Positions 1 through 64,000 are shown, counted from the first letter of the stretch. The stretch: DNA of 64,000 bases from Candidatus Latescibacterota bacterium (GCA_965248355.1 OZ252098.1:1280001-1344000); one strand, 5' to 3'. Notes: generated by a model from the sequence alone, not told the origin. A program made the numbers and translations.

Positions 1-29
1 CGGCCTTGTTCGAGCCCTCCCGGATCGAG

Positions 30-58
30 TTGACAGTTTTCTCGGTCCTCTCTAGATA
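30..58 (+). promoter_or_regulatory. Possible sigma70-type promoter for the ferredoxin gene
   Basis: Perfect TTGACA at 30-35, 17-nt spacer, then a weak -10 (TAGATA). Confidence 0.35.
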
Positions 59-121
59 TAGGTCCGGTTCGCGGCTGGAATGCCCCCGTGACCGGAAAGG
101 CTGACCGGAGATTAAGGATTC

Positions 122-376
122 ATGACCTACATCATCGCCGAACCCTGCATCGACGTGAAGGACAAGGCTTGCGTCGAGGTATGCCCGGTGGACTGCATCC
201 ATCCAGTGGACGGCGAAGGGGTTCCCATGCTCTACATCGACCCCGACGAGTGCATCGACTGCGGGGCCTGCGAGCCCGAGTGCCCCGTGGAAGCGATCTT
301 TGCCGAAGAGGACTTGCCGGAAGAGTGGAACAAATATCTCGAGATCAACGCCGCCTACTTCAGGGATCAACAGTAG
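122..376 (+). CDS. fdxA: 7Fe (3Fe-4S/4Fe-4S) dicluster ferredoxin
   Basis: MTYIIAEPC...[10 protein letters not shown] and [12 protein letters not shown] motifs; AAGGA RBS upstream. Confidence 0.92.
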
Positions 377-414
377 GCGTCCTCCCGGGTTTTCCACCGA
401 CTCGACCAGCGGAT

Positions 415-447
415 ACGGGCGGCGGCTCTTGTCGAGCCGCCGCCCGT
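415..447 (+). terminator. GC-rich hairpin after the ferredoxin gene (terminator or mRNA-processing stem)
   Basis: ACGGGCGGCGGCTC-ttgtc-GAGCCGCCGCCCGT, a perfect 14-bp stem; U-tract is weak. Confidence 0.6.
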
Positions 448-459
448 TAATCTGTCGCC

Positions 460-1530
460 ATGGCCAGATCCCGCCCCGAAGGAAAGTCCGGGCCGAAGCG
501 CGCCGACGACCGGCGTCGCCGGTCGAGCGATTCGACGAGATCCCCTTCGACCGCACCGCGTCCCTCGGGGCGACCGGATCCCGACCTGCTGTGGTTCCTG
601 TACCGCAAGATGGTCGAGATCCGCAAGTTCGAGGAACACGTCTGGGACGTGTACACGCGGGGGTGGATGCCGGGGCTGGCCCACTTGTACATAGGCGAGG
701 AGGGAGTCGCCGTCGGAGCCTGCGCCGCCCTTCGCGAAGATGACTACATCACCTCGACCCACCGGGGGCACGGGCACTGCCTGGCCAAGGGCGCCCGCCT
801 CGACCGGATGATGGCCGAGATCATGGGCAAGGAGTCGGGCTACTGCCGCGGCAAGGGCGGATCGATGCACATCGCCGACGTCTCCCAGGGGAACCTGGGG
901 GCCAACGGAATCGTCGGGGGCAGCTTTGGAATCGCCACCGGCGCCGCCCTGTCCGCCAAGCTGCGCGGGACCGGCCAGGTGGCGGTCTGCTTCTTCGGCG
1001 ACGGCGCGGCGAACCAGGGCATTCTGTTGGAGACGGCCAACATGGCCGTCATCTGGGACCTGCCGGCGATCTACCTGTGCGAGAACAACCAGTACGGGGA
1101 ACATACCCCCTTCGAGTCGGTTACCGGCGTCCGGGAAATCGTCGAGCGGGCCAAAGGTCTGGGCATGGAGGGAGTACGGATCGACGGCTCCGACGTGCTC
1201 GCCGTCCACCAGGCCGTGTCGGAGGGGGTCGCCAAGGCCCGAGGCGGCGGCGGCCCGACCTTCATCGAAGCCGTCACCTACCGCTTCCGAGGCCATCACG
1301 TGGGCGACGCCGCGCCCTACCGCACCAAGGAGGAGCTCGGCTGGTGGATGGAGAACAAGGATCCCATCCATCTCCTGGGCCGGCAGATGAGCAAGGCCAG
1401 GATGGCCACCGCCGCCCAACTGGACGAGATCCAGCAGCGGGTGGAGGAGGAGGTCCTGGCGGCGGTCGAGTTCGCCCGGAACGAACCCGATCCCGACCCC
1501 GCGCAGGCCCTCGAGGACGTGTACGCCTAG
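460..1530 (+). CDS. TPP-dependent dehydrogenase E1 alpha subunit (acetoin/pyruvate dehydrogenase family)
   Basis: HLYIGEE, STHRGHGH, GKGGSMH, TPP motif GDGA...NNQY, YRFRGHH. True start may lie further downstream. Confidence 0.9.
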   Translation: MARSRPEGKSGPKRADDRRRRSSDSTRSPSTAPRPSGRPDPDLLWFLYRKMVEIRKFEEHVWDVYTRGWMPGLAHLYIGEEGVAVGACAALREDDYITSTHRGHGHCLAKGARLDRMMAEIMGKESGYCRGKGGSMHIADVSQGNLGANGIVGGSFGIATGAALSAKLRGTGQVAVCFFGDGAANQGILLETANMAVIWDLPAIYLCENNQYGEHTPFESVTGVREIVERAKGLGMEGVRIDGSDVLAVHQAVSEGVAKARGGGGPTFIEAVTYRFRGHHVGDAAPYRTKEELGWWMENKDPIHLLGRQMSKARMATAAQLDEIQQRVEEEVLAAVEFARNEPDPDPAQALEDVYA

Positions 1531-1538
1531 AGGGGCCG

Positions 1539-2516
1539 ATGACGCGAGAGATCACCTTCCGCGAGGCCGTGTGCGAGGCCATGGCCGAGGAGATGAGGCG
1601 CGATCCGAGGGTCGTCCTCATCGGCGAGGACGTGGGCCGGTCCGGGGGGATCTTCAAGTGCAGCGAGGGGCTGCACGAGGAGTTCGGCCCCGAGCGCGTC
1701 ATCGACGCGCCGATTTCCGAGGCGGGCTACGTCGGTGTCAGCGTCGGCGCGGCCATGACCGGCCTGCGGCCCATCGCCGAGCTGATGTTCGGGGACTTCT
1801 CCCTGCTCACCATGGATCAGCTCGTCAACCAGGCGGCCAAGATCCGCTACATGACCGGCGGCCAGTGCAAGGTGCCCCTCACCGTTCGTCTGACCATGGG
1901 GGCGGGCCGGTCCTCGGCGGCCCAGCACTCCCAGTCCCTGCACGCCCTGTTCGCCCACATCCCCGGGCTGAAAGTCGTCATCCCCTCCTGTCCCGCCGAC
2001 GCCAAGGGCCTGCTGAAGTCGGCGATCCGGGACGACAACCCGGTTCTCGTCTTCGAGGACAAGATGATGTACAACGACAGTGGTCCGGTGCCCGAGGAGG
2101 AGGCCACGATCCCCCTCGGCCGGGCGGAGATCCGCAGGAGGGGATCGGACGTCGCCCTGGTGGCCACGTCGAGCATGGTCGGCGCCGCCCTCGAGGCGGC
2201 CGAGACTCTCGCCCTCGAGGGGGTGCAGGCGGAGGTCGTCGATCTCCGCAGCCTCTTCCCCCTCGACGCCGATGCCCTCGTGGCCTCGGCGAAGAAGACG
2301 GGCTACGTCGTCATCGTGGACGAGGGCACCCGGCGCTTCGGCGTGACCGGCGAACTGGCCTCCGTCATTCAGGAAGGCGCCTTCGACTGGCTCGACGGGC
2401 CGGTCGTTCGAGTCGCCGCCGCCGACGTGCCCATCCCCTTCAGTCCCGCCCTCGAGATGCCCACGATCCCCGATGCGGCTCGCATCGTGGAGGCCGTGCA
2501 CAGCATGCGGGGTTGA
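1539..2516 (+). CDS. TPP-dependent dehydrogenase E1 beta subunit
   Basis: IGEDVG, DAPISE, GLRPIAE, AAQHSQS, EVVDLRSL; ATG at 1539 after GAGGGG. Confidence 0.9.
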   Translation: MTREITFREAVCEAMAEEMRRDPRVVLIGEDVGRSGGIFKCSEGLHEEFGPERVIDAPISEAGYVGVSVGAAMTGLRPIAELMFGDFSLLTMDQLVNQAAKIRYMTGGQCKVPLTVRLTMGAGRSSAAQHSQSLHALFAHIPGLKVVIPSCPADAKGLLKSAIRDDNPVLVFEDKMMYNDSGPVPEEEATIPLGRAEIRRRGSDVALVATSSMVGAALEAAETLALEGVQAEVVDLRSLFPLDADALVASAKKTGYVVIVDEGTRRFGVTGELASVIQEGAFDWLDGPVVRVAAADVPIPFSPALEMPTIPDAARIVEAVHSMRG

Positions 2517-2523
2517 GCAGCGG

Positions 2524-3441
2524 ATGTCCCGACCCCTTTGTCTCGTCACGGGCTCGTCGAGCGGAATCGGCTCCGCCATCGTCCGCCGCTTCGCCGCCCA
2601 CGGCTACGACGTCGTCATTCACTACAACTCCGGACGGGACCGGGCCCGGGCCATCGCCGCCGAGATCGCCGGGCGGCACCAGGCCGCGGCGCACGTCATC
2701 GGCGCCGATCTATCCCGTAAGGACGAGGCCTTCCGTCTCGTCGACGAAGCCTTCGAGCGTTTCGGGCGCCTCGACGTGGCGATCAGCAACAGCGGCGTCG
2801 CCAACTACGTCCACGGGGACGACGGGGAGCTCATCCGGCACCGCTTCCAGGAGTGTCCGCCCGAACATCTCGACCGGGAGATGGCCCGCGTACTCGATCT
2901 CAACTTGATGGGGGCCTACCGCTTCGGCCAGCGGGCCCTGAAGCGCATGATCGAGGCCGCCGAGACGGAGGCCGCCTCCGGGCGGCCGCCCCATCGCAGC
3001 ATCCTCTTCATCACCTCCATCTCCGACGTGGCACCCGAGACGACCCGCATCCCCTATGGTGTCAGCAAGGCCGCCCTCAACCACGTCATCCTCGGCGCCG
3101 CCTTCGAGGCCGGGCCCCACAACATCACCGTGAACGCCCTGCGGCCGGGGGTCGTCGGCACACCGCTGACGGCCCGCCCCTCGGGAGTAAAGGATCCGGC
3201 CTCGGGGCGGGAGTACACGGTGGCGGAGACCTACGGGCTGATGGCCGAAGGAGGCGCCCAGGCCCTTCCGTGGATCGCCGAACCCGACGACATCGCGGTG
3301 GCCGCCTACGCCTTCGCGCGGATTCCCTACATGACGGGGCAACTGGTCGCCGTGGACGGCGGATTCACGCTCGCCAACGGTTTCCCGAACCGCGATCTGT
3401 TTCTGAACGAGGGGTTGCGCAGACGCCACGGAGGTGGCTGA
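2524..3441 (+). CDS. SDR family oxidoreductase
   Basis: TGSSSGIG Rossmann motif, catalytic YGVSK, VNALRPG, C-terminal TGQLVAVDGG. Confidence 0.88.
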   Translation: MSRPLCLVTGSSSGIGSAIVRRFAAHGYDVVIHYNSGRDRARAIAAEIAGRHQAAAHVIGADLSRKDEAFRLVDEAFERFGRLDVAISNSGVANYVHGDDGELIRHRFQECPPEHLDREMARVLDLNLMGAYRFGQRALKRMIEAAETEAASGRPPHRSILFITSISDVAPETTRIPYGVSKAALNHVILGAAFEAGPHNITVNALRPGVVGTPLTARPSGVKDPASGREYTVAETYGLMAEGGAQALPWIAEPDDIAVAAYAFARIPYMTGQLVAVDGGFTLANGFPNRDLFLNEGLRRRHGGG

Positions 3442-3484
3442 GGGGGCCGCGTCTGCAGGGCGCCTGACCGGCGGGGTTGGCGCC

Positions 3485-4237
3485 TCAGTGCTCCTTGATG
3501 CTTCCCATTCGGATGTCGATGTCCTCGCGGTTGGCTACGCGCTCAAGGGCACCGTCGCGGATCCAGGCCATCCGGTCGCAGGCGCTCAGCATCTTGTCGT
3601 CGTGGGTCACGGTGATGATCGTCGAGCCCATCTCCGCCCGCAGCTTCTTCATGTAGTCGATGATCGTCTGGCCCGTGTTGCTGTCGAGGTTGCCCGTGGG
3701 TTCGTCGGCGAGGATGATCCTCGGACTGTTGACGAAGGCCCGGGCGATGGCGACGCGCTGCTGCTGTCCGCCGCTCAACTCCGAGGGCAGGTGGTGGGCG
3801 CGGTCGGCCAGACCGACGATGTCCAGACATTCCATGGCCCGCTTCTCGCCGTCGGCGGTGCTCAGGCCCGCGAAGATCGTCGGCAGAGCGACGTTCATCA
3901 GAGCGCTCATCACCGGCAGCAGGTTGTAGGTCTGGAAGATGTATCCCAGCTCGAAGCAGCGAACGGCGGCCAGCTTCTGCGGAGACAGGGAGGCCAGGTT
4001 GACCCCCTCGATCAGGACCTCGCCGGAGGTGGGTGTCTGCAGCGCGCCGATCTGGTTGAACAAGGTGCTCTTGCCCGAGCCGGAGGGCCCCATGATGGCG
4101 AAGAACTCGTTCTCGTAGACCTTGACAGTCAGACCGCGCAAGGCATGGACATGGGTCGACTCGTCTCGGTTCTTCGCGTTGTAGACCATCCTCACCTCGC
4201 GAACATCGACGATGACGGAACCACTCGTCTGCGCCAT
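3485..4237 (-). CDS. ABC transporter ATP-binding protein (LolD/MacB-like)
   Basis: Walker [38 protein letters not shown]. Confidence 0.92.
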
Positions 4238-4320
4238 GGGCCGGTCTATTCCTTGACGGATTTCAGCGGGCTCAACCCGCGTGGAGGGGCTTCCGGGCGT
4301 CCCGAGGGCCGCCTCGCCCC

Positions 4321-4350
4321 AATGTAATCCGAACCCCCGAGGGGGGTCAA
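4321..4350 (-). promoter_or_regulatory. Possible sigma70 promoter for the ABC ATPase
   Basis: Minus strand TTGACC-N18-TACATT in the uvrB/ABC intergenic region. Confidence 0.4.
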
Positions 4351-4394
4351 TCGAGAGGGACCGCCTACCTCCGACTGGCCGGGATTTCGGCTCG

Positions 4395-6404
4395 TCAGCC
4401 CGCCCTCCTGTCGCTGTCCTGCTCCTTCAGACGGGCGATCTCGTCGCGCAGCCCTGCGGCCTTCTCGAACTCCAGGGCCGCCGCGGCCACGTTCATCTGA
4501 CGCTCGAGCTCGGCCAGCATGTCCTCCACGGCATCCTCCGCCGCCCCCGCCGAGTAGTCCCTCCGGGGACGCTCGGCCGCCGCCTCCGCCTGCTTGACTC
4601 TCTCCAGCACCGATGTGGTCTGCAGGATGTCCGCCCGGGTCCGCCGAATCGTCTGCGGCGTGATGCCGTGCTCCTCGTTGAAGGCGTGCTGCAACCGCCG
4701 CCGCCGCCCGGTCTCCTCGATCGTCCGCTGCATCGAGTTCGTCACCTTGTCGCCGTAGAGGATGACGAGTCCGGCGGCGTTGCGGGCGGCCCGTCCCACC
4801 GTCTGGATCAGGGCCTGCTCGGAGCGCAGGAACCCCTCCTTGTCGGCGTCGAGAATGGCCACGAGGGAGACCTCGGGCAGGTCCAGGCCCTCGCGCAGCA
4901 GGTTGATCCCCACCAGGACATCGAACTCCCCCAGGCGGAGATCCCGCAGGATGCCGACCCTGTCGAGGGTGTCGATCTCGGAGTGCAGGTAGCGGGCGCG
5001 GAACCCGAGTTGAGCCAGGTAATCGGTGAGTTTCTCGGCCATGCGCTTGGTCAGCACGGTGACAAGGACTCGCTCGCTCTTCTCCGCGCGAGCCCTGATC
5101 TCCTCCATGAGGTCGTCGACCTGGTTGCCCAGGGGCCGGACCTCGATGACCGGGTCGACCAGCCCCGTGGGGCGGATCACCTGCTCGACCACCATTCCCC
5201 CCGCCCGCTCCAGCTCGTAGGCGGCGGGCGTGGCCGAAAGGAAGATCGTCTGCCCCATGTGCTCCTCGAACTCCTCGAAGTACAGAGGCCGGTTGTCGTA
5301 CGCCGAAGGCAGGCGGAAGCCGTGCTCGACGAGCATGTCCTTGCGCGAGCGGTCTCCCCGCCACATGCCCCGCACCTGGGGAATCGTCATGTGCGACTCG
5401 TCGATGAACAGCAGGAAGTCGTCGGGGAAATAATCCATCAGCACCCACGGCGGCGCCCCGGGTTCGCGGTGGTCCATGTAGCGCGAGTAGTTCTCGATCC
5501 CCGGGCAGTAGCCGATCTCCCGGATCATCTCGACATCGTAGCGGGTACGCGTCTCCAGGCGGTGGGCCTCGACGAGCTTCTCCTGCTCCTGCAGCTCCAG
5601 CAGCCGCTGCTCGAGTTCCAGAAGGATCGCCTCGCAGGCGCGCTCGATCTTGTCCTCGTCGGTGACGTAGGCCTTGGCGGGATAGAGGGTGACCCCCTGG
5701 CGTTCGTCGACCTGGCTTCCCGTGACCGTATCGAGGATGGTGATCGCCTCCACCTCGTCCCCGAACAGCTCGATGTGAACCGCGAGATCCTCGGCGGCGG
5801 GAACGACTTCGACCACGTCGCCGCGCACCCGGAAGCAGCCGCGCCTCAGCTCCAGATCGTTGCGGCTGTAGTAGATGTCGATCAGGCGGCGGAGCAGATC
5901 GTCCCGTTCGATGCGCTCCCCCACCCTGACGGTGAGGCGCTGGGCCTCGAATTCGCGGGGCGAGCCGAGCCCGTAGATGCAGGAGACGGTGGAGACGATG
6001 ATCGTGTCCCGGCGCTCGAGGAGGGAGCTCATCGCTTTCAGGCGCAGGCGGTCGATCTCCTCGTTGATATCGACCTCCTTCTCGATATAGGTGTCGGTGG
6101 CGGGCCGGTAGGCCTCGGGCTGGTAGTAGTCGTAGTAGCTGACGAAGTACTCCACCGCGTGGTCCGGGAAGTAGCCCCGCAGTTCACCGTAGAGCTGGGC
6201 GGCCAGGGTCTTGTTGTGGGAGATGACCAGGGCCGGCCGGTCGAAGTGAGCGATGACGTTGGCCATGGTGAACGTCTTGCCGCTGCCCGTAACCCCCAGA
6301 AGGGTCTGGCACGGGACCTCCCGCTCGATGCCCTCGACGAGCTCGGCGAGGGCCCGCGGCTGGTCGCCCTGCGGCTCGTAGTCGGCGACGAGGCGGTATG
6401 ACAC
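4395..6404 (-). CDS. uvrB: Excinuclease ABC subunit B
   Basis: [41 protein letters not shown]-terminal UVR motif ([11 protein letters not shown]). Confidence 0.98.
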
Positions 6405-6648
6405 GGGCCGAAACTCCTTGTCTCTCAGATGGATACACCTGCCGGGGAGGAACCCTGCGTCGAATCTATGATCCCTGGAGAAACCCTGTCAACGTTCCCT
6501 CGCTCGTCCTGCTGCTGAATTGTCAGCATGGCAGCTTTTCATGCCCTATTTGCAGCACCACCAGCCTCTGGGGGAGGGATTGGGAAGAGCTGGCCTTGGC
6601 AGTTATCTCATTGCAGGACAACGGATTGTCCAAGTCCTTTCAAGACCA

Positions 6649-6663
6649 TGGTACGAATGTTGC
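6649..6663 (+). promoter_or_regulatory. Putative sigma54 (-24/-12) promoter upstream of dnaK
   Basis: TGGTACGAATGTTGC matches TGGCACG-N4-TTGC with exact GG-N10-GC spacing, about 55 nt before the dnaK start. Confidence 0.7.
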
Positions 6664-6718
6664 GTGAGGGGAGTTCCTTACTCGCGGCATCCATTGGCAA
6701 CACATGACAGGGAGCTGA

Positions 6719-8665
6719 ATGATGGCCAAGGTGATCGGTATCGATCTGGGAACGACGAATTCCTGCGTGGCGGTGATGGAAGGCTCGGAGCCGGCGGTGA
6801 TCGCCAATTCGGAGGGCGGCCGCACGACGCCGTCCATGGTGGCCTTCGCCAAGGACGGGGAACGGCTGGTGGGCCAGACGGCCAAGCGCCAGGCGGTGAC
6901 CAACCCGACGAATACGGTCTTCTCCATCAAGCGCTTCATGGGGCGCCGCTTCGAGGAGGTCGCCCAGGAAATCACGGAGGTGCCTTACGCGGTGAAGAAG
7001 GGACCTCGGGACCTGGCGGTGGTGGAGATCGAGGGGGACTCGTCGACGCCGCCGGAGATCTCCGCCATGATCCTGCAGAAAATGAAGCAGACGGCCGACG
7101 ACTACCTTGGCGAACCCGTGACGCAGGCGGTGATCACCGTGCCGGCCTATTTCAACGACGCCCAGCGTCAGGCGACCAAGGACGCGGGCGCGATCGCCGG
7201 TCTGGAGGTGCTGCGCATCGTCAACGAGCCGACGGCGGCGGCACTGGCCTACGGGCTGGACCGGGAGACATCGTCGGAGAAGATCGCGGTCTACGACCTG
7301 GGCGGCGGCACCTTCGACATCTCGATCCTGGAGCTGGGTGACGGCGTCTTCGAGGTGAAGTCGACGAACGGGGACACGCACTTGGGCGGTGACGACTTCG
7401 ACCAGCGGGTGATCGACTGGATGGCGGCTGACTTCCAGGCCAAGGAGGGCATCGACCTTCGCCGGGACCCCATGGCCCTGCAACGGTTGAAGGAGGCGGC
7501 GGAGAAGGCCAAGTGCGAGCTGTCCTCGTCGGGGGCCACGGAGATTCACCTGCCCTTCATCACCGCCGATCAGACGGGTCCGAAGCACCTGCAGATGAAC
7601 CTGAGCCGGGCGCGCTTCGAGCAGCTGGTGGAGGATCTGGTGCAGCGCACGCGGGGTCCCTGCGAGCAGGCGCTGAAGGACGCGGGACTGCCGGCCGATC
7701 AGATCGACGCGGTGATCCTGGTGGGCGGCTCGACGAGAATGCCGAAGGTCCAGGAGCTGGTCAAGGAGCTGTTCGGTCAAGAGCCGCACCGGGGGGTGAA
7801 CCCGGACGAGGTGGTGGCCGTCGGGGCGGCGATCCAGGCGGGGGTGCTGTCGGGTGAGGTGGACGACGTGCTTCTGCTCGACGTGACGCCCCTGTCGCTG
7901 GGGATCGAGACCATGGGCGGGGTGATGACCAAACTGATGGAGCGCAACACGACGATCCCCACGAACAAGAGCCAGATGTTCTCCACGGCGGCCGACAACC
8001 AGCCCTCCGTGGAGGTCCACGTGTTGCAGGGCGAGCGGGAGTTCGCCGCCGACAACCGTACGCTGGGTCGGTTTCACCTGGACGGCATCCCTTCGGCGCC
8101 GCGCGGCATGCCGCAGATCGAGGTGAGCTTCGACATCGATGCCAACGGCATTCTCAACGTGCAGGCGCGGGACAAGGGCACCAACAAGGAGCAGTCGATC
8201 CGTATCGAGTCGTCAAGCGGCCTCAGCTCGGCGGAGGTCGAGCGGATGCAAAAGGAGGCGGAGGCCAACGCCGAGCAGGACAAGGCCCGTCGGGGCCAGG
8301 TGGACAAGCGCAACGAGGCCGACCAGCTGGTCTACGCCACCGAGAAGAGCCTGAAGGAGCACGGAGACAAGCTCGCCGAGGCGGATCGACAGGCGGTGGA
8401 GCAGGCCCTGGGCGAGACTCGCAAGGCCCTGGAGGGAGAGGATCCGGCGGCGGTCGAGACGGCGGTGAACCAGCTGCAGCAGGCCTCCCACAAGCTGGCC
8501 GAAGTGGTCTATGCCGAGGCCCAGCAGGGGGGGGAGCCCCCGTCGGGGACCGCCGGGCCGCAGGGACAGGAGCCTGAGGGGGCCGAGGCGAAGGACCAGA
8601 ACCAGGGCGCCGTGGACGCCGACTTCGAGGTGGTGGACGAGAACAAGCCCAAGACCGACGGCTAG
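6719..8665 (+). CDS. dnaK: Molecular chaperone DnaK (Hsp70)
   Basis: [36 protein letters not shown]-terminal [15 protein letters not shown]; start at 6719 or 6722. Confidence 0.98.
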
Positions 8666-8672
8666 AAACGAG

Positions 8673-9710
8673 CTACGACGCCGGGCGCAGCAACAGCTTG
8701 AGGCCCTCCTGCCGCTCCATCATCTCGAAACCGCGCCGCCACTCCGCCAGCGGCAACCGGTGGGAGATCAGCTTCTCGTTGTCCATGAGTCCCGAGGCCA
8801 TGAGCTTGAGGGCTCGCTCCCACGCGGTGCGCCGCTGACCGATGCCGCCGCTCACAAGAAGCTCCTTGTAGGCGATCTTCTCGAAGTCGACCTCGACCCG
8901 GCGGCCGGGCAAACCCATGAGTGAGACCTTCCCACGCTTGCGCACGGCCTCGAGAGCCAGATCGATGGCCGCCGCCGCGCCGGCACACTCGATGACGACG
9001 TCGGCCCCGTAACCGCCGCTGAGCTCGGCGATCCGGCCGGCCGCATCCTCGGCGTCCACGTCGAGGACGTGGGGCAACCCGAGTTCGTGCTCCGCGAAGC
9101 GAAGTCGGTCCCGGTCGCGGGAGGTGCCGCACAGCACGACGGATCCTCCTTCGGCGGCCGCCACGAGGGAGCTGAACAGGCCCACGGGGCCGGGACCGAT
9201 CACGGCGACCAGGTCTCCCACGGTGACTCCGGCTTGCTCGATCACGGAGTGCACGCAGCAGGCCAGCAACTCGGTGAGGGCTCCCGCCTCGAAGCTCACC
9301 CCATCCGGCAACCGGTGAACGAGAGTCGCGTTGACGAAGGGCGCGAAGCAGCCGTCGTGGAAGTATCCCATCACCGTCCGCGTCGGACACATGTTGTAGT
9401 GACCGCTGCGGCAGTAGTCGCAGCGACCGCAGATCTCGATGCTCGGCTCGCCGGTGACCCGGTCGCCGACGGCGACCTCGTCGCCCACCTCGCTCCCCTT
9501 CTCCACCACGACGCCGCTGAACTCGTGGCCCATCACCACCGGGGTGCGGATCTTGTAGTTGATCGTGTCGTGATAGATGTGCAGGTCGGATCCACAGATC
9601 CCGGCGGCCCTCACCTCGACCTTGACCTGCCACGGCCCCGGCGGCGCATCGGCCACCTCTCGCATCTCCACGAAGCCGGGACCTCGGTCGTACTTGACGA
9701 CGGCCTGCAC
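8673..9710 (-). CDS. Zn-dependent medium-chain dehydrogenase (sorbitol/threonine dehydrogenase-like)
   Basis: GICGSD, GHE, structural Zn motif CGRCDYC...C, GPGPVG. Confidence 0.9.
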   Translation of the reverse strand: MQAVVKYDRGPGFVEMREVADAPPGPWQVKVEVRAAGICGSDLHIYHDTINYKIRTPVVMGHEFSGVVVEKGSEVGDEVAVGDRVTGEPSIEICGRCDYCRSGHYNMCPTRTVMGYFHDGCFAPFVNATLVHRLPDGVSFEAGALTELLACCVHSVIEQAGVTVGDLVAVIGPGPVGLFSSLVAAAEGGSVVLCGTSRDRDRLRFAEHELGLPHVLDVDAEDAAGRIAELSGGYGADVVIECAGAAAAIDLALEAVRKRGKVSLMGLPGRRVEVDFEKIAYKELLVSGGIGQRRTAWERALKLMASGLMDNEKLISHRLPLAEWRRGFEMMERQEGLKLLLRPAS

Positions 9711-9719
9711 ACCGGGCTC

Positions 9720-10823
9720 CTAGTCGGTGGGAGATACGGGCTCCGCGGGCCCGGCCTCCGGCGGCTGTGAGTCCGCGTCCACCATCAGCTCGATCCGGTC
9801 CCCCGCGGCGATCGCCCCGGCCCCCGAGAGAGCGGCCACCTTCGACACCCGCGTACCGATGATTTCGCGAACCTCGATCACGGCGATCCGCTCATCGGGA
9901 TCGACGTCCTGGCGGCTTGCCGCCGGATAGACGGAGAATCGGTAGCCTTGGTGAACTCCGTTCTCACTTCCGATGTTGATGAAGATCTCAGACCCGGACA
10001 CGGAGAGGATCTCGGACGCGCCGGAGTCGATGCGGATGCCGGTGGGCCGCAACAGTTGTACCGCCTTCTCAACCACTTCGGCCATGGCCAGCACGGTGGC
10101 CTCGCCGATGGCGGTGCCGCGGAACTCCTCCGATCCGTAGGCCATCTCCCCGAGATTCGCGAACTGGTAGTCCTGCTTCCTCGGCTTGCCCAGCAGGTCG
10201 AGTCCGAGACCCCGGTCGATGGTCTCCTGCCTGGAGTGAGCCGAGCCGATCCGGGTGAGATCGGCAGCCCGGACCAGGTGAACCTCCATCTCGGCCACGC
10301 CCTTGTAGGACTTGTAGCCGCCGATCAGGGGATCGCCCACGTGCAGCCGTTCCATGTTGTAGTCGAGGAGCACACCCCGGGCCAGGACGCCGGCCTGCAG
10401 AACCTCGCCGATTCGACGAAGCTCCGCGTCCGTCCACCGCGACCTGCCTTGACCCGCGACTTCCTCCACGACGGCGAAGGGAACCACGTGCCAGGCCGGG
10501 ACGACCTCCATCTCGGAGCTCAGCATCCGCGGCACTTGGTGCATCAGGTCCCAGACGCCTTCGCGGAAACCGGAATCGTCCTCGAAGGGCAGCACGGCGA
10601 CCCAGGGCCGGTACGCGCCGAGTTCGTCGGCCGAGGCGCGCTGGTCGAGATAGGCCTGAAGCAGAGCGCCAGGCGGACCCCCCTCATCCCCGCCGCCGGG
10701 GGGCGTCCCGGCGCCCGGTGCGGTCAGACCCCTGGGCAGACAGCTGGCGAGGGTCAGCAAGGCCACACTCGCCAGGGCGAAGTGCGGGAAGATGCGTGGG
10801 ACGCCTGGTGGTTTCTGCGTCAT
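9720..10823 (-). CDS. Hypothetical lipoprotein (CsgG/FlgT-like N-terminal region, FlgT-C-like beta domain)
   Basis: Lipobox-like LTLASC; VAVLPFED; C-terminal IFINIGSENGVHQGYRF motif. Fold assignment is tentative. Confidence 0.6.
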   Translation of the reverse strand: MTQKPPGVPRIFPHFALASVALLTLASCLPRGLTAPGAGTPPGGGDEGGPPGALLQAYLDQRASADELGAYRPWVAVLPFEDDSGFREGVWDLMHQVPRMLSSEMEVVPAWHVVPFAVVEEVAGQGRSRWTDAELRRIGEVLQAGVLARGVLLDYNMERLHVGDPLIGGYKSYKGVAEMEVHLVRAADLTRIGSAHSRQETIDRGLGLDLLGKPRKQDYQFANLGEMAYGSEEFRGTAIGEATVLAMAEVVEKAVQLLRPTGIRIDSGASEILSVSGSEIFINIGSENGVHQGYRFSVYPAASRQDVDPDERIAVIEVREIIGTRVSKVAALSGAGAIAAGDRIELMVDADSQPPEAGPAEPVSPTD

Positions 10824-10884
10824 GGGCGGTGTGCACAAGTCCGACGGGAGCCGGCGGCGAGGTGGCCGCCTGGCGCGATTGGAT

Positions 10885-10960
10885 TGGAGCCGCCTCGGGG
10901 GATCGAACCCCGAACCGCCTGATTACAAATCAGGTGCTCTACCAATTGAGCTAAAGCGGC
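10885..10960 (-). tRNA. tRNA-Thr(TGT)
   Basis: Reverse complement GCCGCTTTAGCTCAATTGGTAGAGCACCTGATTTGTAATCAGGCGGTTCGGGGTTCGATCCCCCGAGGCGGCTCCA: cloverleaf, anticodon TGT, encoded CCA, 76 nt. Confidence 0.97.
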
Positions 10961-11072
10961 TCGACCTCTCAAGCCTGCGGCCCGGATGGATTGGCGTCAA
11001 GGCGGTCCCTTGTGGGCTGGCTCGGTTCCGGTCTATCATGGCCACACCCCTCTTCTCCGGAGAATCGCAAGG

Positions 11073-12008
11073 ATGGCATCCGAGCCCTTGGTCTATCTGA
11101 GAGGTCGACTGCAGCCCGCTTCGCAGGCTCACGTGGCGATCTACGATGCCGCCGTGGTTCTGGGCGCCACGGTGACCGACCTGATCCGCACCTTCGACCA
11201 TCAGCCGTACCGGTTGGGAGATCACCTCGACCGCTTCTTCCGCAGCTCCCGCTATGCCCGGATCGCACCCCCCATCGACCGCGTCGAGACCGAGAGGGTC
11301 TGCCGCGATCTGGTGGCCCACAACGCAGACCTGCTGCCACCAGGAGGAGAGTTGGCCCTGGTGCTGTTCCTCTCCCCGGGGGAGCTGTCCGTCTACGCGG
11401 GCAGCGCCGCGGGCGACGAGGAACGCCAGCCGACCTTCTGCATCCACACTTTCCCTCTCCCCTTTCACATCTGGCGATCCTACTTCACCGAGGGGGCCCA
11501 CGTGGTCACCCCATCCATCCGCCAGGTTCCCGCCGTGTGCGTGGATCCCAAGATCAAGTGCCGAAGCCGCATGCATTGGTGGTTGGCGGACCAGGAGAGC
11601 CGGCAGGTCGATCCCCGGGCCGTCTCCCTCTGTCTCGACCTGGAGGGCAACGTCACCGAGACAGGTGGCTCCAACTTCCTGATCTGCCGTGGCGACACCG
11701 TGGTCAGCCCGGCGCCCTCGCACATCCTGCGTGGCATCAGCATGACCACCGTCGCGGAACTGTGCCCGGCCCTCGGACTCGCCTTCGAGGAGAGGGACTT
11801 CCAGGTCTACGACGTGATCAATGCTGACGAGGCCTTCCTGGCCACCACACCGTACTGCCTGGCGCCGGTGACCCGGATCAACAACACCCCCATCGGCGAG
11901 GGGCGACCGGGACCGGTCTTCGGAAAGCTGATGGATGCGTGGAGCACATCGGTGGGAGTGGACATCCTGGCTCAGATCATGGGCCAGGGGCCGGACCGAC
12001 CGGCGTGA
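11073..12008 (+). CDS. PLP-dependent aminotransferase class IV (IlvE/D-alanine aminotransferase/PabC-like)
   Basis: RLGDHLDRF, DPKIKCRSR (PLP Lys), TETGGSNF, ILRGI, ADEAFL; ATG at 11073 after AAGG. Confidence 0.88.
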   Translation: MASEPLVYLRGRLQPASQAHVAIYDAAVVLGATVTDLIRTFDHQPYRLGDHLDRFFRSSRYARIAPPIDRVETERVCRDLVAHNADLLPPGGELALVLFLSPGELSVYAGSAAGDEERQPTFCIHTFPLPFHIWRSYFTEGAHVVTPSIRQVPAVCVDPKIKCRSRMHWWLADQESRQVDPRAVSLCLDLEGNVTETGGSNFLICRGDTVVSPAPSHILRGISMTTVAELCPALGLAFEERDFQVYDVINADEAFLATTPYCLAPVTRINNTPIGEGRPGPVFGKLMDAWSTSVGVDILAQIMGQGPDRPA

Positions 12009-12045
12009 GAGACGAAGTCCGCCCGTTGAAGTCCCGGGCCGGGGA

Positions 12046-12282
12046 TCAGTTGCCCAACTGGCGGGCAGGGGCGCCCATGACCTCGGCGCGGGTTGCGAAG
12101 GCGAGCAACTCCTCGCGCAACTCCACGGGCAGGTCCCGGACGCCGACCCTCTCTGCCTGGGCCGGCAAGGTATCCGGAGCTGACACCCACGCCTCGCCGC
12201 CGCGGCGCCAGCCCACACACGAAGTGGCGCCGGCGCCGGTCAGGTAGAAGCGGTCCCCGTGACGGTAGACTTGGGCGGCCAC
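12046..12282 (-). CDS. Small hypothetical protein
   Basis: 78-aa ORF with ordinary composition directly downstream of the Rid-family gene; GTG start. Confidence 0.5.
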   Translation of the reverse strand: MAAQVYRHGDRFYLTGAGATSCVGWRRGGEAWVSAPDTLPAQAERVGVRDLPVELREELLAFATRAEVMGAPARQLGN

Positions 12283-12286
12283 CTGG

Positions 12287-12880
12287 TTACAGATGCGGCC
12301 CCCGGCCGCGGATGATGCGCAGGGCGAGCTCCGGATCGATCTGCACGATCATCTCCGGTTCGATGCGCACGTGACCGGGAAGATCGAAACCGGCCACGGC
12401 GGAGCGGGCGTGCCAACCCGAGAGGGATGCGTCCTCGCCATCGACGGCGGACTCGGAGATGGGGCCGCCGAAGACATCGTGAAAGACCTTGGTGTAGCCA
12501 TCGACAACCTGGGGAGACTTGGAGAAGGCGCCGCCTCCCGCGGAGTTCACCATGCCGATGCACTTGACGCAGTACCACACGTCGTTGAGGCTGCCTTCGG
12601 GATCGAGGGCCCAGTGCAGGGTGCGGATGTGATTCTCCCCGGCCTCCCGCCCGGCGGCGAAGCCTTCCTCCACGTCCCCGTCGTCGTTGGTCACCGCCCC
12701 CTGGCCCCCACCGGTGCCCGAGGTGAAAACCAGACCGGAGGGGGTGATGGTGGCCATGCAGATCCGCCGCCCCTTCGGGGGGGGAAGAACCTCGTCCCTG
12801 GTCTGCAGATCGATGCCGAGCCGCTCGATCCGTTCGTATACATCGAAGTCCCGCCGCCATGCCTGCGGAAGGTTCGTCAT
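12287..12880 (-). CDS. RidA/YjgF family protein
   Basis: LVFTSG, GMVNS, HARSAV and IEPEMIV motifs; AGGAG RBS before ATG at 12880. Confidence 0.75.
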   Translation of the reverse strand: MTNLPQAWRRDFDVYERIERLGIDLQTRDEVLPPPKGRRICMATITPSGLVFTSGTGGGQGAVTNDDGDVEEGFAAGREAGENHIRTLHWALDPEGSLNDVWYCVKCIGMVNSAGGGAFSKSPQVVDGYTKVFHDVFGGPISESAVDGEDASLSGWHARSAVAGFDLPGHVRIEPEMIVQIDPELALRIIRGRGPHL

Positions 12881-12975
12881 CCTTCTCCTCCTGGTTTCCT
12901 GGTCAGGACCGACCAGGATAGCCCGCTGCGCCGGTGGATCATACGGAGATTGCCGGGCCGGGGGAAGCGGCGCCG

Positions 12976-14706
12976 ATGCCGGTAACCCTGGATCTTTCCG
13001 CACTCGGCCCCCTGGCCGGGAACGTGGCCGCGGCCCGGGACCAGCTCCGCCGCGAGCGCGTCGCCGCACGCATCCTCCAGCGCGACCACACGCTGTGGAA
13101 ACCCGATCCGGCCGGGATCGGCAACCGCCTGGGATGGATCGACAGCCCCGTGGTCATGGCCCGGCACCTGGGCCCCATCGACGACCTGGTGGACGGCGCC
13201 CTCCGGGACGGCCTGACCCGCGCCCTGATGCTGGGCATGGGCGGATCCAGCCTGGCCGCCGAGGTCTTTGCCCGTCTGCCCTCGGTCGCCGGCAGGCGCC
13301 TGCCGCTCTCCGTCCTCGACAGCACCGATCCGGCCGCTGTCGGCGGCCTCACCGCCGCCATCGATCCGGCGCGGACCCTCTTTCTGCCCGCCACCAAGTC
13401 CGGCGGCACCGTGGAGACTCTGTCCCTTCTGAAGTACTGCTACAATCTGACCATCGGAGCCGTCGGCCGGACGCGCGCGGCCCGGCATTTCGCGGCCATC
13501 ACCGACCCGGGCAGCGGCCTGCACCAACTGGCGCAATCCCTCGGCTTTCGCCAGGTCTTCCTGAACGATCCGGAGATTGGCGGGCGCTATTCCTCGCTCT
13601 CTCTCTTCGGCCTGGTCCCCGCCGGCCTCGCGGGCGCGGGTCCCGCCCGTCTCCTCGCGGGCGGACGGGAGGCACGGGCCCGGATCGTCGACGACGGAAC
13701 CGGACTCCAGCTGGGGGCGGTACTCGGTGCCGGCGAGAGGGCCGGCCGCGACAAGCTCACCCTGATCGCCTCCCCTTCCCTGGAACCGCTCGGAGCGTGG
13801 ATCGAGCAACTCATCGCGGAGAGCACGGGCAAGGAGGGCAAGGGGATCCTGCCGGTCCACGGAGAGCCGACGGGAGAGCCCCGTTCCTACGCCGACGACC
13901 GTCTCTTCGCCTACCTGAGCCTGACCGGCGAAGACGGCCCGGACGCGGCGGTGGAGGCTCTGACCGGGGCCGGGCATCCCCTTGTGCGTCTCGAGCTGGA
14001 TGACGCCCACGACGTCGGTACGGCGATGTACTTGTGGAAGGTGGCGACCATCGTCGCCGCCCACCAGATGGGCATCAACCCCTTCGATCAGCCGAATGTG
14101 GAAGCCGCCAAGGTGCTGGCGCGGTCGATGCTCGACACGTACCGGTCGAGAGGCACTTTGCCCGGGTCGCCGCCGGACCTCGTGGAGGACGGCGTGGCCG
14201 TCTGGGGCCATGTCCCGGGCGGCCGACTCCGGGAGGCCATCCGCTCCTTCCTCTCGGTGGAAGACGGGAGGTCTCGGCGCCCGTACGTGGCCTTCCACGC
14301 GTACCTGCCGCCGGATCCCGAGGTGGAGACCCGGGTGACGCGGATCCGCCGCAGGATCCGCGACCGGATGCGGCTGGCCACCACCACCGGATACGGACCC
14401 CGGTACCTGCACTCCACCGGACAGCTCCACAAGGGCGACGCGGGGCACGGACGGTTCGTACAGATCACTTGCGACGACCGGCGCGACTTGCCGATCCCGG
14501 ATGAGCCGGGCGAGTCCAACTCCACCACGACCTTCGGAATCCTCAAGGCGGCCCAGGCCCACGGAGACCTGCAGGCCCTGGTCGATGGTGGACGCACCGT
14601 GCTGAGACTGCACTTGACAGGCGGCCTCTCCGAAGGCCTGAAGGTGATGGACGAGGCTTTCGAGCAGGCCGTGGCAGGTCTCCCCTCCTCCGAAAGGAGC
14701 AGCTAA
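12976..14706 (+). CDS. pgi: Glucose-6-phosphate isomerase (type found as the Pgi half of Tal-Pgi fusions)
   Basis: RLGW, GMGGSSL, TKSGGTVET, ITDPGS, IGGRYS, EQLIAESTGK, NPFDQPNVE, GPRYLHSTGQLHKG. Confidence 0.88.
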   Translation: MPVTLDLSALGPLAGNVAAARDQLRRERVAARILQRDHTLWKPDPAGIGNRLGWIDSPVVMARHLGPIDDLVDGALRDGLTRALMLGMGGSSLAAEVFARLPSVAGRRLPLSVLDSTDPAAVGGLTAAIDPARTLFLPATKSGGTVETLSLLKYCYNLTIGAVGRTRAARHFAAITDPGSGLHQLAQSLGFRQVFLNDPEIGGRYSSLSLFGLVPAGLAGAGPARLLAGGREARARIVDDGTGLQLGAVLGAGERAGRDKLTLIASPSLEPLGAWIEQLIAESTGKEGKGILPVHGEPTGEPRSYADDRLFAYLSLTGEDGPDAAVEALTGAGHPLVRLELDDAHDVGTAMYLWKVATIVAAHQMGINPFDQPNVEAAKVLARSMLDTYRSRGTLPGSPPDLVEDGVAVWGHVPGGRLREAIRSFLSVEDGRSRRPYVAFHAYLPPDPEVETRVTRIRRRIRDRMRLATTTGYGPRYLHSTGQLHKGDAGHGRFVQITCDDRRDLPIPDEPGESNSTTTFGILKAAQAHGDLQALVDGGRTVLRLHLTGGLSEGLKVMDEAFEQAVAGLPSSERSS

Positions 14707-14711
14707 GGCTT

Positions 14712-15635
14712 ATGCAATTGGGCATGATCGGACTCGGGCGCATGGGCGCCAACATGACGACGCGGCTGCTTCGCGACGGTCACGAACTCGTCGTCCATGA
14801 CCGCGACGCCGAGGCCGTGGTGGAGGCGCAACGACGCGGTGCCAGGGGCGTGCAGTCCCTGGACTGCCTGCCCGCCGAACTCGATCCACCTCGTGCGGTC
14901 TGGGTGATGGTGCCCTCGGGCGGGCCCACGGAGGATGCCGTCGCCCGCCTGGGCGCCCTCCTGGAGGCCGGGGATACCGTGATCGACGGCGGCAACAGCA
15001 ACTACCGGGACACGGTGCGCCGAGGACGCGCCCTCGGCGAGAAGGGACTGGCCTACGTCGACGCGGGAACCAGCGGCGGAGTGTGGGGGCTCGACGAGGG
15101 ATACAGCCTGATGATCGGCGGGGAGCAGGCGGCGGTGAACCGTTTGCGCCCGATCTTCGAGAGCCTGGCTCCGTCAGCGGATCGCGGCTGGGGACGTGTC
15201 GGTCCGACAGGGGCCGGCCACTTCGCCAAGATGATCCACAACGGTATCGAGTACGGAATGATGCAGGCCCTCGCAGAAGGCTTTGCGATCATGAAGAAGA
15301 AGACGGAGTTCGGCCTCGATCTGCATCAGGTTGCAGAGATCTGGCGTCACGGTTCGGTCGTGCGCTCCTGGCTTCTCGACCTGACATCAGCGGCCTTGGG
15401 GGAGGATGAGGATCTGTCCCACATCGCGCCGTACGTCTCCGATTCCGGCGAAGGCCGCTGGGCCGTGGCCGAAGCGGTGGATCTCGACGTGCCGGCCCCG
15501 ATCCTCACTCACTCCCTGCTGGCGCGACTGCGCTCGAGGGACGAGGAGTCCTATGCCGACCGGCTGCTGGCGGCGATGCGCAATCAGTTCGGCGGCCATT
15601 CCATAGTGAAGCCGGGGCAGCGACCCCTGTCGTAA
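14712..15635 (+). CDS. gnd: 6-phosphogluconate dehydrogenase, decarboxylating (short YqeC-type)
   Basis: GLGRMG, DGGNS, GTSGG, KMIHNGIEYG, DSGEGRW, MRNQFGGH. Confidence 0.95.
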   Translation: MQLGMIGLGRMGANMTTRLLRDGHELVVHDRDAEAVVEAQRRGARGVQSLDCLPAELDPPRAVWVMVPSGGPTEDAVARLGALLEAGDTVIDGGNSNYRDTVRRGRALGEKGLAYVDAGTSGGVWGLDEGYSLMIGGEQAAVNRLRPIFESLAPSADRGWGRVGPTGAGHFAKMIHNGIEYGMMQALAEGFAIMKKKTEFGLDLHQVAEIWRHGSVVRSWLLDLTSAALGEDEDLSHIAPYVSDSGEGRWAVAEAVDLDVPAPILTHSLLARLRSRDEESYADRLLAAMRNQFGGHSIVKPGQRPLS

Positions 15636-15784
15636 TGGCCTCGGGCCGTCGGCTCAGGTCGGCAACATGTCCCATGGCCATTGTGGAAGTGGCCCACTTG
15701 AAGGAAAAGCGAGTCTGTTCGTAACTTATTTGTCGATGTCGTGCTGACTTCACCATCAACGCAGTCCCAGCCAGAGGAGGTTAC

Positions 15785-16228
15785 ATGCCGAATGTGGCAC
15801 AGGTATTGAAGGAGGAGATCGGCCGATTGGCGCGCAAGGAGATCCGCGCCATCTGTGATCCTCTGCGCCAGCAGGTCCAGACCTTGCGACGCACGGTGCG
15901 CACCCAGCAGGAGACGATCGACAGACTCGAGAAGTCCCTGTCGAAGATGGTCGAGATGACGGCCACCGATGCGGGCACGTCCCTCTATGCACCAGAGGCG
16001 GAGAAGGAAGAAGGCTCGCAAGCGCGGGTGACGCCGGCCTCGATCCGGAGACATCGGCATCGCCTCAAGATGTCGCAGGCCGAACTCGGACGATTGCTGA
16101 GTGTCAGCACGAACACCATCGTGCGCTGGGAGCAGGGAAGCTCGAAACCGCGCGCCCAGCACCGCACCGCCCTGTTGCGGCTTCGCCACATGGGGATCCG
16201 CGACGTCAAGCAGGTCATCGCGGAGTAA
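15785..16228 (+). CDS. XRE-type helix-turn-helix protein with N-terminal coiled coil
   Basis: MPNVAQVLKEEI N-terminus; C-terminal MSQAELGRLLSVSTNTIVRWEQG HTH; strong GAGGAGG RBS. Confidence 0.85.
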   Translation: MPNVAQVLKEEIGRLARKEIRAICDPLRQQVQTLRRTVRTQQETIDRLEKSLSKMVEMTATDAGTSLYAPEAEKEEGSQARVTPASIRRHRHRLKMSQAELGRLLSVSTNTIVRWEQGSSKPRAQHRTALLRLRHMGIRDVKQVIAE

Positions 16229-16248
16229 ACGGTCAGGCCCCAAGTGCC

Positions 16249-16281
16249 AAGGCCCCCGCCCGGCTCGAGGGCGGGGGCCTT
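16249..16281. terminator. Bidirectional intrinsic terminator
   Basis: AAGGCCCCCGCCC-ggctcga-GGGCGGGGGCCTT, a 13-bp stem between convergent genes, followed by TTGT. Confidence 0.8.
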
Positions 16282-16306
16282 TGTCGTCGGCCCGGCTTGG
16301 GCGGCC

Positions 16307-17308
16307 TCAGCCGCCGGCCTTCTCGTACAAATCCCGACCCGCTACCAGAGCCTCGATCTTGCGGTCGGCGACGGAGCGCTTCAGCATCCAGAACCCGCAG
16401 TCGGGGTTGATGCAGGCGATGCGGTCCACACCGACCGCCGTCGCCGTCTCTCCGACCTGGCGCGCGATCTCCTCGGCGCTCTCCACGACGTTCGACTTGA
16501 TGTCCACCACGCCGAGGCCCAGACGAACGAACCCGGCGATCCGCTTCAGGGAGGGCAGCTCCCAGTTGCCCCGGTGAGCCAACTCGAGGAGCACGTGATC
16601 GGCGTGGAGACCGCTCAGGTAGTCGATCAGGTTCTGCCAGCTCCCCTTCTGGATCGTCTGTCCGCCGTAGTTGCCGAAACAGAGGTGCACCGCCGGCGTC
16701 GTCCGCACGCGGTCGAGGATGCGGTTGATCCCTTCCAGGGCCCACTCCCACTCCTGCGAGTGACCAGGGAGGTTGGCCTCGTCCACCTGCACCACGTCGG
16801 CCTCGATATGGGCCACCTGCTCGGCGAGCACGTCGGCCAGGGCCAGGCACAGCTCCGGCCGGCTTCCGTAGTGGTTGTCGAGCAGGGTCTTGCATAGCAT
16901 GTGCGGTCCCGTGAGGGTGAACTTCAGCTTGAGCGAGGTCAGGCTCCGGGCCAGGGAGAAGTCGCCCGGCAGGTCGAGAGCTCCCGCCTCGATCGGTCCC
17001 TCGACGACGGCGCTCGGACGTCCGCGGTAGGACATCTCCTCCTCCCGGCGGAAGGCCTCCACATCCGCCCATCCCACATGGCCGCGCACGTTTCGGAGAG
17101 GCCGGACGAAATACTCGATCATCCCGTTCGTCTCGGGATGGTTGACATCGAAACGCCCCAGCTCCCCATCGGCGACGATGTCGATGCCGGCGTTCTCCTG
17201 GGTCTTCAGCACCACCGCCATGGCGTCGGCCAGGTTCTGCTCCGACGGCAGGGCCGCCAGCCAGTCCGGGATCGGGTAACTCCCCACCACCGTCGTCAGG
17301 ATTCCCAT
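16307..17308 (-). CDS. Core (single-barrel) cobalamin-independent methionine synthase-like Zn enzyme
   Basis: TTVVGSYP, DGE, FTLTGP, QVDE, Zn ligands HLC...E...NPDCG; 333 aa with no N-terminal folate barrel. Confidence 0.85.
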   Translation of the reverse strand: MGILTTVVGSYPIPDWLAALPSEQNLADAMAVVLKTQENAGIDIVADGELGRFDVNHPETNGMIEYFVRPLRNVRGHVGWADVEAFRREEEMSYRGRPSAVVEGPIEAGALDLPGDFSLARSLTSLKLKFTLTGPHMLCKTLLDNHYGSRPELCLALADVLAEQVAHIEADVVQVDEANLPGHSQEWEWALEGINRILDRVRTTPAVHLCFGNYGGQTIQKGSWQNLIDYLSGLHADHVLLELAHRGNWELPSLKRIAGFVRLGLGVVDIKSNVVESAEEIARQVGETATAVGVDRIACINPDCGFWMLKRSVADRKIEALVAGRDLYEKAGG

Positions 17309-17327
17309 ACGGCGCTCTCCTCTCCGT

Positions 17328-19481
17328 TCATCCACCCCGGGCGCGCTCGAGCCCTTCGAGAACAAGCCCTTTGGTGATCACCTCCGGCAGCACGATGGGC
17401 TCCAGGGGCCGCCCCTCGGGAAAGATGACATACAGGGGCACGCCGGAACGACCGAAGGCGCGCAGCATGCGGGTGATCTCGGGGTTGCGGTTGGTCCAGT
17501 CCGCCTTGATCAAGGCGACATTCAGTTCCTCGAAGCGTTCCCTCACATCCGGGTCGGACAGCACGACCCGCTCGTTGATCTTGCAGGTCCAGCACCACTC
17601 GGCGGTGAAATCGATGAAGAGAAGACGGTTCTCCTCCAGCAGCGCCTCGACGCGTTGCACGTCGAAGGCCTCCCAGCCGTCCGCCTCCAAGGCGGGGGCG
17701 CTGCCCCCGGGGGTCGCCACGATGGGGTGCAGGAACAGGCCGTAGCCGGCCAGGGCGATGAGCAGGGAGACGGTCCATGCCGCCCGTCTCGGAGTCCTCG
17801 ATGTGCGCAGATCGATCCAGGACCCCACGATCCAGGCGCCCAGGGCCAGACAGAGCAGAAAGGCGCAGGTCCAGATGACGGCCTCCATTCCCAGCTGCTT
17901 GCCCACCACCCACAACAGCCACAGCACCGTGGCCATGAGCAGGAACCCCATCCCCTGTTTGAAGCGCTCCATCCAGGCCCCGGGACGCGGCAGGAAACGG
18001 ATCCACCGGGGCCGCCAGGCGAGCACCAGGTAGGGCAGGGAGAGGCCGGCGCCGATGGCGACGAAGATGGCGAAGACCGCCGGCGCCGGTTGACTGAAGG
18101 CGAACCCGAGGGCCGTTCCCAGGAAGGGCGCCGTGCACGGCGTGGCCAGAATGGTGGCCAGAACCCCGTTCAGGAAGCTGTGAACCAGGCCCTCACCCTG
18201 AGCGGGACCCCCGAGGGAGCCGACGCGGCCCGGCAGCCGGATGGTGACGACGCCGAACAAGCTGAGCCCCAGGATGAAGACGAGTCCCGTCAGAAAGAGC
18301 ACGAAGCCGGGGGACTGGAACTGGAATCCCCAGCCGATCTGCTCGCCCCCCGCCTTCAGGCCGGTCACGAGAGCGGCGAGGACCACGAAGGTCAGGACCA
18401 CCCCGGCCGAGAAGGCCAGGCCGAGCTGACGGACTCGACGGGGTTCTTCCCCTCCCTGGGAGACGAGGGAGAGGGCTTTCAGGGAGATGACGGGCAGCAC
18501 GCAGGGCATCAGGTTGAGGATCATCCCCCCGACGACCGCCATCAGCAGATACCCCCACAAGGACCGGGCCTCGCCGGCCCCTGCGGTGAAGTCCTCGGCC
18601 AGCAGGTCGACGGCTCTCCCGCGCAGGCCGAAACCGATGGTGCGGAACCGGCGATCGCCGCCGCCATCGGAGAAGGCGATGACGCCGGTCAGCTCCCCGG
18701 GCAGCGGCTGGCCGTCCTCGGCCTCGATCCGCAGCTCCGAACTCGTCTTCTTCGGCCCGTGCTCCAGCCGTGGGCCGGTATCGAGAATGGCTCCGAGGGG
18801 GCGCAGGGGGAAGAAGTCGGGCGGCTCCCGTCCCTCGTGGTCGGCGGTCACCTCCACCGCCACCCTCAGGGCGCCGGCGCCGTCGGGTGCCACGCGCGAC
18901 TCCCAGCTCACCGGGTCCGTGGCCGACAGCGGGGTCGGCACCATGGAGCGGTAGCGGTCGAAGAGGGCTGCATGGGCCGGCTGCGCCCGGCCGGCTTCGA
19001 GGCGCAGCGACAGGGCCGCCTCGCCGGGGATGCAGATCTCCCGGCAGACCAGCCAGCGGACCTCGGCCGTGAACCGCATCGTGTCGGGCAGGACCGCCGG
19101 AGTCCGCACCGGGGCCAGCAGCAACACCTCGCCGGCGTACCCGAAGACGGTCAGGTCGTCCTCCTCGTAGCGATGGGGTCCCGGCCACAGGAGCGGTTCC
19201 ACCTCGAAGCCGGGCGGGACCTGCCAGTCGACCTCCGTGGGCAGGCCGGCGTCGCCTTCGTTGGCCCAGTAGGTGTGCCAGCCGGGCTCCTGCTCCAGGA
19301 GCACTCCCAGGGTGAAGCCGCGCCCCGCTTCGACCGAGGTCACGTCGGCCAGCAGCCGGGCCCGCACGGGATCGGGGAACCGGGCCTCGCCGGTGGAGGC
19401 GGAGAAGGCCAGAAGAACGAGGGGAAGCCCCATGGTGAAGGGCCGGGAGACGGCTCGCCAGGATCGGAGGAATGCGCTCAT
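17328..19481 (-). CDS. dsbD: Protein-disulfide reductase DsbD family
   Basis: GWHTYW and CREICIP N-domain; LNLMPCVLPV and ATPCTAP TM domain; C-terminal thioredoxin motif FTAEWCWTC. Start could be 19433. Confidence 0.9.
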   Translation of the reverse strand: MSAFLRSWRAVSRPFTMGLPLVLLAFSASTGEARFPDPVRARLLADVTSVEAGRGFTLGVLLEQEPGWHTYWANEGDAGLPTEVDWQVPPGFEVEPLLWPGPHRYEEDDLTVFGYAGEVLLLAPVRTPAVLPDTMRFTAEVRWLVCREICIPGEAALSLRLEAGRAQPAHAALFDRYRSMVPTPLSATDPVSWESRVAPDGAGALRVAVEVTADHEGREPPDFFPLRPLGAILDTGPRLEHGPKKTSSELRIEAEDGQPLPGELTGVIAFSDGGGDRRFRTIGFGLRGRAVDLLAEDFTAGAGEARSLWGYLLMAVVGGMILNLMPCVLPVISLKALSLVSQGGEEPRRVRQLGLAFSAGVVLTFVVLAALVTGLKAGGEQIGWGFQFQSPGFVLFLTGLVFILGLSLFGVVTIRLPGRVGSLGGPAQGEGLVHSFLNGVLATILATPCTAPFLGTALGFAFSQPAPAVFAIFVAIGAGLSLPYLVLAWRPRWIRFLPRPGAWMERFKQGMGFLLMATVLWLLWVVGKQLGMEAVIWTCAFLLCLALGAWIVGSWIDLRTSRTPRRAAWTVSLLIALAGYGLFLHPIVATPGGSAPALEADGWEAFDVQRVEALLEENRLLFIDFTAEWCWTCKINERVVLSDPDVRERFEELNVALIKADWTNRNPEITRMLRAFGRSGVPLYVIFPEGRPLEPIVLPEVITKGLVLEGLERARGG

Positions 19482-20788
19482 GGAGGGTCCTTTTGGAGAT
19501 CGATCCGGGCTCCCAGGTCGATCAGGTCGTGGAAGAAGTCGGGATAGGACTTGCCCACGGTCTGGGCGTCGAGCACCACCACCCCCTCGCGGCTGCGCAG
19601 GCCCATGACGGCGAGCATCTGCGCCACCCGGTGGTCCTGGTAGGTGCCGGCCTCGTGGCCCCCGGCGTAACCCTCCGGCCGACCGCGCACGACGATGGCC
19701 GCTCGCTCCTCGTCGCAGTCGACGCCGAATCGGCGCAGCTCCCGCACGGGGACCGCGATCCGGTCGCACTCCTTGAGCCGCAGGTTGCCGATGCCGTGAA
19801 ACCGGCTGATGCCCCGGGCGTGGGCCGCCACCGGCAGCATGGCCAGCACGGCATCGGTGGCGCGATCGCCGTCGAAGTCGGCGCCTCGAAGCCCGTCGTG
19901 GCCTTCGAGGCAGACCCGCTCGCCATCGTGAGAGATCCCGGCCCCGGCCCGCGCCAGCCAGTCGACGACGGCGCGCTCGCCCTGGAGGTCCGCGAACAGC
20001 CGGTCGACGGTGATGGCGCTGTTGGTCAGCGCTCCCGCCGCCAGGATCGCCGCCGACGAGGGGTAGTCGCCGTTGACCGAGTACTCGCGCGGCTGGTAGC
20101 TCTGTCCGCCGACGACCCGGAAGCCCAGCAGGTCCTCAGCGGCCTCCACCTCGATCCCGGCACGGCCCAGGACCTCGAGAGTCACGCGCACCAGCGGCCT
20201 GGAGACCAGCCCGTCCGTGACCTCGATGGCCACGTCCTCGCCGACCAGTGGGGCCAGGAACAGCAGCGAGCTCAGGTACTGGGAGCTGCGGGCGCCGCTG
20301 ACCCGCACGGAGCCGCCGCGGAGGGCGCCCCCCCGGATCGTCGCCGGCAGCCGGCCGTCGAGCGCCTCCACCCGGGCTCCGAGCTGCTCGAGTCCGGCGA
20401 ACAACTCGTCGTGGGGCCGGGTGCCCAGGGAATCCGGGAAGGATGTCTCGAAGCGCACCTCCGGAAGCAGCGCGCCGACCCCCATGAGCAGGCGGGAAAC
20501 GGCTCCGGCGTTGCCCACGTCCAGCACCCCGGGACTCGCCGGGCGGGCGCCGAAGCCGCGCACCTGCAGGTGGCGCCCGCCGGCATCCACCTGCTCGCGG
20601 ATCCCGGCGCCGAGCTGGCGCAGGCAGCGCACGAGGACGGCGGCGTCCTCGGAGCGGGCCGGGTGACGGACCAGGCTGTCGCCCTCCGCCAGCGCCGCCG
20701 CCAGCAGATAGCGGGCCGTGTAGTTCTTCGAAGAAGGCGGGCTGAGGGTCCCGCCGAGGGACTCGGTGTAGTGGATCCTCGCTCTCAT
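19478..20788 (-). CDS. aroA: 3-phosphoshikimate 1-carboxyvinyltransferase (EPSP synthase)
   Basis: PSSKNY, GNAGAVSR, SSQYLSSLL, LRLKECDRI, DHRVA, KSYPDF. Confidence 0.88.
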   Translation of the reverse strand: MRARIHYTESLGGTLSPPSSKNYTARYLLAAALAEGDSLVRHPARSEDAAVLVRCLRQLGAGIREQVDAGGRHLQVRGFGARPASPGVLDVGNAGAVSRLLMGVGALLPEVRFETSFPDSLGTRPHDELFAGLEQLGARVEALDGRLPATIRGGALRGGSVRVSGARSSQYLSSLLFLAPLVGEDVAIEVTDGLVSRPLVRVTLEVLGRAGIEVEAAEDLLGFRVVGGQSYQPREYSVNGDYPSSAAILAAGALTNSAITVDRLFADLQGERAVVDWLARAGAGISHDGERVCLEGHDGLRGADFDGDRATDAVLAMLPVAAHARGISRFHGIGNLRLKECDRIAVPVRELRRFGVDCDEERAAIVVRGRPEGYAGGHEAGTYQDHRVAQMLAVMGLRSREGVVVLDAQTVGKSYPDFFHDLIDLGARIDLQKDPP

Positions 20789-20795
20789 CGAGGGA

Positions 20796-21821
20796 TCAGA
20801 ACACTCCCGTCCGCGATTCGTACCGCGTCGGTTTCCCGTGGCTCACGCCGCCGATCTCGACCCAGTGGGCCATCCACTCGACGACCGTGTCGATGGAAGT
20901 CTCGGGAGGCCCCAGCCGCTCCCTGAGGGCGGAGCTGTCGCCGAGGAGGGCGGTCTCCCCCTCCTGCCCCACAAACCGCGGCTTCCGGCCGAACAACTCG
21001 CCGAAGCGCTGCGCCAGACGGCGCACCGAGAGCACCTCCGATCCGGTCACGTTCAACGTCGCGGGGGGGTTCGTGCACAGGGAGAAGGACCGGGCCAGAT
21101 AGGCGTTGGCGTCGCCCTGCCAGATCTGGTTCACATGTCCCATGGCCAGCTCCACCGGTTCCCCGGACCACACCTTCCAGGCGATGTCGTGGAGTATGCC
21201 GTAGCGCAGCTCGGTGGCGTAGAACAGACGCGCGGTGAGCAGACGGGCTCCCGAGGTCCTCGTCGCGTACTCGGCGAGACGCTCGCCGCCGAGGCGGGAC
21301 AGGGCGTACTCCCCGACCGGCTCGACGGGGTCCGACTCCGAGGCGCCGGGGCCGTGGACGGAGGTGAAGGCGTAGACGTTCCCGGAGCTGACATAGCAGA
21401 TCTCGGCCTCGCCATAGCGCTCGACGGCGCGGGCGGGCAGGAGCCCGTTCACCGCCCAGGTGGCCCAGGGATCCCCGCTGGCGCCGAACTTGAAGCCCGC
21501 CAGGAGGAAGACGTGGGCCGCCTCGGGCAGCGTGGCCAGGGCTCCGTCGTCGAGGAGATCGGCGCGGATGGTGGTGACGCCCAGGTCGTCGAGACGGGCA
21601 CGCGCGGCGGCGGCGGAGAAGCGGGCCACGCCGATGACCCTGCGACCCCTTTCGGTGGCTCCCGCGCGGACGAGCAACTCCGCCAGGGTGGGTCCCATCT
21701 TGCCGCCGACGCCGAGGAGGATCACGTCGCCGCCGTACCGCGACACGGCGTCGCGCACCGCCGGCGTGGGCCGGGTCATGGCCTGGATCAGTTCCTCCTC
21801 GGTATGCGGCGGGTGTGCCAT
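20796..21821 (-). CDS. NAD-dependent epimerase/dehydratase family protein
   Basis: LGVGGKMG, FKFG, SSGNVY, GEYALS, ELRYG, NQIWQGDA. Confidence 0.85.
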   Translation of the reverse strand: MAHPPHTEEELIQAMTRPTPAVRDAVSRYGGDVILLGVGGKMGPTLAELLVRAGATERGRRVIGVARFSAAAARARLDDLGVTTIRADLLDDGALATLPEAAHVFLLAGFKFGASGDPWATWAVNGLLPARAVERYGEAEICYVSSGNVYAFTSVHGPGASESDPVEPVGEYALSRLGGERLAEYATRTSGARLLTARLFYATELRYGILHDIAWKVWSGEPVELAMGHVNQIWQGDANAYLARSFSLCTNPPATLNVTGSEVLSVRRLAQRFGELFGRKPRFVGQEGETALLGDSSALRERLGPPETSIDTVVEWMAHWVEIGGVSHGKPTRYESRTGVF

Positions 21822-21904
21822 CCCCTTGCAGCCCTTCGCGTTGTGAGTCCCTTCCGAGCCTTCTATCTTACGGCCCCCCGCCAATGCGGTCGAGAGACTC
21901 CCCT

Positions 21905-24175
21905 ATGTCGGATCCCCAACGAAAGCCGCCGTCACGCAAGTCCCTCGATCTGTTCGAGGCGGGCCGGCGGGATGCCCTCGAGCGCGATCAGCCCCTGGCG
22001 GCGCGCCTGCGTCCGCGCACGCTCGACGAGTTCGTGGGCCAGAACCACATCCTGGGGCCCGGCCGCCTCCTGAGGCGCGCCATCCAGGCCGACCAGCTCT
22101 CCTCCCTGATCTTCCACGGGCCTCCCGGTACCGGCAAGACGACGCTCGCCCACGTCATCGCCCACACGACGAAGTCCCACTTCATCTCCATCAACGCCGT
22201 CCTCTCCGGGGTCGCCGACATCCGCCGCGCCGTGGAGGAGGCCCAGGAACGGCGCCAGCTCCACGGCCACAGGACGACCTTGTTCATCGACGAGGTCCAC
22301 CGGTTCAACAAGGCGCAGCAGGACGCGCTGCTGCCCTGGGTCGAGAACGGCACGGTCGTGCTGATCGGGGCGACGACGGAGAACCCGTACTTCTCGGTCA
22401 ACCGGCCCCTCGTGTCGCGCAGCCGCCTCTTCCAGCTCCGCGAGCTCGAGGCCGGGGACCTGCGCCGCATCGCCCACCAGGCCCTTGACGACCCCCGGGG
22501 ATACGCCGACCGCCAGGTGAATCTCCACGAGGATGCTCTGGCCCACCTCGTCGATGTCTGCAGCGGCGACGGCCGGACCCTGCTCAACGCCCTCGAGCTG
22601 GCGGTGGAGACGACCCCGAAGGACGCAGCCGGGGTGATCCACATCGACCTGGCGGTCGCCGAGGAATCGATCCAGCAGCGGGCCGTCCTCTACGACAAGG
22701 AGGGGGACTACCACTTCGATACGATCTCGGCCCTGATCAAGTCCCTGCGCGGATCCGATCCCGACGCCGCCGTGTACTGGCTGGCGCGGATGGTCTACGC
22801 CGGCGAGGATCCCCAGTTCCTGTTCCGGCGCATGCTGGTCTTCGCCAGCGAGGACGTGGGCCTGGCGGACCCCGAAGCCCTGCGGGTGGTCAACACCGCG
22901 GCCCAGGCCTTCGACCGGGTCGGCCTGCCCGAGGGCCGGTTCCACCTCGCCCAGGCCGCCCTCTACCTGGCGACGGCTCCGAAGAGCAACTCCACCTTCG
23001 CCTTCTTCGACGCCCTGGCCGCCGTCGAGGCCGAGGGTGACGGCGAGGTTCCGAACCCGCTGAAGGACGCCAACCGGGACGCGGAGGGGTTCGGACACGG
23101 GGCCGGCTACCTGTATCCCCACGCCTACCGCGACCACTGGGTGGCGCAGCAGTACCTGCCCGACAGCCTCAGCGGGCGCCTGTTCTACCAGCCTTCCGAT
23201 CAGGGGTTCGAAGGCGCCCTCGGCGATCGCGTCCGCCGCCACCGCGAGCTGCAACTGGCCGCGGCGGCGGAGGCCGACACCAGCGGTCTCGAGCCCCTCA
23301 CCCACTCCCCCGGGGAACGGACCCGCGACCAGTGGCTCGTGCGCGCCGCCGGGGAGGTCAGCGCCCAGCTGGGCCATGTGCGAGAGCGGCTCTTCGCCGC
23401 GGTGAAGCTCGCGCGCCATCACGTCGTCCTGGACCTGGATGCGGCCTCGGGGCTGCTGACCTGGGAGGCCTTGCGCCGAGTCCCGGAGGGCGGCGTCTGG
23501 TCCCTGTGCACGGACCGCACATCGACCGTCGCCCTGCGGGAGATGGCAAGCCATTCCCTCGACGAGTTGAACCGCCCCGTGGTCATGGAAGGTCCCGTCA
23601 CCCGGGTGGCGGAGCTGGTGCGGCTGCAGGACGAGGACCTGCGCTTCGATGCCGTCGTCGGCCGCAATTCCCTCGGGAGTCTGGCCGACCGGGAGCCGGC
23701 GGCGCGGCGGGTCGTGGAGCTCCTCGCTCCGGGGGCGGTCCTCAGCCTTGCGGAGACGGTCCCCCGCCTCGGCCAGCGGCTGACGGCTCTGGTGCCGCTG
23801 ACGGATCTCGGCGAGGAGCTGGCCGGGCGCCTCCTCCGCGCCGAGGAGGAGATCTACCAGGACGAGCAGAATCCCCGCGTCGCCTGGGAAGCGGCCGACC
23901 TGCAGCGACTGTGGTCGGAGGCCGGACTGACCTCGGTGCGAGTCGAGACCGAGGTGCTCACCGCCTCGCGGCGTCTCGTCAGCCGGGACCTCGGAAGGTG
24001 GTTCAACCCGGGAGGGGAGAAGCACGGCACCTTCGCCGCCTACCTGCGCCGTCACCTCGCCGACGGCGAGGTCCGCCACGTGCGGCGACTCTTCGAGGAG
24101 AGGCTGATGAACCGGGAGGTCGACTGGGCGACGACCTACGCCTACGTCACCGGCCGGGCCCGCGGGGAGCCCTGA
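21905..24175 (+). CDS. rarA: Replication-associated recombination ATPase RarA/MgsA with C-terminal methyltransferase-like domain
   Basis: PLAARLRP, GPPGTGKTT, FIDEVHRFNK, ATTENP, KSLRGSDPDAA, ASEDVGLADP; extra C-terminal domain with VLDLDAASG. Confidence 0.9.
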   Translation: MSDPQRKPPSRKSLDLFEAGRRDALERDQPLAARLRPRTLDEFVGQNHILGPGRLLRRAIQADQLSSLIFHGPPGTGKTTLAHVIAHTTKSHFISINAVLSGVADIRRAVEEAQERRQLHGHRTTLFIDEVHRFNKAQQDALLPWVENGTVVLIGATTENPYFSVNRPLVSRSRLFQLRELEAGDLRRIAHQALDDPRGYADRQVNLHEDALAHLVDVCSGDGRTLLNALELAVETTPKDAAGVIHIDLAVAEESIQQRAVLYDKEGDYHFDTISALIKSLRGSDPDAAVYWLARMVYAGEDPQFLFRRMLVFASEDVGLADPEALRVVNTAAQAFDRVGLPEGRFHLAQAALYLATAPKSNSTFAFFDALAAVEAEGDGEVPNPLKDANRDAEGFGHGAGYLYPHAYRDHWVAQQYLPDSLSGRLFYQPSDQGFEGALGDRVRRHRELQLAAAAEADTSGLEPLTHSPGERTRDQWLVRAAGEVSAQLGHVRERLFAAVKLARHHVVLDLDAASGLLTWEALRRVPEGGVWSLCTDRTSTVALREMASHSLDELNRPVVMEGPVTRVAELVRLQDEDLRFDAVVGRNSLGSLADREPAARRVVELLAPGAVLSLAETVPRLGQRLTALVPLTDLGEELAGRLLRAEEEIYQDEQNPRVAWEAADLQRLWSEAGLTSVRVETEVLTASRRLVSRDLGRWFNPGGEKHGTFAAYLRRHLADGEVRHVRRLFEERLMNREVDWATTYAYVTGRARGEP

Positions 24176-24772
24176 TCACAGGCCGCCGGCGCCGAGGCCA
24201 TCCCCCTCCTGCACCTTGTCGAGCAGCGCCCCGGCCTCCTGCCGCAGGCCGTCGAAGCGCCGCAGGAGGTCGCCCGCGCCGCCGCCCTGCTGATCGAAGA
24301 ACTCCAGGAAGTGATCGGGCAGCACGGGCAGCACCTCCTCCAGCAGCACGTAGACCAATGGAGCCGTGCGGATCCCGGCCAACCAGGCCGCGCCTTCCGG
24401 CAGATAGCGGCCCACGAGCAGCACCACCACCATCAGCACCTGGACGCCGACCAGCACCCCCAGCAGGGCGCCCAGCAGACGGTCGACCACGCCCAGGAAA
24501 AGGCCGTAGACGGCGCTCCGCAGGACCCGGGCGAGCAGGTTGACGGACAGGGCGACGGCCACGAAGACGACGGTGAAAGCGGCCACCAGGCGCAGCACAG
24601 GATGCCCGAAGGAAGGCATCAAGGCGGCCGCGGCGCTGTGCAGGTAGAGACCCCCTACCAGCCCCAGGGCGACCGCCAGGAGGGCCGAAACCTGCTGGAT
24701 CAGGCCGCGCCCGTACCCGCGTACGGCCAGGGCGATGAGAAGGAGCGCTGCGACTGCGTCGAACCAGTGCAT
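24176..24772 (-). CDS. cvpA: CvpA (colicin V production) family membrane protein
   Basis: MHWFD...GYGRGL and DRLLGALLG motifs; about four hydrophobic segments. Confidence 0.85.
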   Translation of the reverse strand: MHWFDAVAALLLIALAVRGYGRGLIQQVSALLAVALGLVGGLYLHSAAAALMPSFGHPVLRLVAAFTVVFVAVALSVNLLARVLRSAVYGLFLGVVDRLLGALLGVLVGVQVLMVVVLLVGRYLPEGAAWLAGIRTAPLVYVLLEEVLPVLPDHFLEFFDQQGGGAGDLLRRFDGLRQEAGALLDKVQEGDGLGAGGL

Positions 24773-24846
24773 CCGTCGAGTACCCCCGGCCCCGTGGGTA
24801 GGGGAAGGTTGCCACCTCCAGCCGGGGCGCAATAGATTAGCCGCCC

Positions 24847-26115
24847 ATGCCGATTGCCATCAACAAGGTACGCTTCAACATAGGCTCCCCGCATCGCTTC
24901 GGCGCAAAGGCCTGGAGCCGGGGGCTGTTCTGGGTTGTCCCCGCCGCCCTGTGCGCCTGTTCGACAACGGAGGAGCAGGTTCGCCAGCACATCGAGGTCG
25001 CCGCCGCCAACGAGGTCCACTCGGAACGCTGGACCGCGGCCGTCGACGAGCTCGCCGCCATCGGCCGTCCCGGCGCGCGCCAGCTTCTGGCTCTCCTCGA
25101 TCCGGCGCTCTACCGCGGCGTCGACTACCGCGAGTTCCGGGACGAGATCGAGAACACGCGCACCGCGGCCGCCGTGGTGCTGGGCCGGATCCGGCACAAG
25201 GCGGCCTCGGCCAGCATGCACGCCCGGATCACCACCGCCTACCGCCACAACGAGCGCGTCGCCTGCCTGCGCGGGGTCGGCGACCTGGGCTTCACGGAAG
25301 CGGCGGTGACGAACCTCAAGGCGCAGCTGGCCGACGCCGATCCCGTGATCCGGCTGCTGGCCGCCGTGGCCCTGGTCAAGATCGGCGAGATGTCGGCCCG
25401 GGACCCGATCGTCGCCGCCGTCGTCGACGGGGGCGACGAACTCGCGGAGATGGCGATCGAGGAGCTCGAGGGCGCCAACTACCACGGGGTGCCCATCCTC
25501 GTCGATCTGCTGGCGCGGCAGGAGGGCCGCCGCGAACGGCTCTCACGGGCCCTGGGAATGATCAGGGAGCAACTGGTGCGGCAGCTCGATGACGACGACC
25601 CGGAGATACGCCGGGAATCGGCGGCCGGCCTGGGAGAAATCGCCGATCCCATGGTCGTCGAGCCCCTGCTTCGCATGCTGGAGGACCCCAGCAACCTGGT
25701 GCGCTTCAACGCCGCCGCCGCCCTGGTGCGGCTCGGCGACCGGCGCGGCACGGAATTCCTCTTCGGCGCCCTGGACCATACCGATGCGGTCCTGCGTCTG
25801 AACGCCATCAAGTCCCTGGTCCGCCTGCAGCAGGTGTCCCGCCAGGTCGAGGGCCGCCTCCTGGAGTGCCTGCGGTCGGACAGCCCGCGGCTCCGTTCCG
25901 GGGCGGCGCAGATCCTCGGCCAGGCGAAGGTGGCCTCGGCCGTGGACGAACTGCTGTCGACGGCGGACGACGCCAACCCCGAGGTGCGCTGCAACGTGGT
26001 CGTCGCCCTCGGTCACATCGCTGCGCCGGCCAGCCGCGCCACCCTGGAACGGCTGGCGGGGGACGCGGACGAGACCGTCGCCTACTACGCCGGGTGGGCC
26101 CTGGAGCAGCTCTGA
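24847..26115 (+). CDS. HEAT-repeat (lipo)protein
   Basis: Repeated D.DP.VR..AA..LG units; lipobox-like ALCAC. Start uncertain. Confidence 0.8.
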   Translation: MPIAINKVRFNIGSPHRFGAKAWSRGLFWVVPAALCACSTTEEQVRQHIEVAAANEVHSERWTAAVDELAAIGRPGARQLLALLDPALYRGVDYREFRDEIENTRTAAAVVLGRIRHKAASASMHARITTAYRHNERVACLRGVGDLGFTEAAVTNLKAQLADADPVIRLLAAVALVKIGEMSARDPIVAAVVDGGDELAEMAIEELEGANYHGVPILVDLLARQEGRRERLSRALGMIREQLVRQLDDDDPEIRRESAAGLGEIADPMVVEPLLRMLEDPSNLVRFNAAAALVRLGDRRGTEFLFGALDHTDAVLRLNAIKSLVRLQQVSRQVEGRLLECLRSDSPRLRSGAAQILGQAKVASAVDELLSTADDANPEVRCNVVVALGHIAAPASRATLERLAGDADETVAYYAGWALEQL

Positions 26116-27092
26116 TGCGACGGCGCTGGTGGAAGATCCTCCTGCGGTCCCCCGCCGCCCTGCTGGCCCTCTCCGTGCCGGCTACCGTGGCCCCCCTCCC
26201 CGCGTCGGAGACGGCGGAGACGGTGCTCATCCGCCAGATCCTGGAGAAGGACCGCTTCGGCCGCCGTCGAGGCGACGCCGAGAGCGTCACCCACGGGTAC
26301 GACAGGGACCGCTTCGTCGTCTATGACGGCGCCGGGTCGATCGATGCCCGCGCCTGGACCGTCCGCTACTCCTCGCTGGACGAGTACCAGGCCTTTCTCG
26401 AAGCGGACCTGGCGGCGAACCGATACGACATCTCCCGGGCTGTCCTCTACCTCAACGTCTGGAAGAACCAGGCCTACGCCACAACCCTCGACTCCGGAAT
26501 GGTCATCGACCGCGCCGGCGACAGCCGGCGCGACTTCGTCCAGCGCACCCTGTGGGCCTTCCGCAAGGAAGACGAGGAGTGGAGGGCTACGAGCCTCGTC
26601 GTCGCCATCGGCGACAGTGCCGACGGAGGCGCCGCCGCCGGCCGTGTGGAGGATCGGGACGTGGCCGCCGCCCTGCAGGAGGACGCCCGGAACTGGTCCG
26701 AGGGCGGCCCTGGAGACATTCTTCGCGGGGTGGAGGAGGACTTCGTCGGAATCGACTGCTATGGCAGCTCGAACGCGGCCGCCTGGCTCACCGTGTTCGC
26801 CGACCGCGACGAGTTCGCCAAGTGGCTGGAGCAGCGCCTCGAGAACGTGGACTACCACGTGGAGCGCACCCTGCTCCACGCCGTCAGTCGGGGGGACGAG
26901 GCCGTGGCCGTGACCCGCGATCGGATCACGGCGACCTACCGGGCCGGGGAGGCCCGCATCGAGCAGGACCGGGTCTGCGCCTGGTTGCTGACGCGCACCG
27001 ACGGGCGCTGGCGGATCACCTCCGCCTGGTGGAAGGCCAAGCCCTTCGGTCCGGCCGGCGGTCCCGGAGGGGACGCCACGGCCCAGCGCTGA
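26115..27092 (+). CDS. Secreted protein with two NTF2/SnoaL-like domains
   Basis: Signal-peptide-like N-terminus; two similar halves ending in FRKEDEEWR and LTRTDGRWRI; ATG overlaps the upstream TGA. Confidence 0.65.
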   Translation: MRRRWWKILLRSPAALLALSVPATVAPLPASETAETVLIRQILEKDRFGRRRGDAESVTHGYDRDRFVVYDGAGSIDARAWTVRYSSLDEYQAFLEADLAANRYDISRAVLYLNVWKNQAYATTLDSGMVIDRAGDSRRDFVQRTLWAFRKEDEEWRATSLVVAIGDSADGGAAAGRVEDRDVAAALQEDARNWSEGGPGDILRGVEEDFVGIDCYGSSNAAAWLTVFADRDEFAKWLEQRLENVDYHVERTLLHAVSRGDEAVAVTRDRITATYRAGEARIEQDRVCAWLLTRTDGRWRITSAWWKAKPFGPAGGPGGDATAQR

Positions 27093-27127
27093 CCCTTCCG
27101 GTCATCCCGCTCCGCCGGAGCCCCCCG

Positions 27128-28372
27128 GTGTCCGACCGCATCAACAACTACGAGAACACGAACCGCCTGTTTGACAAGGGCGCCGACGCCGTCGGCCTGG
27201 ACGACGATCTCCGCCTGCTGCTGAAGACGCCCTTTCGCGAGGTGAAGGTCGAGGTGCCGGTGCGCATGTCGAACGGGCGGATCGAGGTCTTCCTGGGCTA
27301 CCGCGTGCAGCACAGCGGCGCCCGCGGGCCGATGAAGGGCGGCCTGCGCTACCACCCCGAGGTCGACCTCGACGAGGTCCGGTCCCTGGCCTCGCTGATG
27401 ACCTGGAAGACGGCCCTCCTGGACCTGCCCTTCGGCGGCGCCAAGGGCGGGATCACTTGCGATCCTCTGCAGATGAACGAAGACGAACTCGAACACATGA
27501 CGCGACGGTTCACGTCGCGCATGGGACTTGCCTGGGGACTGCACCGGGACATCCCCGCGCCGGACCTGAACACCGACCAGCGCGTGATGGCCTGGATCAT
27601 GGACGAGTACAGCCAGCACTACGGGTACACCCCCGGGATCGTCACCGGCAAGCCGCTGGCCCTCGGCGGCTCCCCCGGCCGGGAGGCGGCCACCGGACGA
27701 GGCGTCAGCATCGCCACGCGGGAGGCGGCCCGGGACTTCCGGATCGAGCTGAAGGGCGCGCGGGTGGCCATCCAGGGGTTCGGGAACGTCGGCTCCCACG
27801 CCGCCAGGTTCCTGCACGAGATGGGCGCCCGGATCGTCGCCGTGAGCGACCTCGGGGGCGGTCTCTTCGCCGGCGATGGCCTCCCCGTCCCCGACCTCTT
27901 CGACCATGCCCGCGAGCACCGCACGATCCAGGGCTTCGCCCGGGGGGAGAGCATCTCGAACGCGGACCTGCTCACCCTCGATTGCGACATCCTGATCCCC
28001 GCCGCCCTCGGCGGCGCCATCACCCGGGAGAATGCCCGCCAGGTCCAGGCCTCGATGGTCGTGGAGGCGGCCAACTCGCCGGTGACGACCGCCGCAGACT
28101 CGATCCTCGAAGAACGGGGAATCCACGTCGTTCCAGACATCCTGGCCAACGCCGGCGGGGTCACCGTCTCGTACTTCGAGTGGGTGCAGAACATTCAGGC
28201 CCTGGCCTGGGAGGAAGCGGAGGTCAACGCGCGGCTCGAGCGCATGATGACCCGGGCCTACCGGAGCGTGGTGGAGCGCATGCGGTCCGGAGCCATCCCC
28301 ATGCGCACAGCCGCCTTCGCCCTGGCCATCGAGCGCGTAGCCGAGACGGAAACTCTCAGAGGCGGATTCTAA
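27128..28372 (+). CDS. gdhA: Glutamate dehydrogenase (Glu/Leu/Phe/Val dehydrogenase)
   Basis: GYRVQH, GPMKGGLRYH, MTWK, GGAKGG, DIPAPD, QGFGNVG, ANAGGVTVSYFEW; GTG start after GGAG. Confidence 0.93.
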   Translation: MSDRINNYENTNRLFDKGADAVGLDDDLRLLLKTPFREVKVEVPVRMSNGRIEVFLGYRVQHSGARGPMKGGLRYHPEVDLDEVRSLASLMTWKTALLDLPFGGAKGGITCDPLQMNEDELEHMTRRFTSRMGLAWGLHRDIPAPDLNTDQRVMAWIMDEYSQHYGYTPGIVTGKPLALGGSPGREAATGRGVSIATREAARDFRIELKGARVAIQGFGNVGSHAARFLHEMGARIVAVSDLGGGLFAGDGLPVPDLFDHAREHRTIQGFARGESISNADLLTLDCDILIPAALGGAITRENARQVQASMVVEAANSPVTTAADSILEERGIHVVPDILANAGGVTVSYFEWVQNIQALAWEEAEVNARLERMMTRAYRSVVERMRSGAIPMRTAAFALAIERVAETETLRGGF

Positions 28373-28391
28373 GCGGAAGGGCTGGCAGGCC

Positions 28392-30281
28392 GTGGAAAAG
28401 CTCGCATGGCTCGCGGTGTTCACACTGGGATACTGGACCTACTGCATCTACTGGGGCGTCCGGGGCGCCCGCCAGGCGCGCACCGCGAGCGACTACTTCA
28501 TCGCCGGGCGCACCATCGGCCTGTGGGTCTTCGTCCTCGCTGCCACGGCCACCTCGTTCTCGGGCTGGACCTTCGTCGGCCACCCGGGCACGATCTTCAA
28601 CGTCGGCCTGCCCTACGCCTTCGCCTCGTTCTACGCCATCACCATTCCCTTCACCGGGGTGTTGTTCCTCAAGCGCCAGTGGCTGCTGGGCCGGCGCTAC
28701 GGATACATCACCCCCGGCGAGATGTTCTCCGACTACTACCGCACCGACTGGATGCGCGTGCTCACGGTGCTCGTGGCCATGGTGTTCTCGGTGCCCTATC
28801 TCGGCATCCAGCTGCGCGCCTCCGGGCTGCTGTTCTCCCGCCTCTTGGAGGGCACGCCCCTGGAGCAGAGCTTCCTCGGCTCCATCGAGGGCGGCGCCAT
28901 CCTGCTGTCGGTGGTCGTCTTCGTGTACGTCGCTTCGGGGGGCCTGCGCTCGGTGGCCTACGTGGATTGCGCCCAGTGCGTCCTGCTGGCCCTGGGCATC
29001 ATCGTCCTCGGCTTCGTCGCCCTCGACCTGGTGGGCGGGTGGGCCGCCTTCAAGGAAGGGCTGGCAGGTCTCGCCCTCGTCAAGCCCGACATGGTGGCCA
29101 TCCCCTCCCGGCCGGAGTCCAGCTCCTTCCTGGAACGGGCCGGCACCCTGTTCTGGGGCGCCTCCGGGGGCCCCTGGACGGCGATGATGATCCTGACCTA
29201 CATGTTCGCCCTCATGGGCATCCAGTCGGCCCCGGCCTTCAGCATGTGGGCGTTCTCGAACAAGGACCCCAAGCCCTTCCCCTGGCAGCAGGTCGTGGCC
29301 TCGTCCCTGGCCATCGGCGGCATCCTGTTCTTCTTCACCGCCTTCCAGGGGCTCAGCGGCTCGATCCTGTTCCACGAGATCCTTCCCGGCACCGAGAAGC
29401 TCGGCCTGCCCACGAACGAGGCGGGGAAGCCGCTCACGGATTATCTCGTGCCGTACCTGATCGGCTCCCTCGAGAGCGTGGCGCCGTGGCTGGTGGGCCT
29501 GCTCTGCGTCTGCGCCCTGGCGGCCATGCAGTCCACGGGCGCCGCCTACATGTCGACGGCCAGCGGCATCGTCACCCGCGACCTCTACCGCCACTTCTTC
29601 GCCCGCGACGTCAGCCACCGCGCCCAGGTCCTGGTGGGCCGCCTCACGGTCTTCGTCATCGTCGCCCTGGCCCTGCTGGTGGGCCTGGCCTCCGGCGACC
29701 TGCTCGTGCTGCTCGGCGGGGCGGCCGTGTCCTACGGGTTCCAGATGTGGCCGGCCCTGCTCGGCATCTGCTACCTCCGCTGGTTCACCCCCCAGGGCAT
29801 AGCCTGGGGGCTGGCCGCCGGGATCGCGGCCGTCACCCTGACCTACGTGACCCAGCTGGGCGGGCTCGTCGGGATCGGCCGCTACCCCCTCACCATCCAC
29901 AGCGCCGGCTGGGGGATCCTGGCCAACCTCAGCGTGTGCGTCGTCGTCAGCGCCCTGACCCAGAGCGCGAGCGCGACCCGGCACCGCGCCGGGTACCACG
30001 ACTTCCTGAAGGAGCACACGGCCCTGAGCCCGGACCGGCAGCGCTGGAAGAAGCCGGTGTGGATCTTCACGGTGGTCTGGTTCCTCTTCGCCATCGGACC
30101 CTTCGCCGTGCTCGGCAACGAGGCCGACCCGTCCCGCTGGATCATGGGGATCCCCACCTTGTGGATCTGGCAGATCGTCTGGTGGATCGTCGGCGTGGCA
30201 ATGATGTACCTCCTCGCCTTCAAGCTGGAGATGTCCACCGTGCCCCGTTCCGAAGTCAAGGCGCTGGCCGAATCCGACTGA
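28392..30281 (+). CDS. Sodium:solute symporter (SSS) family transporter
   Basis: DYFIAGR, ATSFSGWTF, GGLRSVAYVD, LAAMQST; many TM segments. Confidence 0.92.
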   Translation: MEKLAWLAVFTLGYWTYCIYWGVRGARQARTASDYFIAGRTIGLWVFVLAATATSFSGWTFVGHPGTIFNVGLPYAFASFYAITIPFTGVLFLKRQWLLGRRYGYITPGEMFSDYYRTDWMRVLTVLVAMVFSVPYLGIQLRASGLLFSRLLEGTPLEQSFLGSIEGGAILLSVVVFVYVASGGLRSVAYVDCAQCVLLALGIIVLGFVALDLVGGWAAFKEGLAGLALVKPDMVAIPSRPESSSFLERAGTLFWGASGGPWTAMMILTYMFALMGIQSAPAFSMWAFSNKDPKPFPWQQVVASSLAIGGILFFFTAFQGLSGSILFHEILPGTEKLGLPTNEAGKPLTDYLVPYLIGSLESVAPWLVGLLCVCALAAMQSTGAAYMSTASGIVTRDLYRHFFARDVSHRAQVLVGRLTVFVIVALALLVGLASGDLLVLLGGAAVSYGFQMWPALLGICYLRWFTPQGIAWGLAAGIAAVTLTYVTQLGGLVGIGRYPLTIHSAGWGILANLSVCVVVSALTQSASATRHRAGYHDFLKEHTALSPDRQRWKKPVWIFTVVWFLFAIGPFAVLGNEADPSRWIMGIPTLWIWQIVWWIVGVAMMYLLAFKLEMSTVPRSEVKALAESD

Positions 30282-31972
30282 ACCTCCGCTCCGCGATCCG
30301 GCTCCCGGCCGCCCTCGCCCTGAGCGCGGCGATCAGCGGATGGCTGCTGCCCGGGTATGGGCCGCACGGGGGGTGGAGCCTGTTCCCGCCGCTGTGCGCC
30401 ATCGCCGTGGCCGTCATCACGGGACGTCTGGTCCTCGGGCTGTGTACGGCGCTGCTCGGGGCCGCCCTGCTCACCCAGCCCTTCGAGGCTGGATGGGCGG
30501 CCCTCTGGCAGGTCCCGGGAAGGGCGGTGGGCGACTTCGTCTGGCGACCCCTGACCGGCTCCTTCCAGCTCTTCATCCTGGCCTTCACGGTCTCCCTCAT
30601 CGGCATGGTCCGCGTCGTCGCCGTTGCGGGCGGCACACGGGGCATCGCCGAGGCCCTGGCTCGCAGCGCCCACGGCCGGCCCCGGGCCCGGATGGCGACC
30701 TGGCTCCTCGGCCTGGCCATCTTCTTCGACGACTACGCCAACACCCTCGTGGTGGGCACCACCATGCGCCCGGTCTGCGACCGCCTGCGCATCTCCCGGG
30801 AGAAGCTGGCCTACCTGGTCGACTCCACGGCGGCCCCGGTGGCGGGGATCGCCGTGATCAGCACCTGGATCGGTTACGAGGTGGGGCTGCTTCAGGATGC
30901 GATGGACGAGCTGGGCGCGGGGATCTCCGGGTACGAGCTGTTCTTCCGCGCCCTCTCGAGCCGGTTCTACTGCTGGCTCGCCATCCTCTTCGTGGGGGCC
31001 ACCGTCCTGCTGCGCCGGGACGCCGGACCGATGCTGGCCGCCGAACGGCGGGCGGCCACCCGCGGCCAGGTGCTGAGGCCGGGGGCCGTGCCCCTGACGG
31101 GCTCCGGGGCGGAACGGAACCTCGAACCCCCGGAGGGGGTCCGGCCCGACTGGCGCCTGGCGGCGGCGCCGGTCCTCGTGGTTCTGCTCGGGGTGATCCT
31201 CGGCATGCAGTGGGACGCATGGGGGCACCCCGATGTGCGCCGCGCCCGCCTCGAGGAGGGGATCCTGGGCCCCTCCTACTGGACCGCGGTGCTCGGCAAC
31301 GCGGCAGGCGCCAGGGTGATGTTCCTGGCCGCCGTGGCCGGGTCGGTTACCGCCTTTCTCCTGGCCGTCAGCCGCCGCCGGGAGGACGGCGCCCGGCCGG
31401 TCTCGGCCTGGATGGCCCTGCGAGCCTGGCTCGGCGGCGTCACCGGGTTTCACCGGGCCCTGGTGATCCTCATCCTCGCCTGGGCCATCAAGGAGGCCTG
31501 CGCGGCCGTGGACACGAGCGGCTACCTGCTGGCCGCCCTGGGGGACTCCATGCCGCCCCATCTTCTGCCCGTGCTCGTCTTCCTGCTGGCCGCGGCCGTC
31601 GCCTTCTCCATCGGCACGTCGTGGACGACGATGGCGATCCTGCTGCCCACGACCCTGCCCCTGGCCCACGCCCTCGGCGGCCTGCCGACGACGGTTCTCG
31701 TGGCCGCGGCGGTCCTCGACGGCGCCATCTTCGGGGACCACTGCTCGCCGATCAGCGACACCACGGTGCTGTCGAGCGTCGCCGCCGGGTGCGACCATCT
31801 CGATCACGTGAAGACCCAGGTCCCCTATGCCCTGGGCATCATGTCCGTGGCCGCCGTGTTCGGGTACCTGGGCACGGCCGTGGCCTATCCGGCGTGGGTC
31901 GGACTGGTCCTGGGGATCGCGGTATCCTGGGGAGGGCTGCGGCTGCTGGGCGAGGATCCCGACGCCCCCTGA
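30278..31972 (+). CDS. Na+/H+ antiporter NhaC family protein (probable amino-acid or organic-acid transporter)
   Basis: WSLFPP, IFFDDYAN, SREKLAYLVDSTAAP, GTSWTT, GAIFGDHCSPISDTT, DHVKTQ. Start uncertain; a CTG overlapping the upstream stop is assumed. Confidence 0.85.
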   Translation: MNLRSAIRLPAALALSAAISGWLLPGYGPHGGWSLFPPLCAIAVAVITGRLVLGLCTALLGAALLTQPFEAGWAALWQVPGRAVGDFVWRPLTGSFQLFILAFTVSLIGMVRVVAVAGGTRGIAEALARSAHGRPRARMATWLLGLAIFFDDYANTLVVGTTMRPVCDRLRISREKLAYLVDSTAAPVAGIAVISTWIGYEVGLLQDAMDELGAGISGYELFFRALSSRFYCWLAILFVGATVLLRRDAGPMLAAERRAATRGQVLRPGAVPLTGSGAERNLEPPEGVRPDWRLAAAPVLVVLLGVILGMQWDAWGHPDVRRARLEEGILGPSYWTAVLGNAAGARVMFLAAVAGSVTAFLLAVSRRREDGARPVSAWMALRAWLGGVTGFHRALVILILAWAIKEACAAVDTSGYLLAALGDSMPPHLLPVLVFLLAAAVAFSIGTSWTTMAILLPTTLPLAHALGGLPTTVLVAAAVLDGAIFGDHCSPISDTTVLSSVAAGCDHLDHVKTQVPYALGIMSVAAVFGYLGTAVAYPAWVGLVLGIAVSWGGLRLLGEDPDAP

Positions 31973-31990
31973 TCCGGGGAACCGCCGGGT

Positions 31991-32509
31991 CTACCAGGAA
32001 GCGGTCGTGCGGTCCACGATCTCCTCGATGATCATGGCCATGGCCGCCTCCACGGCCTGGTTCCGTCCCTCGTCGTCCTCGTCGGGCAGCCCCGCGTCGT
32101 AGGTCCCCCAGCCCACGAGGGACTCGATCTCGAGCAACTCGCTGCCGTCGGAGGAGCGCTCCAGGAGGGCGGCGGCGAAGAGCCGGAAGCGGTACTGCTC
32201 CGTCACCTCGGCGAAGGTGTGGTACTCGTCCTCGAGCCGGTCGAGGCGCAGCAGAAGCTGGGCGTCGGCCGACTCCTCGTCGACCACCCGCAGGCGCCCG
32301 TCCTGGAGGAAGGCCTCGGTGATCTGGTCCGTCAGCCGCTGAGCGATGTCGACTTCCGGAGTCCCGTTCTCGGCGGTGGGGATGGCGACGGTGCGGATGC
32401 CGCCCACGAGCCCGGCGCTCGTGGAGTAGTGGGAGCAGGCTCCGAGCAGGAGGCCGAGCAGGCAGACCGCGCGTCCCAGGCCCGGTGAGCCTCCCTCAGC
32501 CGGGCGCAT
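31991..32509 (-). CDS. lptE: LPS assembly lipoprotein LptE family
   Basis: Lipobox LLGAC, IRTVAIP..EN.T, LRVVDEESADAQL, C-terminal W. Confidence 0.7.
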   Translation of the reverse strand: MRPAEGGSPGLGRAVCLLGLLLGACSHYSTSAGLVGGIRTVAIPTAENGTPEVDIAQRLTDQITEAFLQDGRLRVVDEESADAQLLLRLDRLEDEYHTFAEVTEQYRFRLFAAALLERSSDGSELLEIESLVGWGTYDAGLPDEDDEGRNQAVEAAMAMIIEEIVDRTTASW

Positions 32510-33032
32510 CCGGTTCGGCGGTCGAGCCGCTCCCGGTCTGGCCGGTGGACTCGTAGGTCTCCGAGGGCAGATCGGGGACCACCTTCGGCGCCGCGGCGTC
32601 CATCTCGGCGAGCCCCTCCAGGGAGATGGCGCGGGCCGTGTCGCCCACGCCGATGGGCTGGGCCCGGGGGCGGCCCGACAGGTCGGAGGGCCGTACGGCC
32701 AGGCGTTCCCGCTCGCTGGCGTGATCCCCGTACAGGCCGAAGGAGTGCCGCACCATCATCGCGCTCAGGGTGGCCGTCGCTCCGGGCCCCTCCTCGGAGA
32801 GGGGGGACCGCGCCGTGGCCATGCGTTCCTGCACGTGTGTGACGACTACGCGTCCCTTCACCGATTCCCACCGCCCGAGGCTCTCCCCGGAGTCGGGATC
32901 CCGGATGTCGTGGTGCTCGGCGACGACGGCGAACAGCATGCCTTCGTGGACACCGTCGCGGCTGCCGAGGTTGAGCACCAGGGTCGTGTCGTCGACGATG
33001 GCGGCCACCTTGCCGGTGATCGGCTCGCTCAT
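32496..33032 (-). CDS. Hypothetical protein (FlgT-C-like beta domain)
   Basis: GKVAAIVD...LNLGSRDGV..G and DPDSGESLG motifs; AGGAG RBS. Confidence 0.65.
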   Translation of the reverse strand: MSEPITGKVAAIVDDTTLVLNLGSRDGVHEGMLFAVVAEHHDIRDPDSGESLGRWESVKGRVVVTHVQERMATARSPLSEEGPGATATLSAMMVRHSFGLYGDHASERERLAVRPSDLSGRPRAQPIGVGDTARAISLEGLAEMDAAAPKVVPDLPSETYESTGQTGSGSTAEPDAPG

Positions 33033-33134
33033 CACAGCTTCTCCTGCCTGGCGTGGGTACTGCTGAAACCGCTGTAGAAGATAGAGGACCCGCCCCGAAG
33101 CGGCAGGCCATGAGATGGGGATGTCCCGAAGGAG

Positions 33135-34187
33135 TCAGTCCTGGCGCAGGGCGATGGATCCCGTGGGCCGGTCGTCGGGTCTCCAGCGGACGAGGAAGTC
33201 CTCCGGGTCCCTGTAGCCATTGAGCCCGCCGCGGCTCCGGACCTGGTAACGCACGGCGTAGTGGAGGTGGGGTCCGGTGGAACGGCCGGTGCTGCCCATC
33301 GTTCCGATCGTGTCCCCCCGCGCCACTCGTTGGCCCTTGCGGACCAGGATCTCGTGCAGATGTCCGTACTCGGTGCGCAGAAGCCCCGGCCGCGAGGTCG
33401 CCACCCCGTCTTCGCCGATCCCCAGGGGATTGTGGTTGAGCACGACCACATTGCCAAGGAACCTGTGGGTGTAGGCGGAGGCCACCTGTCCAGCGGCGGT
33501 GGCCACGATGGGGTGGCCCCGGCTGCCTGCCAGATCGATGCCCAGGTGCCTGGACTTCAATCCGGTGAAGGGGTCGATGCGGGGTCCGAAGCCGGAAGAG
33601 ACCCAGACGCGCCGGGGATCGGCTACCGGCCAGATGGTGGGAACGTAGAGGAGGGTCTTCTTGTTGGCCTCGAGGGTGGCGATAAGGTTCTGGGAGCTCG
33701 CCAGCTGGTAGAGGGCCTCTCGCTGGAGGGCTTCGATGCGCTGGGTCAGATCCTGCAGCCGCTTCTGGGGGGGCCGGTCCGTGTACTTATCGGGCAGATC
33801 CTCCAGCTCCTCACGCCCGCCCACGCCCAAGGCCATGCCCTCGCTACGGACAGAGGGCCCTTCGTGGAAATCGCTCAGCCGCTGGTCCTGGTCGCCCAAC
33901 TGGCTCATGACCGCCTCGAGGTGGGACAGGTCGCGACGGGCCGAGTCGAGCCTGGCCTCGAGCAAGTCGGTCCCGCCTTGGAGGACCGCCAAGTCGCGCC
34001 CCTGGACCGCCAGGTCGCGCCCCTGATCGGCGCGGGTGTGGAAGTGGAGCGCGTAGTGCCCGAAGAGGGCGGCCAGCAGGGCGCAAGCCAGTGCACCGCT
34101 CCACAGGATGCGGGTGGAGAGCCCGAACTCCCGGACCTGACCGTCGTTCTGGGGGATGACGATGAAGGTGATCCGTTTCCCGGGCAT
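33135..34187 (-). CDS. M23 family metallopeptidase (peptidoglycan endopeptidase)
   Basis: N-terminal TM segment plus coiled coil; SSGFGPRIDPF, HLGID, YGHL, GSTGRSTGPHLHY. Confidence 0.92.
   Translation of the reverse strand: MPGKRITFIVIPQNDGQVREFGLSTRILWSGALACALLAALFGHYALHFHTRADQGRDLAVQGRDLAVLQGGTDLLEARLDSARRDLSHLEAVMSQLGDQDQRLSDFHEGPSVRSEGMALGVGGREELEDLPDKYTDRPPQKRLQDLTQRIEALQREALYQLASSQNLIATLEANKKTLLYVPTIWPVADPRRVWVSSGFGPRIDPFTGLKSRHLGIDLAGSRGHPIVATAAGQVASAYTHRFLGNVVVLNHNPLGIGEDGVATSRPGLLRTEYGHLHEILVRKGQRVARGDTIGTMGSTGRSTGPHLHYAVRYQVRSRGGLNGYRDPEDFLVRWRPDDRPTGSIALRQD
33983..34024. repeat. 21-bp tandem duplication within the M23 gene
   Basis: GGACCGCCAAGTCGCGCCCCT / GGACCGCCAGGTCGCGCCCCT (1 mismatch), encoding QGRDLAV twice. 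Confidence 0.85.
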
Positions 34188-34341
34188 CCTTGAATTATAG
34201 GCCCATTTCACCGAATCGCCAACACCCCCCGGGCCCCGCCGATGGTTGCGGCCCCCATTCGTGATTCGTAACTTCTTTTGTTTCTATGTCGAGAATTCAG
34301 GCGTACTTAGACCCCATTCCGCTTCCGCTCCGGAGTCTGCG

Positions 34342-36246
34342 ATGATCCCCGGCCTGCGCCGCGTCGTCGCCTTGGCCATGTTCCCGGCAGCGGTGGCCAC
34401 AGGTGAGGCGGCCCTTGGGCCGACCATCCAGGACGAGCTGAAGAACTCCTTCTTCCCCATCGTCCGGTCCATCAACTCCTATTACATGTACGAGGTCTCC
34501 CCGGACACCCTCATGAGGGCCGCTCTGCGGGGGATCTTCCAGGCCCTCGACCCGTCCTCGGAGTTCGCCATCAGCGGCTCCGAGGAGGACTGGCAGAAGA
34601 ACTTCTCCACCTTCGAGCGGGCCGTACGCGTGGTCGACAAGAAGGCCTTCTACGCCGTGGGCCCCGACACGCTGATCCGCTTCGGGATCAAGGGCCTGAT
34701 GTCGGTCCTCGATCCGGACACGGTGTTCATGGAGAAGCTGAGCCTGGCCAACTTCCACATCAACACGCGCGGGGAGTACGGCGGGCTCGGCTTCCGCATC
34801 CAGGTCGTCCACCCCGACAGCGCCATCGCCGTATGGTCGCTGCTTCACGAGGATACGCCGGCGGCCCGGGCGGGCGTGAAGTCGGGGGACCTGATCGTCG
34901 CCATCGACGGCCAGTCGACGCGCACCATGGACGCCAGCCAGGCCGCCACCCTCATGCGCGGCACCGTGGACACCGACGTGACCCTGACCCTGCGCCGCGC
35001 CGGGGTGGAGGGCCCCTTCGACATCACCGTCACGCGTGAGGTCGTGCACATCAACTCCGTGCCCTGCCACGTGATGTTTCCCGACTCCACGGGCTACATC
35101 AAGCTCACCGGCTTCCAGCACAAGTCCAGCCAGGAGGTGCGCGCGGCCCTGGCCGACCTGCTCGACCAGGGCATGCAGCGGCTGATCTTCGACCTGCGCA
35201 GCAACGGCGGCGGCTACCTGACCGAGGCGGTGCAGGTGGCCGACCTGTTCCTGCCGCCCAACCGCCTCGTGGTCTACACCGCCGGCCGCGCCTTCCAGGA
35301 TACGACGAGGTACGTCACCACCGAGGAGGCCATGTTCGGCGAGGGCCCCCTCATGATCCTCGTCGACGGCGCCTCGGCGAGCGCCTCCGAGATCGTCTCC
35401 GGTGCCATTCAGGACTGGGACCGGGGCCTCGTCCTGGGAACCCCGACGGTCGGCAAGGGATCGGTTCAGCAGCCGGTTGGCATCGGCGAGCACGCCGAGC
35501 TCAAGCTGACCATGGCCGCCTACTTCATCCCCAGCGGCCGCTCCATCGACAAGCGCATGCGCAAGGACTCCACGCTCGTGGCCATGGCCGACGGGGAGTA
35601 CCGCACCTTGACCCTCGGGCGGCAGGTGCGGGGCGCCGGCGGCATCACCCCCGACATCGAGATGGAGCGGCGGCGGTCTTCCCGGCTGTACGCGCAGCTC
35701 TCCGGCTGGGGACGGAGGGGCACCCCGTTCTTCAACAACAGCCGGTTCTTCCGTTTCGCCCGGCAATACCCCGTTCAGCATCCGGAGCTCGCCCCCGACT
35801 TCGTGGCCGACGAGGGCACCATCGAGGCTTTCCGGGCCTTCGTCAACGCCGACGGCTTTCAGTACATGAGCGACCTGGAGACGAAGCTCGGGCAGTTGCG
35901 CGAGGAGGTGGACGACGAGGGGGACCACGCCATGGAGGCCATGGACCCCTCTCTCAAGCAGGTCGAGGCGGAGATCGACCAGATCGAGGAATACCACTGG
36001 AGGGACAACGCCGAGCTGCTCACCTGGAAGCTGACCTTCGACATCCGTGAGAAGGCCTTCGGGATCGAGCAGGCCTACGCCTACGACGTCACCGTCGACC
36101 CGCAGATCCAGCGGGCCCGGGAGATCCTCGGATCCGAGGTCGAGTACCAGGCCTGGTTCAAACGACCGGAGATCGGAGGCGCGCCGGCCATCGCATCCGC
36201 CACCGATACCGCCGCCGTCGAGGCCGACGGGCTGGTGCGCCATTGA
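34342..36246 (+). CDS. S41 family carboxy-terminal processing protease (CtpA/Prc-like)
   Basis: GEYGGLG PDZ region, DLRSNGGG, catalytic SASASEIV and GKGSVQ, GGITPD. Start uncertain. Confidence 0.92.
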   Translation: MIPGLRRVVALAMFPAAVATGEAALGPTIQDELKNSFFPIVRSINSYYMYEVSPDTLMRAALRGIFQALDPSSEFAISGSEEDWQKNFSTFERAVRVVDKKAFYAVGPDTLIRFGIKGLMSVLDPDTVFMEKLSLANFHINTRGEYGGLGFRIQVVHPDSAIAVWSLLHEDTPAARAGVKSGDLIVAIDGQSTRTMDASQAATLMRGTVDTDVTLTLRRAGVEGPFDITVTREVVHINSVPCHVMFPDSTGYIKLTGFQHKSSQEVRAALADLLDQGMQRLIFDLRSNGGGYLTEAVQVADLFLPPNRLVVYTAGRAFQDTTRYVTTEEAMFGEGPLMILVDGASASASEIVSGAIQDWDRGLVLGTPTVGKGSVQQPVGIGEHAELKLTMAAYFIPSGRSIDKRMRKDSTLVAMADGEYRTLTLGRQVRGAGGITPDIEMERRRSSRLYAQLSGWGRRGTPFFNNSRFFRFARQYPVQHPELAPDFVADEGTIEAFRAFVNADGFQYMSDLETKLGQLREEVDDEGDHAMEAMDPSLKQVEAEIDQIEEYHWRDNAELLTWKLTFDIREKAFGIEQAYAYDVTVDPQIQRAREILGSEVEYQAWFKRPEIGGAPAIASATDTAAVEADGLVRH

Positions 36247-36281
36247 GGGTTCGAAAAGGGAGGCCGGCGGGGACTGAGGGC

Positions 36282-37196
36282 ATGTCCGACTCAGGCAGCC
36301 GGCGCCGCCTGCCGGCCTGGTTGAAGGCGAAGGCGCCGGGCAGCCCGGGATACCTGAGGCTGAAGCGCCTGGTCAAGGGGCTGGACCTGAACACGGTCTG
36401 CGAGAGCGCCCACTGCCCCAACATCGGCGAGTGCTGGTCCGCCGGGACCGCCACCTTCATGATCCTCGGAGACGTGTGCACGCGCAGTTGCGGGTTCTGC
36501 GCCATCAGGACCGGCCGCCCCACCCACCTGGACGAGGAGGAGCCCGAACGGGTGGCCGAGGCGATTGCGCGGCTGCACCTGCGCCACGCCGTCATCACCT
36601 CCGTCAACCGGGACGAGCTCCCCGACGGCGGCGCGTCGATCTTCGCCCGCACCATCCGGGCGGTCCACGAGCGCTGCCGGCATACCACGGTGGAGGTGCT
36701 GATCCCCGACTTCCAGGGCAACTGGGAGGCCCTGGCCGAGGTCCTGGACGCCGGGCCCGAGATCCTGAACCACAACCTCGAGACCGTGCCGCGGCTCTAC
36801 CGCCGCATGCGGCCCCAGGCGCGCTACGAGCGCTCCCTGGAGCTGCTCGACCGCGCCCGGACCCTGGCGCCGGCGCCGACCAAGTCGGGCATGATGCTGG
36901 GCGCCGGCGAGACCCGGCAGGAGGTCGAGCGATCGATCGGGGACCTGGCCGCCGTGGGCTGCAGCATCCTGACCCTGGGTCAATACCTGTCGCCCTCGGC
37001 GCAACACGTGCCGGTCCACCGCTTCCTGCCTCCCGGGGAGTTCGAGGAACTCGGCGAGTTCGCGCGCGCCGTCGGCTTCGGCCACGTCGAGTCGGGCCCG
37101 CTGGTGCGCAGCTCCTACCACGCCGAGCGCCAGGTCGACGACCTGACCGCGGCCGGCGGGGACCCTTCCACCGCAATCGCGAGAGGAGGTTCATGA
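36282..37196 (+). CDS. lipA: Lipoyl synthase
   Basis: CESAHCPNIGEC auxiliary-cluster motif, CTRSCGFC radical-SAM motif, HNLETV, PLVRSSY. Confidence 0.97.
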   Translation: MSDSGSRRRLPAWLKAKAPGSPGYLRLKRLVKGLDLNTVCESAHCPNIGECWSAGTATFMILGDVCTRSCGFCAIRTGRPTHLDEEEPERVAEAIARLHLRHAVITSVNRDELPDGGASIFARTIRAVHERCRHTTVEVLIPDFQGNWEALAEVLDAGPEILNHNLETVPRLYRRMRPQARYERSLELLDRARTLAPAPTKSGMMLGAGETRQEVERSIGDLAAVGCSILTLGQYLSPSAQHVPVHRFLPPGEFEELGEFARAVGFGHVESGPLVRSSYHAERQVDDLTAAGGDPSTAIARGGS

Positions 37197-38200
37197 ACCT
37201 CGACAAGGATTCCCTGGCGGGGTACCTGCAGCGGAAGAAGTTGATCGTCGAGGACGAGAGCGTCCTCGACGTGCGTCCGGTCGGGGACGGGCTCAAGAAC
37301 CGGGTATGGGTGGTGGTCACCTCCGAGCGGCGGCTGCTGGTCAAGCAAGCCCATTGGAGGGTGCAGATGAAGATGCGCTGGTGGACGGACCGCAGGCGGC
37401 TCTTCGCCGAGAAGCGCTGCATGGAGACACTGGCCAACATCCTGCCCCCCCACGTGATCCCCGAGCCCCTGCTGGAAGACCGCACGAACTTCGTTCTGGT
37501 CACCACGGCTCCGCCCCGCGATGCGGTGGTGTGGACCGAGGAGCTGGACCTGGGACGCATCGATCTGCAGGTCGCCTCCCAGGCCGGGAACCTGCTGGCC
37601 TCCGTGCACAGCCAGACGCGCGAAATGCCCGAGCTGAAAACGATGTTCGAGGAGACCAAAGCCTTCGAGCAGCTCCGCGTGGAGCCCCTCTACGAGTACG
37701 TGGCCGCCGCCTTCCCCGAGATCCGGAGCGCCGTCGAGTCGCAGGCCCGGGATCTGATGGAGACCCGGCTCTGCCTCGTCCTCGGGGATCTGCGGCCCTG
37801 CAACGTCCTCATCAACAAGGGCCAGCTCTATCTCGTCGACTTCGCCACCGCCCACTTCGGGCAGCCCTCCTTCGATCTGGCCTTCTATGCCGGCGACATG
37901 TGCCTGAAGGCGATGCTCAACCACCCGCAGAAGGCCGCCTACCTCGAGGCGATCAACGTGTTCTGGGGCGCCTACTTCAAAGCCGCCGAATACGAGGGGT
38001 CGGCGGAGGTCGGGAGATCGGCGGTCCGGCACTTCGGTTGCCTGCTGCTGGCCCAGGTCTGCGGCCGGCGGCCGGTCCATGAGGGCGACGAGGCCTTTCG
38101 AGACCTCGCCTTCCGCATCTCCCGGAACCTCCTGTCAACCGAGCAGGAAAAAACCGAGGACATCACCGAATCCATCAATCGAACGCTGATCGATGGATGA
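37193..38200 (+). CDS. APH/choline-kinase-like phosphotransferase (MtnK-like)
   Basis: GDGLKN.V, LLVKQA, FEQLRVEP, GDLRPCN, LVDF, FDLAF; GGAGG RBS; ATGA overlap with lipA. Confidence 0.75.
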   Translation: MNLDKDSLAGYLQRKKLIVEDESVLDVRPVGDGLKNRVWVVVTSERRLLVKQAHWRVQMKMRWWTDRRRLFAEKRCMETLANILPPHVIPEPLLEDRTNFVLVTTAPPRDAVVWTEELDLGRIDLQVASQAGNLLASVHSQTREMPELKTMFEETKAFEQLRVEPLYEYVAAAFPEIRSAVESQARDLMETRLCLVLGDLRPCNVLINKGQLYLVDFATAHFGQPSFDLAFYAGDMCLKAMLNHPQKAAYLEAINVFWGAYFKAAEYEGSAEVGRSAVRHFGCLLLAQVCGRRPVHEGDEAFRDLAFRISRNLLSTEQEKTEDITESINRTLIDG

Positions 38201-39738
38201 GGCACGCACCTGCCGCCATCCTGCTCGCCTTGTGGGGCTGCGCCCCCGGCCCCGCCCCCGAGCCCGGTGACCCCCGGTCCGGCGTGCCGGCGCCGGCGCG
38301 CGAGTTCCGCGCCGTATGGGTGGCCACCGTCGACAACATCGACTGGCCCTCCCGGCCAGGCCTGACCGCGGGGCGCCAACGGCTCGAGGCCCGAGCCATC
38401 CTGGACCGGAGCCGTCAGCTCGGGCTCAACGCCGTCATCCTCCAGGTCCGCCCTCACTGCGACGCCTTCTACGCGTCGTCCCTGGAGCCCTGGTCCTATT
38501 ACCTGAGCGGCCGCCAGGGAGAGCCGCCGAAACCCGCTTACGACCCCCTTGAATTCTGGGTGGAAGAGGCCCACGCCCGCGGACTCGAGCTGCACGCCTG
38601 GCTCAACCCCTACCGGGCCCAACACCCGAGGAACCTGGGGGGCCTCTCGCCGCAGTCCATCGCCAGCCGGCGGCCCGACCTCGTGCGCACCCTCGGCGAC
38701 AGCGGCTACCTGTGGCTCGATCCCGGCTCCGAGGAAGTGCGCGATTTCACCCTGTCCGTCTTTCTCGACGTGGCCCGGCGATACGACGTGGACGGCGTGC
38801 ACCTGGACGACTACTTCTACCCGTACCCCTCCTACAGCGACGGCGCCGATTTCCCGGACGAGCCCACGTGGCAGGCGTACCGGGAGGGAGGCGGCCGCCT
38901 CGAGCGGGAGGACTGGCGGCGGGAGAACGTCGACCGCTTCGTGGAGACCCTCCACGCCAGCCTGCGCAGCCTGTCGCGGCCGATCAAGCTCGGCATCAGC
39001 CCCTTCGGGATCTGGCGCCCGGGGCATCCGCCCTCGATCGACGCCGGGCTCGATCAGTACGGCAAGCTCTTCGCGGACCCCCGGCGCTGGCTGCACGAGG
39101 GCTGGCTCGACTACTGCGCCCCACAGCTCTACTGGCCCATCTCCAAGGTCTCCCAGAGCTTTCCGGTCCTGCTCGCCTGGTGGGCCCGCAACAACCCGCA
39201 CGGGCGCCACGTGTGGCCGGGCCTGTACACCTCCTCCGTGCGCTCACGCGGCTGGCCGGCGCGCGAGATCGTCGACCAGATCATGATCACCCGCGGCCTG
39301 CTGCAGCCGGTGCCCGGACACATCCACTTCAGCGCCCGGGCCGTTCTCGACTCCGCCCGCGTCGGGTCCGGCGGGGACCGGCTGACGGCGATCCTGGCCA
39401 AGGGTCCGTACCGGGGTCCGGCCCTGGCGCCGGCCACGCCCTGGCTGGACGACCTGCCTCCCGAGGGACCACGGGTGACGGCTCGCCTTCAGGACCGCGA
39501 TCTCCTGCTGGACTGGTCCCGGCCGGCCGGAGAACGGCCCTTCCTCTACGTGGTCTACACCAAGGGCCGCGACAGCGGATGGCGGCACACGATCGTGCCG
39601 GCCTCCCGGACGGAGCTGCGTCTGCCCCTCGGGGGGGCCGGGGGGAAGGGCGAGGTGGAGGCCGTGGCCGTCACCGCCGTGGACCGCATGGGCAACGAGA
39701 GCGATGTACGCGTGCACCCCCTCGAGAGTCTGCTCTGA
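38197..39738 (+). CDS. Glycoside hydrolase GHL10 (YddW/DigH-like) lipoprotein
   Basis: Lipobox LWGC; EFRAVWVATV.NIDWPS, ELHAWLNPYR, DGVHLDDYFYPY, GISPFGIW, PQLYW. Confidence 0.9.
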   Translation: MRHAPAAILLALWGCAPGPAPEPGDPRSGVPAPAREFRAVWVATVDNIDWPSRPGLTAGRQRLEARAILDRSRQLGLNAVILQVRPHCDAFYASSLEPWSYYLSGRQGEPPKPAYDPLEFWVEEAHARGLELHAWLNPYRAQHPRNLGGLSPQSIASRRPDLVRTLGDSGYLWLDPGSEEVRDFTLSVFLDVARRYDVDGVHLDDYFYPYPSYSDGADFPDEPTWQAYREGGGRLEREDWRRENVDRFVETLHASLRSLSRPIKLGISPFGIWRPGHPPSIDAGLDQYGKLFADPRRWLHEGWLDYCAPQLYWPISKVSQSFPVLLAWWARNNPHGRHVWPGLYTSSVRSRGWPAREIVDQIMITRGLLQPVPGHIHFSARAVLDSARVGSGGDRLTAILAKGPYRGPALAPATPWLDDLPPEGPRVTARLQDRDLLLDWSRPAGERPFLYVVYTKGRDSGWRHTIVPASRTELRLPLGGAGGKGEVEAVAVTAVDRMGNESDVRVHPLESLL

Positions 39739-39793
39739 CGGCGGGTACCGCCGTTGCCCCAGGCCCGGGCAACGGACATATTTCCAATCCATC

Positions 39794-40450
39794 ATGCCCG
39801 CCATCGCCGATATCGGAACTCGTGTGGAGCTGGTGCCCATGGACGGGCACTGTCACGACATCACCCTGGCCCTGTACCGCCAGCCCACCACGAGCGGCCC
39901 CGCCTTCCTGGTGCACACCTACAGCTCCCGCGGCGAGGCGGAGCGGCGCCTCGAGGATGTCCGTTCCCTCATGACGACCCTGGGCGACCTGCGGCCATCG
40001 GTGGAGGCGGCCGGCCTGCTGGCCTTTCCCTGCGGGGATGAGCACGGCCTGGCCGTCCGCCGCCTCTTCCTCGAGGCGTGCAAGATCGGCTCGCCCGACG
40101 ATGCGACCCCTCCTTCCCTGTCCACGGTGGACCGCAAGTCGGGCCTGACCATCGTCGCCGAGCCTCTGGGAGAGGGCCAGTACCGGGTGCGGGCGGTGGG
40201 AGAGGCCGACGAGGCCGAGCGCTCCCGCCGGGTCGGCGTGATCGTCAACGGCCTCCTGAAGCTGGGAGAGATGCGCCCCGTGGAAGGGGCCGGGAACTGC
40301 GTCGGCTTCGACTGCGGCCATCCCCACGACGAGCTCGTGGGTCTGCTCCTGGTGCGCGCGCCGAACGTGCGCGCCATCGTCCGCGAACAGCAAGCGCTGG
40401 CCGGCCGCGGTGTGCTGGCGGCGCCGAGCCAGCAGGGGAATCAGTCATGA
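39794..40450 (+). CDS. Conserved hypothetical protein, first gene of the corrinoid operon
   Basis: 218-aa ORF with host-like codon pattern; ATGA overlap with the next gene; two FxCGxxH motifs. Confidence 0.7.
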   Translation: MPAIADIGTRVELVPMDGHCHDITLALYRQPTTSGPAFLVHTYSSRGEAERRLEDVRSLMTTLGDLRPSVEAAGLLAFPCGDEHGLAVRRLFLEACKIGSPDDATPPSLSTVDRKSGLTIVAEPLGEGQYRVRAVGEADEAERSRRVGVIVNGLLKLGEMRPVEGAGNCVGFDCGHPHDELVGLLLVRAPNVRAIVREQQALAGRGVLAAPSQQGNQS

Positions 40451-41478
40451 CCACCTCCGCCATGAACGGCAGGCAACGGGTCCTCGCCGCCCTGCAGCGA
40501 CAGCCCGTGGACCGCACGCCGGTGTGCAATCCCACCTCGGTGGCGACGGTGGAGCTGATGGACCTGGTGGACGCGCCCTTCCCCGCCGCCAACCGCGAGC
40601 CCGAACTCATGGCCCGACTGGCGGCCACGGGCTACACCGAGCTCGGCTTCGACAGCATCATGCCCGTGTTCTCCATCATCCAGGAGTCCTCGGCCCTGGG
40701 CTGCAAGATCCAGTGGGAGCAGAAGGACAACTGGCCCACGGTGAAGATGCGGGAACCGATCTGGACCTCCGCCGACGACATCCGGATCCCTCCCGGCCTG
40801 CTCACGCACCCGGACACGAAGTGCGTCCTCGACGCCCTCACCCTGCTGCGCCGGGAGTACGGCGACGAGGCCGCCATCATCGGCAAGACCATGGGCCCCT
40901 GGTCTCTCGCCTACCACGGCCTCGGCGTCGAGCCCTTCCTGCTCATGTCCCTGGACGATCCGGACGAGACCAAGAGGATCCTCGACGTCCTGAAGGAGGT
41001 CACCGTCGACTTCGGCATCGCCCAGGTCGAGGCCGGCGCCGACGCCCTGACCCTGCCCGACCACGCCACCGGCGACCTCGTGAGCGGCTCGTACTACGAG
41101 CGCTACCTGCGGGATCTGCACATCGAGTTCGCCGAGCGCATCCCCTGCCCCATCATCCTGCACATCTGCGGCCGCACCGTGGACCGCATGGAGTTCATCG
41201 CCCAGACCGGGATGGCCGCCTTCCACTACGACTCGAAGAACAAGCCCCGGGAGTCGAGGGAGATCGTGGGCGAGCGCATCAGTCTCGTGGGCAACATCAA
41301 CAACCCCGAGACCCTCTTCGCCCGGCAGCCCGAAGACGTGGCCGCCGAGGTGGTGAGAAACCTGGAGGCCGGGGTGCAGCTCGTCGGCCCGGAGTGCGCC
41401 ATCCCCCTGCAGACCTCCATCGAGAACCTGCGCGCCATCCCCGAGGCCGTACGCAAGTGGCACCTGCAGGCGAACTGA
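40447..41478 (+). CDS. MtaA/CmuA family Zn-dependent corrinoid methyltransferase (UroD fold)
   Basis: RVLAAL...VDRTPV, GPWSLA, AGADAL, Zn motif ILHICG, LVGNI, C-terminal GPECAIP...ENL. Confidence 0.88.
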   Translation: MTTSAMNGRQRVLAALQRQPVDRTPVCNPTSVATVELMDLVDAPFPAANREPELMARLAATGYTELGFDSIMPVFSIIQESSALGCKIQWEQKDNWPTVKMREPIWTSADDIRIPPGLLTHPDTKCVLDALTLLRREYGDEAAIIGKTMGPWSLAYHGLGVEPFLLMSLDDPDETKRILDVLKEVTVDFGIAQVEAGADALTLPDHATGDLVSGSYYERYLRDLHIEFAERIPCPIILHICGRTVDRMEFIAQTGMAAFHYDSKNKPRESREIVGERISLVGNINNPETLFARQPEDVAAEVVRNLEAGVQLVGPECAIPLQTSIENLRAIPEAVRKWHLQAN

Positions 41479-42228
41479 TTGCCCGGCCTGTCCGACATCC
41501 GCAACGAGTCCCTTCGCTTCGAGATCGAGGAGTACCTGGAGAAGCCGGAGGAGATCGCGCGCTTCGTGGAGGTCTTCTCCGCCGCCCGGCCGATCCACCA
41601 GGACATGGCGGCGGCCCTGATCGAGGGCGACCATCACACCGTCGACGCCCTGGCCGTCCAGGCCCTGGAGGAGGGCATCGAGGCGCTGGAGGTGATGGAC
41701 GACGGACTCATCTCGGGCATGGGGATCGTGGGCATCAAGTTCCGGGAGAACTTCATCTTCGTGCCCGAGGTCCTCGCCTGCGCCCGGGCCATGAAGGCGG
41801 GCATGGCCCACATCGAGCCGATCCTGTCGGCCTCGGGCGTCGAGAAGGCCGGCAAGGTGGTCATGGGGACGGTGAAGGGCGACCTCCACGACATCGGCAA
41901 GAACCTTTGCATCATGATGCTGAACGGCGCCGGCTTCGACGTCATCGATCTCGGCGTCGACACCTCGGAGGACGAGTTCATCGACGCCGTGGAAGAGTCG
42001 GGGGCCCGGCTGCTGGGGATGTCGGCGCTGCTGACGACGACCATGCCCAACATGGGCAAGACCATCGAGGCCTTCATCGACGCCGACCTGCGCGACGAGG
42101 TGCAGATCATGGTCGGCGGCGCCCCGGTGACCCAGGAGTTCGCCGAGGACATGGGCGCCGACGGCTACGGCAAGGACGCCCTGGCCTGCGTCGAACTCGC
42201 CAAACAACTGACGGGCAAACCCACCTGA
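41479..42228 (+). CDS. Stand-alone corrinoid (B12-binding) protein, MtaC/MetH-cap-like
   Basis: Cap domain GM..VG..F...IFVPEV; GDLHDIGKN (DxHxxG), SALLTTT, MVGGAPVT, GADGY; TTG start. Confidence 0.93.
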   Translation: MPGLSDIRNESLRFEIEEYLEKPEEIARFVEVFSAARPIHQDMAAALIEGDHHTVDALAVQALEEGIEALEVMDDGLISGMGIVGIKFRENFIFVPEVLACARAMKAGMAHIEPILSASGVEKAGKVVMGTVKGDLHDIGKNLCIMMLNGAGFDVIDLGVDTSEDEFIDAVEESGARLLGMSALLTTTMPNMGKTIEAFIDADLRDEVQIMVGGAPVTQEFAEDMGADGYGKDALACVELAKQLTGKPT

Positions 42229-42572
42229 TGACCGGGATCCCGCCCGAAGAGGTGCAGAAGCGCTTCGACCGCCTCACCGAGATCTTCGGAGAGATCGTCA
42301 ACCACGCCGACGCCCAGTCCTCGTGGCGCTGCCCGTACCGCGACCGCCACGATCTGTGCACGGCCAAGTTCCACTGCAAGAACCAGACGGCCGCCCCCGC
42401 GGGGAAGAGCACCGCCGACGGCGACCTGTCCTGCTCCCACGACGGCAGCTTCGACTACCGCAGCGCCTGGGAGTCGGACCCGCGCACCGAGGAGCGCGCC
42501 CGCCGCCGCATCGAGACCATCCGCGAGCGCGCCGCCGAAGGCCGCCAGGGGCGCCGCGGCCCCGGGCGCTGA
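42228..42572 (+). CDS. Small Cys-rich hypothetical protein
   Basis: ATG overlaps the upstream TGA; 114 aa, MTGIPPEEVQKRF...RCPYRDRHDLCTAKFHCKNQ...LSCSHDG. Confidence 0.7.
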   Translation: MTGIPPEEVQKRFDRLTEIFGEIVNHADAQSSWRCPYRDRHDLCTAKFHCKNQTAAPAGKSTADGDLSCSHDGSFDYRSAWESDPRTEERARRRIETIRERAAEGRQGRRGPGR

Positions 42573-42590
42573 CGGCCGGTCCCCCCGGCC

Positions 42591-44249
42591 ATGGCCGTCG
42601 TCCGCGCGCCCGGCCTCGAGCCGCAACGGCTGAAGCCGGGGCGCACCCTCTTCGACTACGCCGACGACCTGCGGCTGCAGGTCCCCACCTCCTGCCTGCG
42701 CAACGGCTATTGCCACGAGTGCGTGGTCGAGATCCACGCGGGCCTGGAGGCCCTGCGCCCGCGCTCGCCGGCGGAGCGGTTCCTGCGCGACCCGTACCGC
42801 CTGGCCTGCCAGGCCCTTGTCGTGGGCGACGTGGACGTGGATTTCGAGCCCCTCCGCCGTTCGCCGCAGATCCTGTCCGAGACCCGCCCCCGCCGCATCG
42901 AGCCGGACCCCGTGGTCCGGCGGCGCGGCGACGAGGTCCTGTACGGCTGCGAGCCCGTCGACCGCTACCGCGGGCACCTCTACGGGCTGGCCATCGATCT
43001 CGGAACGACGACGATCGCCATGGATCTCGTCGACCTGGAGACGGGAGACTCGGTCTGCGTCACCTCCTTCGAGAACCCCCAGCGCTTCGGCGGCTCCGAC
43101 GTGATGCACCGCATCACCTACGACGGCGGCCCCCACCACGGGGAGCTGCAGAAGGCGGTGACCACCGCCCTCAACCACCACATCGCCGACATGGTCCATC
43201 GCCTGGGCTTCGTCCGCCAGGAGATCTACGAGATCACCGTGGCCGGCAACCCGACCATGCGCGACCTGCTCTTCCGCCTGGACGTGCAGCCCATCGGCAC
43301 GCGCCCCTACAAGTCGATGGTGGAGCGCGCCTTCCTCGACGGCGAGCGGTCCACCACGGCCTGCGTGGAGAAGTCGCGGCGCCTGGGCATCCGCGCCAAC
43401 ATCCACACCCGCGTCTACGGCCTGCCCCTGATCGCCAGCCAGGTGGGCGCCGACACCGCCGCCGATCTGGTCGCCTGCGACCTGCTGAGCGCCGAGGGGG
43501 ACGAGGTGAGCCTGCTGGTCGACGTGGGCACCAACACCGAGGTCGTCATCGCGGGAAGAGGGCGGATGGTGGCCGCCTCCTCGCCGGCGGGACCGGCCTT
43601 CGAGGGCGGGCTCGTGAGCTGCGGCATGCCGGGCTACGAGGGCGCCATCGATTCGGTGCGCATCGACGACGAGGGGGCCTTCGTCTGCACCACCATCGGG
43701 GACGCCGAGCCCCTGGGCCTCTGCGGCTCGGGCCTGGTGGATCTGCTCGCCGAGCTGCGGCGCACCGGCCGCATGTCGGAGAAGGGCGTCCTCGGGGACG
43801 GCCGCCGGCGCAACCCGCGGCTGCCGGTGGCGCCGGAGCAGGGCATCACCTTCTCCGCCGAGGACGCCAGCCACCTGGCCCAGGCCAAGGCGGCCAACTA
43901 CTGCGGCCAGTATCTTCTGCTGCGCGAGTTCGGCATCGATCCCGCCGATATCTCCCGGCTGTACCTGGCCGGGGGCTTCGCCAACTACGTCGACGCGGCC
44001 AACGCCGTGGCCATCGGCTTCCTGGCGCCGGTGCCGGCGGAGCGCATCGTCAAGGTCGGCAACGCCGCCCTCCAGGGCGCCCGCGAGGTGCTCCTCAGCC
44101 GCGGCCGGCGCCGGCGGCTGGAGGCGGCCGTGGCCCGCATCGAGCACGTGGAGCTGGAGACGGTGCCCGAGTTCTTCGACGCCTTCGTCGACGGCTGCAT
44201 GTTCCGGCCCATGCCCTCCCGGGTCCTGAACCGACAGGATGCCCCTTGA
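42591..44249 (+). CDS. Corrinoid reductive activator RACo/RamA-like (ASKHA ATPase with N-terminal 2Fe-2S domain, DUF4445)
   Basis: SCLRNGYCHEC...RLACQ; DLGTTT, ENPQRFGGSDV, DVGTNTE, AGPAFEG, GLCGSG, LAGGF, GNAAL. Confidence 0.92.
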   Translation: MAVVRAPGLEPQRLKPGRTLFDYADDLRLQVPTSCLRNGYCHECVVEIHAGLEALRPRSPAERFLRDPYRLACQALVVGDVDVDFEPLRRSPQILSETRPRRIEPDPVVRRRGDEVLYGCEPVDRYRGHLYGLAIDLGTTTIAMDLVDLETGDSVCVTSFENPQRFGGSDVMHRITYDGGPHHGELQKAVTTALNHHIADMVHRLGFVRQEIYEITVAGNPTMRDLLFRLDVQPIGTRPYKSMVERAFLDGERSTTACVEKSRRLGIRANIHTRVYGLPLIASQVGADTAADLVACDLLSAEGDEVSLLVDVGTNTEVVIAGRGRMVAASSPAGPAFEGGLVSCGMPGYEGAIDSVRIDDEGAFVCTTIGDAEPLGLCGSGLVDLLAELRRTGRMSEKGVLGDGRRRNPRLPVAPEQGITFSAEDASHLAQAKAANYCGQYLLLREFGIDPADISRLYLAGGFANYVDAANAVAIGFLAPVPAERIVKVGNAALQGAREVLLSRGRRRRLEAAVARIEHVELETVPEFFDAFVDGCMFRPMPSRVLNRQDAP

Positions 44250-45268
44250 AGAGCTTTTCCGAACGACTGCAAGAGCCCCGGCCCGTCCTCTTCGACGGCG
44301 GCTTCGGCACGCAGCTCTTCGCCCGCGGCGTCGAGCTGCCCAACAGCGCCCTGGCCAACGCCCATCACGCCGACACCGTGGTCGACGTACATCGAGCCTA
44401 CATCGAGGCCGGCTCGGAGATGATCGAGACGAACACCTTCGTCGCCTCCGCCCTGCACCTGGAGATGGCCCAGGCCGGCGATCTCTCCGCCGGGGAGCTG
44501 GCCAGGCTCGCCGCCGGACACGCCCGGCGGGCCGTCGAGGAGAGCGGCCGGGAGGTGTTCGTGGCCGGTTCCCTCGGACCCTCTCCCGGGGCGATCGAGG
44601 CCGACGCCGGCGACACCGACTTCGGGATCGCCGACGACAAGGTCCGGGCCGCCCACCAGGAGGTGGCCGAGGGCCTGGCCGACGCCGGCGTCGACCTGCT
44701 CCTCGTGGAGACCATGTTCTCGGCCCGGGAAGCGGCCATCGCCGTCGACGTGGCCCGGGGGTTCGGACTGCCCGTCGCCCTCTGCCTGACCTACAAGTTC
44801 ACCCAGGACCGCAGGACGAAGCAGGTCATCTACCGCACCGACTGGGGCCACTCCCCCGCCGACGCCGTGGAGATCCTCGGCTCCGGGGAGCACTCCGGCG
44901 GCGACGACCTGCTGCCCTCCATCGACCTCCTCGGCCTCAACTGCGGCGCCGAGTCCGTCCGCGAGAAGCACTCCGGCATGGCCTACGCCATCGAGGGCAC
45001 GAGGCAGACCGCCGAGGCTCTCGCCGAGCGGGGCCTGACCGGCATCCGCCTGGCCGCCTTTCCGAACGCGGGCCTGCCGAAGATGGACCGGCAGACCCGG
45101 CTGACCTACTACCTGCAGGGACCGGAGGTGATGATCGCGAGCCTCGACGAGCTCCGGCGGGCGGGCGCCTGGCTCATCGGCGGCTGCTGCGGCACCACCC
45201 CCGACCACATCCGCGCCTTCCGGGAAGGCCTCGACGGCGGGGCCGGCCCGGGAGGGTCCGATGACTGA
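44246..45268 (+). CDS. Stand-alone homocysteine S-methyltransferase domain protein (split MetH/Bmt-like)
   Basis: LFDGGFGT, ETNTF, VAGSLGP, VETM, GLNC, PNAGLP, IGGCCGTTPDHI; TTG start overlapping the upstream stop. Confidence 0.9.
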   Translation: MKSFSERLQEPRPVLFDGGFGTQLFARGVELPNSALANAHHADTVVDVHRAYIEAGSEMIETNTFVASALHLEMAQAGDLSAGELARLAAGHARRAVEESGREVFVAGSLGPSPGAIEADAGDTDFGIADDKVRAAHQEVAEGLADAGVDLLLVETMFSAREAAIAVDVARGFGLPVALCLTYKFTQDRRTKQVIYRTDWGHSPADAVEILGSGEHSGGDDLLPSIDLLGLNCGAESVREKHSGMAYAIEGTRQTAEALAERGLTGIRLAAFPNAGLPKMDRQTRLTYYLQGPEVMIASLDELRRAGAWLIGGCCGTTPDHIRAFREGLDGGAGPGGSDD

Positions 45269-45530
45269 GTACCAGATCCTCTACTGGCGGGACATCCCCG
45301 CCCAGGTCCGCGTCTTCACGAGTCGGCGCCCCCTCTCCCGGCCGCTGCCCGAGCGCTTCCAGCAGGCCATCGACCGCGCCGCCATGGCCGAGGGTCTGGC
45401 CGGCACCGACGACTACCTGGCCCAGTGGCGGTGGACGGAGAGGCGCAGCGGCGACGGGGAGCCCGAGGAGCTGCTCCATCGCCTGATCGAGGAACTGGCG
45501 GCCGCGTACGACGCCGCCAACCCGGCCTGA
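45261..45530 (+). CDS. 'Virulence factor' (Virulence_fact/CvfA-like) small domain protein
   Basis: [11 protein letters not shown]...[15 protein letters not shown]...TDDYLAQW signature. Confidence 0.8.
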
Positions 45531-45534
45531 AGCC

Positions 45535-47478
45535 GTGGCCACGACCTATCCCAAGACCTACGAGACGATCGTCGTCGGCGGCGGCCACGCCGGCACCGAG
45601 GCGGCCCTGGCGGCGGCCCGCATGGGCGCCGAGACCCTGCTGGTGACGATGAACCTCGACACCATCGGCCAGATGTCCTGCAACCCCGCCATCGGCGGCA
45701 TCGGCAAGGGCCACATGGTCAAGGAGATCGACGCCCTCGGCGGCCAGATGGGGATCAACACCGACCTGTCGGGCATCCAGTTCCGGCGCCTGAACACCCG
45801 CCGGGGCCCCGCGGTGCGCGCCACCCGGGCCCAGTGCGACAAGAAGGCCTATCAGCTCGAGTTGAAGTACGCCTGCGAAGGCCAGCCCCGCCTCGACGTG
45901 CGCCAGGGGACGATGGAGAGCCTGCTGGTGGAGGACGGCGCCGTGGGCGGCATCGGCGTCAAGGGCGGCATCGTCTACTCCGGACGCACCGTCATCCTGA
46001 CGACCGGCACCTTTCTGCGCGGCAAGATCCACGTGGGCGACTACCAGTACGCCGCGGGGCGCGCCGGGGAGAGCTCCGCCGACCGGGCCGCGGAGGGGCT
46101 CGCCCGGCTGGGGTTCCGTATCGGCCGCCTGAAGACGGGCACGCCGCCTCGCGTCAACGGCCGCACCATCGACTTCCCGGCCCTGGAGCCGCAGCCCGGG
46201 GACGAGCCGCCGCCCACCTTCTCCAGCCGCACCGAGGGCCCCGCCCTGCCCCAGGTCCCCTGCTGGATCACCTACACCCACGCCGGGACGCACCAACTGA
46301 TCCGGGACAACCTGCAGCGCTCCGCCATGTACTCGGGGCGCATCGAGGGGGTGGGACCTCGCTACTGCCCGTCCATCGAGGACAAGGTCGTGCGCTTCGC
46401 CGGCCGCGACCGCCACCAGATCTTCGTCGAGCCCGAGGGCCTGCGCACTCACGAGCACTACATCAACGGCCTCTCCATGAGCCTGCCCGAGGAGGTGCAG
46501 CTGCCCGTCCTGCGTTCCCTGCCCGGCCTGGAGCGGGCCGAGATGATGCGGCCCGCCTACGCCGTCGAGTACGACTACGCCGAGCCGACGCAGCTGCACC
46601 CCACCCTCGAGACCAAGCGCGTGGCGGGGCTGTTCTTCGCCGGCCAGATCAACGGCACCACCGGCTACGAGGAAGCCGGCGCCCAGGGGCTGATGGCCGG
46701 GATCAACGCCGTGCTGAAGGCCCGCGGCGAGGAGGCCTTCGTCCTCGACCGCTCCCAGGCCTATATCGGGGTGCTCATCGACGACCTGGTGACCAAGGGA
46801 ACGACCGAGCCCTACCGGATCTTCACCTCGCGGGCCGAGTTCCGGCTGCTGCTGCGCGAGGACAACGCCGACGAGCGGCTCATGGAACACGGGCGCCGCT
46901 TGGGCATCGTCGACGACGAAACCTGGCGGCGCTACGAGGGCAAGCGCGCCAGCATCACCGCCGAGATCGAGCGCCTGGAGTCGCAGCGCCTGCCCCTCGG
47001 GGAGGGCGTCGACGAGCTTCTTCGGGAGCGGGAGACGGCGCCGGTGCGCGAGCCTCCCCTGCTGCGGGACCTGCTCCGGCGGCCCCAGCTTCGCTATGCC
47101 GACATCGCCGCCCTGGCCCCTCCCGAGCGCCCGCTGACGCCGGAGGCGGGGGAGTGCGTGGAAGCGCACGTCAAGTACGCCGGGTACATCGACCGCCAGG
47201 CCGATGAGGTGGCGCGGCTGCGGCGCATGGAGTCCCTGCGGATCCCGGAGGACTTCGACTACGACGCGGAGGCGCGCCAGCTCTCCTCGGAGGCGCGCCA
47301 GAAGCTCGGCCGCGTGCGGCCCCGCTCCCTCGGGCAGGCGTCGCGCATCTCGGGCGTCTCCCCCGCCGACGTCTCGTCGCTGATGGTCCTCCTCAAGGCG
47401 CGGAGGCGGCCGCCGCCGGCTGCTCCCGCCCCTTCACCTTCCGCACCCGGGAGTCCCCGCTCAGCAGCCAGCGGCTGA
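45535..47478 (+). CDS. mnmG: tRNA uridine-5-carboxymethylaminomethyl modification enzyme MnmG (GidA)
   Basis: [58 protein letters not shown]. Confidence 0.97.
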
Positions 47479-48544
47479 TGGCGCCGTCGTCGTGCAGGTC
47501 GGCGGCCTCCTCGACCCAGGCCTCGTACCCGTGCTCCGCCGCCTCGATCACCGGCGGCCACCGGAAGCCGGCCAGCGGCCGGGGTGCGAGGCCGAGGCTC
47601 TCCGGCTCGGCGGCGTAGGCCAGCCCCTTCCGGGCGCGGAGCCGCTGCCGCCAGTAGATCTCCCGCAGCAGGCGGATGGCCCCGTCCTCCGGAGGCAGCT
47701 CGAACTCTTCGCCTTCGGCCCCAAGGGTCACCACCCGGTCGACGAAGCGCACGTAGCCCCACTGCTCCGGGTAGTGCATGTTGATCAGGCCCTGGGGCGA
47801 CCAGACCCAGTTGTCCTCGCCCTCGCCCGGGATCTTCACGTATCCCTCACCGTCCTCGGCGGGCTCGACGCGCCACTCCACGCGCGAGAAGTTGACCCGC
47901 CAGATGTCGCCGTCCTCGGGGGGCACGGCCGTGCGGCTCGGGCGCCGCAGCCCCTCCCAGGGAAAGGCGACCTCCACCGACCAGCCCTCGTCCACGTCCC
48001 GGGGCTGGTTGATCGTGCCGTAGACCCGGACCCCGGTGCGCAGGCCGGGCAGGTCCCAGGCGTGCACGGGCGGCCCTCCGTCGCGGTAGGGCCGCACCAG
48101 CAGCAGGTCCCACTCGGTGCCGAAGGCGTTGACCTCGTACTCGAAGTAGTTGTGGGTGTCCCAGTCGGGGTCGATGAAGACCTCGAAGTCGTTGTCGTGG
48201 AAGATGACGGCGTCGCGCTCGGTGAGGGTGGCCCAGACCTGGGGCTCCTCCAGCAAGGCGGCCACGTAGAAGCGGCCCTCGTCCCACAGCATCTTGGCCC
48301 GCGTGCGCAGGCGTGGGGGAGGCTTGAGGTCGCCCTCGATGTCGACGAAGAGCTGGGTCCAGGGGGCGTGCTGCCACGAAGGCTCGTCCAGGGACCCGTC
48401 GATTGTGAGGGCTCCGGCGGCGCGGAAGGCCGTGTACCGCTGGGGCTCGATGCCGGCCAGGTGCTCCGGATCCGGTTGCGCGGCCAGGGCCGTCGCCGTC
48501 AGCGCCTGGGCGAGGAGAACGCGTCGGAAACCACCCCTGGCCAT
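47393..48544 (-). CDS. Secreted carbohydrate-binding family 9 (CBM9/DOMON-like) protein
   Basis: Signal-peptide-like N-terminus; [50 protein letters not shown]. Confidence 0.85.
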
Positions 48545-48649
48545 CTCATCCATCTCCTGTTGCGAGGTTCGGGCGGAGCCCCGTATACTACGCCTTTTCC
48601 GCGGCCCCCCCCAACGAGGGCCGTCCACTCGATAACAAGGCAAGACCGC

Positions 48650-49297
48650 TTGCAGTTGATCCTGCTCGGGGCCCCCGGCTCCGGCAAGGGCACCCAGGCC
48701 CGCAGGCTGGAGGAGGGCTACGGGATCCTCCACATCTCCACCGGCGACATGCTGCGCGAGGCCGCGGGCGGCGGCACCGATCTCGGCGCCCTGATCGAAG
48801 ACCACCTGCGCCGCGGGCGGCTGGTCCCCGATGCCCACGTCCTGACGCTGGTGGAGGAACGTCTCGGCCGGGGGGACCTGGACCGCGGCTTCACCCTCGA
48901 CGGCTATCCCCGCACCCGCCGGCAGGTGGACGACTTCGAGAAGCTCATGGAGGCCCTCGGGCGCAACCTCGACGCCGCCCTCAACATCGACGTCCCCGAC
49001 GAGATCGTCATCGAACGCCTCTCCAGCCGGCGCATCGACCCGCAGACCGGCCGGGTCTACAACCTGGGCCTCGAAGACGACCCGCCGCCGGAGGTCGCCG
49101 GCCGCCTCTCCCAACGCAACGACGATGGTCCCCGCGTCATCCGCCAGCGCCTCGAGACCTACCACGCCGAGACCGAGGCCCTCATCGCGCACTACCGGCG
49201 CACCGGGCAGCTCATCGAGATCGACGGCGCCCGGCCCCCGTCGGAGGTCTTCGCCGCCATCCAGCAGGGGCTGGAGGCGGTCCTCCAGAGCCGCTGA
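48650..49297 (+). CDS. adk: Adenylate kinase
   Basis: LLGAPGSGKGTQA, HISTGDMLR, LDGYPRT, lid RRIDPQTGRVYN, QRNDD; TTG start assumed. Confidence 0.95.
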   Translation: MQLILLGAPGSGKGTQARRLEEGYGILHISTGDMLREAAGGGTDLGALIEDHLRRGRLVPDAHVLTLVEERLGRGDLDRGFTLDGYPRTRRQVDDFEKLMEALGRNLDAALNIDVPDEIVIERLSSRRIDPQTGRVYNLGLEDDPPPEVAGRLSQRNDDGPRVIRQRLETYHAETEALIAHYRRTGQLIEIDGARPPSEVFAAIQQGLEAVLQSR

Positions 49298-49299
49298 CC

Positions 49300-49632
49300 T
49301 TGTCCAGAACCGACCTGATCTCCCTGTACAAGAGCGGTCTGGCCAAGTACGCCGGGCAGGACTTCCCGGGGGCGAGGGTCGACTTCGAGAAGGCCCTGGA
49401 GCTCGACCCCGACTTCGGCGACCTCCACCACTCCCTGGCCCACGTGCTCGAGAAACTGGGAGACCTCGACGGCGCTCTGGCCAGCGCCCGGCGGGCCGTG
49501 GAGCTGTCCCCGGACGAGGTCCTGACCCACACGAGCCTCTCCGTGATCTACATGCGCAAGGGGATGATCCCGGAGGCCGAGGCCGAGAAAGCCCTGGCCA
49601 CCGATCTGCAGCGCCGCCAGGACGGGGCCTGA
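49300..49632 (+). CDS. Tetratricopeptide repeat protein
   Basis: FEKALELDPD...LA, RRAVELSPD...LS TPR pattern. Confidence 0.8.
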   Translation: MSRTDLISLYKSGLAKYAGQDFPGARVDFEKALELDPDFGDLHHSLAHVLEKLGDLDGALASARRAVELSPDEVLTHTSLSVIYMRKGMIPEAEAEKALATDLQRRQDGA

Positions 49633-49655
49633 GCCCTCTCCCTCCCCGCGCCGCC

Positions 49656-50726
49656 ATGGCCACGGCCGCCGGTCCGCCCGCCTTCCACATCGGCCCTTAC
49701 CCGCTGCACCCCCTGCGTCCGGGGATGCCGGTGCTGGCCCTGGCGCCCCTGGCCGGCGTCGGCAACTGGGTCTTCCGCCTGATCTGCGCCCGCCTCGGGG
49801 CGCGCCTCGTGGGCGTGGAGTTCATCAACTGCCGCATCGTGCACCAGGCCGGCATCCGGGTCGAGCGCCTGCTCGACTTCTCCGACGCCGACGTGTACCG
49901 GCGCACGGGGATCAGTTTGCTGGCGGCCCAGATCTACGGCAACGACATCCCCATGATGGCCGAGGGCGCCCGCGAGCTGGAGCGGCGCGGCGCCCAGATC
50001 GTGGACATCAACTTCGGCTGCTCGGTGCCGCAGATCGTGCGCAAGGGGAGCTGCGCCGCCTTCCTGCGCGACCTGCCCCGGTTCTACGAGGCGGTGGCGG
50101 CCACCGTGGAGGCGGTGAGCGTGCCGGTCATGGTCAAGACCCGGATCGGCTGGGACGACGACTCCATCAACGTTGTCGAGATCGTCCGCCAGGCCCAGGC
50201 CGCCGGGGCCCGGGCGATCGCCATCCACGCCCGCACGGTGATGCAGAAGTACGACGGCGCGGCGCGCTGGGAGTGGCTGAAGACCGCCTGCGAGGCGGCC
50301 GAGGTGCCGGTCTTCGGAAACGGCGACGTGCGCCGCTACGACGACGCCCTGGCCATGGTGGAGCGCACCGGCTGCGACGGCGTCATGATCGGCCGGGCGG
50401 CCATGGCCAACCCCTGGATCTTCTCGGCCCGAGTCGGAGCCAACCTGGCGGAGCGCATCGAGCTGGCCGCCGACCAGGTGCGCTGGATGGCCCGCTACAA
50501 GGGCGAGACCGTCGGCGTCAAGGAGACCCGCAAGCACCTGGCCCTCTACTTCCGGGACCTCCACCGGGAGTCCCGCGAGCGCCGCCGGCTGCTGACCACC
50601 GAAACCCTCGGGGAGCTGCAGGCCTTCCTGGAGAGCTGGCGCCAGGCCCTGGACAGCGACCCGGAGCGGGACCTCTCCCTCAGCGCCTCCGAGGCCAACC
50701 GCCTGGCCTGGAGCGGCACCGGATGA
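49656..50726 (+). CDS. tRNA-dihydrouridine synthase family protein (DusB-like)
   Basis: LAPLAG, DINFGC, VKTRIGW, IHART, GNGDV, DGVMIGRAA. Confidence 0.9.
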   Translation: MATAAGPPAFHIGPYPLHPLRPGMPVLALAPLAGVGNWVFRLICARLGARLVGVEFINCRIVHQAGIRVERLLDFSDADVYRRTGISLLAAQIYGNDIPMMAEGARELERRGAQIVDINFGCSVPQIVRKGSCAAFLRDLPRFYEAVAATVEAVSVPVMVKTRIGWDDDSINVVEIVRQAQAAGARAIAIHARTVMQKYDGAARWEWLKTACEAAEVPVFGNGDVRRYDDALAMVERTGCDGVMIGRAAMANPWIFSARVGANLAERIELAADQVRWMARYKGETVGVKETRKHLALYFRDLHRESRERRRLLTTETLGELQAFLESWRQALDSDPERDLSLSASEANRLAWSGTG

Positions 50727-50799
50727 ACCCGCACCCAGGCAAGACCCTACCCGACCCCCTGCCCATCCGGTTGCCGCCGGAGGAGGAGATGGCCTTCCC

Positions 50800-51699
50800 A
50801 TGACCGACAAGCTCGCGCGCGGGATCCTGCCCGCCCTGTGCACCGCCTTCGACGACAGCGGGGCGCGCCCCGACCCCGATCGCCAGCGGGTCCTGCTGCG
50901 CGCCCTCCTCGAGGCCGGCTCGCAGGGCTTCTTCGTCTGCGGCGGCACCGGCGAGGGCCGCGCCATGACGGTACCGGAGCGCAAGCAGGTGGCCGGAGTG
51001 GTGGCCCGGGAGGTCGCCGGCCAGGTGCCCCTGATCCTGCAGGTCGGCGCCTGTCCCACGGTGGAGGCCGTCGAGCTGGCCCGGCACGCAGCCGGGGTGC
51101 CGGGCATCGACGCCGTCGCCTCGGTGGCGCCCGTGGACCGCCCGAAGGACCTGGCCGCCGCCGCGGAGCACTACGCCGCCATCGGCGCCGCCACCGACCT
51201 GCCCTTCTACGTCTACTGGCTGGCCCGCGAAGCCGACGACGCGGCCACGGCGGACCGCTTCCTGGAGGCCATGGAGGGGGTGCCCCACTTCGCCGGGATC
51301 AAGTTCACCGACTACAACCTCTTCCTCTTCGGCCAGCTCATCGAGCTGACCGGGGGCCGCCTCAACGCCATCAGCGGCCCCGACGAGATGTGCCTGCCCG
51401 CCATGTGCATGGGCGCCGACGCGGCGATCGGCACGACCTACAACATCATGCCGCGGATCTACCTCGAGATGCGCCGCGCCTTCGACGCCGGCGACCTCGA
51501 CAGCGCCCGCCTCTGCCAGCGCCACGCCAACCGGGTCATCCGCATCCTCATGGAGGCCGGGGTCATGGCGGCGGTGAAGGCGATCCTCGGCTGGCGGGGC
51601 ACGTCCGCCGGCCCTCCCCGGGTGGTGGAGCCCCTCGACGGGGAGGGGGAAGAGCGGCTGCGGGGAGAGCTGGAGGGCCTGGACTTCGAGGTGGCTTGA
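50800..51699 (+). CDS. DHDPS/N-acetylneuraminate lyase family aldolase
   Basis: GILPALCTAF, CGGTGEG, Schiff-base GIKFT, SGPDE, AIGTTYN. Confidence 0.88.
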   Translation: MTDKLARGILPALCTAFDDSGARPDPDRQRVLLRALLEAGSQGFFVCGGTGEGRAMTVPERKQVAGVVAREVAGQVPLILQVGACPTVEAVELARHAAGVPGIDAVASVAPVDRPKDLAAAAEHYAAIGAATDLPFYVYWLAREADDAATADRFLEAMEGVPHFAGIKFTDYNLFLFGQLIELTGGRLNAISGPDEMCLPAMCMGADAAIGTTYNIMPRIYLEMRRAFDAGDLDSARLCQRHANRVIRILMEAGVMAAVKAILGWRGTSAGPPRVVEPLDGEGEERLRGELEGLDFEVA

Positions 51700-51909
51700 G
51701 GGGCGGCCTTTTGGGGGCGCGTTTGCTCTGGCATGAGCGCGACGCCCTCTTGGAACTTCAAGCAGGATACGGGGTGAGCCCCAAGGCAATCCTGTCTGCT
51801 CTCGCCACCCTGATGCCCCTGCAGTGGTGCTTCCGTCTGATTTGCCGCTATCGCGAAACAGAGGACTCAGCCATTCGTGAGCGATACACGCAGATCCTGG
51901 AGTTTGTGG

Positions 51910-52089
51910 ATCCGTACACGCAGCGGGATCAGGCGCTCGCCGACCTGGCGGTACTCGGCGAACACCATGGGTTGGGACAGCTCCAGATCCCTCGTCGTAG
52001 TACTCCACGTCCACGGGCATCCAATCCTCGGTGCGCACGCGCACCACCACCTTGCCCCACACCACCGGCGCTTTCGGCTTCGGTCTGAG
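51910..52089 (-). pseudogene. Internal fragment of an outer-membrane lipoprotein-sorting (LolA-like) protein gene
   Basis: PKPKAPVVWGKVVVRV...PVDVEYYDE, then a frameshift near 51989 into ELSQPMVFAEYRQVGERLIP; no start of its own. Confidence 0.6.
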
Positions 52090-52588
52090 CATGGGCCGCC
52101 CCTTCGACCCGTCCCACGCTTGCAGGCCGACGGAGATGGTCTCGGCATTGGAGGAATCGACGGAGACCGGGATGTCGGTCAGGCCCTGCACCGTCGCCAC
52201 GCGCCAGGTCATGGCCTCCTTCTGCTCTTCGAGCTTCAGCGAGATCTCATCGACCTTGAGATCGAGGGAATCGGCGCCCGCCTGTTCCTGCACGCTGAAC
52301 CATCCGTCTCAGGTAATGCATGCCCTCGGCCGGACTCTCGGTCGCCGCCCATCGCTGCCTGCACGGCGATCTTGACGTGCTTGACGCGTCCTTCCTCGAG
52401 TCCTGGGTGCCCTCCACCGCTTCCGGAATGACCAGGTGGCGCCGCTCGCCGTCGACCGAGCGGTAGCGCACCGCTTCCCGGCCGTCGCCGGTGGTCGTGA
52501 CGAGCTTGCCGCGGCGCATCACCACCCGCGTGGTGTGGATGTTCTCGCCGATGATGACGAAATCGAGATCGGGGTTGTGCAGCTTCAT
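52090..52588 (-). pseudogene. Frameshifted, truncated pterin-binding (methyltetrahydrofolate:corrinoid methyltransferase, AcsE/MetH-like) gene
   Basis: IIGENIHTTR...; EEGRVKHVKIAV; EGMHYLRRMV; QEQAGADSLDLKVDEIS...IPVSVDSSN...GRPML. These pieces lie in different frames, with shifts near 52398, 52332 and 52293. Confidence 0.75.
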
Positions 52589-52684
52589 GGCAGGTTGTTC
52601 GGTCGCTTGCGGCCGTGCCGCCCGCGCGCGGCACTCGACGGGCCGACCGGCCTATCGACATCCAAGGTGGCACAAAGAGAGAAT

Positions 52685-53437
52685 CTAAGCCGGCAGCCTT
52701 TGGCTCCAGGAGGTACCCGGGATCCCCTTGGCCCGGTCCGGATCCGTCCACCGAAGCAACACCGCTCCCCGGTAGGCCTCCGCCAGCAGGCGGTTGGGCG
52801 TCGCCTCTGCCGACGCCGAGGCCACGCCATACCCGCGCGCGTACGCCCGTACCCGAAATATCCGCTTGACCCCGTTGGGCAGGTCGGGCACCGTGTGCTC
52901 GGTCAGCTTGAACACCGTCTGATCCGTGAGACCCCCCAGGCCCGTCGGCTTCCACTCCCCAAAGTCCCCACCGGTCACCCGCTCCTGATACTGCCAGCCC
53001 CGGATGCCGGGATTCTTCGGGTCCGGGGAATCCCACCGCAACGTCACCTCGCCGTGACCCGCCGTCGCCGTCAGGCCCGCCGGCGCGTTCGGCGTGTCCC
53101 GGATCGTCACCGTCGACGTCGACGGGGCCCCGGACCGCACCCCCGCCGGCAACCGCCCGAAGCTCAACCCGATCGTCTCGTCCTCCACGTCGGCATCGCG
53201 CCTGGCCCAAATCTCGAACGAAGCCGAGGCACTGCCTCCGGTGAACACGAGCCCTCCCGACGGGCTGAGGTCGCGGACCCCGTAGTCCCGCTCTTCATCC
53301 GTGTCTTCCGCCGACAGAGCCGTCACCACCATCGGCACCTCCAACCGCTCGCTCGGCGCCGACGACAGGAAAGGGCTAGCAGACAACAGGATCGTCAGAA
53401 TCAGACCATACGCCCGCAGATCAGTCAAATCAGTCAT
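52685..53437 (-). pseudogene. Truncated Calx-beta/fibronectin type III adhesin-like gene
   Basis: Partial Calx-beta-like unit (LVFTGG...DADVEDETIGLSF...STVTIRD), one FN3 unit (APAGLTATAGHGEVTLRW...FRVRA) and the start of a second (AVLLRWTDP) cut by a stop. Confidence 0.65.
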
Positions 53438-54175
53438 TCAGTCATTGAAATTCTTCACCTCTCCCCATGGCAGCGATTGGATGGTGGTGAGAAAAACCTC
53501 CCAGGAGTGCCACTCGTCACTGGCGTCAGGTATGTAGTCACGATACGAGCCCTTCGACACCTGGACGGCCCAACCAAAGGTCCGTATGTCAGGCATGAGC
53601 CCATCTTGGGACAAGGCCGGGAAGCCGCCAAGGGCAGACCAGGGAATGGCTCCCTCCAGCCACTGGCCGGCAAGCGCGACCTCAAGCTCGGTGATGTCGG
53701 CACTTTCCGTCGGGGGGTTCCATCGGCCGCCGGTGTACCGCCGGTAGGTCTCGGTCGTCAGGCGCCCCCCCTGGCCGGTCACCGTGAACCGGTATTCCGG
53801 TCGGAACCCTTTCCAGGGGGCCGTCCGGTCGCCAGAGGTGGTGTCGGGGGACACGTCGAAGAACAGGTCCACCGTCGTGGGGTCCGAACCATGGAAGGGG
53901 GGGACGTAGAACCGGAAGATGAAGGCGAACAACTCGCGCCTGGGTATGTCGTGGGGGCCATACTCGCCCCAGCCGAAGCTGTATTGCATGATGTCCACCG
54001 TGCTGTTTGTGTCAGGGGTCACGTCACTGATATCGTCGAGGTAAAAGCTGGTCCCCCAATCCTGCCAATTCCCGTCGACGGTGAAGTTCAGGCGATCCTG
54101 CGCCGGGGCTACTTGGGCGCCAAGCCCCAAGGTCACGACGGCACTCAGCAAGGACAGCACGTTGCGCACTCGCAT
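53438..54175 (-). CDS. Secreted hypothetical protein with C-terminal WGxVK motif
   Basis: Signal peptide (MRVRNVLSLLSAVVTLGLGAQVAPA), VDGNWQDW, LEGAIPW, C-terminal TTIQSLPWGEVK; AAGGAG RBS; lower GC than flanks. Confidence 0.75.
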   Translation of the reverse strand: MRVRNVLSLLSAVVTLGLGAQVAPAQDRLNFTVDGNWQDWGTSFYLDDISDVTPDTNSTVDIMQYSFGWGEYGPHDIPRRELFAFIFRFYVPPFHGSDPTTVDLFFDVSPDTTSGDRTAPWKGFRPEYRFTVTGQGGRLTTETYRRYTGGRWNPPTESADITELEVALAGQWLEGAIPWSALGGFPALSQDGLMPDIRTFGWAVQVSKGSYRDYIPDASDEWHSWEVFLTTIQSLPWGEVKNFND

Positions 54176-54425
54176 GGCGAAGTCTCCTTGTCCTGTGGTA
54201 GTGTCGGGTTGGAGCTGGGAATTCTGCCCTCGACCAAACGGGAGCCCGCCCGGGCACGTTGGCGTCCGGGCGGCGGAGCACCGAGATCCGGGCCGGCATC
54301 CGGGCGAGCGTTCGATTGGACCGCAAGTGTGCATCGAGGCCCTCCCCAAGCCAACGGAGTCCCGATCCAGTGCACGGCTCCGTCGGTCCCAGAGCAGTCT
54401 CGGTGAGGACCGCCGCTTGGCGGCC

Positions 54426-55472
54426 TCACCCAACCCGGTAGCGCTCCACCACGTCCAGATCCAGCCTCACCCCGAGGCCCGGCCCCTCCGGCACGGTGAA
54501 GTGGCCCTCCGTCAACTCCAGGCTGCCGCCGAGGACGTCCGCCTCGCGCACGAAGGGCAGCTCGTCGCATGGCAGGGTGGCCTTGGGGATCGTCGCCTGC
54601 ACGTGCACGGAGTAGGCGGCCAGCACGCCGAGGCAGACGCCGCCCATCTGCACCCACACCGGGACGTTTCCGGCGGCGGCCACGGCGGCGGCGGCCCTCA
54701 CCTCCCGGGCCCGGCCGCCGAGGGTCAGGTAGTCGACGCACTCGGCCTTCAGGGCCGCGAGCACGTCGGCGCCGCGGCAGGGGCGGCGGCCCTGGGGCAC
54801 GCCGATGTGCATGGCCACGGGGATGTGGGTCTTCTCCCGCAGCAGGCGCCAGGAATCGAGGTTCTCCTTGGGGATGGGATCCTCGAAGTTGGCCACCGTG
54901 CCGAAGGGCTCCAGCTCGGCGGCGAGTCGGGCCGCGGTGTGCACGTGGCCGAAGCTGGTGTTGGGATCGACGCCGACGGTGTACTCGGGTCCCGCCGCCG
55001 CCTTCATGAGGCGCACGGTCTCGACGATGTTGTGGGTGCGGGCCTTGAGCTTGTGGTTGGTGAAGCCGAGGCGGCGGCCGGCCTCGGCCTCGGCGGCGGT
55101 ATCGGCGGCCGGCATGGCCGAGGACCAGTACGAGACGGGCACCCGCTCCCGCACCCGGGGGCCGAAGAACCGCCACACGGGCCATCCGAGGGCCTGGCCC
55201 TGGAGATCGAGGAAGGCGCACTCGAAGAGGTCCTCCTGGGCGAAGGGGTCCACGGCGAGGGGATCCTGCCCCACACAGGCGGCGGCCTGCGCCTCCAAGC
55301 GGGCTCGGCCCTCCTCGGACAGGGTGTAGACCGCCGACTCGCCGATGCCCTCCAGCCCCTCGTCGGTGCGCACCCGACAGAGGGTGATGTCGTAGATCCT
55401 CGGGTTCAGCCTGGCGATCGCCGCGATGGGCGGGATCTCCACGTGGTACAGGTCGACGCCGGTCACTCTCAT
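54426..55472 (-). CDS. Mandelate racemase/muconate lactonizing enzyme (enolase superfamily)
   Basis: VRTDEGLEGIGE, HKLKA (KxK), VDPN, FEDP, C-terminal PEGPGLGV. Confidence 0.87.
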   Translation of the reverse strand: MRVTGVDLYHVEIPPIAAIARLNPRIYDITLCRVRTDEGLEGIGESAVYTLSEEGRARLEAQAAACVGQDPLAVDPFAQEDLFECAFLDLQGQALGWPVWRFFGPRVRERVPVSYWSSAMPAADTAAEAEAGRRLGFTNHKLKARTHNIVETVRLMKAAAGPEYTVGVDPNTSFGHVHTAARLAAELEPFGTVANFEDPIPKENLDSWRLLREKTHIPVAMHIGVPQGRRPCRGADVLAALKAECVDYLTLGGRAREVRAAAAVAAAGNVPVWVQMGGVCLGVLAAYSVHVQATIPKATLPCDELPFVREADVLGGSLELTEGHFTVPEGPGLGVRLDLDVVERYRVG

Positions 55473-55594
55473 TTTTCGGCCCTCCGGCCGGCGAAGTTAC
55501 CGCCTCGCCTTGCGTGCCGCGAGACTCAGGGCTTGAATCAGCCGGCGTTTCCGGCGCGCCGACTGCGCCAGCCTCCCTCCAGAAAGAGCCGCCC

Positions 55595-56800
55595 ATGTCC
55601 CTGCGTGTCGGCGTCGTCGGCTGCGGCGCCTTCTCCCCCCACTTCATCACCCTCTTCAAGGCCCATCCCCTGGTGGAGTCGGTGGTGCTGTGCGACCTCG
55701 ACGCCGACAAGCTCGCCGCCGCCGCCGAACGACACGGGATCGCCGAGACCCGCTCCAGCCTGGAGGAGCTGTGCGCCGACGCCTCTGTCGACGCCGTGGC
55801 TCTCTTCACCCAGAACTGGCTCCATGGGCCACAGGCGGCCGCCGCCCTGCGCGCCGGCAAGCACGTGTACAGCGCCGTGCCCACGGGGATCACCGCCGAG
55901 GAGGTGACCGATCTCGTCGAGGCCGCCGCCGGCACCGACCGCCTCTACATGCTCGGCGAGACCAGCTACTACTACCCGGGCGTGGTCTACTGCCGCCGGC
56001 GCTTTCGGGCCGGGGACTTCGGGCGCCCTGTATACGCCGAGGCCGAGTACCTCCACGACTTCAGCCACGGCCTCTACGACGCGATGCGCTCGCGCGGAGG
56101 CCGCGACTGGCGGCGCTTCGCCGGCAGCCCCCCCATGCAGTACCCCACCCACTCGACGAGCCAGATCCTCTCGGTCACCGGGGCCCGCATGACCCACGTC
56201 TCCGGCCACGGTTTCGTCGACGATCACGAGGACGGCCTCTTCCGCGCCGGCTCGAACCAGTGGGCCAACGAGTTCAGCGACGAGACCGCCTTCTTCCGGC
56301 TGTCCGACGGCAGCGCCTGCCGCATCGCCGAGCTGCGCCGCGTCGGCCACCCGGGGGGCGTGCGCATGTCCCTCTACGGCACCGCCGGCAGCTTCGAGCA
56401 GCACGTCTCCGGCGTCCGCTGGCTCACCGCCAACCGTGCCGAGACCGAGTCCCTCGAAGACCTGCTCACCTGCGCCGGGGTCCCCGGGCCGCAGGCCGGA
56501 GACGGCATCTACGAGGGGGTTTCGCCGGCGCACCCGGTGCATCGCCTGCCCCGGCAGTTCCTGAACCTGCCCAACGGTCACCGAGGCTCCCACCAGTTCC
56601 TCGTGGACGACTTCCTGAGGGCCGCGGCGGACGGCGTGCTCCCGCCCAACAACGCCTGGGCGGCGGCCCGCTACATGCTGCCCGGCCTCGCGGCCCACGA
56701 GTCCGCCCGCCGCGGCGGCGAGCTGCTCGGGATCCCGGATCTCGGCGATCCCCCTTCGACGCCGGTGGAGTACGACGAGCCGGTCGCCGGAGGAGACTGA
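55595..56800 (+). CDS. Gfo/Idh/MocA family oxidoreductase
   Basis: VGVVGCG, VDAVALFT, GKHVYSAVP, YMLGET, YPTHS. Confidence 0.88.
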   Translation: MSLRVGVVGCGAFSPHFITLFKAHPLVESVVLCDLDADKLAAAAERHGIAETRSSLEELCADASVDAVALFTQNWLHGPQAAAALRAGKHVYSAVPTGITAEEVTDLVEAAAGTDRLYMLGETSYYYPGVVYCRRRFRAGDFGRPVYAEAEYLHDFSHGLYDAMRSRGGRDWRRFAGSPPMQYPTHSTSQILSVTGARMTHVSGHGFVDDHEDGLFRAGSNQWANEFSDETAFFRLSDGSACRIAELRRVGHPGGVRMSLYGTAGSFEQHVSGVRWLTANRAETESLEDLLTCAGVPGPQAGDGIYEGVSPAHPVHRLPRQFLNLPNGHRGSHQFLVDDFLRAAADGVLPPNNAWAAARYMLPGLAAHESARRGGELLGIPDLGDPPSTPVEYDEPVAGGD

Positions 56801-58038
56801 TGATGGACCCCACCCTCAACCGCACGCGCTCGGCGCCGGGCCGGCTGGAGCTGAGCGTCGGTCCCGGCGGCGACCTGGAGGGCCGCGACGACCGGGTGCT
56901 GCAGGCCGGCGCCGACTACCTGGCGCGCCTCGGCGGCGGGGTCCTGCGCGTCCTGCCCGCCACTTACCACATGCGCAACGCCCTCTACCTGCGGCCGGGG
57001 GTGAAGCTGCGCGGCGCCGGCGAGGCCACGGTGCTGCGCAAGACGGCCGGGGCGAGCACGCCGCTGAGCCGCGACTCCGACTGGTACGAGAACCGGGTCA
57101 CCGTGGAGGACCCCTCTCCCTTCCGCCCGGGGTGCGGCATCATGCTGCGCTCGTACGACGGCGACAGCCTGCGCGAGGTGGTGCGCGATACCGTGGTCGA
57201 GATGGACGGCGCCGAGCTGACCCTGTCGCGGCGGCTGCTGAAGAACTTCTGGCTCGAGAACCAGGCCACGGCGGCCACCCTCTTTCCGCTGGTCACGGCC
57301 GAGGAGGGGGTCTGCGACCTGGCCGTGGAAGACCTGGTTCTCGACGGCCACCGCGCCGGGAACGAGGAGATCAACGGCAACTACGCCGGCGCCGTCTTCC
57401 TGCAGCAGTGCCACCGGTGGCGCCTCCGGGGGGTGACGGCGCGCGACTATAACGGCGACGGCTTCAGCTTCCAGGTCTGCGACGACGTCAGCTTCGAGGA
57501 CTGCCGCTCCCTGGACAACGCCAACCTCGGCTTCCACCCGGGCTCCGGATCGCAGCGGCCCCTCTTCCGCAACTGCGAGGCCCGGGGCAACGCCCAGGGG
57601 ATCTTCTTCTGCTGGGGGGTCACCGACGGCCGGGTCGAGGACTGCGCCTGCTGCGACAACCGCGACTACGGCATCAGCATCGGCCACCGCGACACCGACA
57701 ACCGGCTGTCGGGCACCCTCTTCGAGGGCAACCACCGCGTCGGCCTGCTGTTCCGGGAGTCCGCGTCCGGGTTCCGGGGCGGTCACCGCAACGTGGTGGA
57801 GGGCTGCCGCTTCGCCGACAACGGCTTCGCCGGGGAGGGCGTGGCCGTGGACGTGCGCGGCGAGACCCACGACACCGAGATCCGGGACTGCCGTTTCGAG
57901 GCGGGGGCGGGGGGACGGCAGCGCATCGGCATACGCATCGGCGCCGAGGCCCGGGGCACGTGCCTGTCGGGAAACGACTTCGAGGGGCTGGCCGAGGACG
58001 TGGCCGGAGACGCGGCGGAGAGCGGCCCGGACGGCTGA
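56800..58038 (+). CDS. Right-handed parallel beta-helix (pectin-lyase-like) protein
   Basis: LQAGAD...GGGVLRV, LRGAG, repeated N..DG / N...GI turns; ATG overlaps the upstream TGA. Confidence 0.8.
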   Translation: MMDPTLNRTRSAPGRLELSVGPGGDLEGRDDRVLQAGADYLARLGGGVLRVLPATYHMRNALYLRPGVKLRGAGEATVLRKTAGASTPLSRDSDWYENRVTVEDPSPFRPGCGIMLRSYDGDSLREVVRDTVVEMDGAELTLSRRLLKNFWLENQATAATLFPLVTAEEGVCDLAVEDLVLDGHRAGNEEINGNYAGAVFLQQCHRWRLRGVTARDYNGDGFSFQVCDDVSFEDCRSLDNANLGFHPGSGSQRPLFRNCEARGNAQGIFFCWGVTDGRVEDCACCDNRDYGISIGHRDTDNRLSGTLFEGNHRVGLLFRESASGFRGGHRNVVEGCRFADNGFAGEGVAVDVRGETHDTEIRDCRFEAGAGGRQRIGIRIGAEARGTCLSGNDFEGLAEDVAGDAAESGPDG

Positions 58039-58041
58039 TCC

Positions 58042-59457
58042 TTGGACCGCTTCCTCCTCGTCGACTTCGGCACGACGAGCACCAAGTCGGCCCTCCTGCA
58101 GCTCGACAGCGGCCGCTTCGAGCACCTTCGCCGGCACCCGGCCCTGCCCGCGGTCCCCGGGCCGGAGGGGCATCACGAGGTGCCGCTGGCGGCGATCCGG
58201 GAGCGCTTCCACGATCTGTGCGCCGAGGCCTGGACCGCCTCGGGCGGCGGCTTCGAGGGCATCGTCCTGTGCAGCGAGATGCACGGCTTCGCCCTGCTGG
58301 ACCCGCGGACCCGCGAGCCCCTCACCCGGTACATCTCCTGGCTCGACGGCCGCTCCCTGGAGAGGGTGGACGGGCGCAGCTCCTTCGAGCTGGTGGCCGA
58401 CCACCTGGGGGACCGCTTCCGGCGCCTCACCGGCATGCGGCCGCGGCCCGGGTTTCCGCTGATCAACCTCGTCCACTGCGCGCGCACGATGAAGCTGCCG
58501 CCCCAGGTGGAGATGGTCTCCCTGCCCGGCTGGCTCTGCCGCGACGAGGCGGGCGGCCCCCCGCCGGAGCATCCCACCATCCTGGCGGGAATGGCCCTCT
58601 ACGACGTGGCCGGGAGGAAGATCGCACCGGAACTGCTGGAGACCGCGCGCGAGCTGGGGGGCGTCTCGCCGATCCCGGGCGAGGCCGCCGCCGAGGACAC
58701 GGTCGCCGGTCATTGGGCCGGACCCCTGGGTCCCGTGCCGGTCTTCGCCGGCGTCGGCGACCACCAGTGCTCGGTGCTGGGCGCGGGGGTGGTGGAGGAG
58801 ACCACGGCTTCGGTCAATCTGGGCACCGGCAGCCAGGTGGCCGTCCTCGGCGCACCCCGGGACCAGGGCTTCGAGCAGCGGCCCCACTTGGACGGGCTCG
58901 ACCTGACCGCCGTCACCCACATCCCGGGGGGCCGCGCCCTCGCCGAGTTCGTCGGTTTCCTGCAGCAGGTGTCGGGGCGCGCCCTGGCGGCCTCCGGCGG
59001 CGGCTCCGGACCCGGTTGGTGGGCCGCGATGGCTGCTCTGGGCGCCGCGGAGGTGGACGCCGCGAGCCTGGAGGTGGACCTGGCCGTCTTCGAGGGGGCC
59101 CGGGGATACCGCGCCGGAGGCGGCATCGGCGGCGTGCTCGAGGGCGGCCTGACGCCGGAGAACTACCTCGCCTCCGTGTTGCGCGCCTTCGTGACCCAGT
59201 ACGCCGAGGTCCTCGACGAGCTGGACCCCGGGCGCCGCCTGGAGAAGGTCGCCCTCGGGGGCGGGATCGCCCGCAACCTGCCGCGTCTGGCGGAGCTGCT
59301 GTCGAGCGCCTCGGGGCGGAACGTGCAGGGGGCCTGCGCCCTCGACGAGTCCCTCCTCGGCCTGCGCGCCCTCGCCCTGCGCTGCGCCGGACGGACCTCC
59401 ACGACGGCGGAGGCCTGGCGCCTGCACGGGGGGACCTGCGAGGTGGTGGAGAGGTGA
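58042..59457 (+). CDS. FGGY family carbohydrate kinase (sedoheptulokinase/xylulokinase-like)
   Basis: VDFGTTSTK, SEMHG, ISWLDGR, GDHQCS, NLGTGSQ, GGGIAR. Confidence 0.85.
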   Translation: MDRFLLVDFGTTSTKSALLQLDSGRFEHLRRHPALPAVPGPEGHHEVPLAAIRERFHDLCAEAWTASGGGFEGIVLCSEMHGFALLDPRTREPLTRYISWLDGRSLERVDGRSSFELVADHLGDRFRRLTGMRPRPGFPLINLVHCARTMKLPPQVEMVSLPGWLCRDEAGGPPPEHPTILAGMALYDVAGRKIAPELLETARELGGVSPIPGEAAAEDTVAGHWAGPLGPVPVFAGVGDHQCSVLGAGVVEETTASVNLGTGSQVAVLGAPRDQGFEQRPHLDGLDLTAVTHIPGGRALAEFVGFLQQVSGRALAASGGGSGPGWWAAMAALGAAEVDAASLEVDLAVFEGARGYRAGGGIGGVLEGGLTPENYLASVLRAFVTQYAEVLDELDPGRRLEKVALGGGIARNLPRLAELLSSASGRNVQGACALDESLLGLRALALRCAGRTSTTAEAWRLHGGTCEVVER

Positions 59458-59479
59458 GAGCCGGGGCCCGGCCGGCCCG

Positions 59480-60211
59480 TCAGGCTTCCGCCGAACGAGC
59501 GAAGAGCCAGGCGCCCAGGGCCACGTAGGCCAGACCCACGGCGCAGGTCACGGTTAGGGAGGCGAGCATCTCCCCGTGCCCGACGTGCAGGCCCGAGAGC
59601 GGATCCCACCTCACGGTCTCGAAGATCCCCGAGCCGGGCAGCACCAGGGCCTTCACCCTGGCGTGCAGATAGATGCCGAGCAGGACCGCGGCCGCGGTCG
59701 TCAGCCCCTTGAACCTCGGCGCCAGGAGCCGGACCACGGCGGCCCCGCAGGCGATCCCGGAGACCAGCACCAGGAGCCCGAAGTAGAGGGCCGCCGCCGT
59801 TGCCCAGGCGCCGGCGGGGTCGATGGCGGGCATGGGGTGCAGGGCGGGCCCGAGGCGCACGTAGACCGCGTGCAGGGCGAGGCCGCTCACCAGGAAGAGG
59901 GCCGCCCCCAGGCTCACGTGGGCGGTCGCCTTGGCCAGCAGCGGCCAGGCCCGCCCCACCGGCAGCGACAGCAGCAGGTAGTGGGTCCCCGTCCGCCACT
60001 CGCGGGTCACCGACTTGACGAGCAGCGCCGGCAGCATCAGGGCGCTCGCCCCGGTGAGCAGCACCAGCCCCAGCGCCGCCAGCGCCGTCGAGGCCGAGGG
60101 CCCCGCGGCGGCCGCGTAGAGGCCGATGCCGGCGGTCGTGGCCAAGGCGAAGGCAGCTACCAGCCGCAACTCCTTCAGTTCCTTCACATAAAGCGCGGCC
60201 AGCGGGCTCAC
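59480..60211 (-). CDS. ABC-2-type exporter membrane protein
   Basis: LYVKELKE, REWRTGT..LLSLPV...LLAK; about six hydrophobic segments; GTGA overlap with the ATPase gene. Confidence 0.75.
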   Translation of the reverse strand: MSPLAALYVKELKELRLVAAFALATTAGIGLYAAAAGPSASTALAALGLVLLTGASALMLPALLVKSVTREWRTGTHYLLLSLPVGRAWPLLAKATAHVSLGAALFLVSGLALHAVYVRLGPALHPMPAIDPAGAWATAAALYFGLLVLVSGIACGAAVVRLLAPRFKGLTTAAAVLLGIYLHARVKALVLPGSGIFETVRWDPLSGLHVGHGEMLASLTVTCAVGLAYVALGAWLFARSAEA

Positions 60212-60897
60212 GTCACCAGCTCCTCGAAGATGTCGGTCAGGGATCCCCCCCGGCTCTCGCGCAGCTCGCCGGCGGCGCCGGCCAGGGCGACCTCGCCTTC
60301 GCGCAGGTAGACCACGTCTTCCACCAGCTCCTCCACCTCGTCCACGAGGTGCGTGGAGAGCAGCGCCGTCTGCCCGTGGGCGCGCAACTCCTCCGTCAGG
60401 CTCCGCAGAATGAGCCGGCGCGAGGGCGGGTCGATGCCGTTGAAGGGCTCGTCCATGACCACCAGCCGGCTCCGCCGGGAGAAGGCGGCGACGATCTTCA
60501 GCCGCGCCCGCTGGCCGTGGGACAGCCCGCCCACCCGGGCGCCGCGGTCCAGCTTCATGGCCGCCAGCAGCTCCCGCTCCCGGGCCGGGTTCCAGTCCTC
60601 GTGGAAGGCGCGCAGGTAGTCGAGCTGCTCGCCGACGCGCATCCACTCGTAGCAGGGGTCGACCTCGGGCAGGAAGGCGGTCTCCCGGCGCGTGCCGAGC
60701 CCCACCTCCTCCCCGAAGACGCGCACCTGGCCCCGGTCGGGCCGCGTGATCCCGGCGACGATGCGCAGCAGCGTGCTCTTGCCGCTGCCGTTCTCCCCCA
60801 GCAGGCCGGTAACGCACCCGGCCTTGAAGCGCAGACTCACGCCGCGCAGGGCCTCGGTGCCGCCGTAGCGCTTCCACACATCCTCGACCTCGATCAT
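60208..60897 (-). CDS. ABC transporter ATP-binding protein (YtrB-like)
   Basis: GENGSGKST, LSHGQ, MDEPFNGID, STH; GAGGAGG RBS. Confidence 0.9.
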   Translation of the reverse strand: MIEVEDVWKRYGGTEALRGVSLRFKAGCVTGLLGENGSGKSTLLRIVAGITRPDRGQVRVFGEEVGLGTRRETAFLPEVDPCYEWMRVGEQLDYLRAFHEDWNPARERELLAAMKLDRGARVGGLSHGQRARLKIVAAFSRRSRLVVMDEPFNGIDPPSRRLILRSLTEELRAHGQTALLSTHLVDEVEELVEDVVYLREGEVALAGAAGELRESRGGSLTDIFEELVT

Positions 60898-61009
60898 CCC
60901 GTCCCTCCTCGCGTGCAGAGAGGAACGCCGCCAGGCCCGGAGGTTGTCAAGGCCCGGCCCCATGCGCTTAGGTGAAGCATGCCACCCACCCCGAACCGAG
61001 GAGCAACGG

Positions 61010-62233
61010 ATGAAGATCACGGATATCGAGGTCATCCCCATCGCCATGCCCCTGGCCGCCCGCTACGGCGACGCTGCGGGCCGGGTGCGCATGGGGGGCA
61101 TCGACGACCACGTGGTGGTCAAGGTCCACACCGACAACGGCCTGACCGGGTACGGCGACTACGAGGACCAGCCTCATATCGACGAGGCGGTGATCGAGTC
61201 CCTCATCGGGCGCAGCCCCTTCGACTTCGTCAACAACGACCTCAACCTCGCCCTCGGCATGGCCCTCTACGACGTGATGGGCAAGTACCTGGAGGTGCCG
61301 GCCTACAAGCTGATGGGTCAGAAGCTGCGCGACGCCGTGCCCTGCGCCGCCTGGACCCGGCCCTGCCCTCCCGAGGTCTTCGCCGGCGAGATCCGGCGCT
61401 CGGCGGACCAGGGCTACCGCGTCTTCAAGATGCACTCCAACGCCCGCTACGACGTGATCGAGCAGACCCGGGCCGCCGCCGACGCGGCCCCGGCGGGCTT
61501 CAAGCTGCACTGGGACTTCAACCACAACCGCAGCCCGGGCGTGATGCTGCCCATCCTGGCGGAGCTGGAGCGGGACTTCTCCCACGTGGTCGGCTTCATC
61601 GAGGATCCCCTTCCCTGGCAGGACATCGACGGCTGGGCGAAGCTGCGGGCCAAGTCGCGGATCCCCCTGATCATGCACGTGCCCCAGCTCGGCGGCATCC
61701 AGGAGGTCATGGCCGGGGCCGCCGACATCTACATGACCGGCGGCGCCATCGGCCGCACCCTGCAGTCCGGCTTCGCCTACGGCCGGGCCAACGTGCAGGC
61801 CCTGATCCAGCAGTCGGGAGGGGCGCTGATGAAGGCCCTCACCCTGCACCAGGCCGCGGTGCTGCCCACGGCCACGGCCCACGTCATCACCCTCGACGAC
61901 CAGTACGAGCGCGACATCGCCGGGCCGGTGGCCGTGGAGGAGGGCTTCTCCCGCGTCCCCGAGGCGCCGGGCCTCGGCCTGGAGGTGGACGACGACGCCA
62001 TCGCCGAGTTCTCCCGCGGCGAGCGGCTGCCGCGGGTGGACTACATCGGCGTCCTGCGCCTGCCGGGCGGCAAGCGGCTCTACACGCGCGGCTCCCCGGG
62101 CGTGCAGAAACTCACCGGCTTCGAGGAGGGCGCCCTGCCGGGGATCGGCTTCGAGTACTGGGAGAACGACGGCAGCGAGGAGTACCGCAAGGCCCGGGCC
62201 CGTCTCGACGCCGAGGGCAGCTACATGGTCTGA
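61010..62233 (+). CDS. Mandelate racemase/muconate lactonizing enzyme family protein
   Basis: MKITDIEV, VHTDNGLTGYG, ALYDVMGK...P.Y.LMG, FKMH, WDFN, IEDP, PEAPGLG. Confidence 0.87.
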   Translation: MKITDIEVIPIAMPLAARYGDAAGRVRMGGIDDHVVVKVHTDNGLTGYGDYEDQPHIDEAVIESLIGRSPFDFVNNDLNLALGMALYDVMGKYLEVPAYKLMGQKLRDAVPCAAWTRPCPPEVFAGEIRRSADQGYRVFKMHSNARYDVIEQTRAAADAAPAGFKLHWDFNHNRSPGVMLPILAELERDFSHVVGFIEDPLPWQDIDGWAKLRAKSRIPLIMHVPQLGGIQEVMAGAADIYMTGGAIGRTLQSGFAYGRANVQALIQQSGGALMKALTLHQAAVLPTATAHVITLDDQYERDIAGPVAVEEGFSRVPEAPGLGLEVDDDAIAEFSRGERLPRVDYIGVLRLPGGKRLYTRGSPGVQKLTGFEEGALPGIGFEYWENDGSEEYRKARARLDAEGSYMV

Positions 62234-62361
62234 CGCCGGAGCGGACCCGTCAGCGGCGGCGGGTCCGCCAGGCCCTCACCCGGCTCGACGGCGAAGGCAC
62301 CTGATGGTCCGATGCCGGAGCGGACCGTCAGCGGCGCCGGGTCAGCCAGGCCTTCACCCGG
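62232..62361. repeat. Imperfect direct repeat (two copies of about 51 bp, about 79-bp period)
   Basis: 62232-62283 GACGCCGGAGCGGACCCGTCAGCGGCGGCGGGTCCGCCAGGCCCTCACCCGG versus 62311-62361 GATGCCGGAGCGGACCGTCAGCGGCGCCGGGTCAGCCAGGCCTTCACCCGG. Confidence 0.85.
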
Positions 62362-63323
62362 GGGTGGTCGAGGACCTCCGGCTGCAGCACGTGCTCCGGC
62401 TCGCGGCCGTGGATGACGTCGGTGACCTGCTCGAAGGTCCTGGCGTCGAGCCGCTGGACCGATTCGACGGTGATGCCGCCGTTGTGGTTGGTGCAGATGA
62501 TGCGCGGGTGGTCCTTGTAGACGGCGCGGGTGTCGTTCACGGGATCGTCGACGACGTAGTAGGTCAGACGGCCCTCCTCCACCGCCCGGAGGGCGTCGTC
62601 GTCGCAGACGAGGTTGCCCCGCGAGGGGTTGATCAGCGACGCGTGGGGCCGCATCGCCTTCAGCTGCTCGTAGCGGACGATGGTGTCGTCCCCGGAGACG
62701 TGGAGGCTCACGGTGTCGCTCTCCTCGAAGAGGCGCATGGGATCGTCCACGGCCTCGGCGCCGTGGCGGGCGGCGACCTCGGCGATGTCGGGACGGACGT
62801 CGTAGACCAGCAGGCGGCCCGAGTCGCCCAGCAAGGGCCTGGCGCGCAGGGCCACCTCCTGGCCGATGCGGCCGAACCCGTAGAGGCCGAGGGTGGAGCC
62901 CCGGGCCTCGAGGGTGGGGATGATGGTGAAGTCGCCGGCGTGGGACATGCGGTTGAGGGTGTGGGTCCGCTTCAGCGTCGCCATCCACTGGGCGATGGTG
63001 TACTCGGCTACGGCGTCCATGTGCACGGGCGTGATCGTCACCGGCACGCCGAGCTCGGTGGCCACCTCGATCTGGACCTTGTCGTAGCCGACCCCCCAGC
63101 GGGCGATGAGGCGCAGGTCGGTGCCGCGCTCGTAGAACTCGCGGTGCACGAGGCTGGAGTTGGCGATGACGCCGACGACGCCGTCGGCCATGTCGCCGGT
63201 GAGGTCGGAGTCGTAGTCGACGAGATCGGCGATCTCCGCCAGCTTCGCCAGGCCGGCGCGCCTGTGGTCGGAGGCGAAGGCCTCGTTGCGGAAGATCTTG
63301 GTGAGCAGGACCTTCGGTTTCAT
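62328..63323 (-). CDS. D-isomer-specific 2-hydroxyacid dehydrogenase (SerA-like)
   Basis: ARWGVGYD, AVAE, GLYGFGRIG, VSLH, INPSRG, TNHNGG; AAAGGAG RBS. Confidence 0.9.
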   Translation of the reverse strand: MKPKVLLTKIFRNEAFASDHRRAGLAKLAEIADLVDYDSDLTGDMADGVVGVIANSSLVHREFYERGTDLRLIARWGVGYDKVQIEVATELGVPVTITPVHMDAVAEYTIAQWMATLKRTHTLNRMSHAGDFTIIPTLEARGSTLGLYGFGRIGQEVALRARPLLGDSGRLLVYDVRPDIAEVAARHGAEAVDDPMRLFEESDTVSLHVSGDDTIVRYEQLKAMRPHASLINPSRGNLVCDDDALRAVEEGRLTYYVVDDPVNDTRAVYKDHPRIICTNHNGGITVESVQRLDARTFEQVTDVIHGREPEHVLQPEVLDHPRVKAWLTRRR

Positions 63324-63409
63324 GGTCTCTCCTTTCGCGCCGATAGTATATGGGGGCCACCGACAGGCGGCTTGTGGCTCTCAGCCGGGCTTCGCACCTT
63401 TGCGAGGCC

Positions 63410-64000
63410 ATGAGCCCCTACACCCTTCTCCTGCGTCCCCTCCTCTTCCGTCTCGACGCCGAGAGGGCCCACGAGGCGACCCTGGCCGCGGCCTCCGCCG
63501 CCGGCGCCAGGGCCCTCGCACGGGCGGCCCTGCGGTCGCTCTACGGTTTCGAGGACGAGCGGCTGTCCACCGAGGTCGCCGGCCTGCGGTTCCCGAACCC
63601 GCTGGGGCTGGCGGCGGGCTTCGACAAGAACGGCCGCGCCATCCAGGCCCTCTCCTGCCTGGGGCTGGGCCACGTGGAGATCGGCTCGGTCTCGGCCCGT
63701 CCGTCGCGGGGCAACCCCCGGCCGCGCCTCTTCCGCCTGCCCGCCGACGAGGCCATCGTCGTCAACTACGGAGTCCCCAACGACGGCGCCGCCGCCGTCG
63801 CCGCCCGTGTCGCGGCTCGCCCCACGCCCGTGCCCCTGGGGGTGAACCTGGTGGAGACGAACAGCGGCCTCCCGGCTGCGGCCGACGAGGTGATCGCCCA
63901 GTTCGCCGAGACCGCCCGCGCCTTCCTCGGGCGCGCCGACTACCTCACCCTCAACCTCAACTGTCCGAACACGACCGCCGGCGCCAGCCCCTTCGACGAT
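63410..64000 (+). CDS. pyrD: Quinone-dependent dihydroorotate dehydrogenase (partial, runs off the window)
   Basis: MSPYTLLLRPLLFRLDAERAHE...FPNPLGLAAGFDKNG...GHVEIGSV...GNPRPRLFRL...YLTLNLNCPNT, translated by hand from the ATG at 63410. Confidence 0.9.
   Translation, partial: MSPYTLLLRPLLFRLDAERAHEATLAAASAAGARALARAALRSLYGFEDERLSTEVAGLRFPNPLGLAAGFDKNGRAIQALSCLGLGHVEIGSVSARPSRGNPRPRLFRLPADEAIVVNYGVPNDGAAAVAARVAARPTPVPLGVNLVETNSGLPAAADEVIAQFAETARAFLGRADYLTLNLNCPNTTAGASPFDD

Follow-up and report, generated by a model that had tools for sequence, protein, structure and literature searches.

The window analysed in this study, a stretch of 64,000 nucleotides from the genome of a Candidatus Latescibacterota bacterium, contains seven co-oriented genes that overlap or abut one another and span 39794-45530 on the + strand. 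A gene remnant lies further along on the - strand. The features are as follows.

39794-40450, + strand: g1, 218-aa protein without a described family, constant partner of g2
40447-41478, + strand: g2, MtaA/CmuA-family (URO-D superfamily) zinc methyltransferase (Pfam, NCBIfam, PDB match)
41479-42228, + strand: g3, stand-alone corrinoid (B12-binding) carrier (Pfam B12-binding_2 and B12-binding, DxHxxG)
42228-42572, + strand: g4, 4-Cys domain protein, detached N-terminal domain of the activase (conserved Cys, frame fusion in relatives)
42591-44249, + strand: g5, RACo/RamA-type ATP-dependent corrinoid reductive activase with a 2Fe-2S domain (Pfam)
44246-45268, + strand: g6, stand-alone MetH-type homocysteine-binding zinc methyltransferase module (PF02574)
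45261-45530, + strand: g7, 89-aa PF13769 ("Virulence_fact") protein, corrinoid-hub accessory (Pfam)
52084-52609, - strand: remnant (pseudogene) of a cluster-type pterin-binding methylcorrinoid:THF methyltransferase (tblastn, synteny)

Families were assigned by Pfam and NCBIfam profile searches, and motifs were checked on the translations. The initial annotation, made from the sequence alone, had described seven co-oriented, overlapping or abutting genes; this layout was confirmed, its gene identities agreed with the profile searches, and the motifs it named were found (LHICG...PECA in g2, GDLHDIG in g3, and NCG...GGCCG in g6). Its statement that the operon holds no pterin-binding, MtaB-like or MttB-like gene was also borne out. 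The g1 and g2 frames overlap at ATGA, g3 abuts g2, and overlaps of 1, 4 and 8 nt join g3 to g4, g5 to g6 and g6 to g7, respectively; the reading frames of all seven genes are intact. Contigs from RNA libraries (two metatranscriptome libraries of one study) that are 96-99% identical cover g1-g2, g2-g3, g3-g4, part of g5, and g6-g7, although DNA may occur in such libraries, so this coverage does not amount to proof of transcription. With its open, coupled frames, its spread across the phylum and these contigs, the operon looks functional.

The g2 protein matches URO-D in Pfam (E 5e-64) and passes both TIGR01463 mtaA_cmuA (250.1 bits; cut-off 235.4) and PRK06252 (259.7; cut-off 244). Assignment to the MtaA equivalog (234.3 bits; cut-off 400), the MtbA equivalog (189.5; cut-off 600) or HemE (TIGR01464, 68.8; cut-off 302.95) was rejected. 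CmuA was rejected as well, since g2 has 343 aa, lacks a corrinoid domain and shows 24.5% identity over 212 residues to CmuA of strain CM4. In a tree with the genome's own separate, true HemE (C1:1728343) as outgroup, g2 formed part of its own clade (SH-aLRT 99), outside the clades of four MtaA and one MtbA equivalog representatives, and CmuA was a long branch at the root. The protein groups with MtaA-like proteins, not with its own HemE or CmuA; the placement among true uroporphyrinogen decarboxylases that the initial annotation had listed against its own reading did not appear. No other MtaA-like gene exists in the genome, where HemE gives the only other URO-D match. HxC...C is the zinc-ligand motif of the MtaA/CmuA family. 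The best PDB match of g2 is MtaA 4ay7 (E 1.4e-52), in which VLHICG and PGCG align with LHICG and PECA of g2; among 54 sequences, H239 and C317 are invariant and C241 is nearly so. A fused protein (P0140), composed of an MtaA-like domain and a corrinoid domain and 41% identical to g2, links g2 with g3.

For g1, Pfam and NCBIfam profile searches gave no family match, and no family recurred among 54 aligned homologues, the commonest weak match being found in 2 of the 54. All source names given for its 727 homologues are "hypothetical protein". The AF2 model (pLDDT 92.9) has an alpha/beta fold with two repeats; Foldseek against the PDB returned no match at E<=1e-3, and the best VIA Z was 7.3. Residues C80, H84, C96, C174 and H178 are nearly invariant. 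Mean column identity is 82% for g2 and 54% for g1. We infer that g1 and g2 act together. No paper describing the g1-g2 family was found in a literature search.

The g3 protein consists of PF02607 (B12-binding_2) and PF02310 (B12-binding) domains and carries the DxHxxG motif. Its best NCBIfam match is of the MtgC type (202.4 bits, under the cut-off of 370), and it shares 34% identity with the CmuA corrinoid domain. Besides MetH and a B12-radical-SAM protein, it has the genome's only B12-binding domain. The g5 protein contains Fer2, Raco_middle and RACo_C_ter domains, the last being the only such match in the genome. A Pfam search with g4 gave nothing above the cut-off; its conserved cysteines are C35, C44, C50 and C69. 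The TGA stop of g4 (42570-42572) and the start of g5 lie in one frame, and g4 and the RACo gene share one reading frame in 27 of 57 loci and in Poribacteria-labelled genomes. The gene list of the initial annotation holds except for g4, which it had listed as a small 4-Cys protein; g4 is not a protein in its own right but forms the N-terminal part of a RACo frame in those 27 loci. Together, g4 and g5 contain the 2Fe-2S, middle and ASKHA ATPase domains of the RACo architecture; the 4-Cys g4 lies outside that Pfam architecture.

The g6 protein matches S-methyl_trans (PF02574, E 1.2e-52), and its best PDB matches are MetH homocysteine domains (E 3e-23), followed by HMT (5e-16) and BHMT (9e-13). 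A g6-type module also adjoins corrinoid and RACo genes in Poribacteria-labelled genomes. The g7 protein matches Virulence_fact (PF13769, E 6.5e-23) and is present in a single copy in the genome. In relatives, g7 lies downstream of the homocysteine module or, at loci in which no g6 was found, downstream of the pterin methyltransferase. Of 11 longer PF13769 proteins, three carry a fusion to DUF1638, one to Pterin_bind, and one to Fer2. Its AF2 model (pLDDT 93.1) had no fold match in the PDB.

Conservation was surveyed in 80 loci fetched with g2 as the query, and all counts refer to the fetched stretches. Across these loci, from many phyla, g2 identity is 73-84%. Because g1 lies upstream of g2 in 77 of the 80 loci and g3-g4-g5 stand beside the pair in 54, the arrangement is not due to chance; 125 of 168 genomes from the phylum also contain g1, so the cluster is conserved, as the survey proposed by the initial annotation was meant to establish. 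Of the 54 full-core loci, 24 contain only a pterin methyltransferase, 13 only a homocysteine module, and five both; in the remaining 12, the fetched stretch shows neither. The g1-g2 pair is therefore the constant core, and the acceptor module is variable. In three Poribacteria-labelled genomes, g1-g2 stand alone, and g3, g4/g5 and a homocysteine module (54-58% identical) are clustered separately, with no pterin gene within 19 kb of these clusters. A divergent GntR/FCD regulator is present at 23 loci. The neighbourhoods of the g2 loci contained no transporter or substrate-specific catabolic gene hinting at the methyl donor, referred to here as X.

The initial annotation proposed a candidate folate-independent route, but folate independence is not inherent to the system. 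A pterin-binding methyltransferase directly follows the activase in 29 of the 54 full-core loci; 31 of all 80 loci contain such a gene, and an MTHFR-DUF5981 fusion occurs in 19 of the 80. In four of five same-genus genomes tested (G165, G170, G171 and G172), the pterin gene is intact (about 356 aa) and syntenic; in these genomes the pterin module lies 12 kb from the operon, not inside it. In the window, only the remnant at 52084-52609 is left. Here tblastn finds two pieces that lie in different frames and show 57% and 75% identity to the gene at locus L041; the remnant spans only about the first 170 residues and has a weak Pterin_bind match (21.8 bits, under the cut-off). Synteny comparison showed that the 3' half of the gene is missing and that a 1.83-kb insert occupies 52596-54425; contigs of DNA run X1 cross both insert junctions without difference. 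By these comparisons, folate independence appears to be a recent, derived state and not a family property.

The host genome was assembled as one contig and is 95.7% complete, with 4.3% of marker genes missing. In this assembly, just two proteins contain PF00809, a DHPS-sized protein of 283 aa and a five-domain MetH of 1244 aa, and no MTTB (PF06253), MtaB or DUF1638 (PF07796) was found; the genome search that the initial annotation had suggested thus located a complete MetH elsewhere but neither MtaB nor MTTB. The genome also carries a YitJ-like homocysteine-methyltransferase/MTHFR fusion and two more PF02574 proteins. No intact pterin partner accompanied by an inactive MtaA-like protein came to light, and with g2 apart from HemE and the cluster conserved, none of the contrary findings named in the initial annotation was obtained.

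With slightly better than even confidence, we read the operon as a modular corrinoid methyl-transfer hub in which g1-g2 load g3 from X-CH3 and g6 makes methionine; the operon probably makes methionine from a candidate non-folate methyl donor. In this hub, g3 would be the cobamide carrier, and g4 plus g5 would form an ATP-driven RACo-type activase that reduces Co(II) to Co(I), replacing the SAM-dependent reactivation domain. With the small g7, g6 would bind homocysteine as one module of a split methionine synthase and transfer the methyl group of methyl-Co(III)-g3 to it, giving methionine. The substrate-side enzyme would be g2 with its constant partner g1, moving the methyl group between the small compound X and Co(I)-g3. 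We infer both the direction in which the methyl group moves and the chemical nature of X, the likeliest candidates being a methyl thioether and a methyl selenide; MtsA and MtpA are enzymes of this kind that take methyl groups from thioethers. In most relatives, the hub further includes a pterin-binding methyltransferase, with or without MTHFR, which would tie it to folate. In this genome, the intact MetH would cover folate-dependent methionine synthesis. Since the pterin gene is broken and no MttB, MtaB or DUF1638 was found in the assembly, g1-g2 is the only visible corrinoid loader and homocysteine the only visible acceptor; a loader could, given the 4.3% of marker genes missing, be unassembled. 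With a normal MetH present, the net reaction left to the operon would be X-CH3 + homocysteine -> X-H + methionine.

Several known systems resemble this cassette. Like methanogen MtaA, MtbA, MtsA and MtpA, g2 has the zinc HxC...C site of the same family; unlike MtaA and MtbA, it scores under the equivalog cut-offs and falls in a separate bacterial clade, and it would be coupled to homocysteine or THF instead of CoM. Methyl transfer is also corrinoid-dependent in the CmuA/CmuB chloromethane pathway of the aerobe Methylorubrum extorquens CM4, in which CmuA, unlike g2, is a fusion protein. A further parallel is found in the MtgB-MtgC-MtgD-MtgE hub of Ruegeria pomeroyi, with RamA, DUF1638 and MetF2, and in the three-part split MetH of Phaeobacter inhibens: in the available text of both reports, a stand-alone corrinoid protein is common to a substrate-side methyltransferase (the Ruegeria demethylase) and the homocysteine module of a split methionine synthase, and the SAM reactivation domain gives way to a ferredoxin-DUF4445 (RACo/RamA-like) activase, B12 of split MetH being reactivated by a RamA-like DUF4445 protein (PMC12478193; PMC5764234). 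The corrinoid protein (g3), homocysteine module (g6) and activase (g5) of these systems are all present here, relatives of the operon also carry the pterin module and MTHFR, and the best NCBIfam match of g3 is of the MtgC type. By gene content, the cassette falls in the split-MetH/MtgBCDE type of corrinoid hub. It differs from the Mtg hub, as far as that hub is described in the available text, in that an MtaA-like zinc enzyme of the URO-D family, together with g1, stands on the substrate side in place of an MttB-family MtgB, no DUF1638 was found in the 95.7% complete genome, the stand-alone pterin module (MtgD) is a pseudogene, g3 scores under the MtgC cut-off, and the hosts are uncultured Latescibacterota and Poribacteria-labelled lineages.

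The mlp gene clusters of type 1 found in anaerobes (Kountz and Balskus, PMC10418091) likewise combine an MtaA-like protein, a corrinoid protein and a bacterial-type Ram/RACE activase without an H4folate methyltransferase. According to the accessible part of that report, all hosts are obligate anaerobes, and a role in methyl-sulfur or methyl-selenium metabolism, with recycling of methyl groups into methionine, is proposed (PMC10418091). Those clusters contain at least one Mlp2 and one Mlp3, whereas this genome, with its corrinoid protein and activase, encodes just one MtaA-like protein, the second place being filled by a PF02574 homocysteine module; the operon is therefore not a type 1 mlp cluster, and g1 and g7 lie outside the description available (PMC10418091). 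In sum, the gene identities and the operon content without pterin, MtaB or MttB genes put forward in the initial annotation stand, and the cluster is conserved, but folate independence is not inherent to the system and the concept is not new, since a modular corrinoid hub common to a demethylase and a split methionine synthase is, from what is accessible of these reports, already published (PMC12478193, PMC5764234).

The position of g2 in the pathway may also be read differently. MtaA passes the methyl of methyl-Co(III) on to a thiol, opposite to the direction proposed for g2, so g2 could be an acceptor-side enzyme. The pterin module would then supply methyl groups from methyl-THF, and g1-g2 would methylate a thiol, selenide or similar nucleophile parallel to homocysteine; here the methyl source would be lost and the operon idle or decaying. 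We regard this as rather improbable. In its favour, g2 is nearest to methylcobamide:CoM methyltransferases and keeps the zinc-thiolate motif, the pterin methyltransferase (31 of 80 loci) and MTHFR fusion (19 of 80) could supply methyl-THF, the loss of the pterin gene is recent, and methylcobalamin and selenide were used to assay ClMlp2 (PMC10418091). Two points weigh against the preferred hub: with the intact MetH, the YitJ-like fusion and the two further PF02574 proteins, the genome can supply methionine without the operon, and the operon, whose pterin gene was lost in this species only, may be decaying instead of having adapted to work without folate. Against the acceptor-side reading, the 13 loci and the separate Poribacteria-labelled clusters that have a homocysteine module and no pterin gene in the fetched stretch need a donor-side enzyme, all seven frames are open here and RNA-library contigs cover the operon, and the divergent GntR/FCD regulator at 23 loci is more in keeping with an inducible system for catabolism than with a methylase used in biosynthesis.

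Two further readings are each unlikely. The operon could be a split, RACo-activated methionine synthase still running on methyl-THF, with the pterin module acting in trans (a MetH domain or an unassembled gene) and g1-g2 auxiliary, for example in cofactor handling. Split MetH in three parts, served by a RamA-like activase, is an established arrangement, according to the portion of the report available (PMC5764234), and the pterin module of same-genus genomes lies 12 kb off, outside the operon. Against this, the cluster-type pterin gene is demonstrably broken here, PF00809 is confined to MetH and the DHPS-sized protein, the literature consulted gives no known example of a MetH domain that works on the corrinoid protein of another system, and the extreme conservation of g1-g2 (54% and 82% mean column identity) argues for a catalytic role. 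With a similarly low probability, the donor in the preferred hub would be no sulfur compound but either a methyl halide, as used by CmuA, or a methoxy compound of the kind that URO-D-family O-demethylases act on. The joint MtaA/CmuA subfamily model that g2 passes and the 34% identity of g3 to the CmuA corrinoid domain point this way, and the lack of a conserved transporter gene nearby would be expected for a gas. In relatives, the arrangement of methyltransferase, corrinoid protein, pterin methyltransferase and MTHFR presumably parallels the cmu pathway. Yet g2 and CmuA share only 24.5% identity over 212 residues, and CmuA is a long root branch. The haloalkane enzyme CdmB and the O-demethylases form, in the available text, a different, zinc-free branch (PMC13222342), whereas the zinc-thiolate ligands are kept in g2.

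The seven co-oriented genes claimed for 39794-45530 in the initial annotation proved to be real; all lie on the + strand, and their coordinates were exact:

39794-40450, + strand: g1, the first gene of the operon, with no Pfam or NCBIfam family
40447-41478, + strand: g2, the MtaA-like gene, overlapping g1 by ATGA; Pfam URO-D, E 5e-64
41479-42228, + strand: g3, the corrinoid protein gene, abutting g2; B12-binding_2 and B12-binding
42228-42572, + strand: g4, the four-cysteine protein gene, overlapping g3 by 1 nt; nothing significant in Pfam or NCBIfam
42591-44249, + strand: g5, the RACo-type activase gene, after an 18-nt gap from g4; Fer2, Raco_middle and RACo_C_ter
44246-45268, + strand: g6, the homocysteine (Hcy) module gene, overlapping g5 by 4 nt; S-methyl_trans, E 1.2e-52
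45261-45530, + strand: g7, overlapping g6 by 8 nt; Virulence_fact PF13769, E 6.5e-23

The G+C content of the window is about 70%, and raw ORF lists are therefore crowded. The operon is surrounded by housekeeping genes, namely those for lipoyl synthase, a GHL10 hydrolase, MnmG, adenylate kinase, and Dus. Nothing in 36000-48000 reached an Rfam gathering score, so that neither a SAM nor a cobalamin riboswitch was detected. In scans of 38000-47600, zero promoter-like sites and two terminator-like sites were found, the latter both on the - strand and not above shuffles; no + strand terminator-like site occurred within or ahead of the operon. For the adenylate kinase gene (47492-49297), the longest frame is 601 aa, with the ADK domain at residues 391-572 only; translation probably begins much further downstream, the alternative being an unusual N-terminal extension.

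With g2 as the query and one genome per species, at least 80 loci were retrieved, and the counts that follow refer to the 80 listed. Among these, g2 is 73-84% identical, and the loci carry the labels Latescibacterota, Poribacteria, Gemmatimonadota, Acidobacteriota, Alphaproteobacteria, Spirochaetia, Planctomycetota, Verrucomicrobiota, and Actinomycetes. Averaged over alignment columns, identity is 82% for g2 and 54% for g1. By tblastn, g1 was found in 77 of the 80 loci, mostly immediately upstream of g2, and g3-g4-g5 came next in 54; the gene set described by the initial annotation is thus conserved, with g1-g2 constant and g3-g5 mostly adjoining. The acceptor side varies. Within the fetched stretches of these 54 core loci, 24 have only a PF00809 pterin-binding methyltransferase directly after the activase, 13 have only a PF02574 module, five have both, and 12 have neither. 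An MTHFR-DUF5981 fusion is present in 19 of the 80 loci and a divergent GntR/FCD regulator in 23. Three Poribacteria-labelled genomes carry g1-g2 alone; elsewhere in these genomes, a second cluster contains the corrinoid protein, the fused activase, and an Hcy module (54-58% identical to g6), and no pterin gene was found within 19 kb of it. In the window's own phylum, g1 occurs in 125 of 168 genomes (34 of the 52 high-quality ones), being near-universal in four families and missing from most others. In three Planctomycetota-labelled loci (L075:1570, L077:4258, and L081:7311), a PF02574-like gene, 33-34% identical to g6, lies between g2 and g3, a second, independent attachment of an Hcy-type gene to the core.

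The g2 protein passes the NCBIfam cut-offs of the MtaA/CmuA subfamily (250.1 vs 235.4 bits) and PRK06252 (259.7 vs 244), and it scores below the equivalog cut-offs of MtaA, MtbA, and HemE. It aligns over its full length with the solved Methanosarcina MtaA 4ay7 (E 1.4e-52), with the zinc ligands HxC and C in register; a true HemE is encoded separately in the genome. Representatives for a phylogeny were drawn from a search of 1.84 billion proteins: 150 were taken, 59 under 300 aa were removed, and nine partial or unmatched rows (P0152, P0154, P0160, P0166, P0169, P0172, P0176, P0262, and P0267) were omitted from the 91 full-length sequences. The resulting 96-row tree comprised 82 representatives, 13 g2-family members, and the genome's own HemE as the outgroup. 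The g2 family formed a single clade (SH-aLRT 99), nested in a 38-row clade (SH-aLRT 99) of bacterial 'MtaA/CmuA family' proteins and separate from the rows that NCBIfam marked as equivalogs (four of MtaA and one of MtbA), in line with the MtaA/CmuA-type assignment made initially. CmuA of strain CM4 (plasmid pCMU01) is 24.5% identical to g2 over 212 residues and was placed on a long branch at the root of a tree holding 41 of the 82 representatives. The plasmid collection yielded no close relative of g2, the best match being 28% identical and most matches being HemE. The sole name among 10 distant representatives was 'MtaA/CmuA family methyltransferase', which left no characterised protein to place near g2. 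In the sister group of g2, P0140 is a natural fusion of an MtaA-like and a corrinoid domain. The same sister group includes P0151 (686 aa), which is odd in architecture: its MtaA-like domain, 39% identical to g2, is fused to a 3-dehydroquinate synthase (AroB) domain.

The g1 protein is predicted to fold into two similar alpha/beta repeats (pLDDT 92.9), and C80, H84, C96, C174, and H178 are almost invariant among its homologues. No convincing structural or sequence relative was found in the searches made: Foldseek found no PDB structure at E<=1e-3, no usable match came from the ESM Atlas, and no Pfam family recurred at E<=1 over 54 homologues. The top hit of the VIA wide comparison, a urea carboxylase domain, had a Z of 7.3 over 88 residues, in the range called common. 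In 15 loci (L080:5557-6060 and 14 others), the GntR regulator and g1 are separated by a conserved ORF of about 165 aa that has no Pfam match; tblastn did not find it in the window.

Four cysteines are conserved in g4, which is not a free-standing protein across the family at large: in 27 of 57 loci, g4 and the RACo gene form a single open frame, and in the Poribacteria-labelled genomes the orthologous frames measure 633-652 aa. In the window, the g4 TGA stop (42570-42572) is in frame with the g5 ATG 18 bases downstream, and the TGA at this junction (42570-42593) marks either a recent split by a nonsense change or a site of read-through. In the closest relative, L014, g4 and g5 are in different frames. 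The g6 protein is nearest to solved MetH homocysteine domains (E 3e-23), with HMT and BHMT behind. For g7, the fold predicted with a pLDDT of 93.1 had no match in Foldseek, and comparison with PDB sequences gave nothing at E<=10. Among 11 longer PF13769 proteins, three are fused to DUF1638, one to a pterin-binding domain, and one to a 2Fe-2S domain, fusions that connect the 'virulence factor' domain with corrinoid hubs. DUF1638 is described as the second B12-reactivation factor of split MetH (available text of PMC5764234).

The window's own genome, a single contig of 5.5 Mb that is 95.7% complete, contains a single RACo and a single PF13769 protein. The initial proposal of a folate-independent corrinoid operon feeding homocysteine stood in part: no MTTB, MtaB, or DUF1638 was found in this assembly, which extends to the genome the absence of MttB- and MtaB-type loaders from the operon. 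An intact five-domain MetH (1244 aa) is encoded about 140 kb upstream. The genome further encodes a DHPS-sized PF00809 protein of 283 aa, a YitJ-like Hcy-methyltransferase/MTHFR fusion, and two other PF02574 proteins. A remnant of the missing folate branch lies downstream of the operon:

52084-52609, - strand: remnant of a pterin methyltransferase of the cluster type, in two pieces in different frames

The pieces are 57% and 75% identical to the pterin gene of the related locus L041, span approximately the first 170 of about 356 residues, and score under the Pterin_bind cut-off. The gene is intact in four of five same-genus genomes (83% identical to the L041 gene); two of these, G172 and G170, carry it on the strand opposite to g1, at a distance of about 12 kb downstream. 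The DNA of both is colinear with the window from 38001 to about 51700, beyond which the window has the pterin gene without its 3' half. Adjoining the broken gene is a 1.83-kb insert (52596-54425), missing from G172 and G170, in a region of lower G+C (0.659 in the 52001-54000 bin). Two ORFs lie in it on the - strand, at 52685-53437, with no Pfam match, and at 53438-54433. Both junctions were bridged without difference by contigs of the public DNA run X1, which may be the source sample. As the gene is broken here and intact in four of the five same-genus genomes, the loss of the folate branch is recent and confined to this species.

The RNA evidence consists of contigs assembled from two metatranscriptome libraries, both belonging to the same study. 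These contigs match the window at 96-99% identity and cover the following stretches:

38862-40725: from the end of the GHL10 gene across g1 and into g2
41052-41760: g2 to g3
42151-42548: g3 to g4
part of g5
45035-45418: g6 to g7

This is compatible with transcription of the operon in a near-identical strain, short of proof because such libraries can hold DNA. RNA-library contigs of runs X17 and X18 were absent or nearly absent over 51350-53485, which includes the remnant and where X1 DNA was present; such gaps carry no weight. Runs X19 and X20 held just 6% of words, and no habitat reading was drawn from them.

The nearest described systems are those of the MtgBCDE work and the type 1 mlp clusters of anaerobes; the window locus falls outside the type 1 mlp definition because it has a single MtaA-like gene. 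In the roseobacter hub, as given in the available text of PMC12478193 and PMC5764234, the corrinoid protein MtgC is common to an MttB-family glycine betaine methyltransferase, the bidirectional pterin module MtgD, and the homocysteine module MtgE, and a RamA-like activase maintains reduction. The window operon is the same kind of machine; however, its substrate side is the MtaA-like g2 with g1 in place of the MttB-family enzyme. Since the acceptors vary (THF, homocysteine, or both), g1-g2 is constant, and no other recognisable loader of g3 is present here, the most economical reading is that g1-g2 would take methyl groups from a donor X and load them onto the g3 corrinoid, after which g6 would make methionine. 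The main rival is that g2 transfers methyl groups in the same sense as MtaA, methylating a thiol or selenide with methyl-THF as the supply; the operon of this genome would then be without a source. Loading by g1-g2 leaves the nature of X to be considered, and the conserved zinc-thiolate site together with the family chemistry suggests a methyl thioether or selenoether. MtsA and MtpA are part of the family chemistry pointing this way. MtaA-like clusters have also been proposed for methyl-S/Se chemistry (available text of PMC10418091), and the lack of a conserved transporter gene would fit a small, diffusible X.

We consider it improbable, though worth stating, that g1-g2 is the cobalamin-dependent methyltransferase of aerobic dimethylsulfide or methanethiol degradation, taking methyl groups off volatile methyl sulfides and passing them to the corrinoid and on to folate or homocysteine. 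Such an enzyme was postulated in 1993, and its gene was still lacking in 2019, according to the available text of PMC6548844. If this were true, g1-g2 would mark a widespread, overlooked methylated-sulfur sink in sponge symbionts, the deep ocean, and soils, and in this genome the methyl groups would pass straight to homocysteine. 

The g1-g2 pair is among the most conserved parts of these genomes, and no published description of it, of the operon type, or of the link to the Hcy module was found in the mostly non-subscription literature searched. More generally, if g1-g2 loads an environmental methyl group onto the B12 carrier, it would be a new C1 entry into the methionine and folate metabolism of abundant uncultured bacteria and would add to the community demand for cobalamin. 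What is added by the window is a case in which the folate branch has been knocked out naturally, with both the operon and MetH still intact. With the rest of the operon intact, the path from donor to homocysteine is thereby isolated, a natural experiment useful for reconstitution.

A ComA (PF02679, phosphosulfolactate synthase) homologue is encoded at G000:C1:1428718-1429440 of the window's own genome (L119:7665-8477, - strand). It was rejected as evidence for coenzyme M synthesis; the family also matches in Bacillus and Corynebacterium controls. Nearby genes on the - strand encode an archaeal-type phosphopantothenate synthetase domain, a 2-hydroxyacid dehydrogenase, an HpcH/HpaI aldolase, and a PLP enzyme, and the neighbourhood looks like one of sulfolactate or cysteate metabolism.
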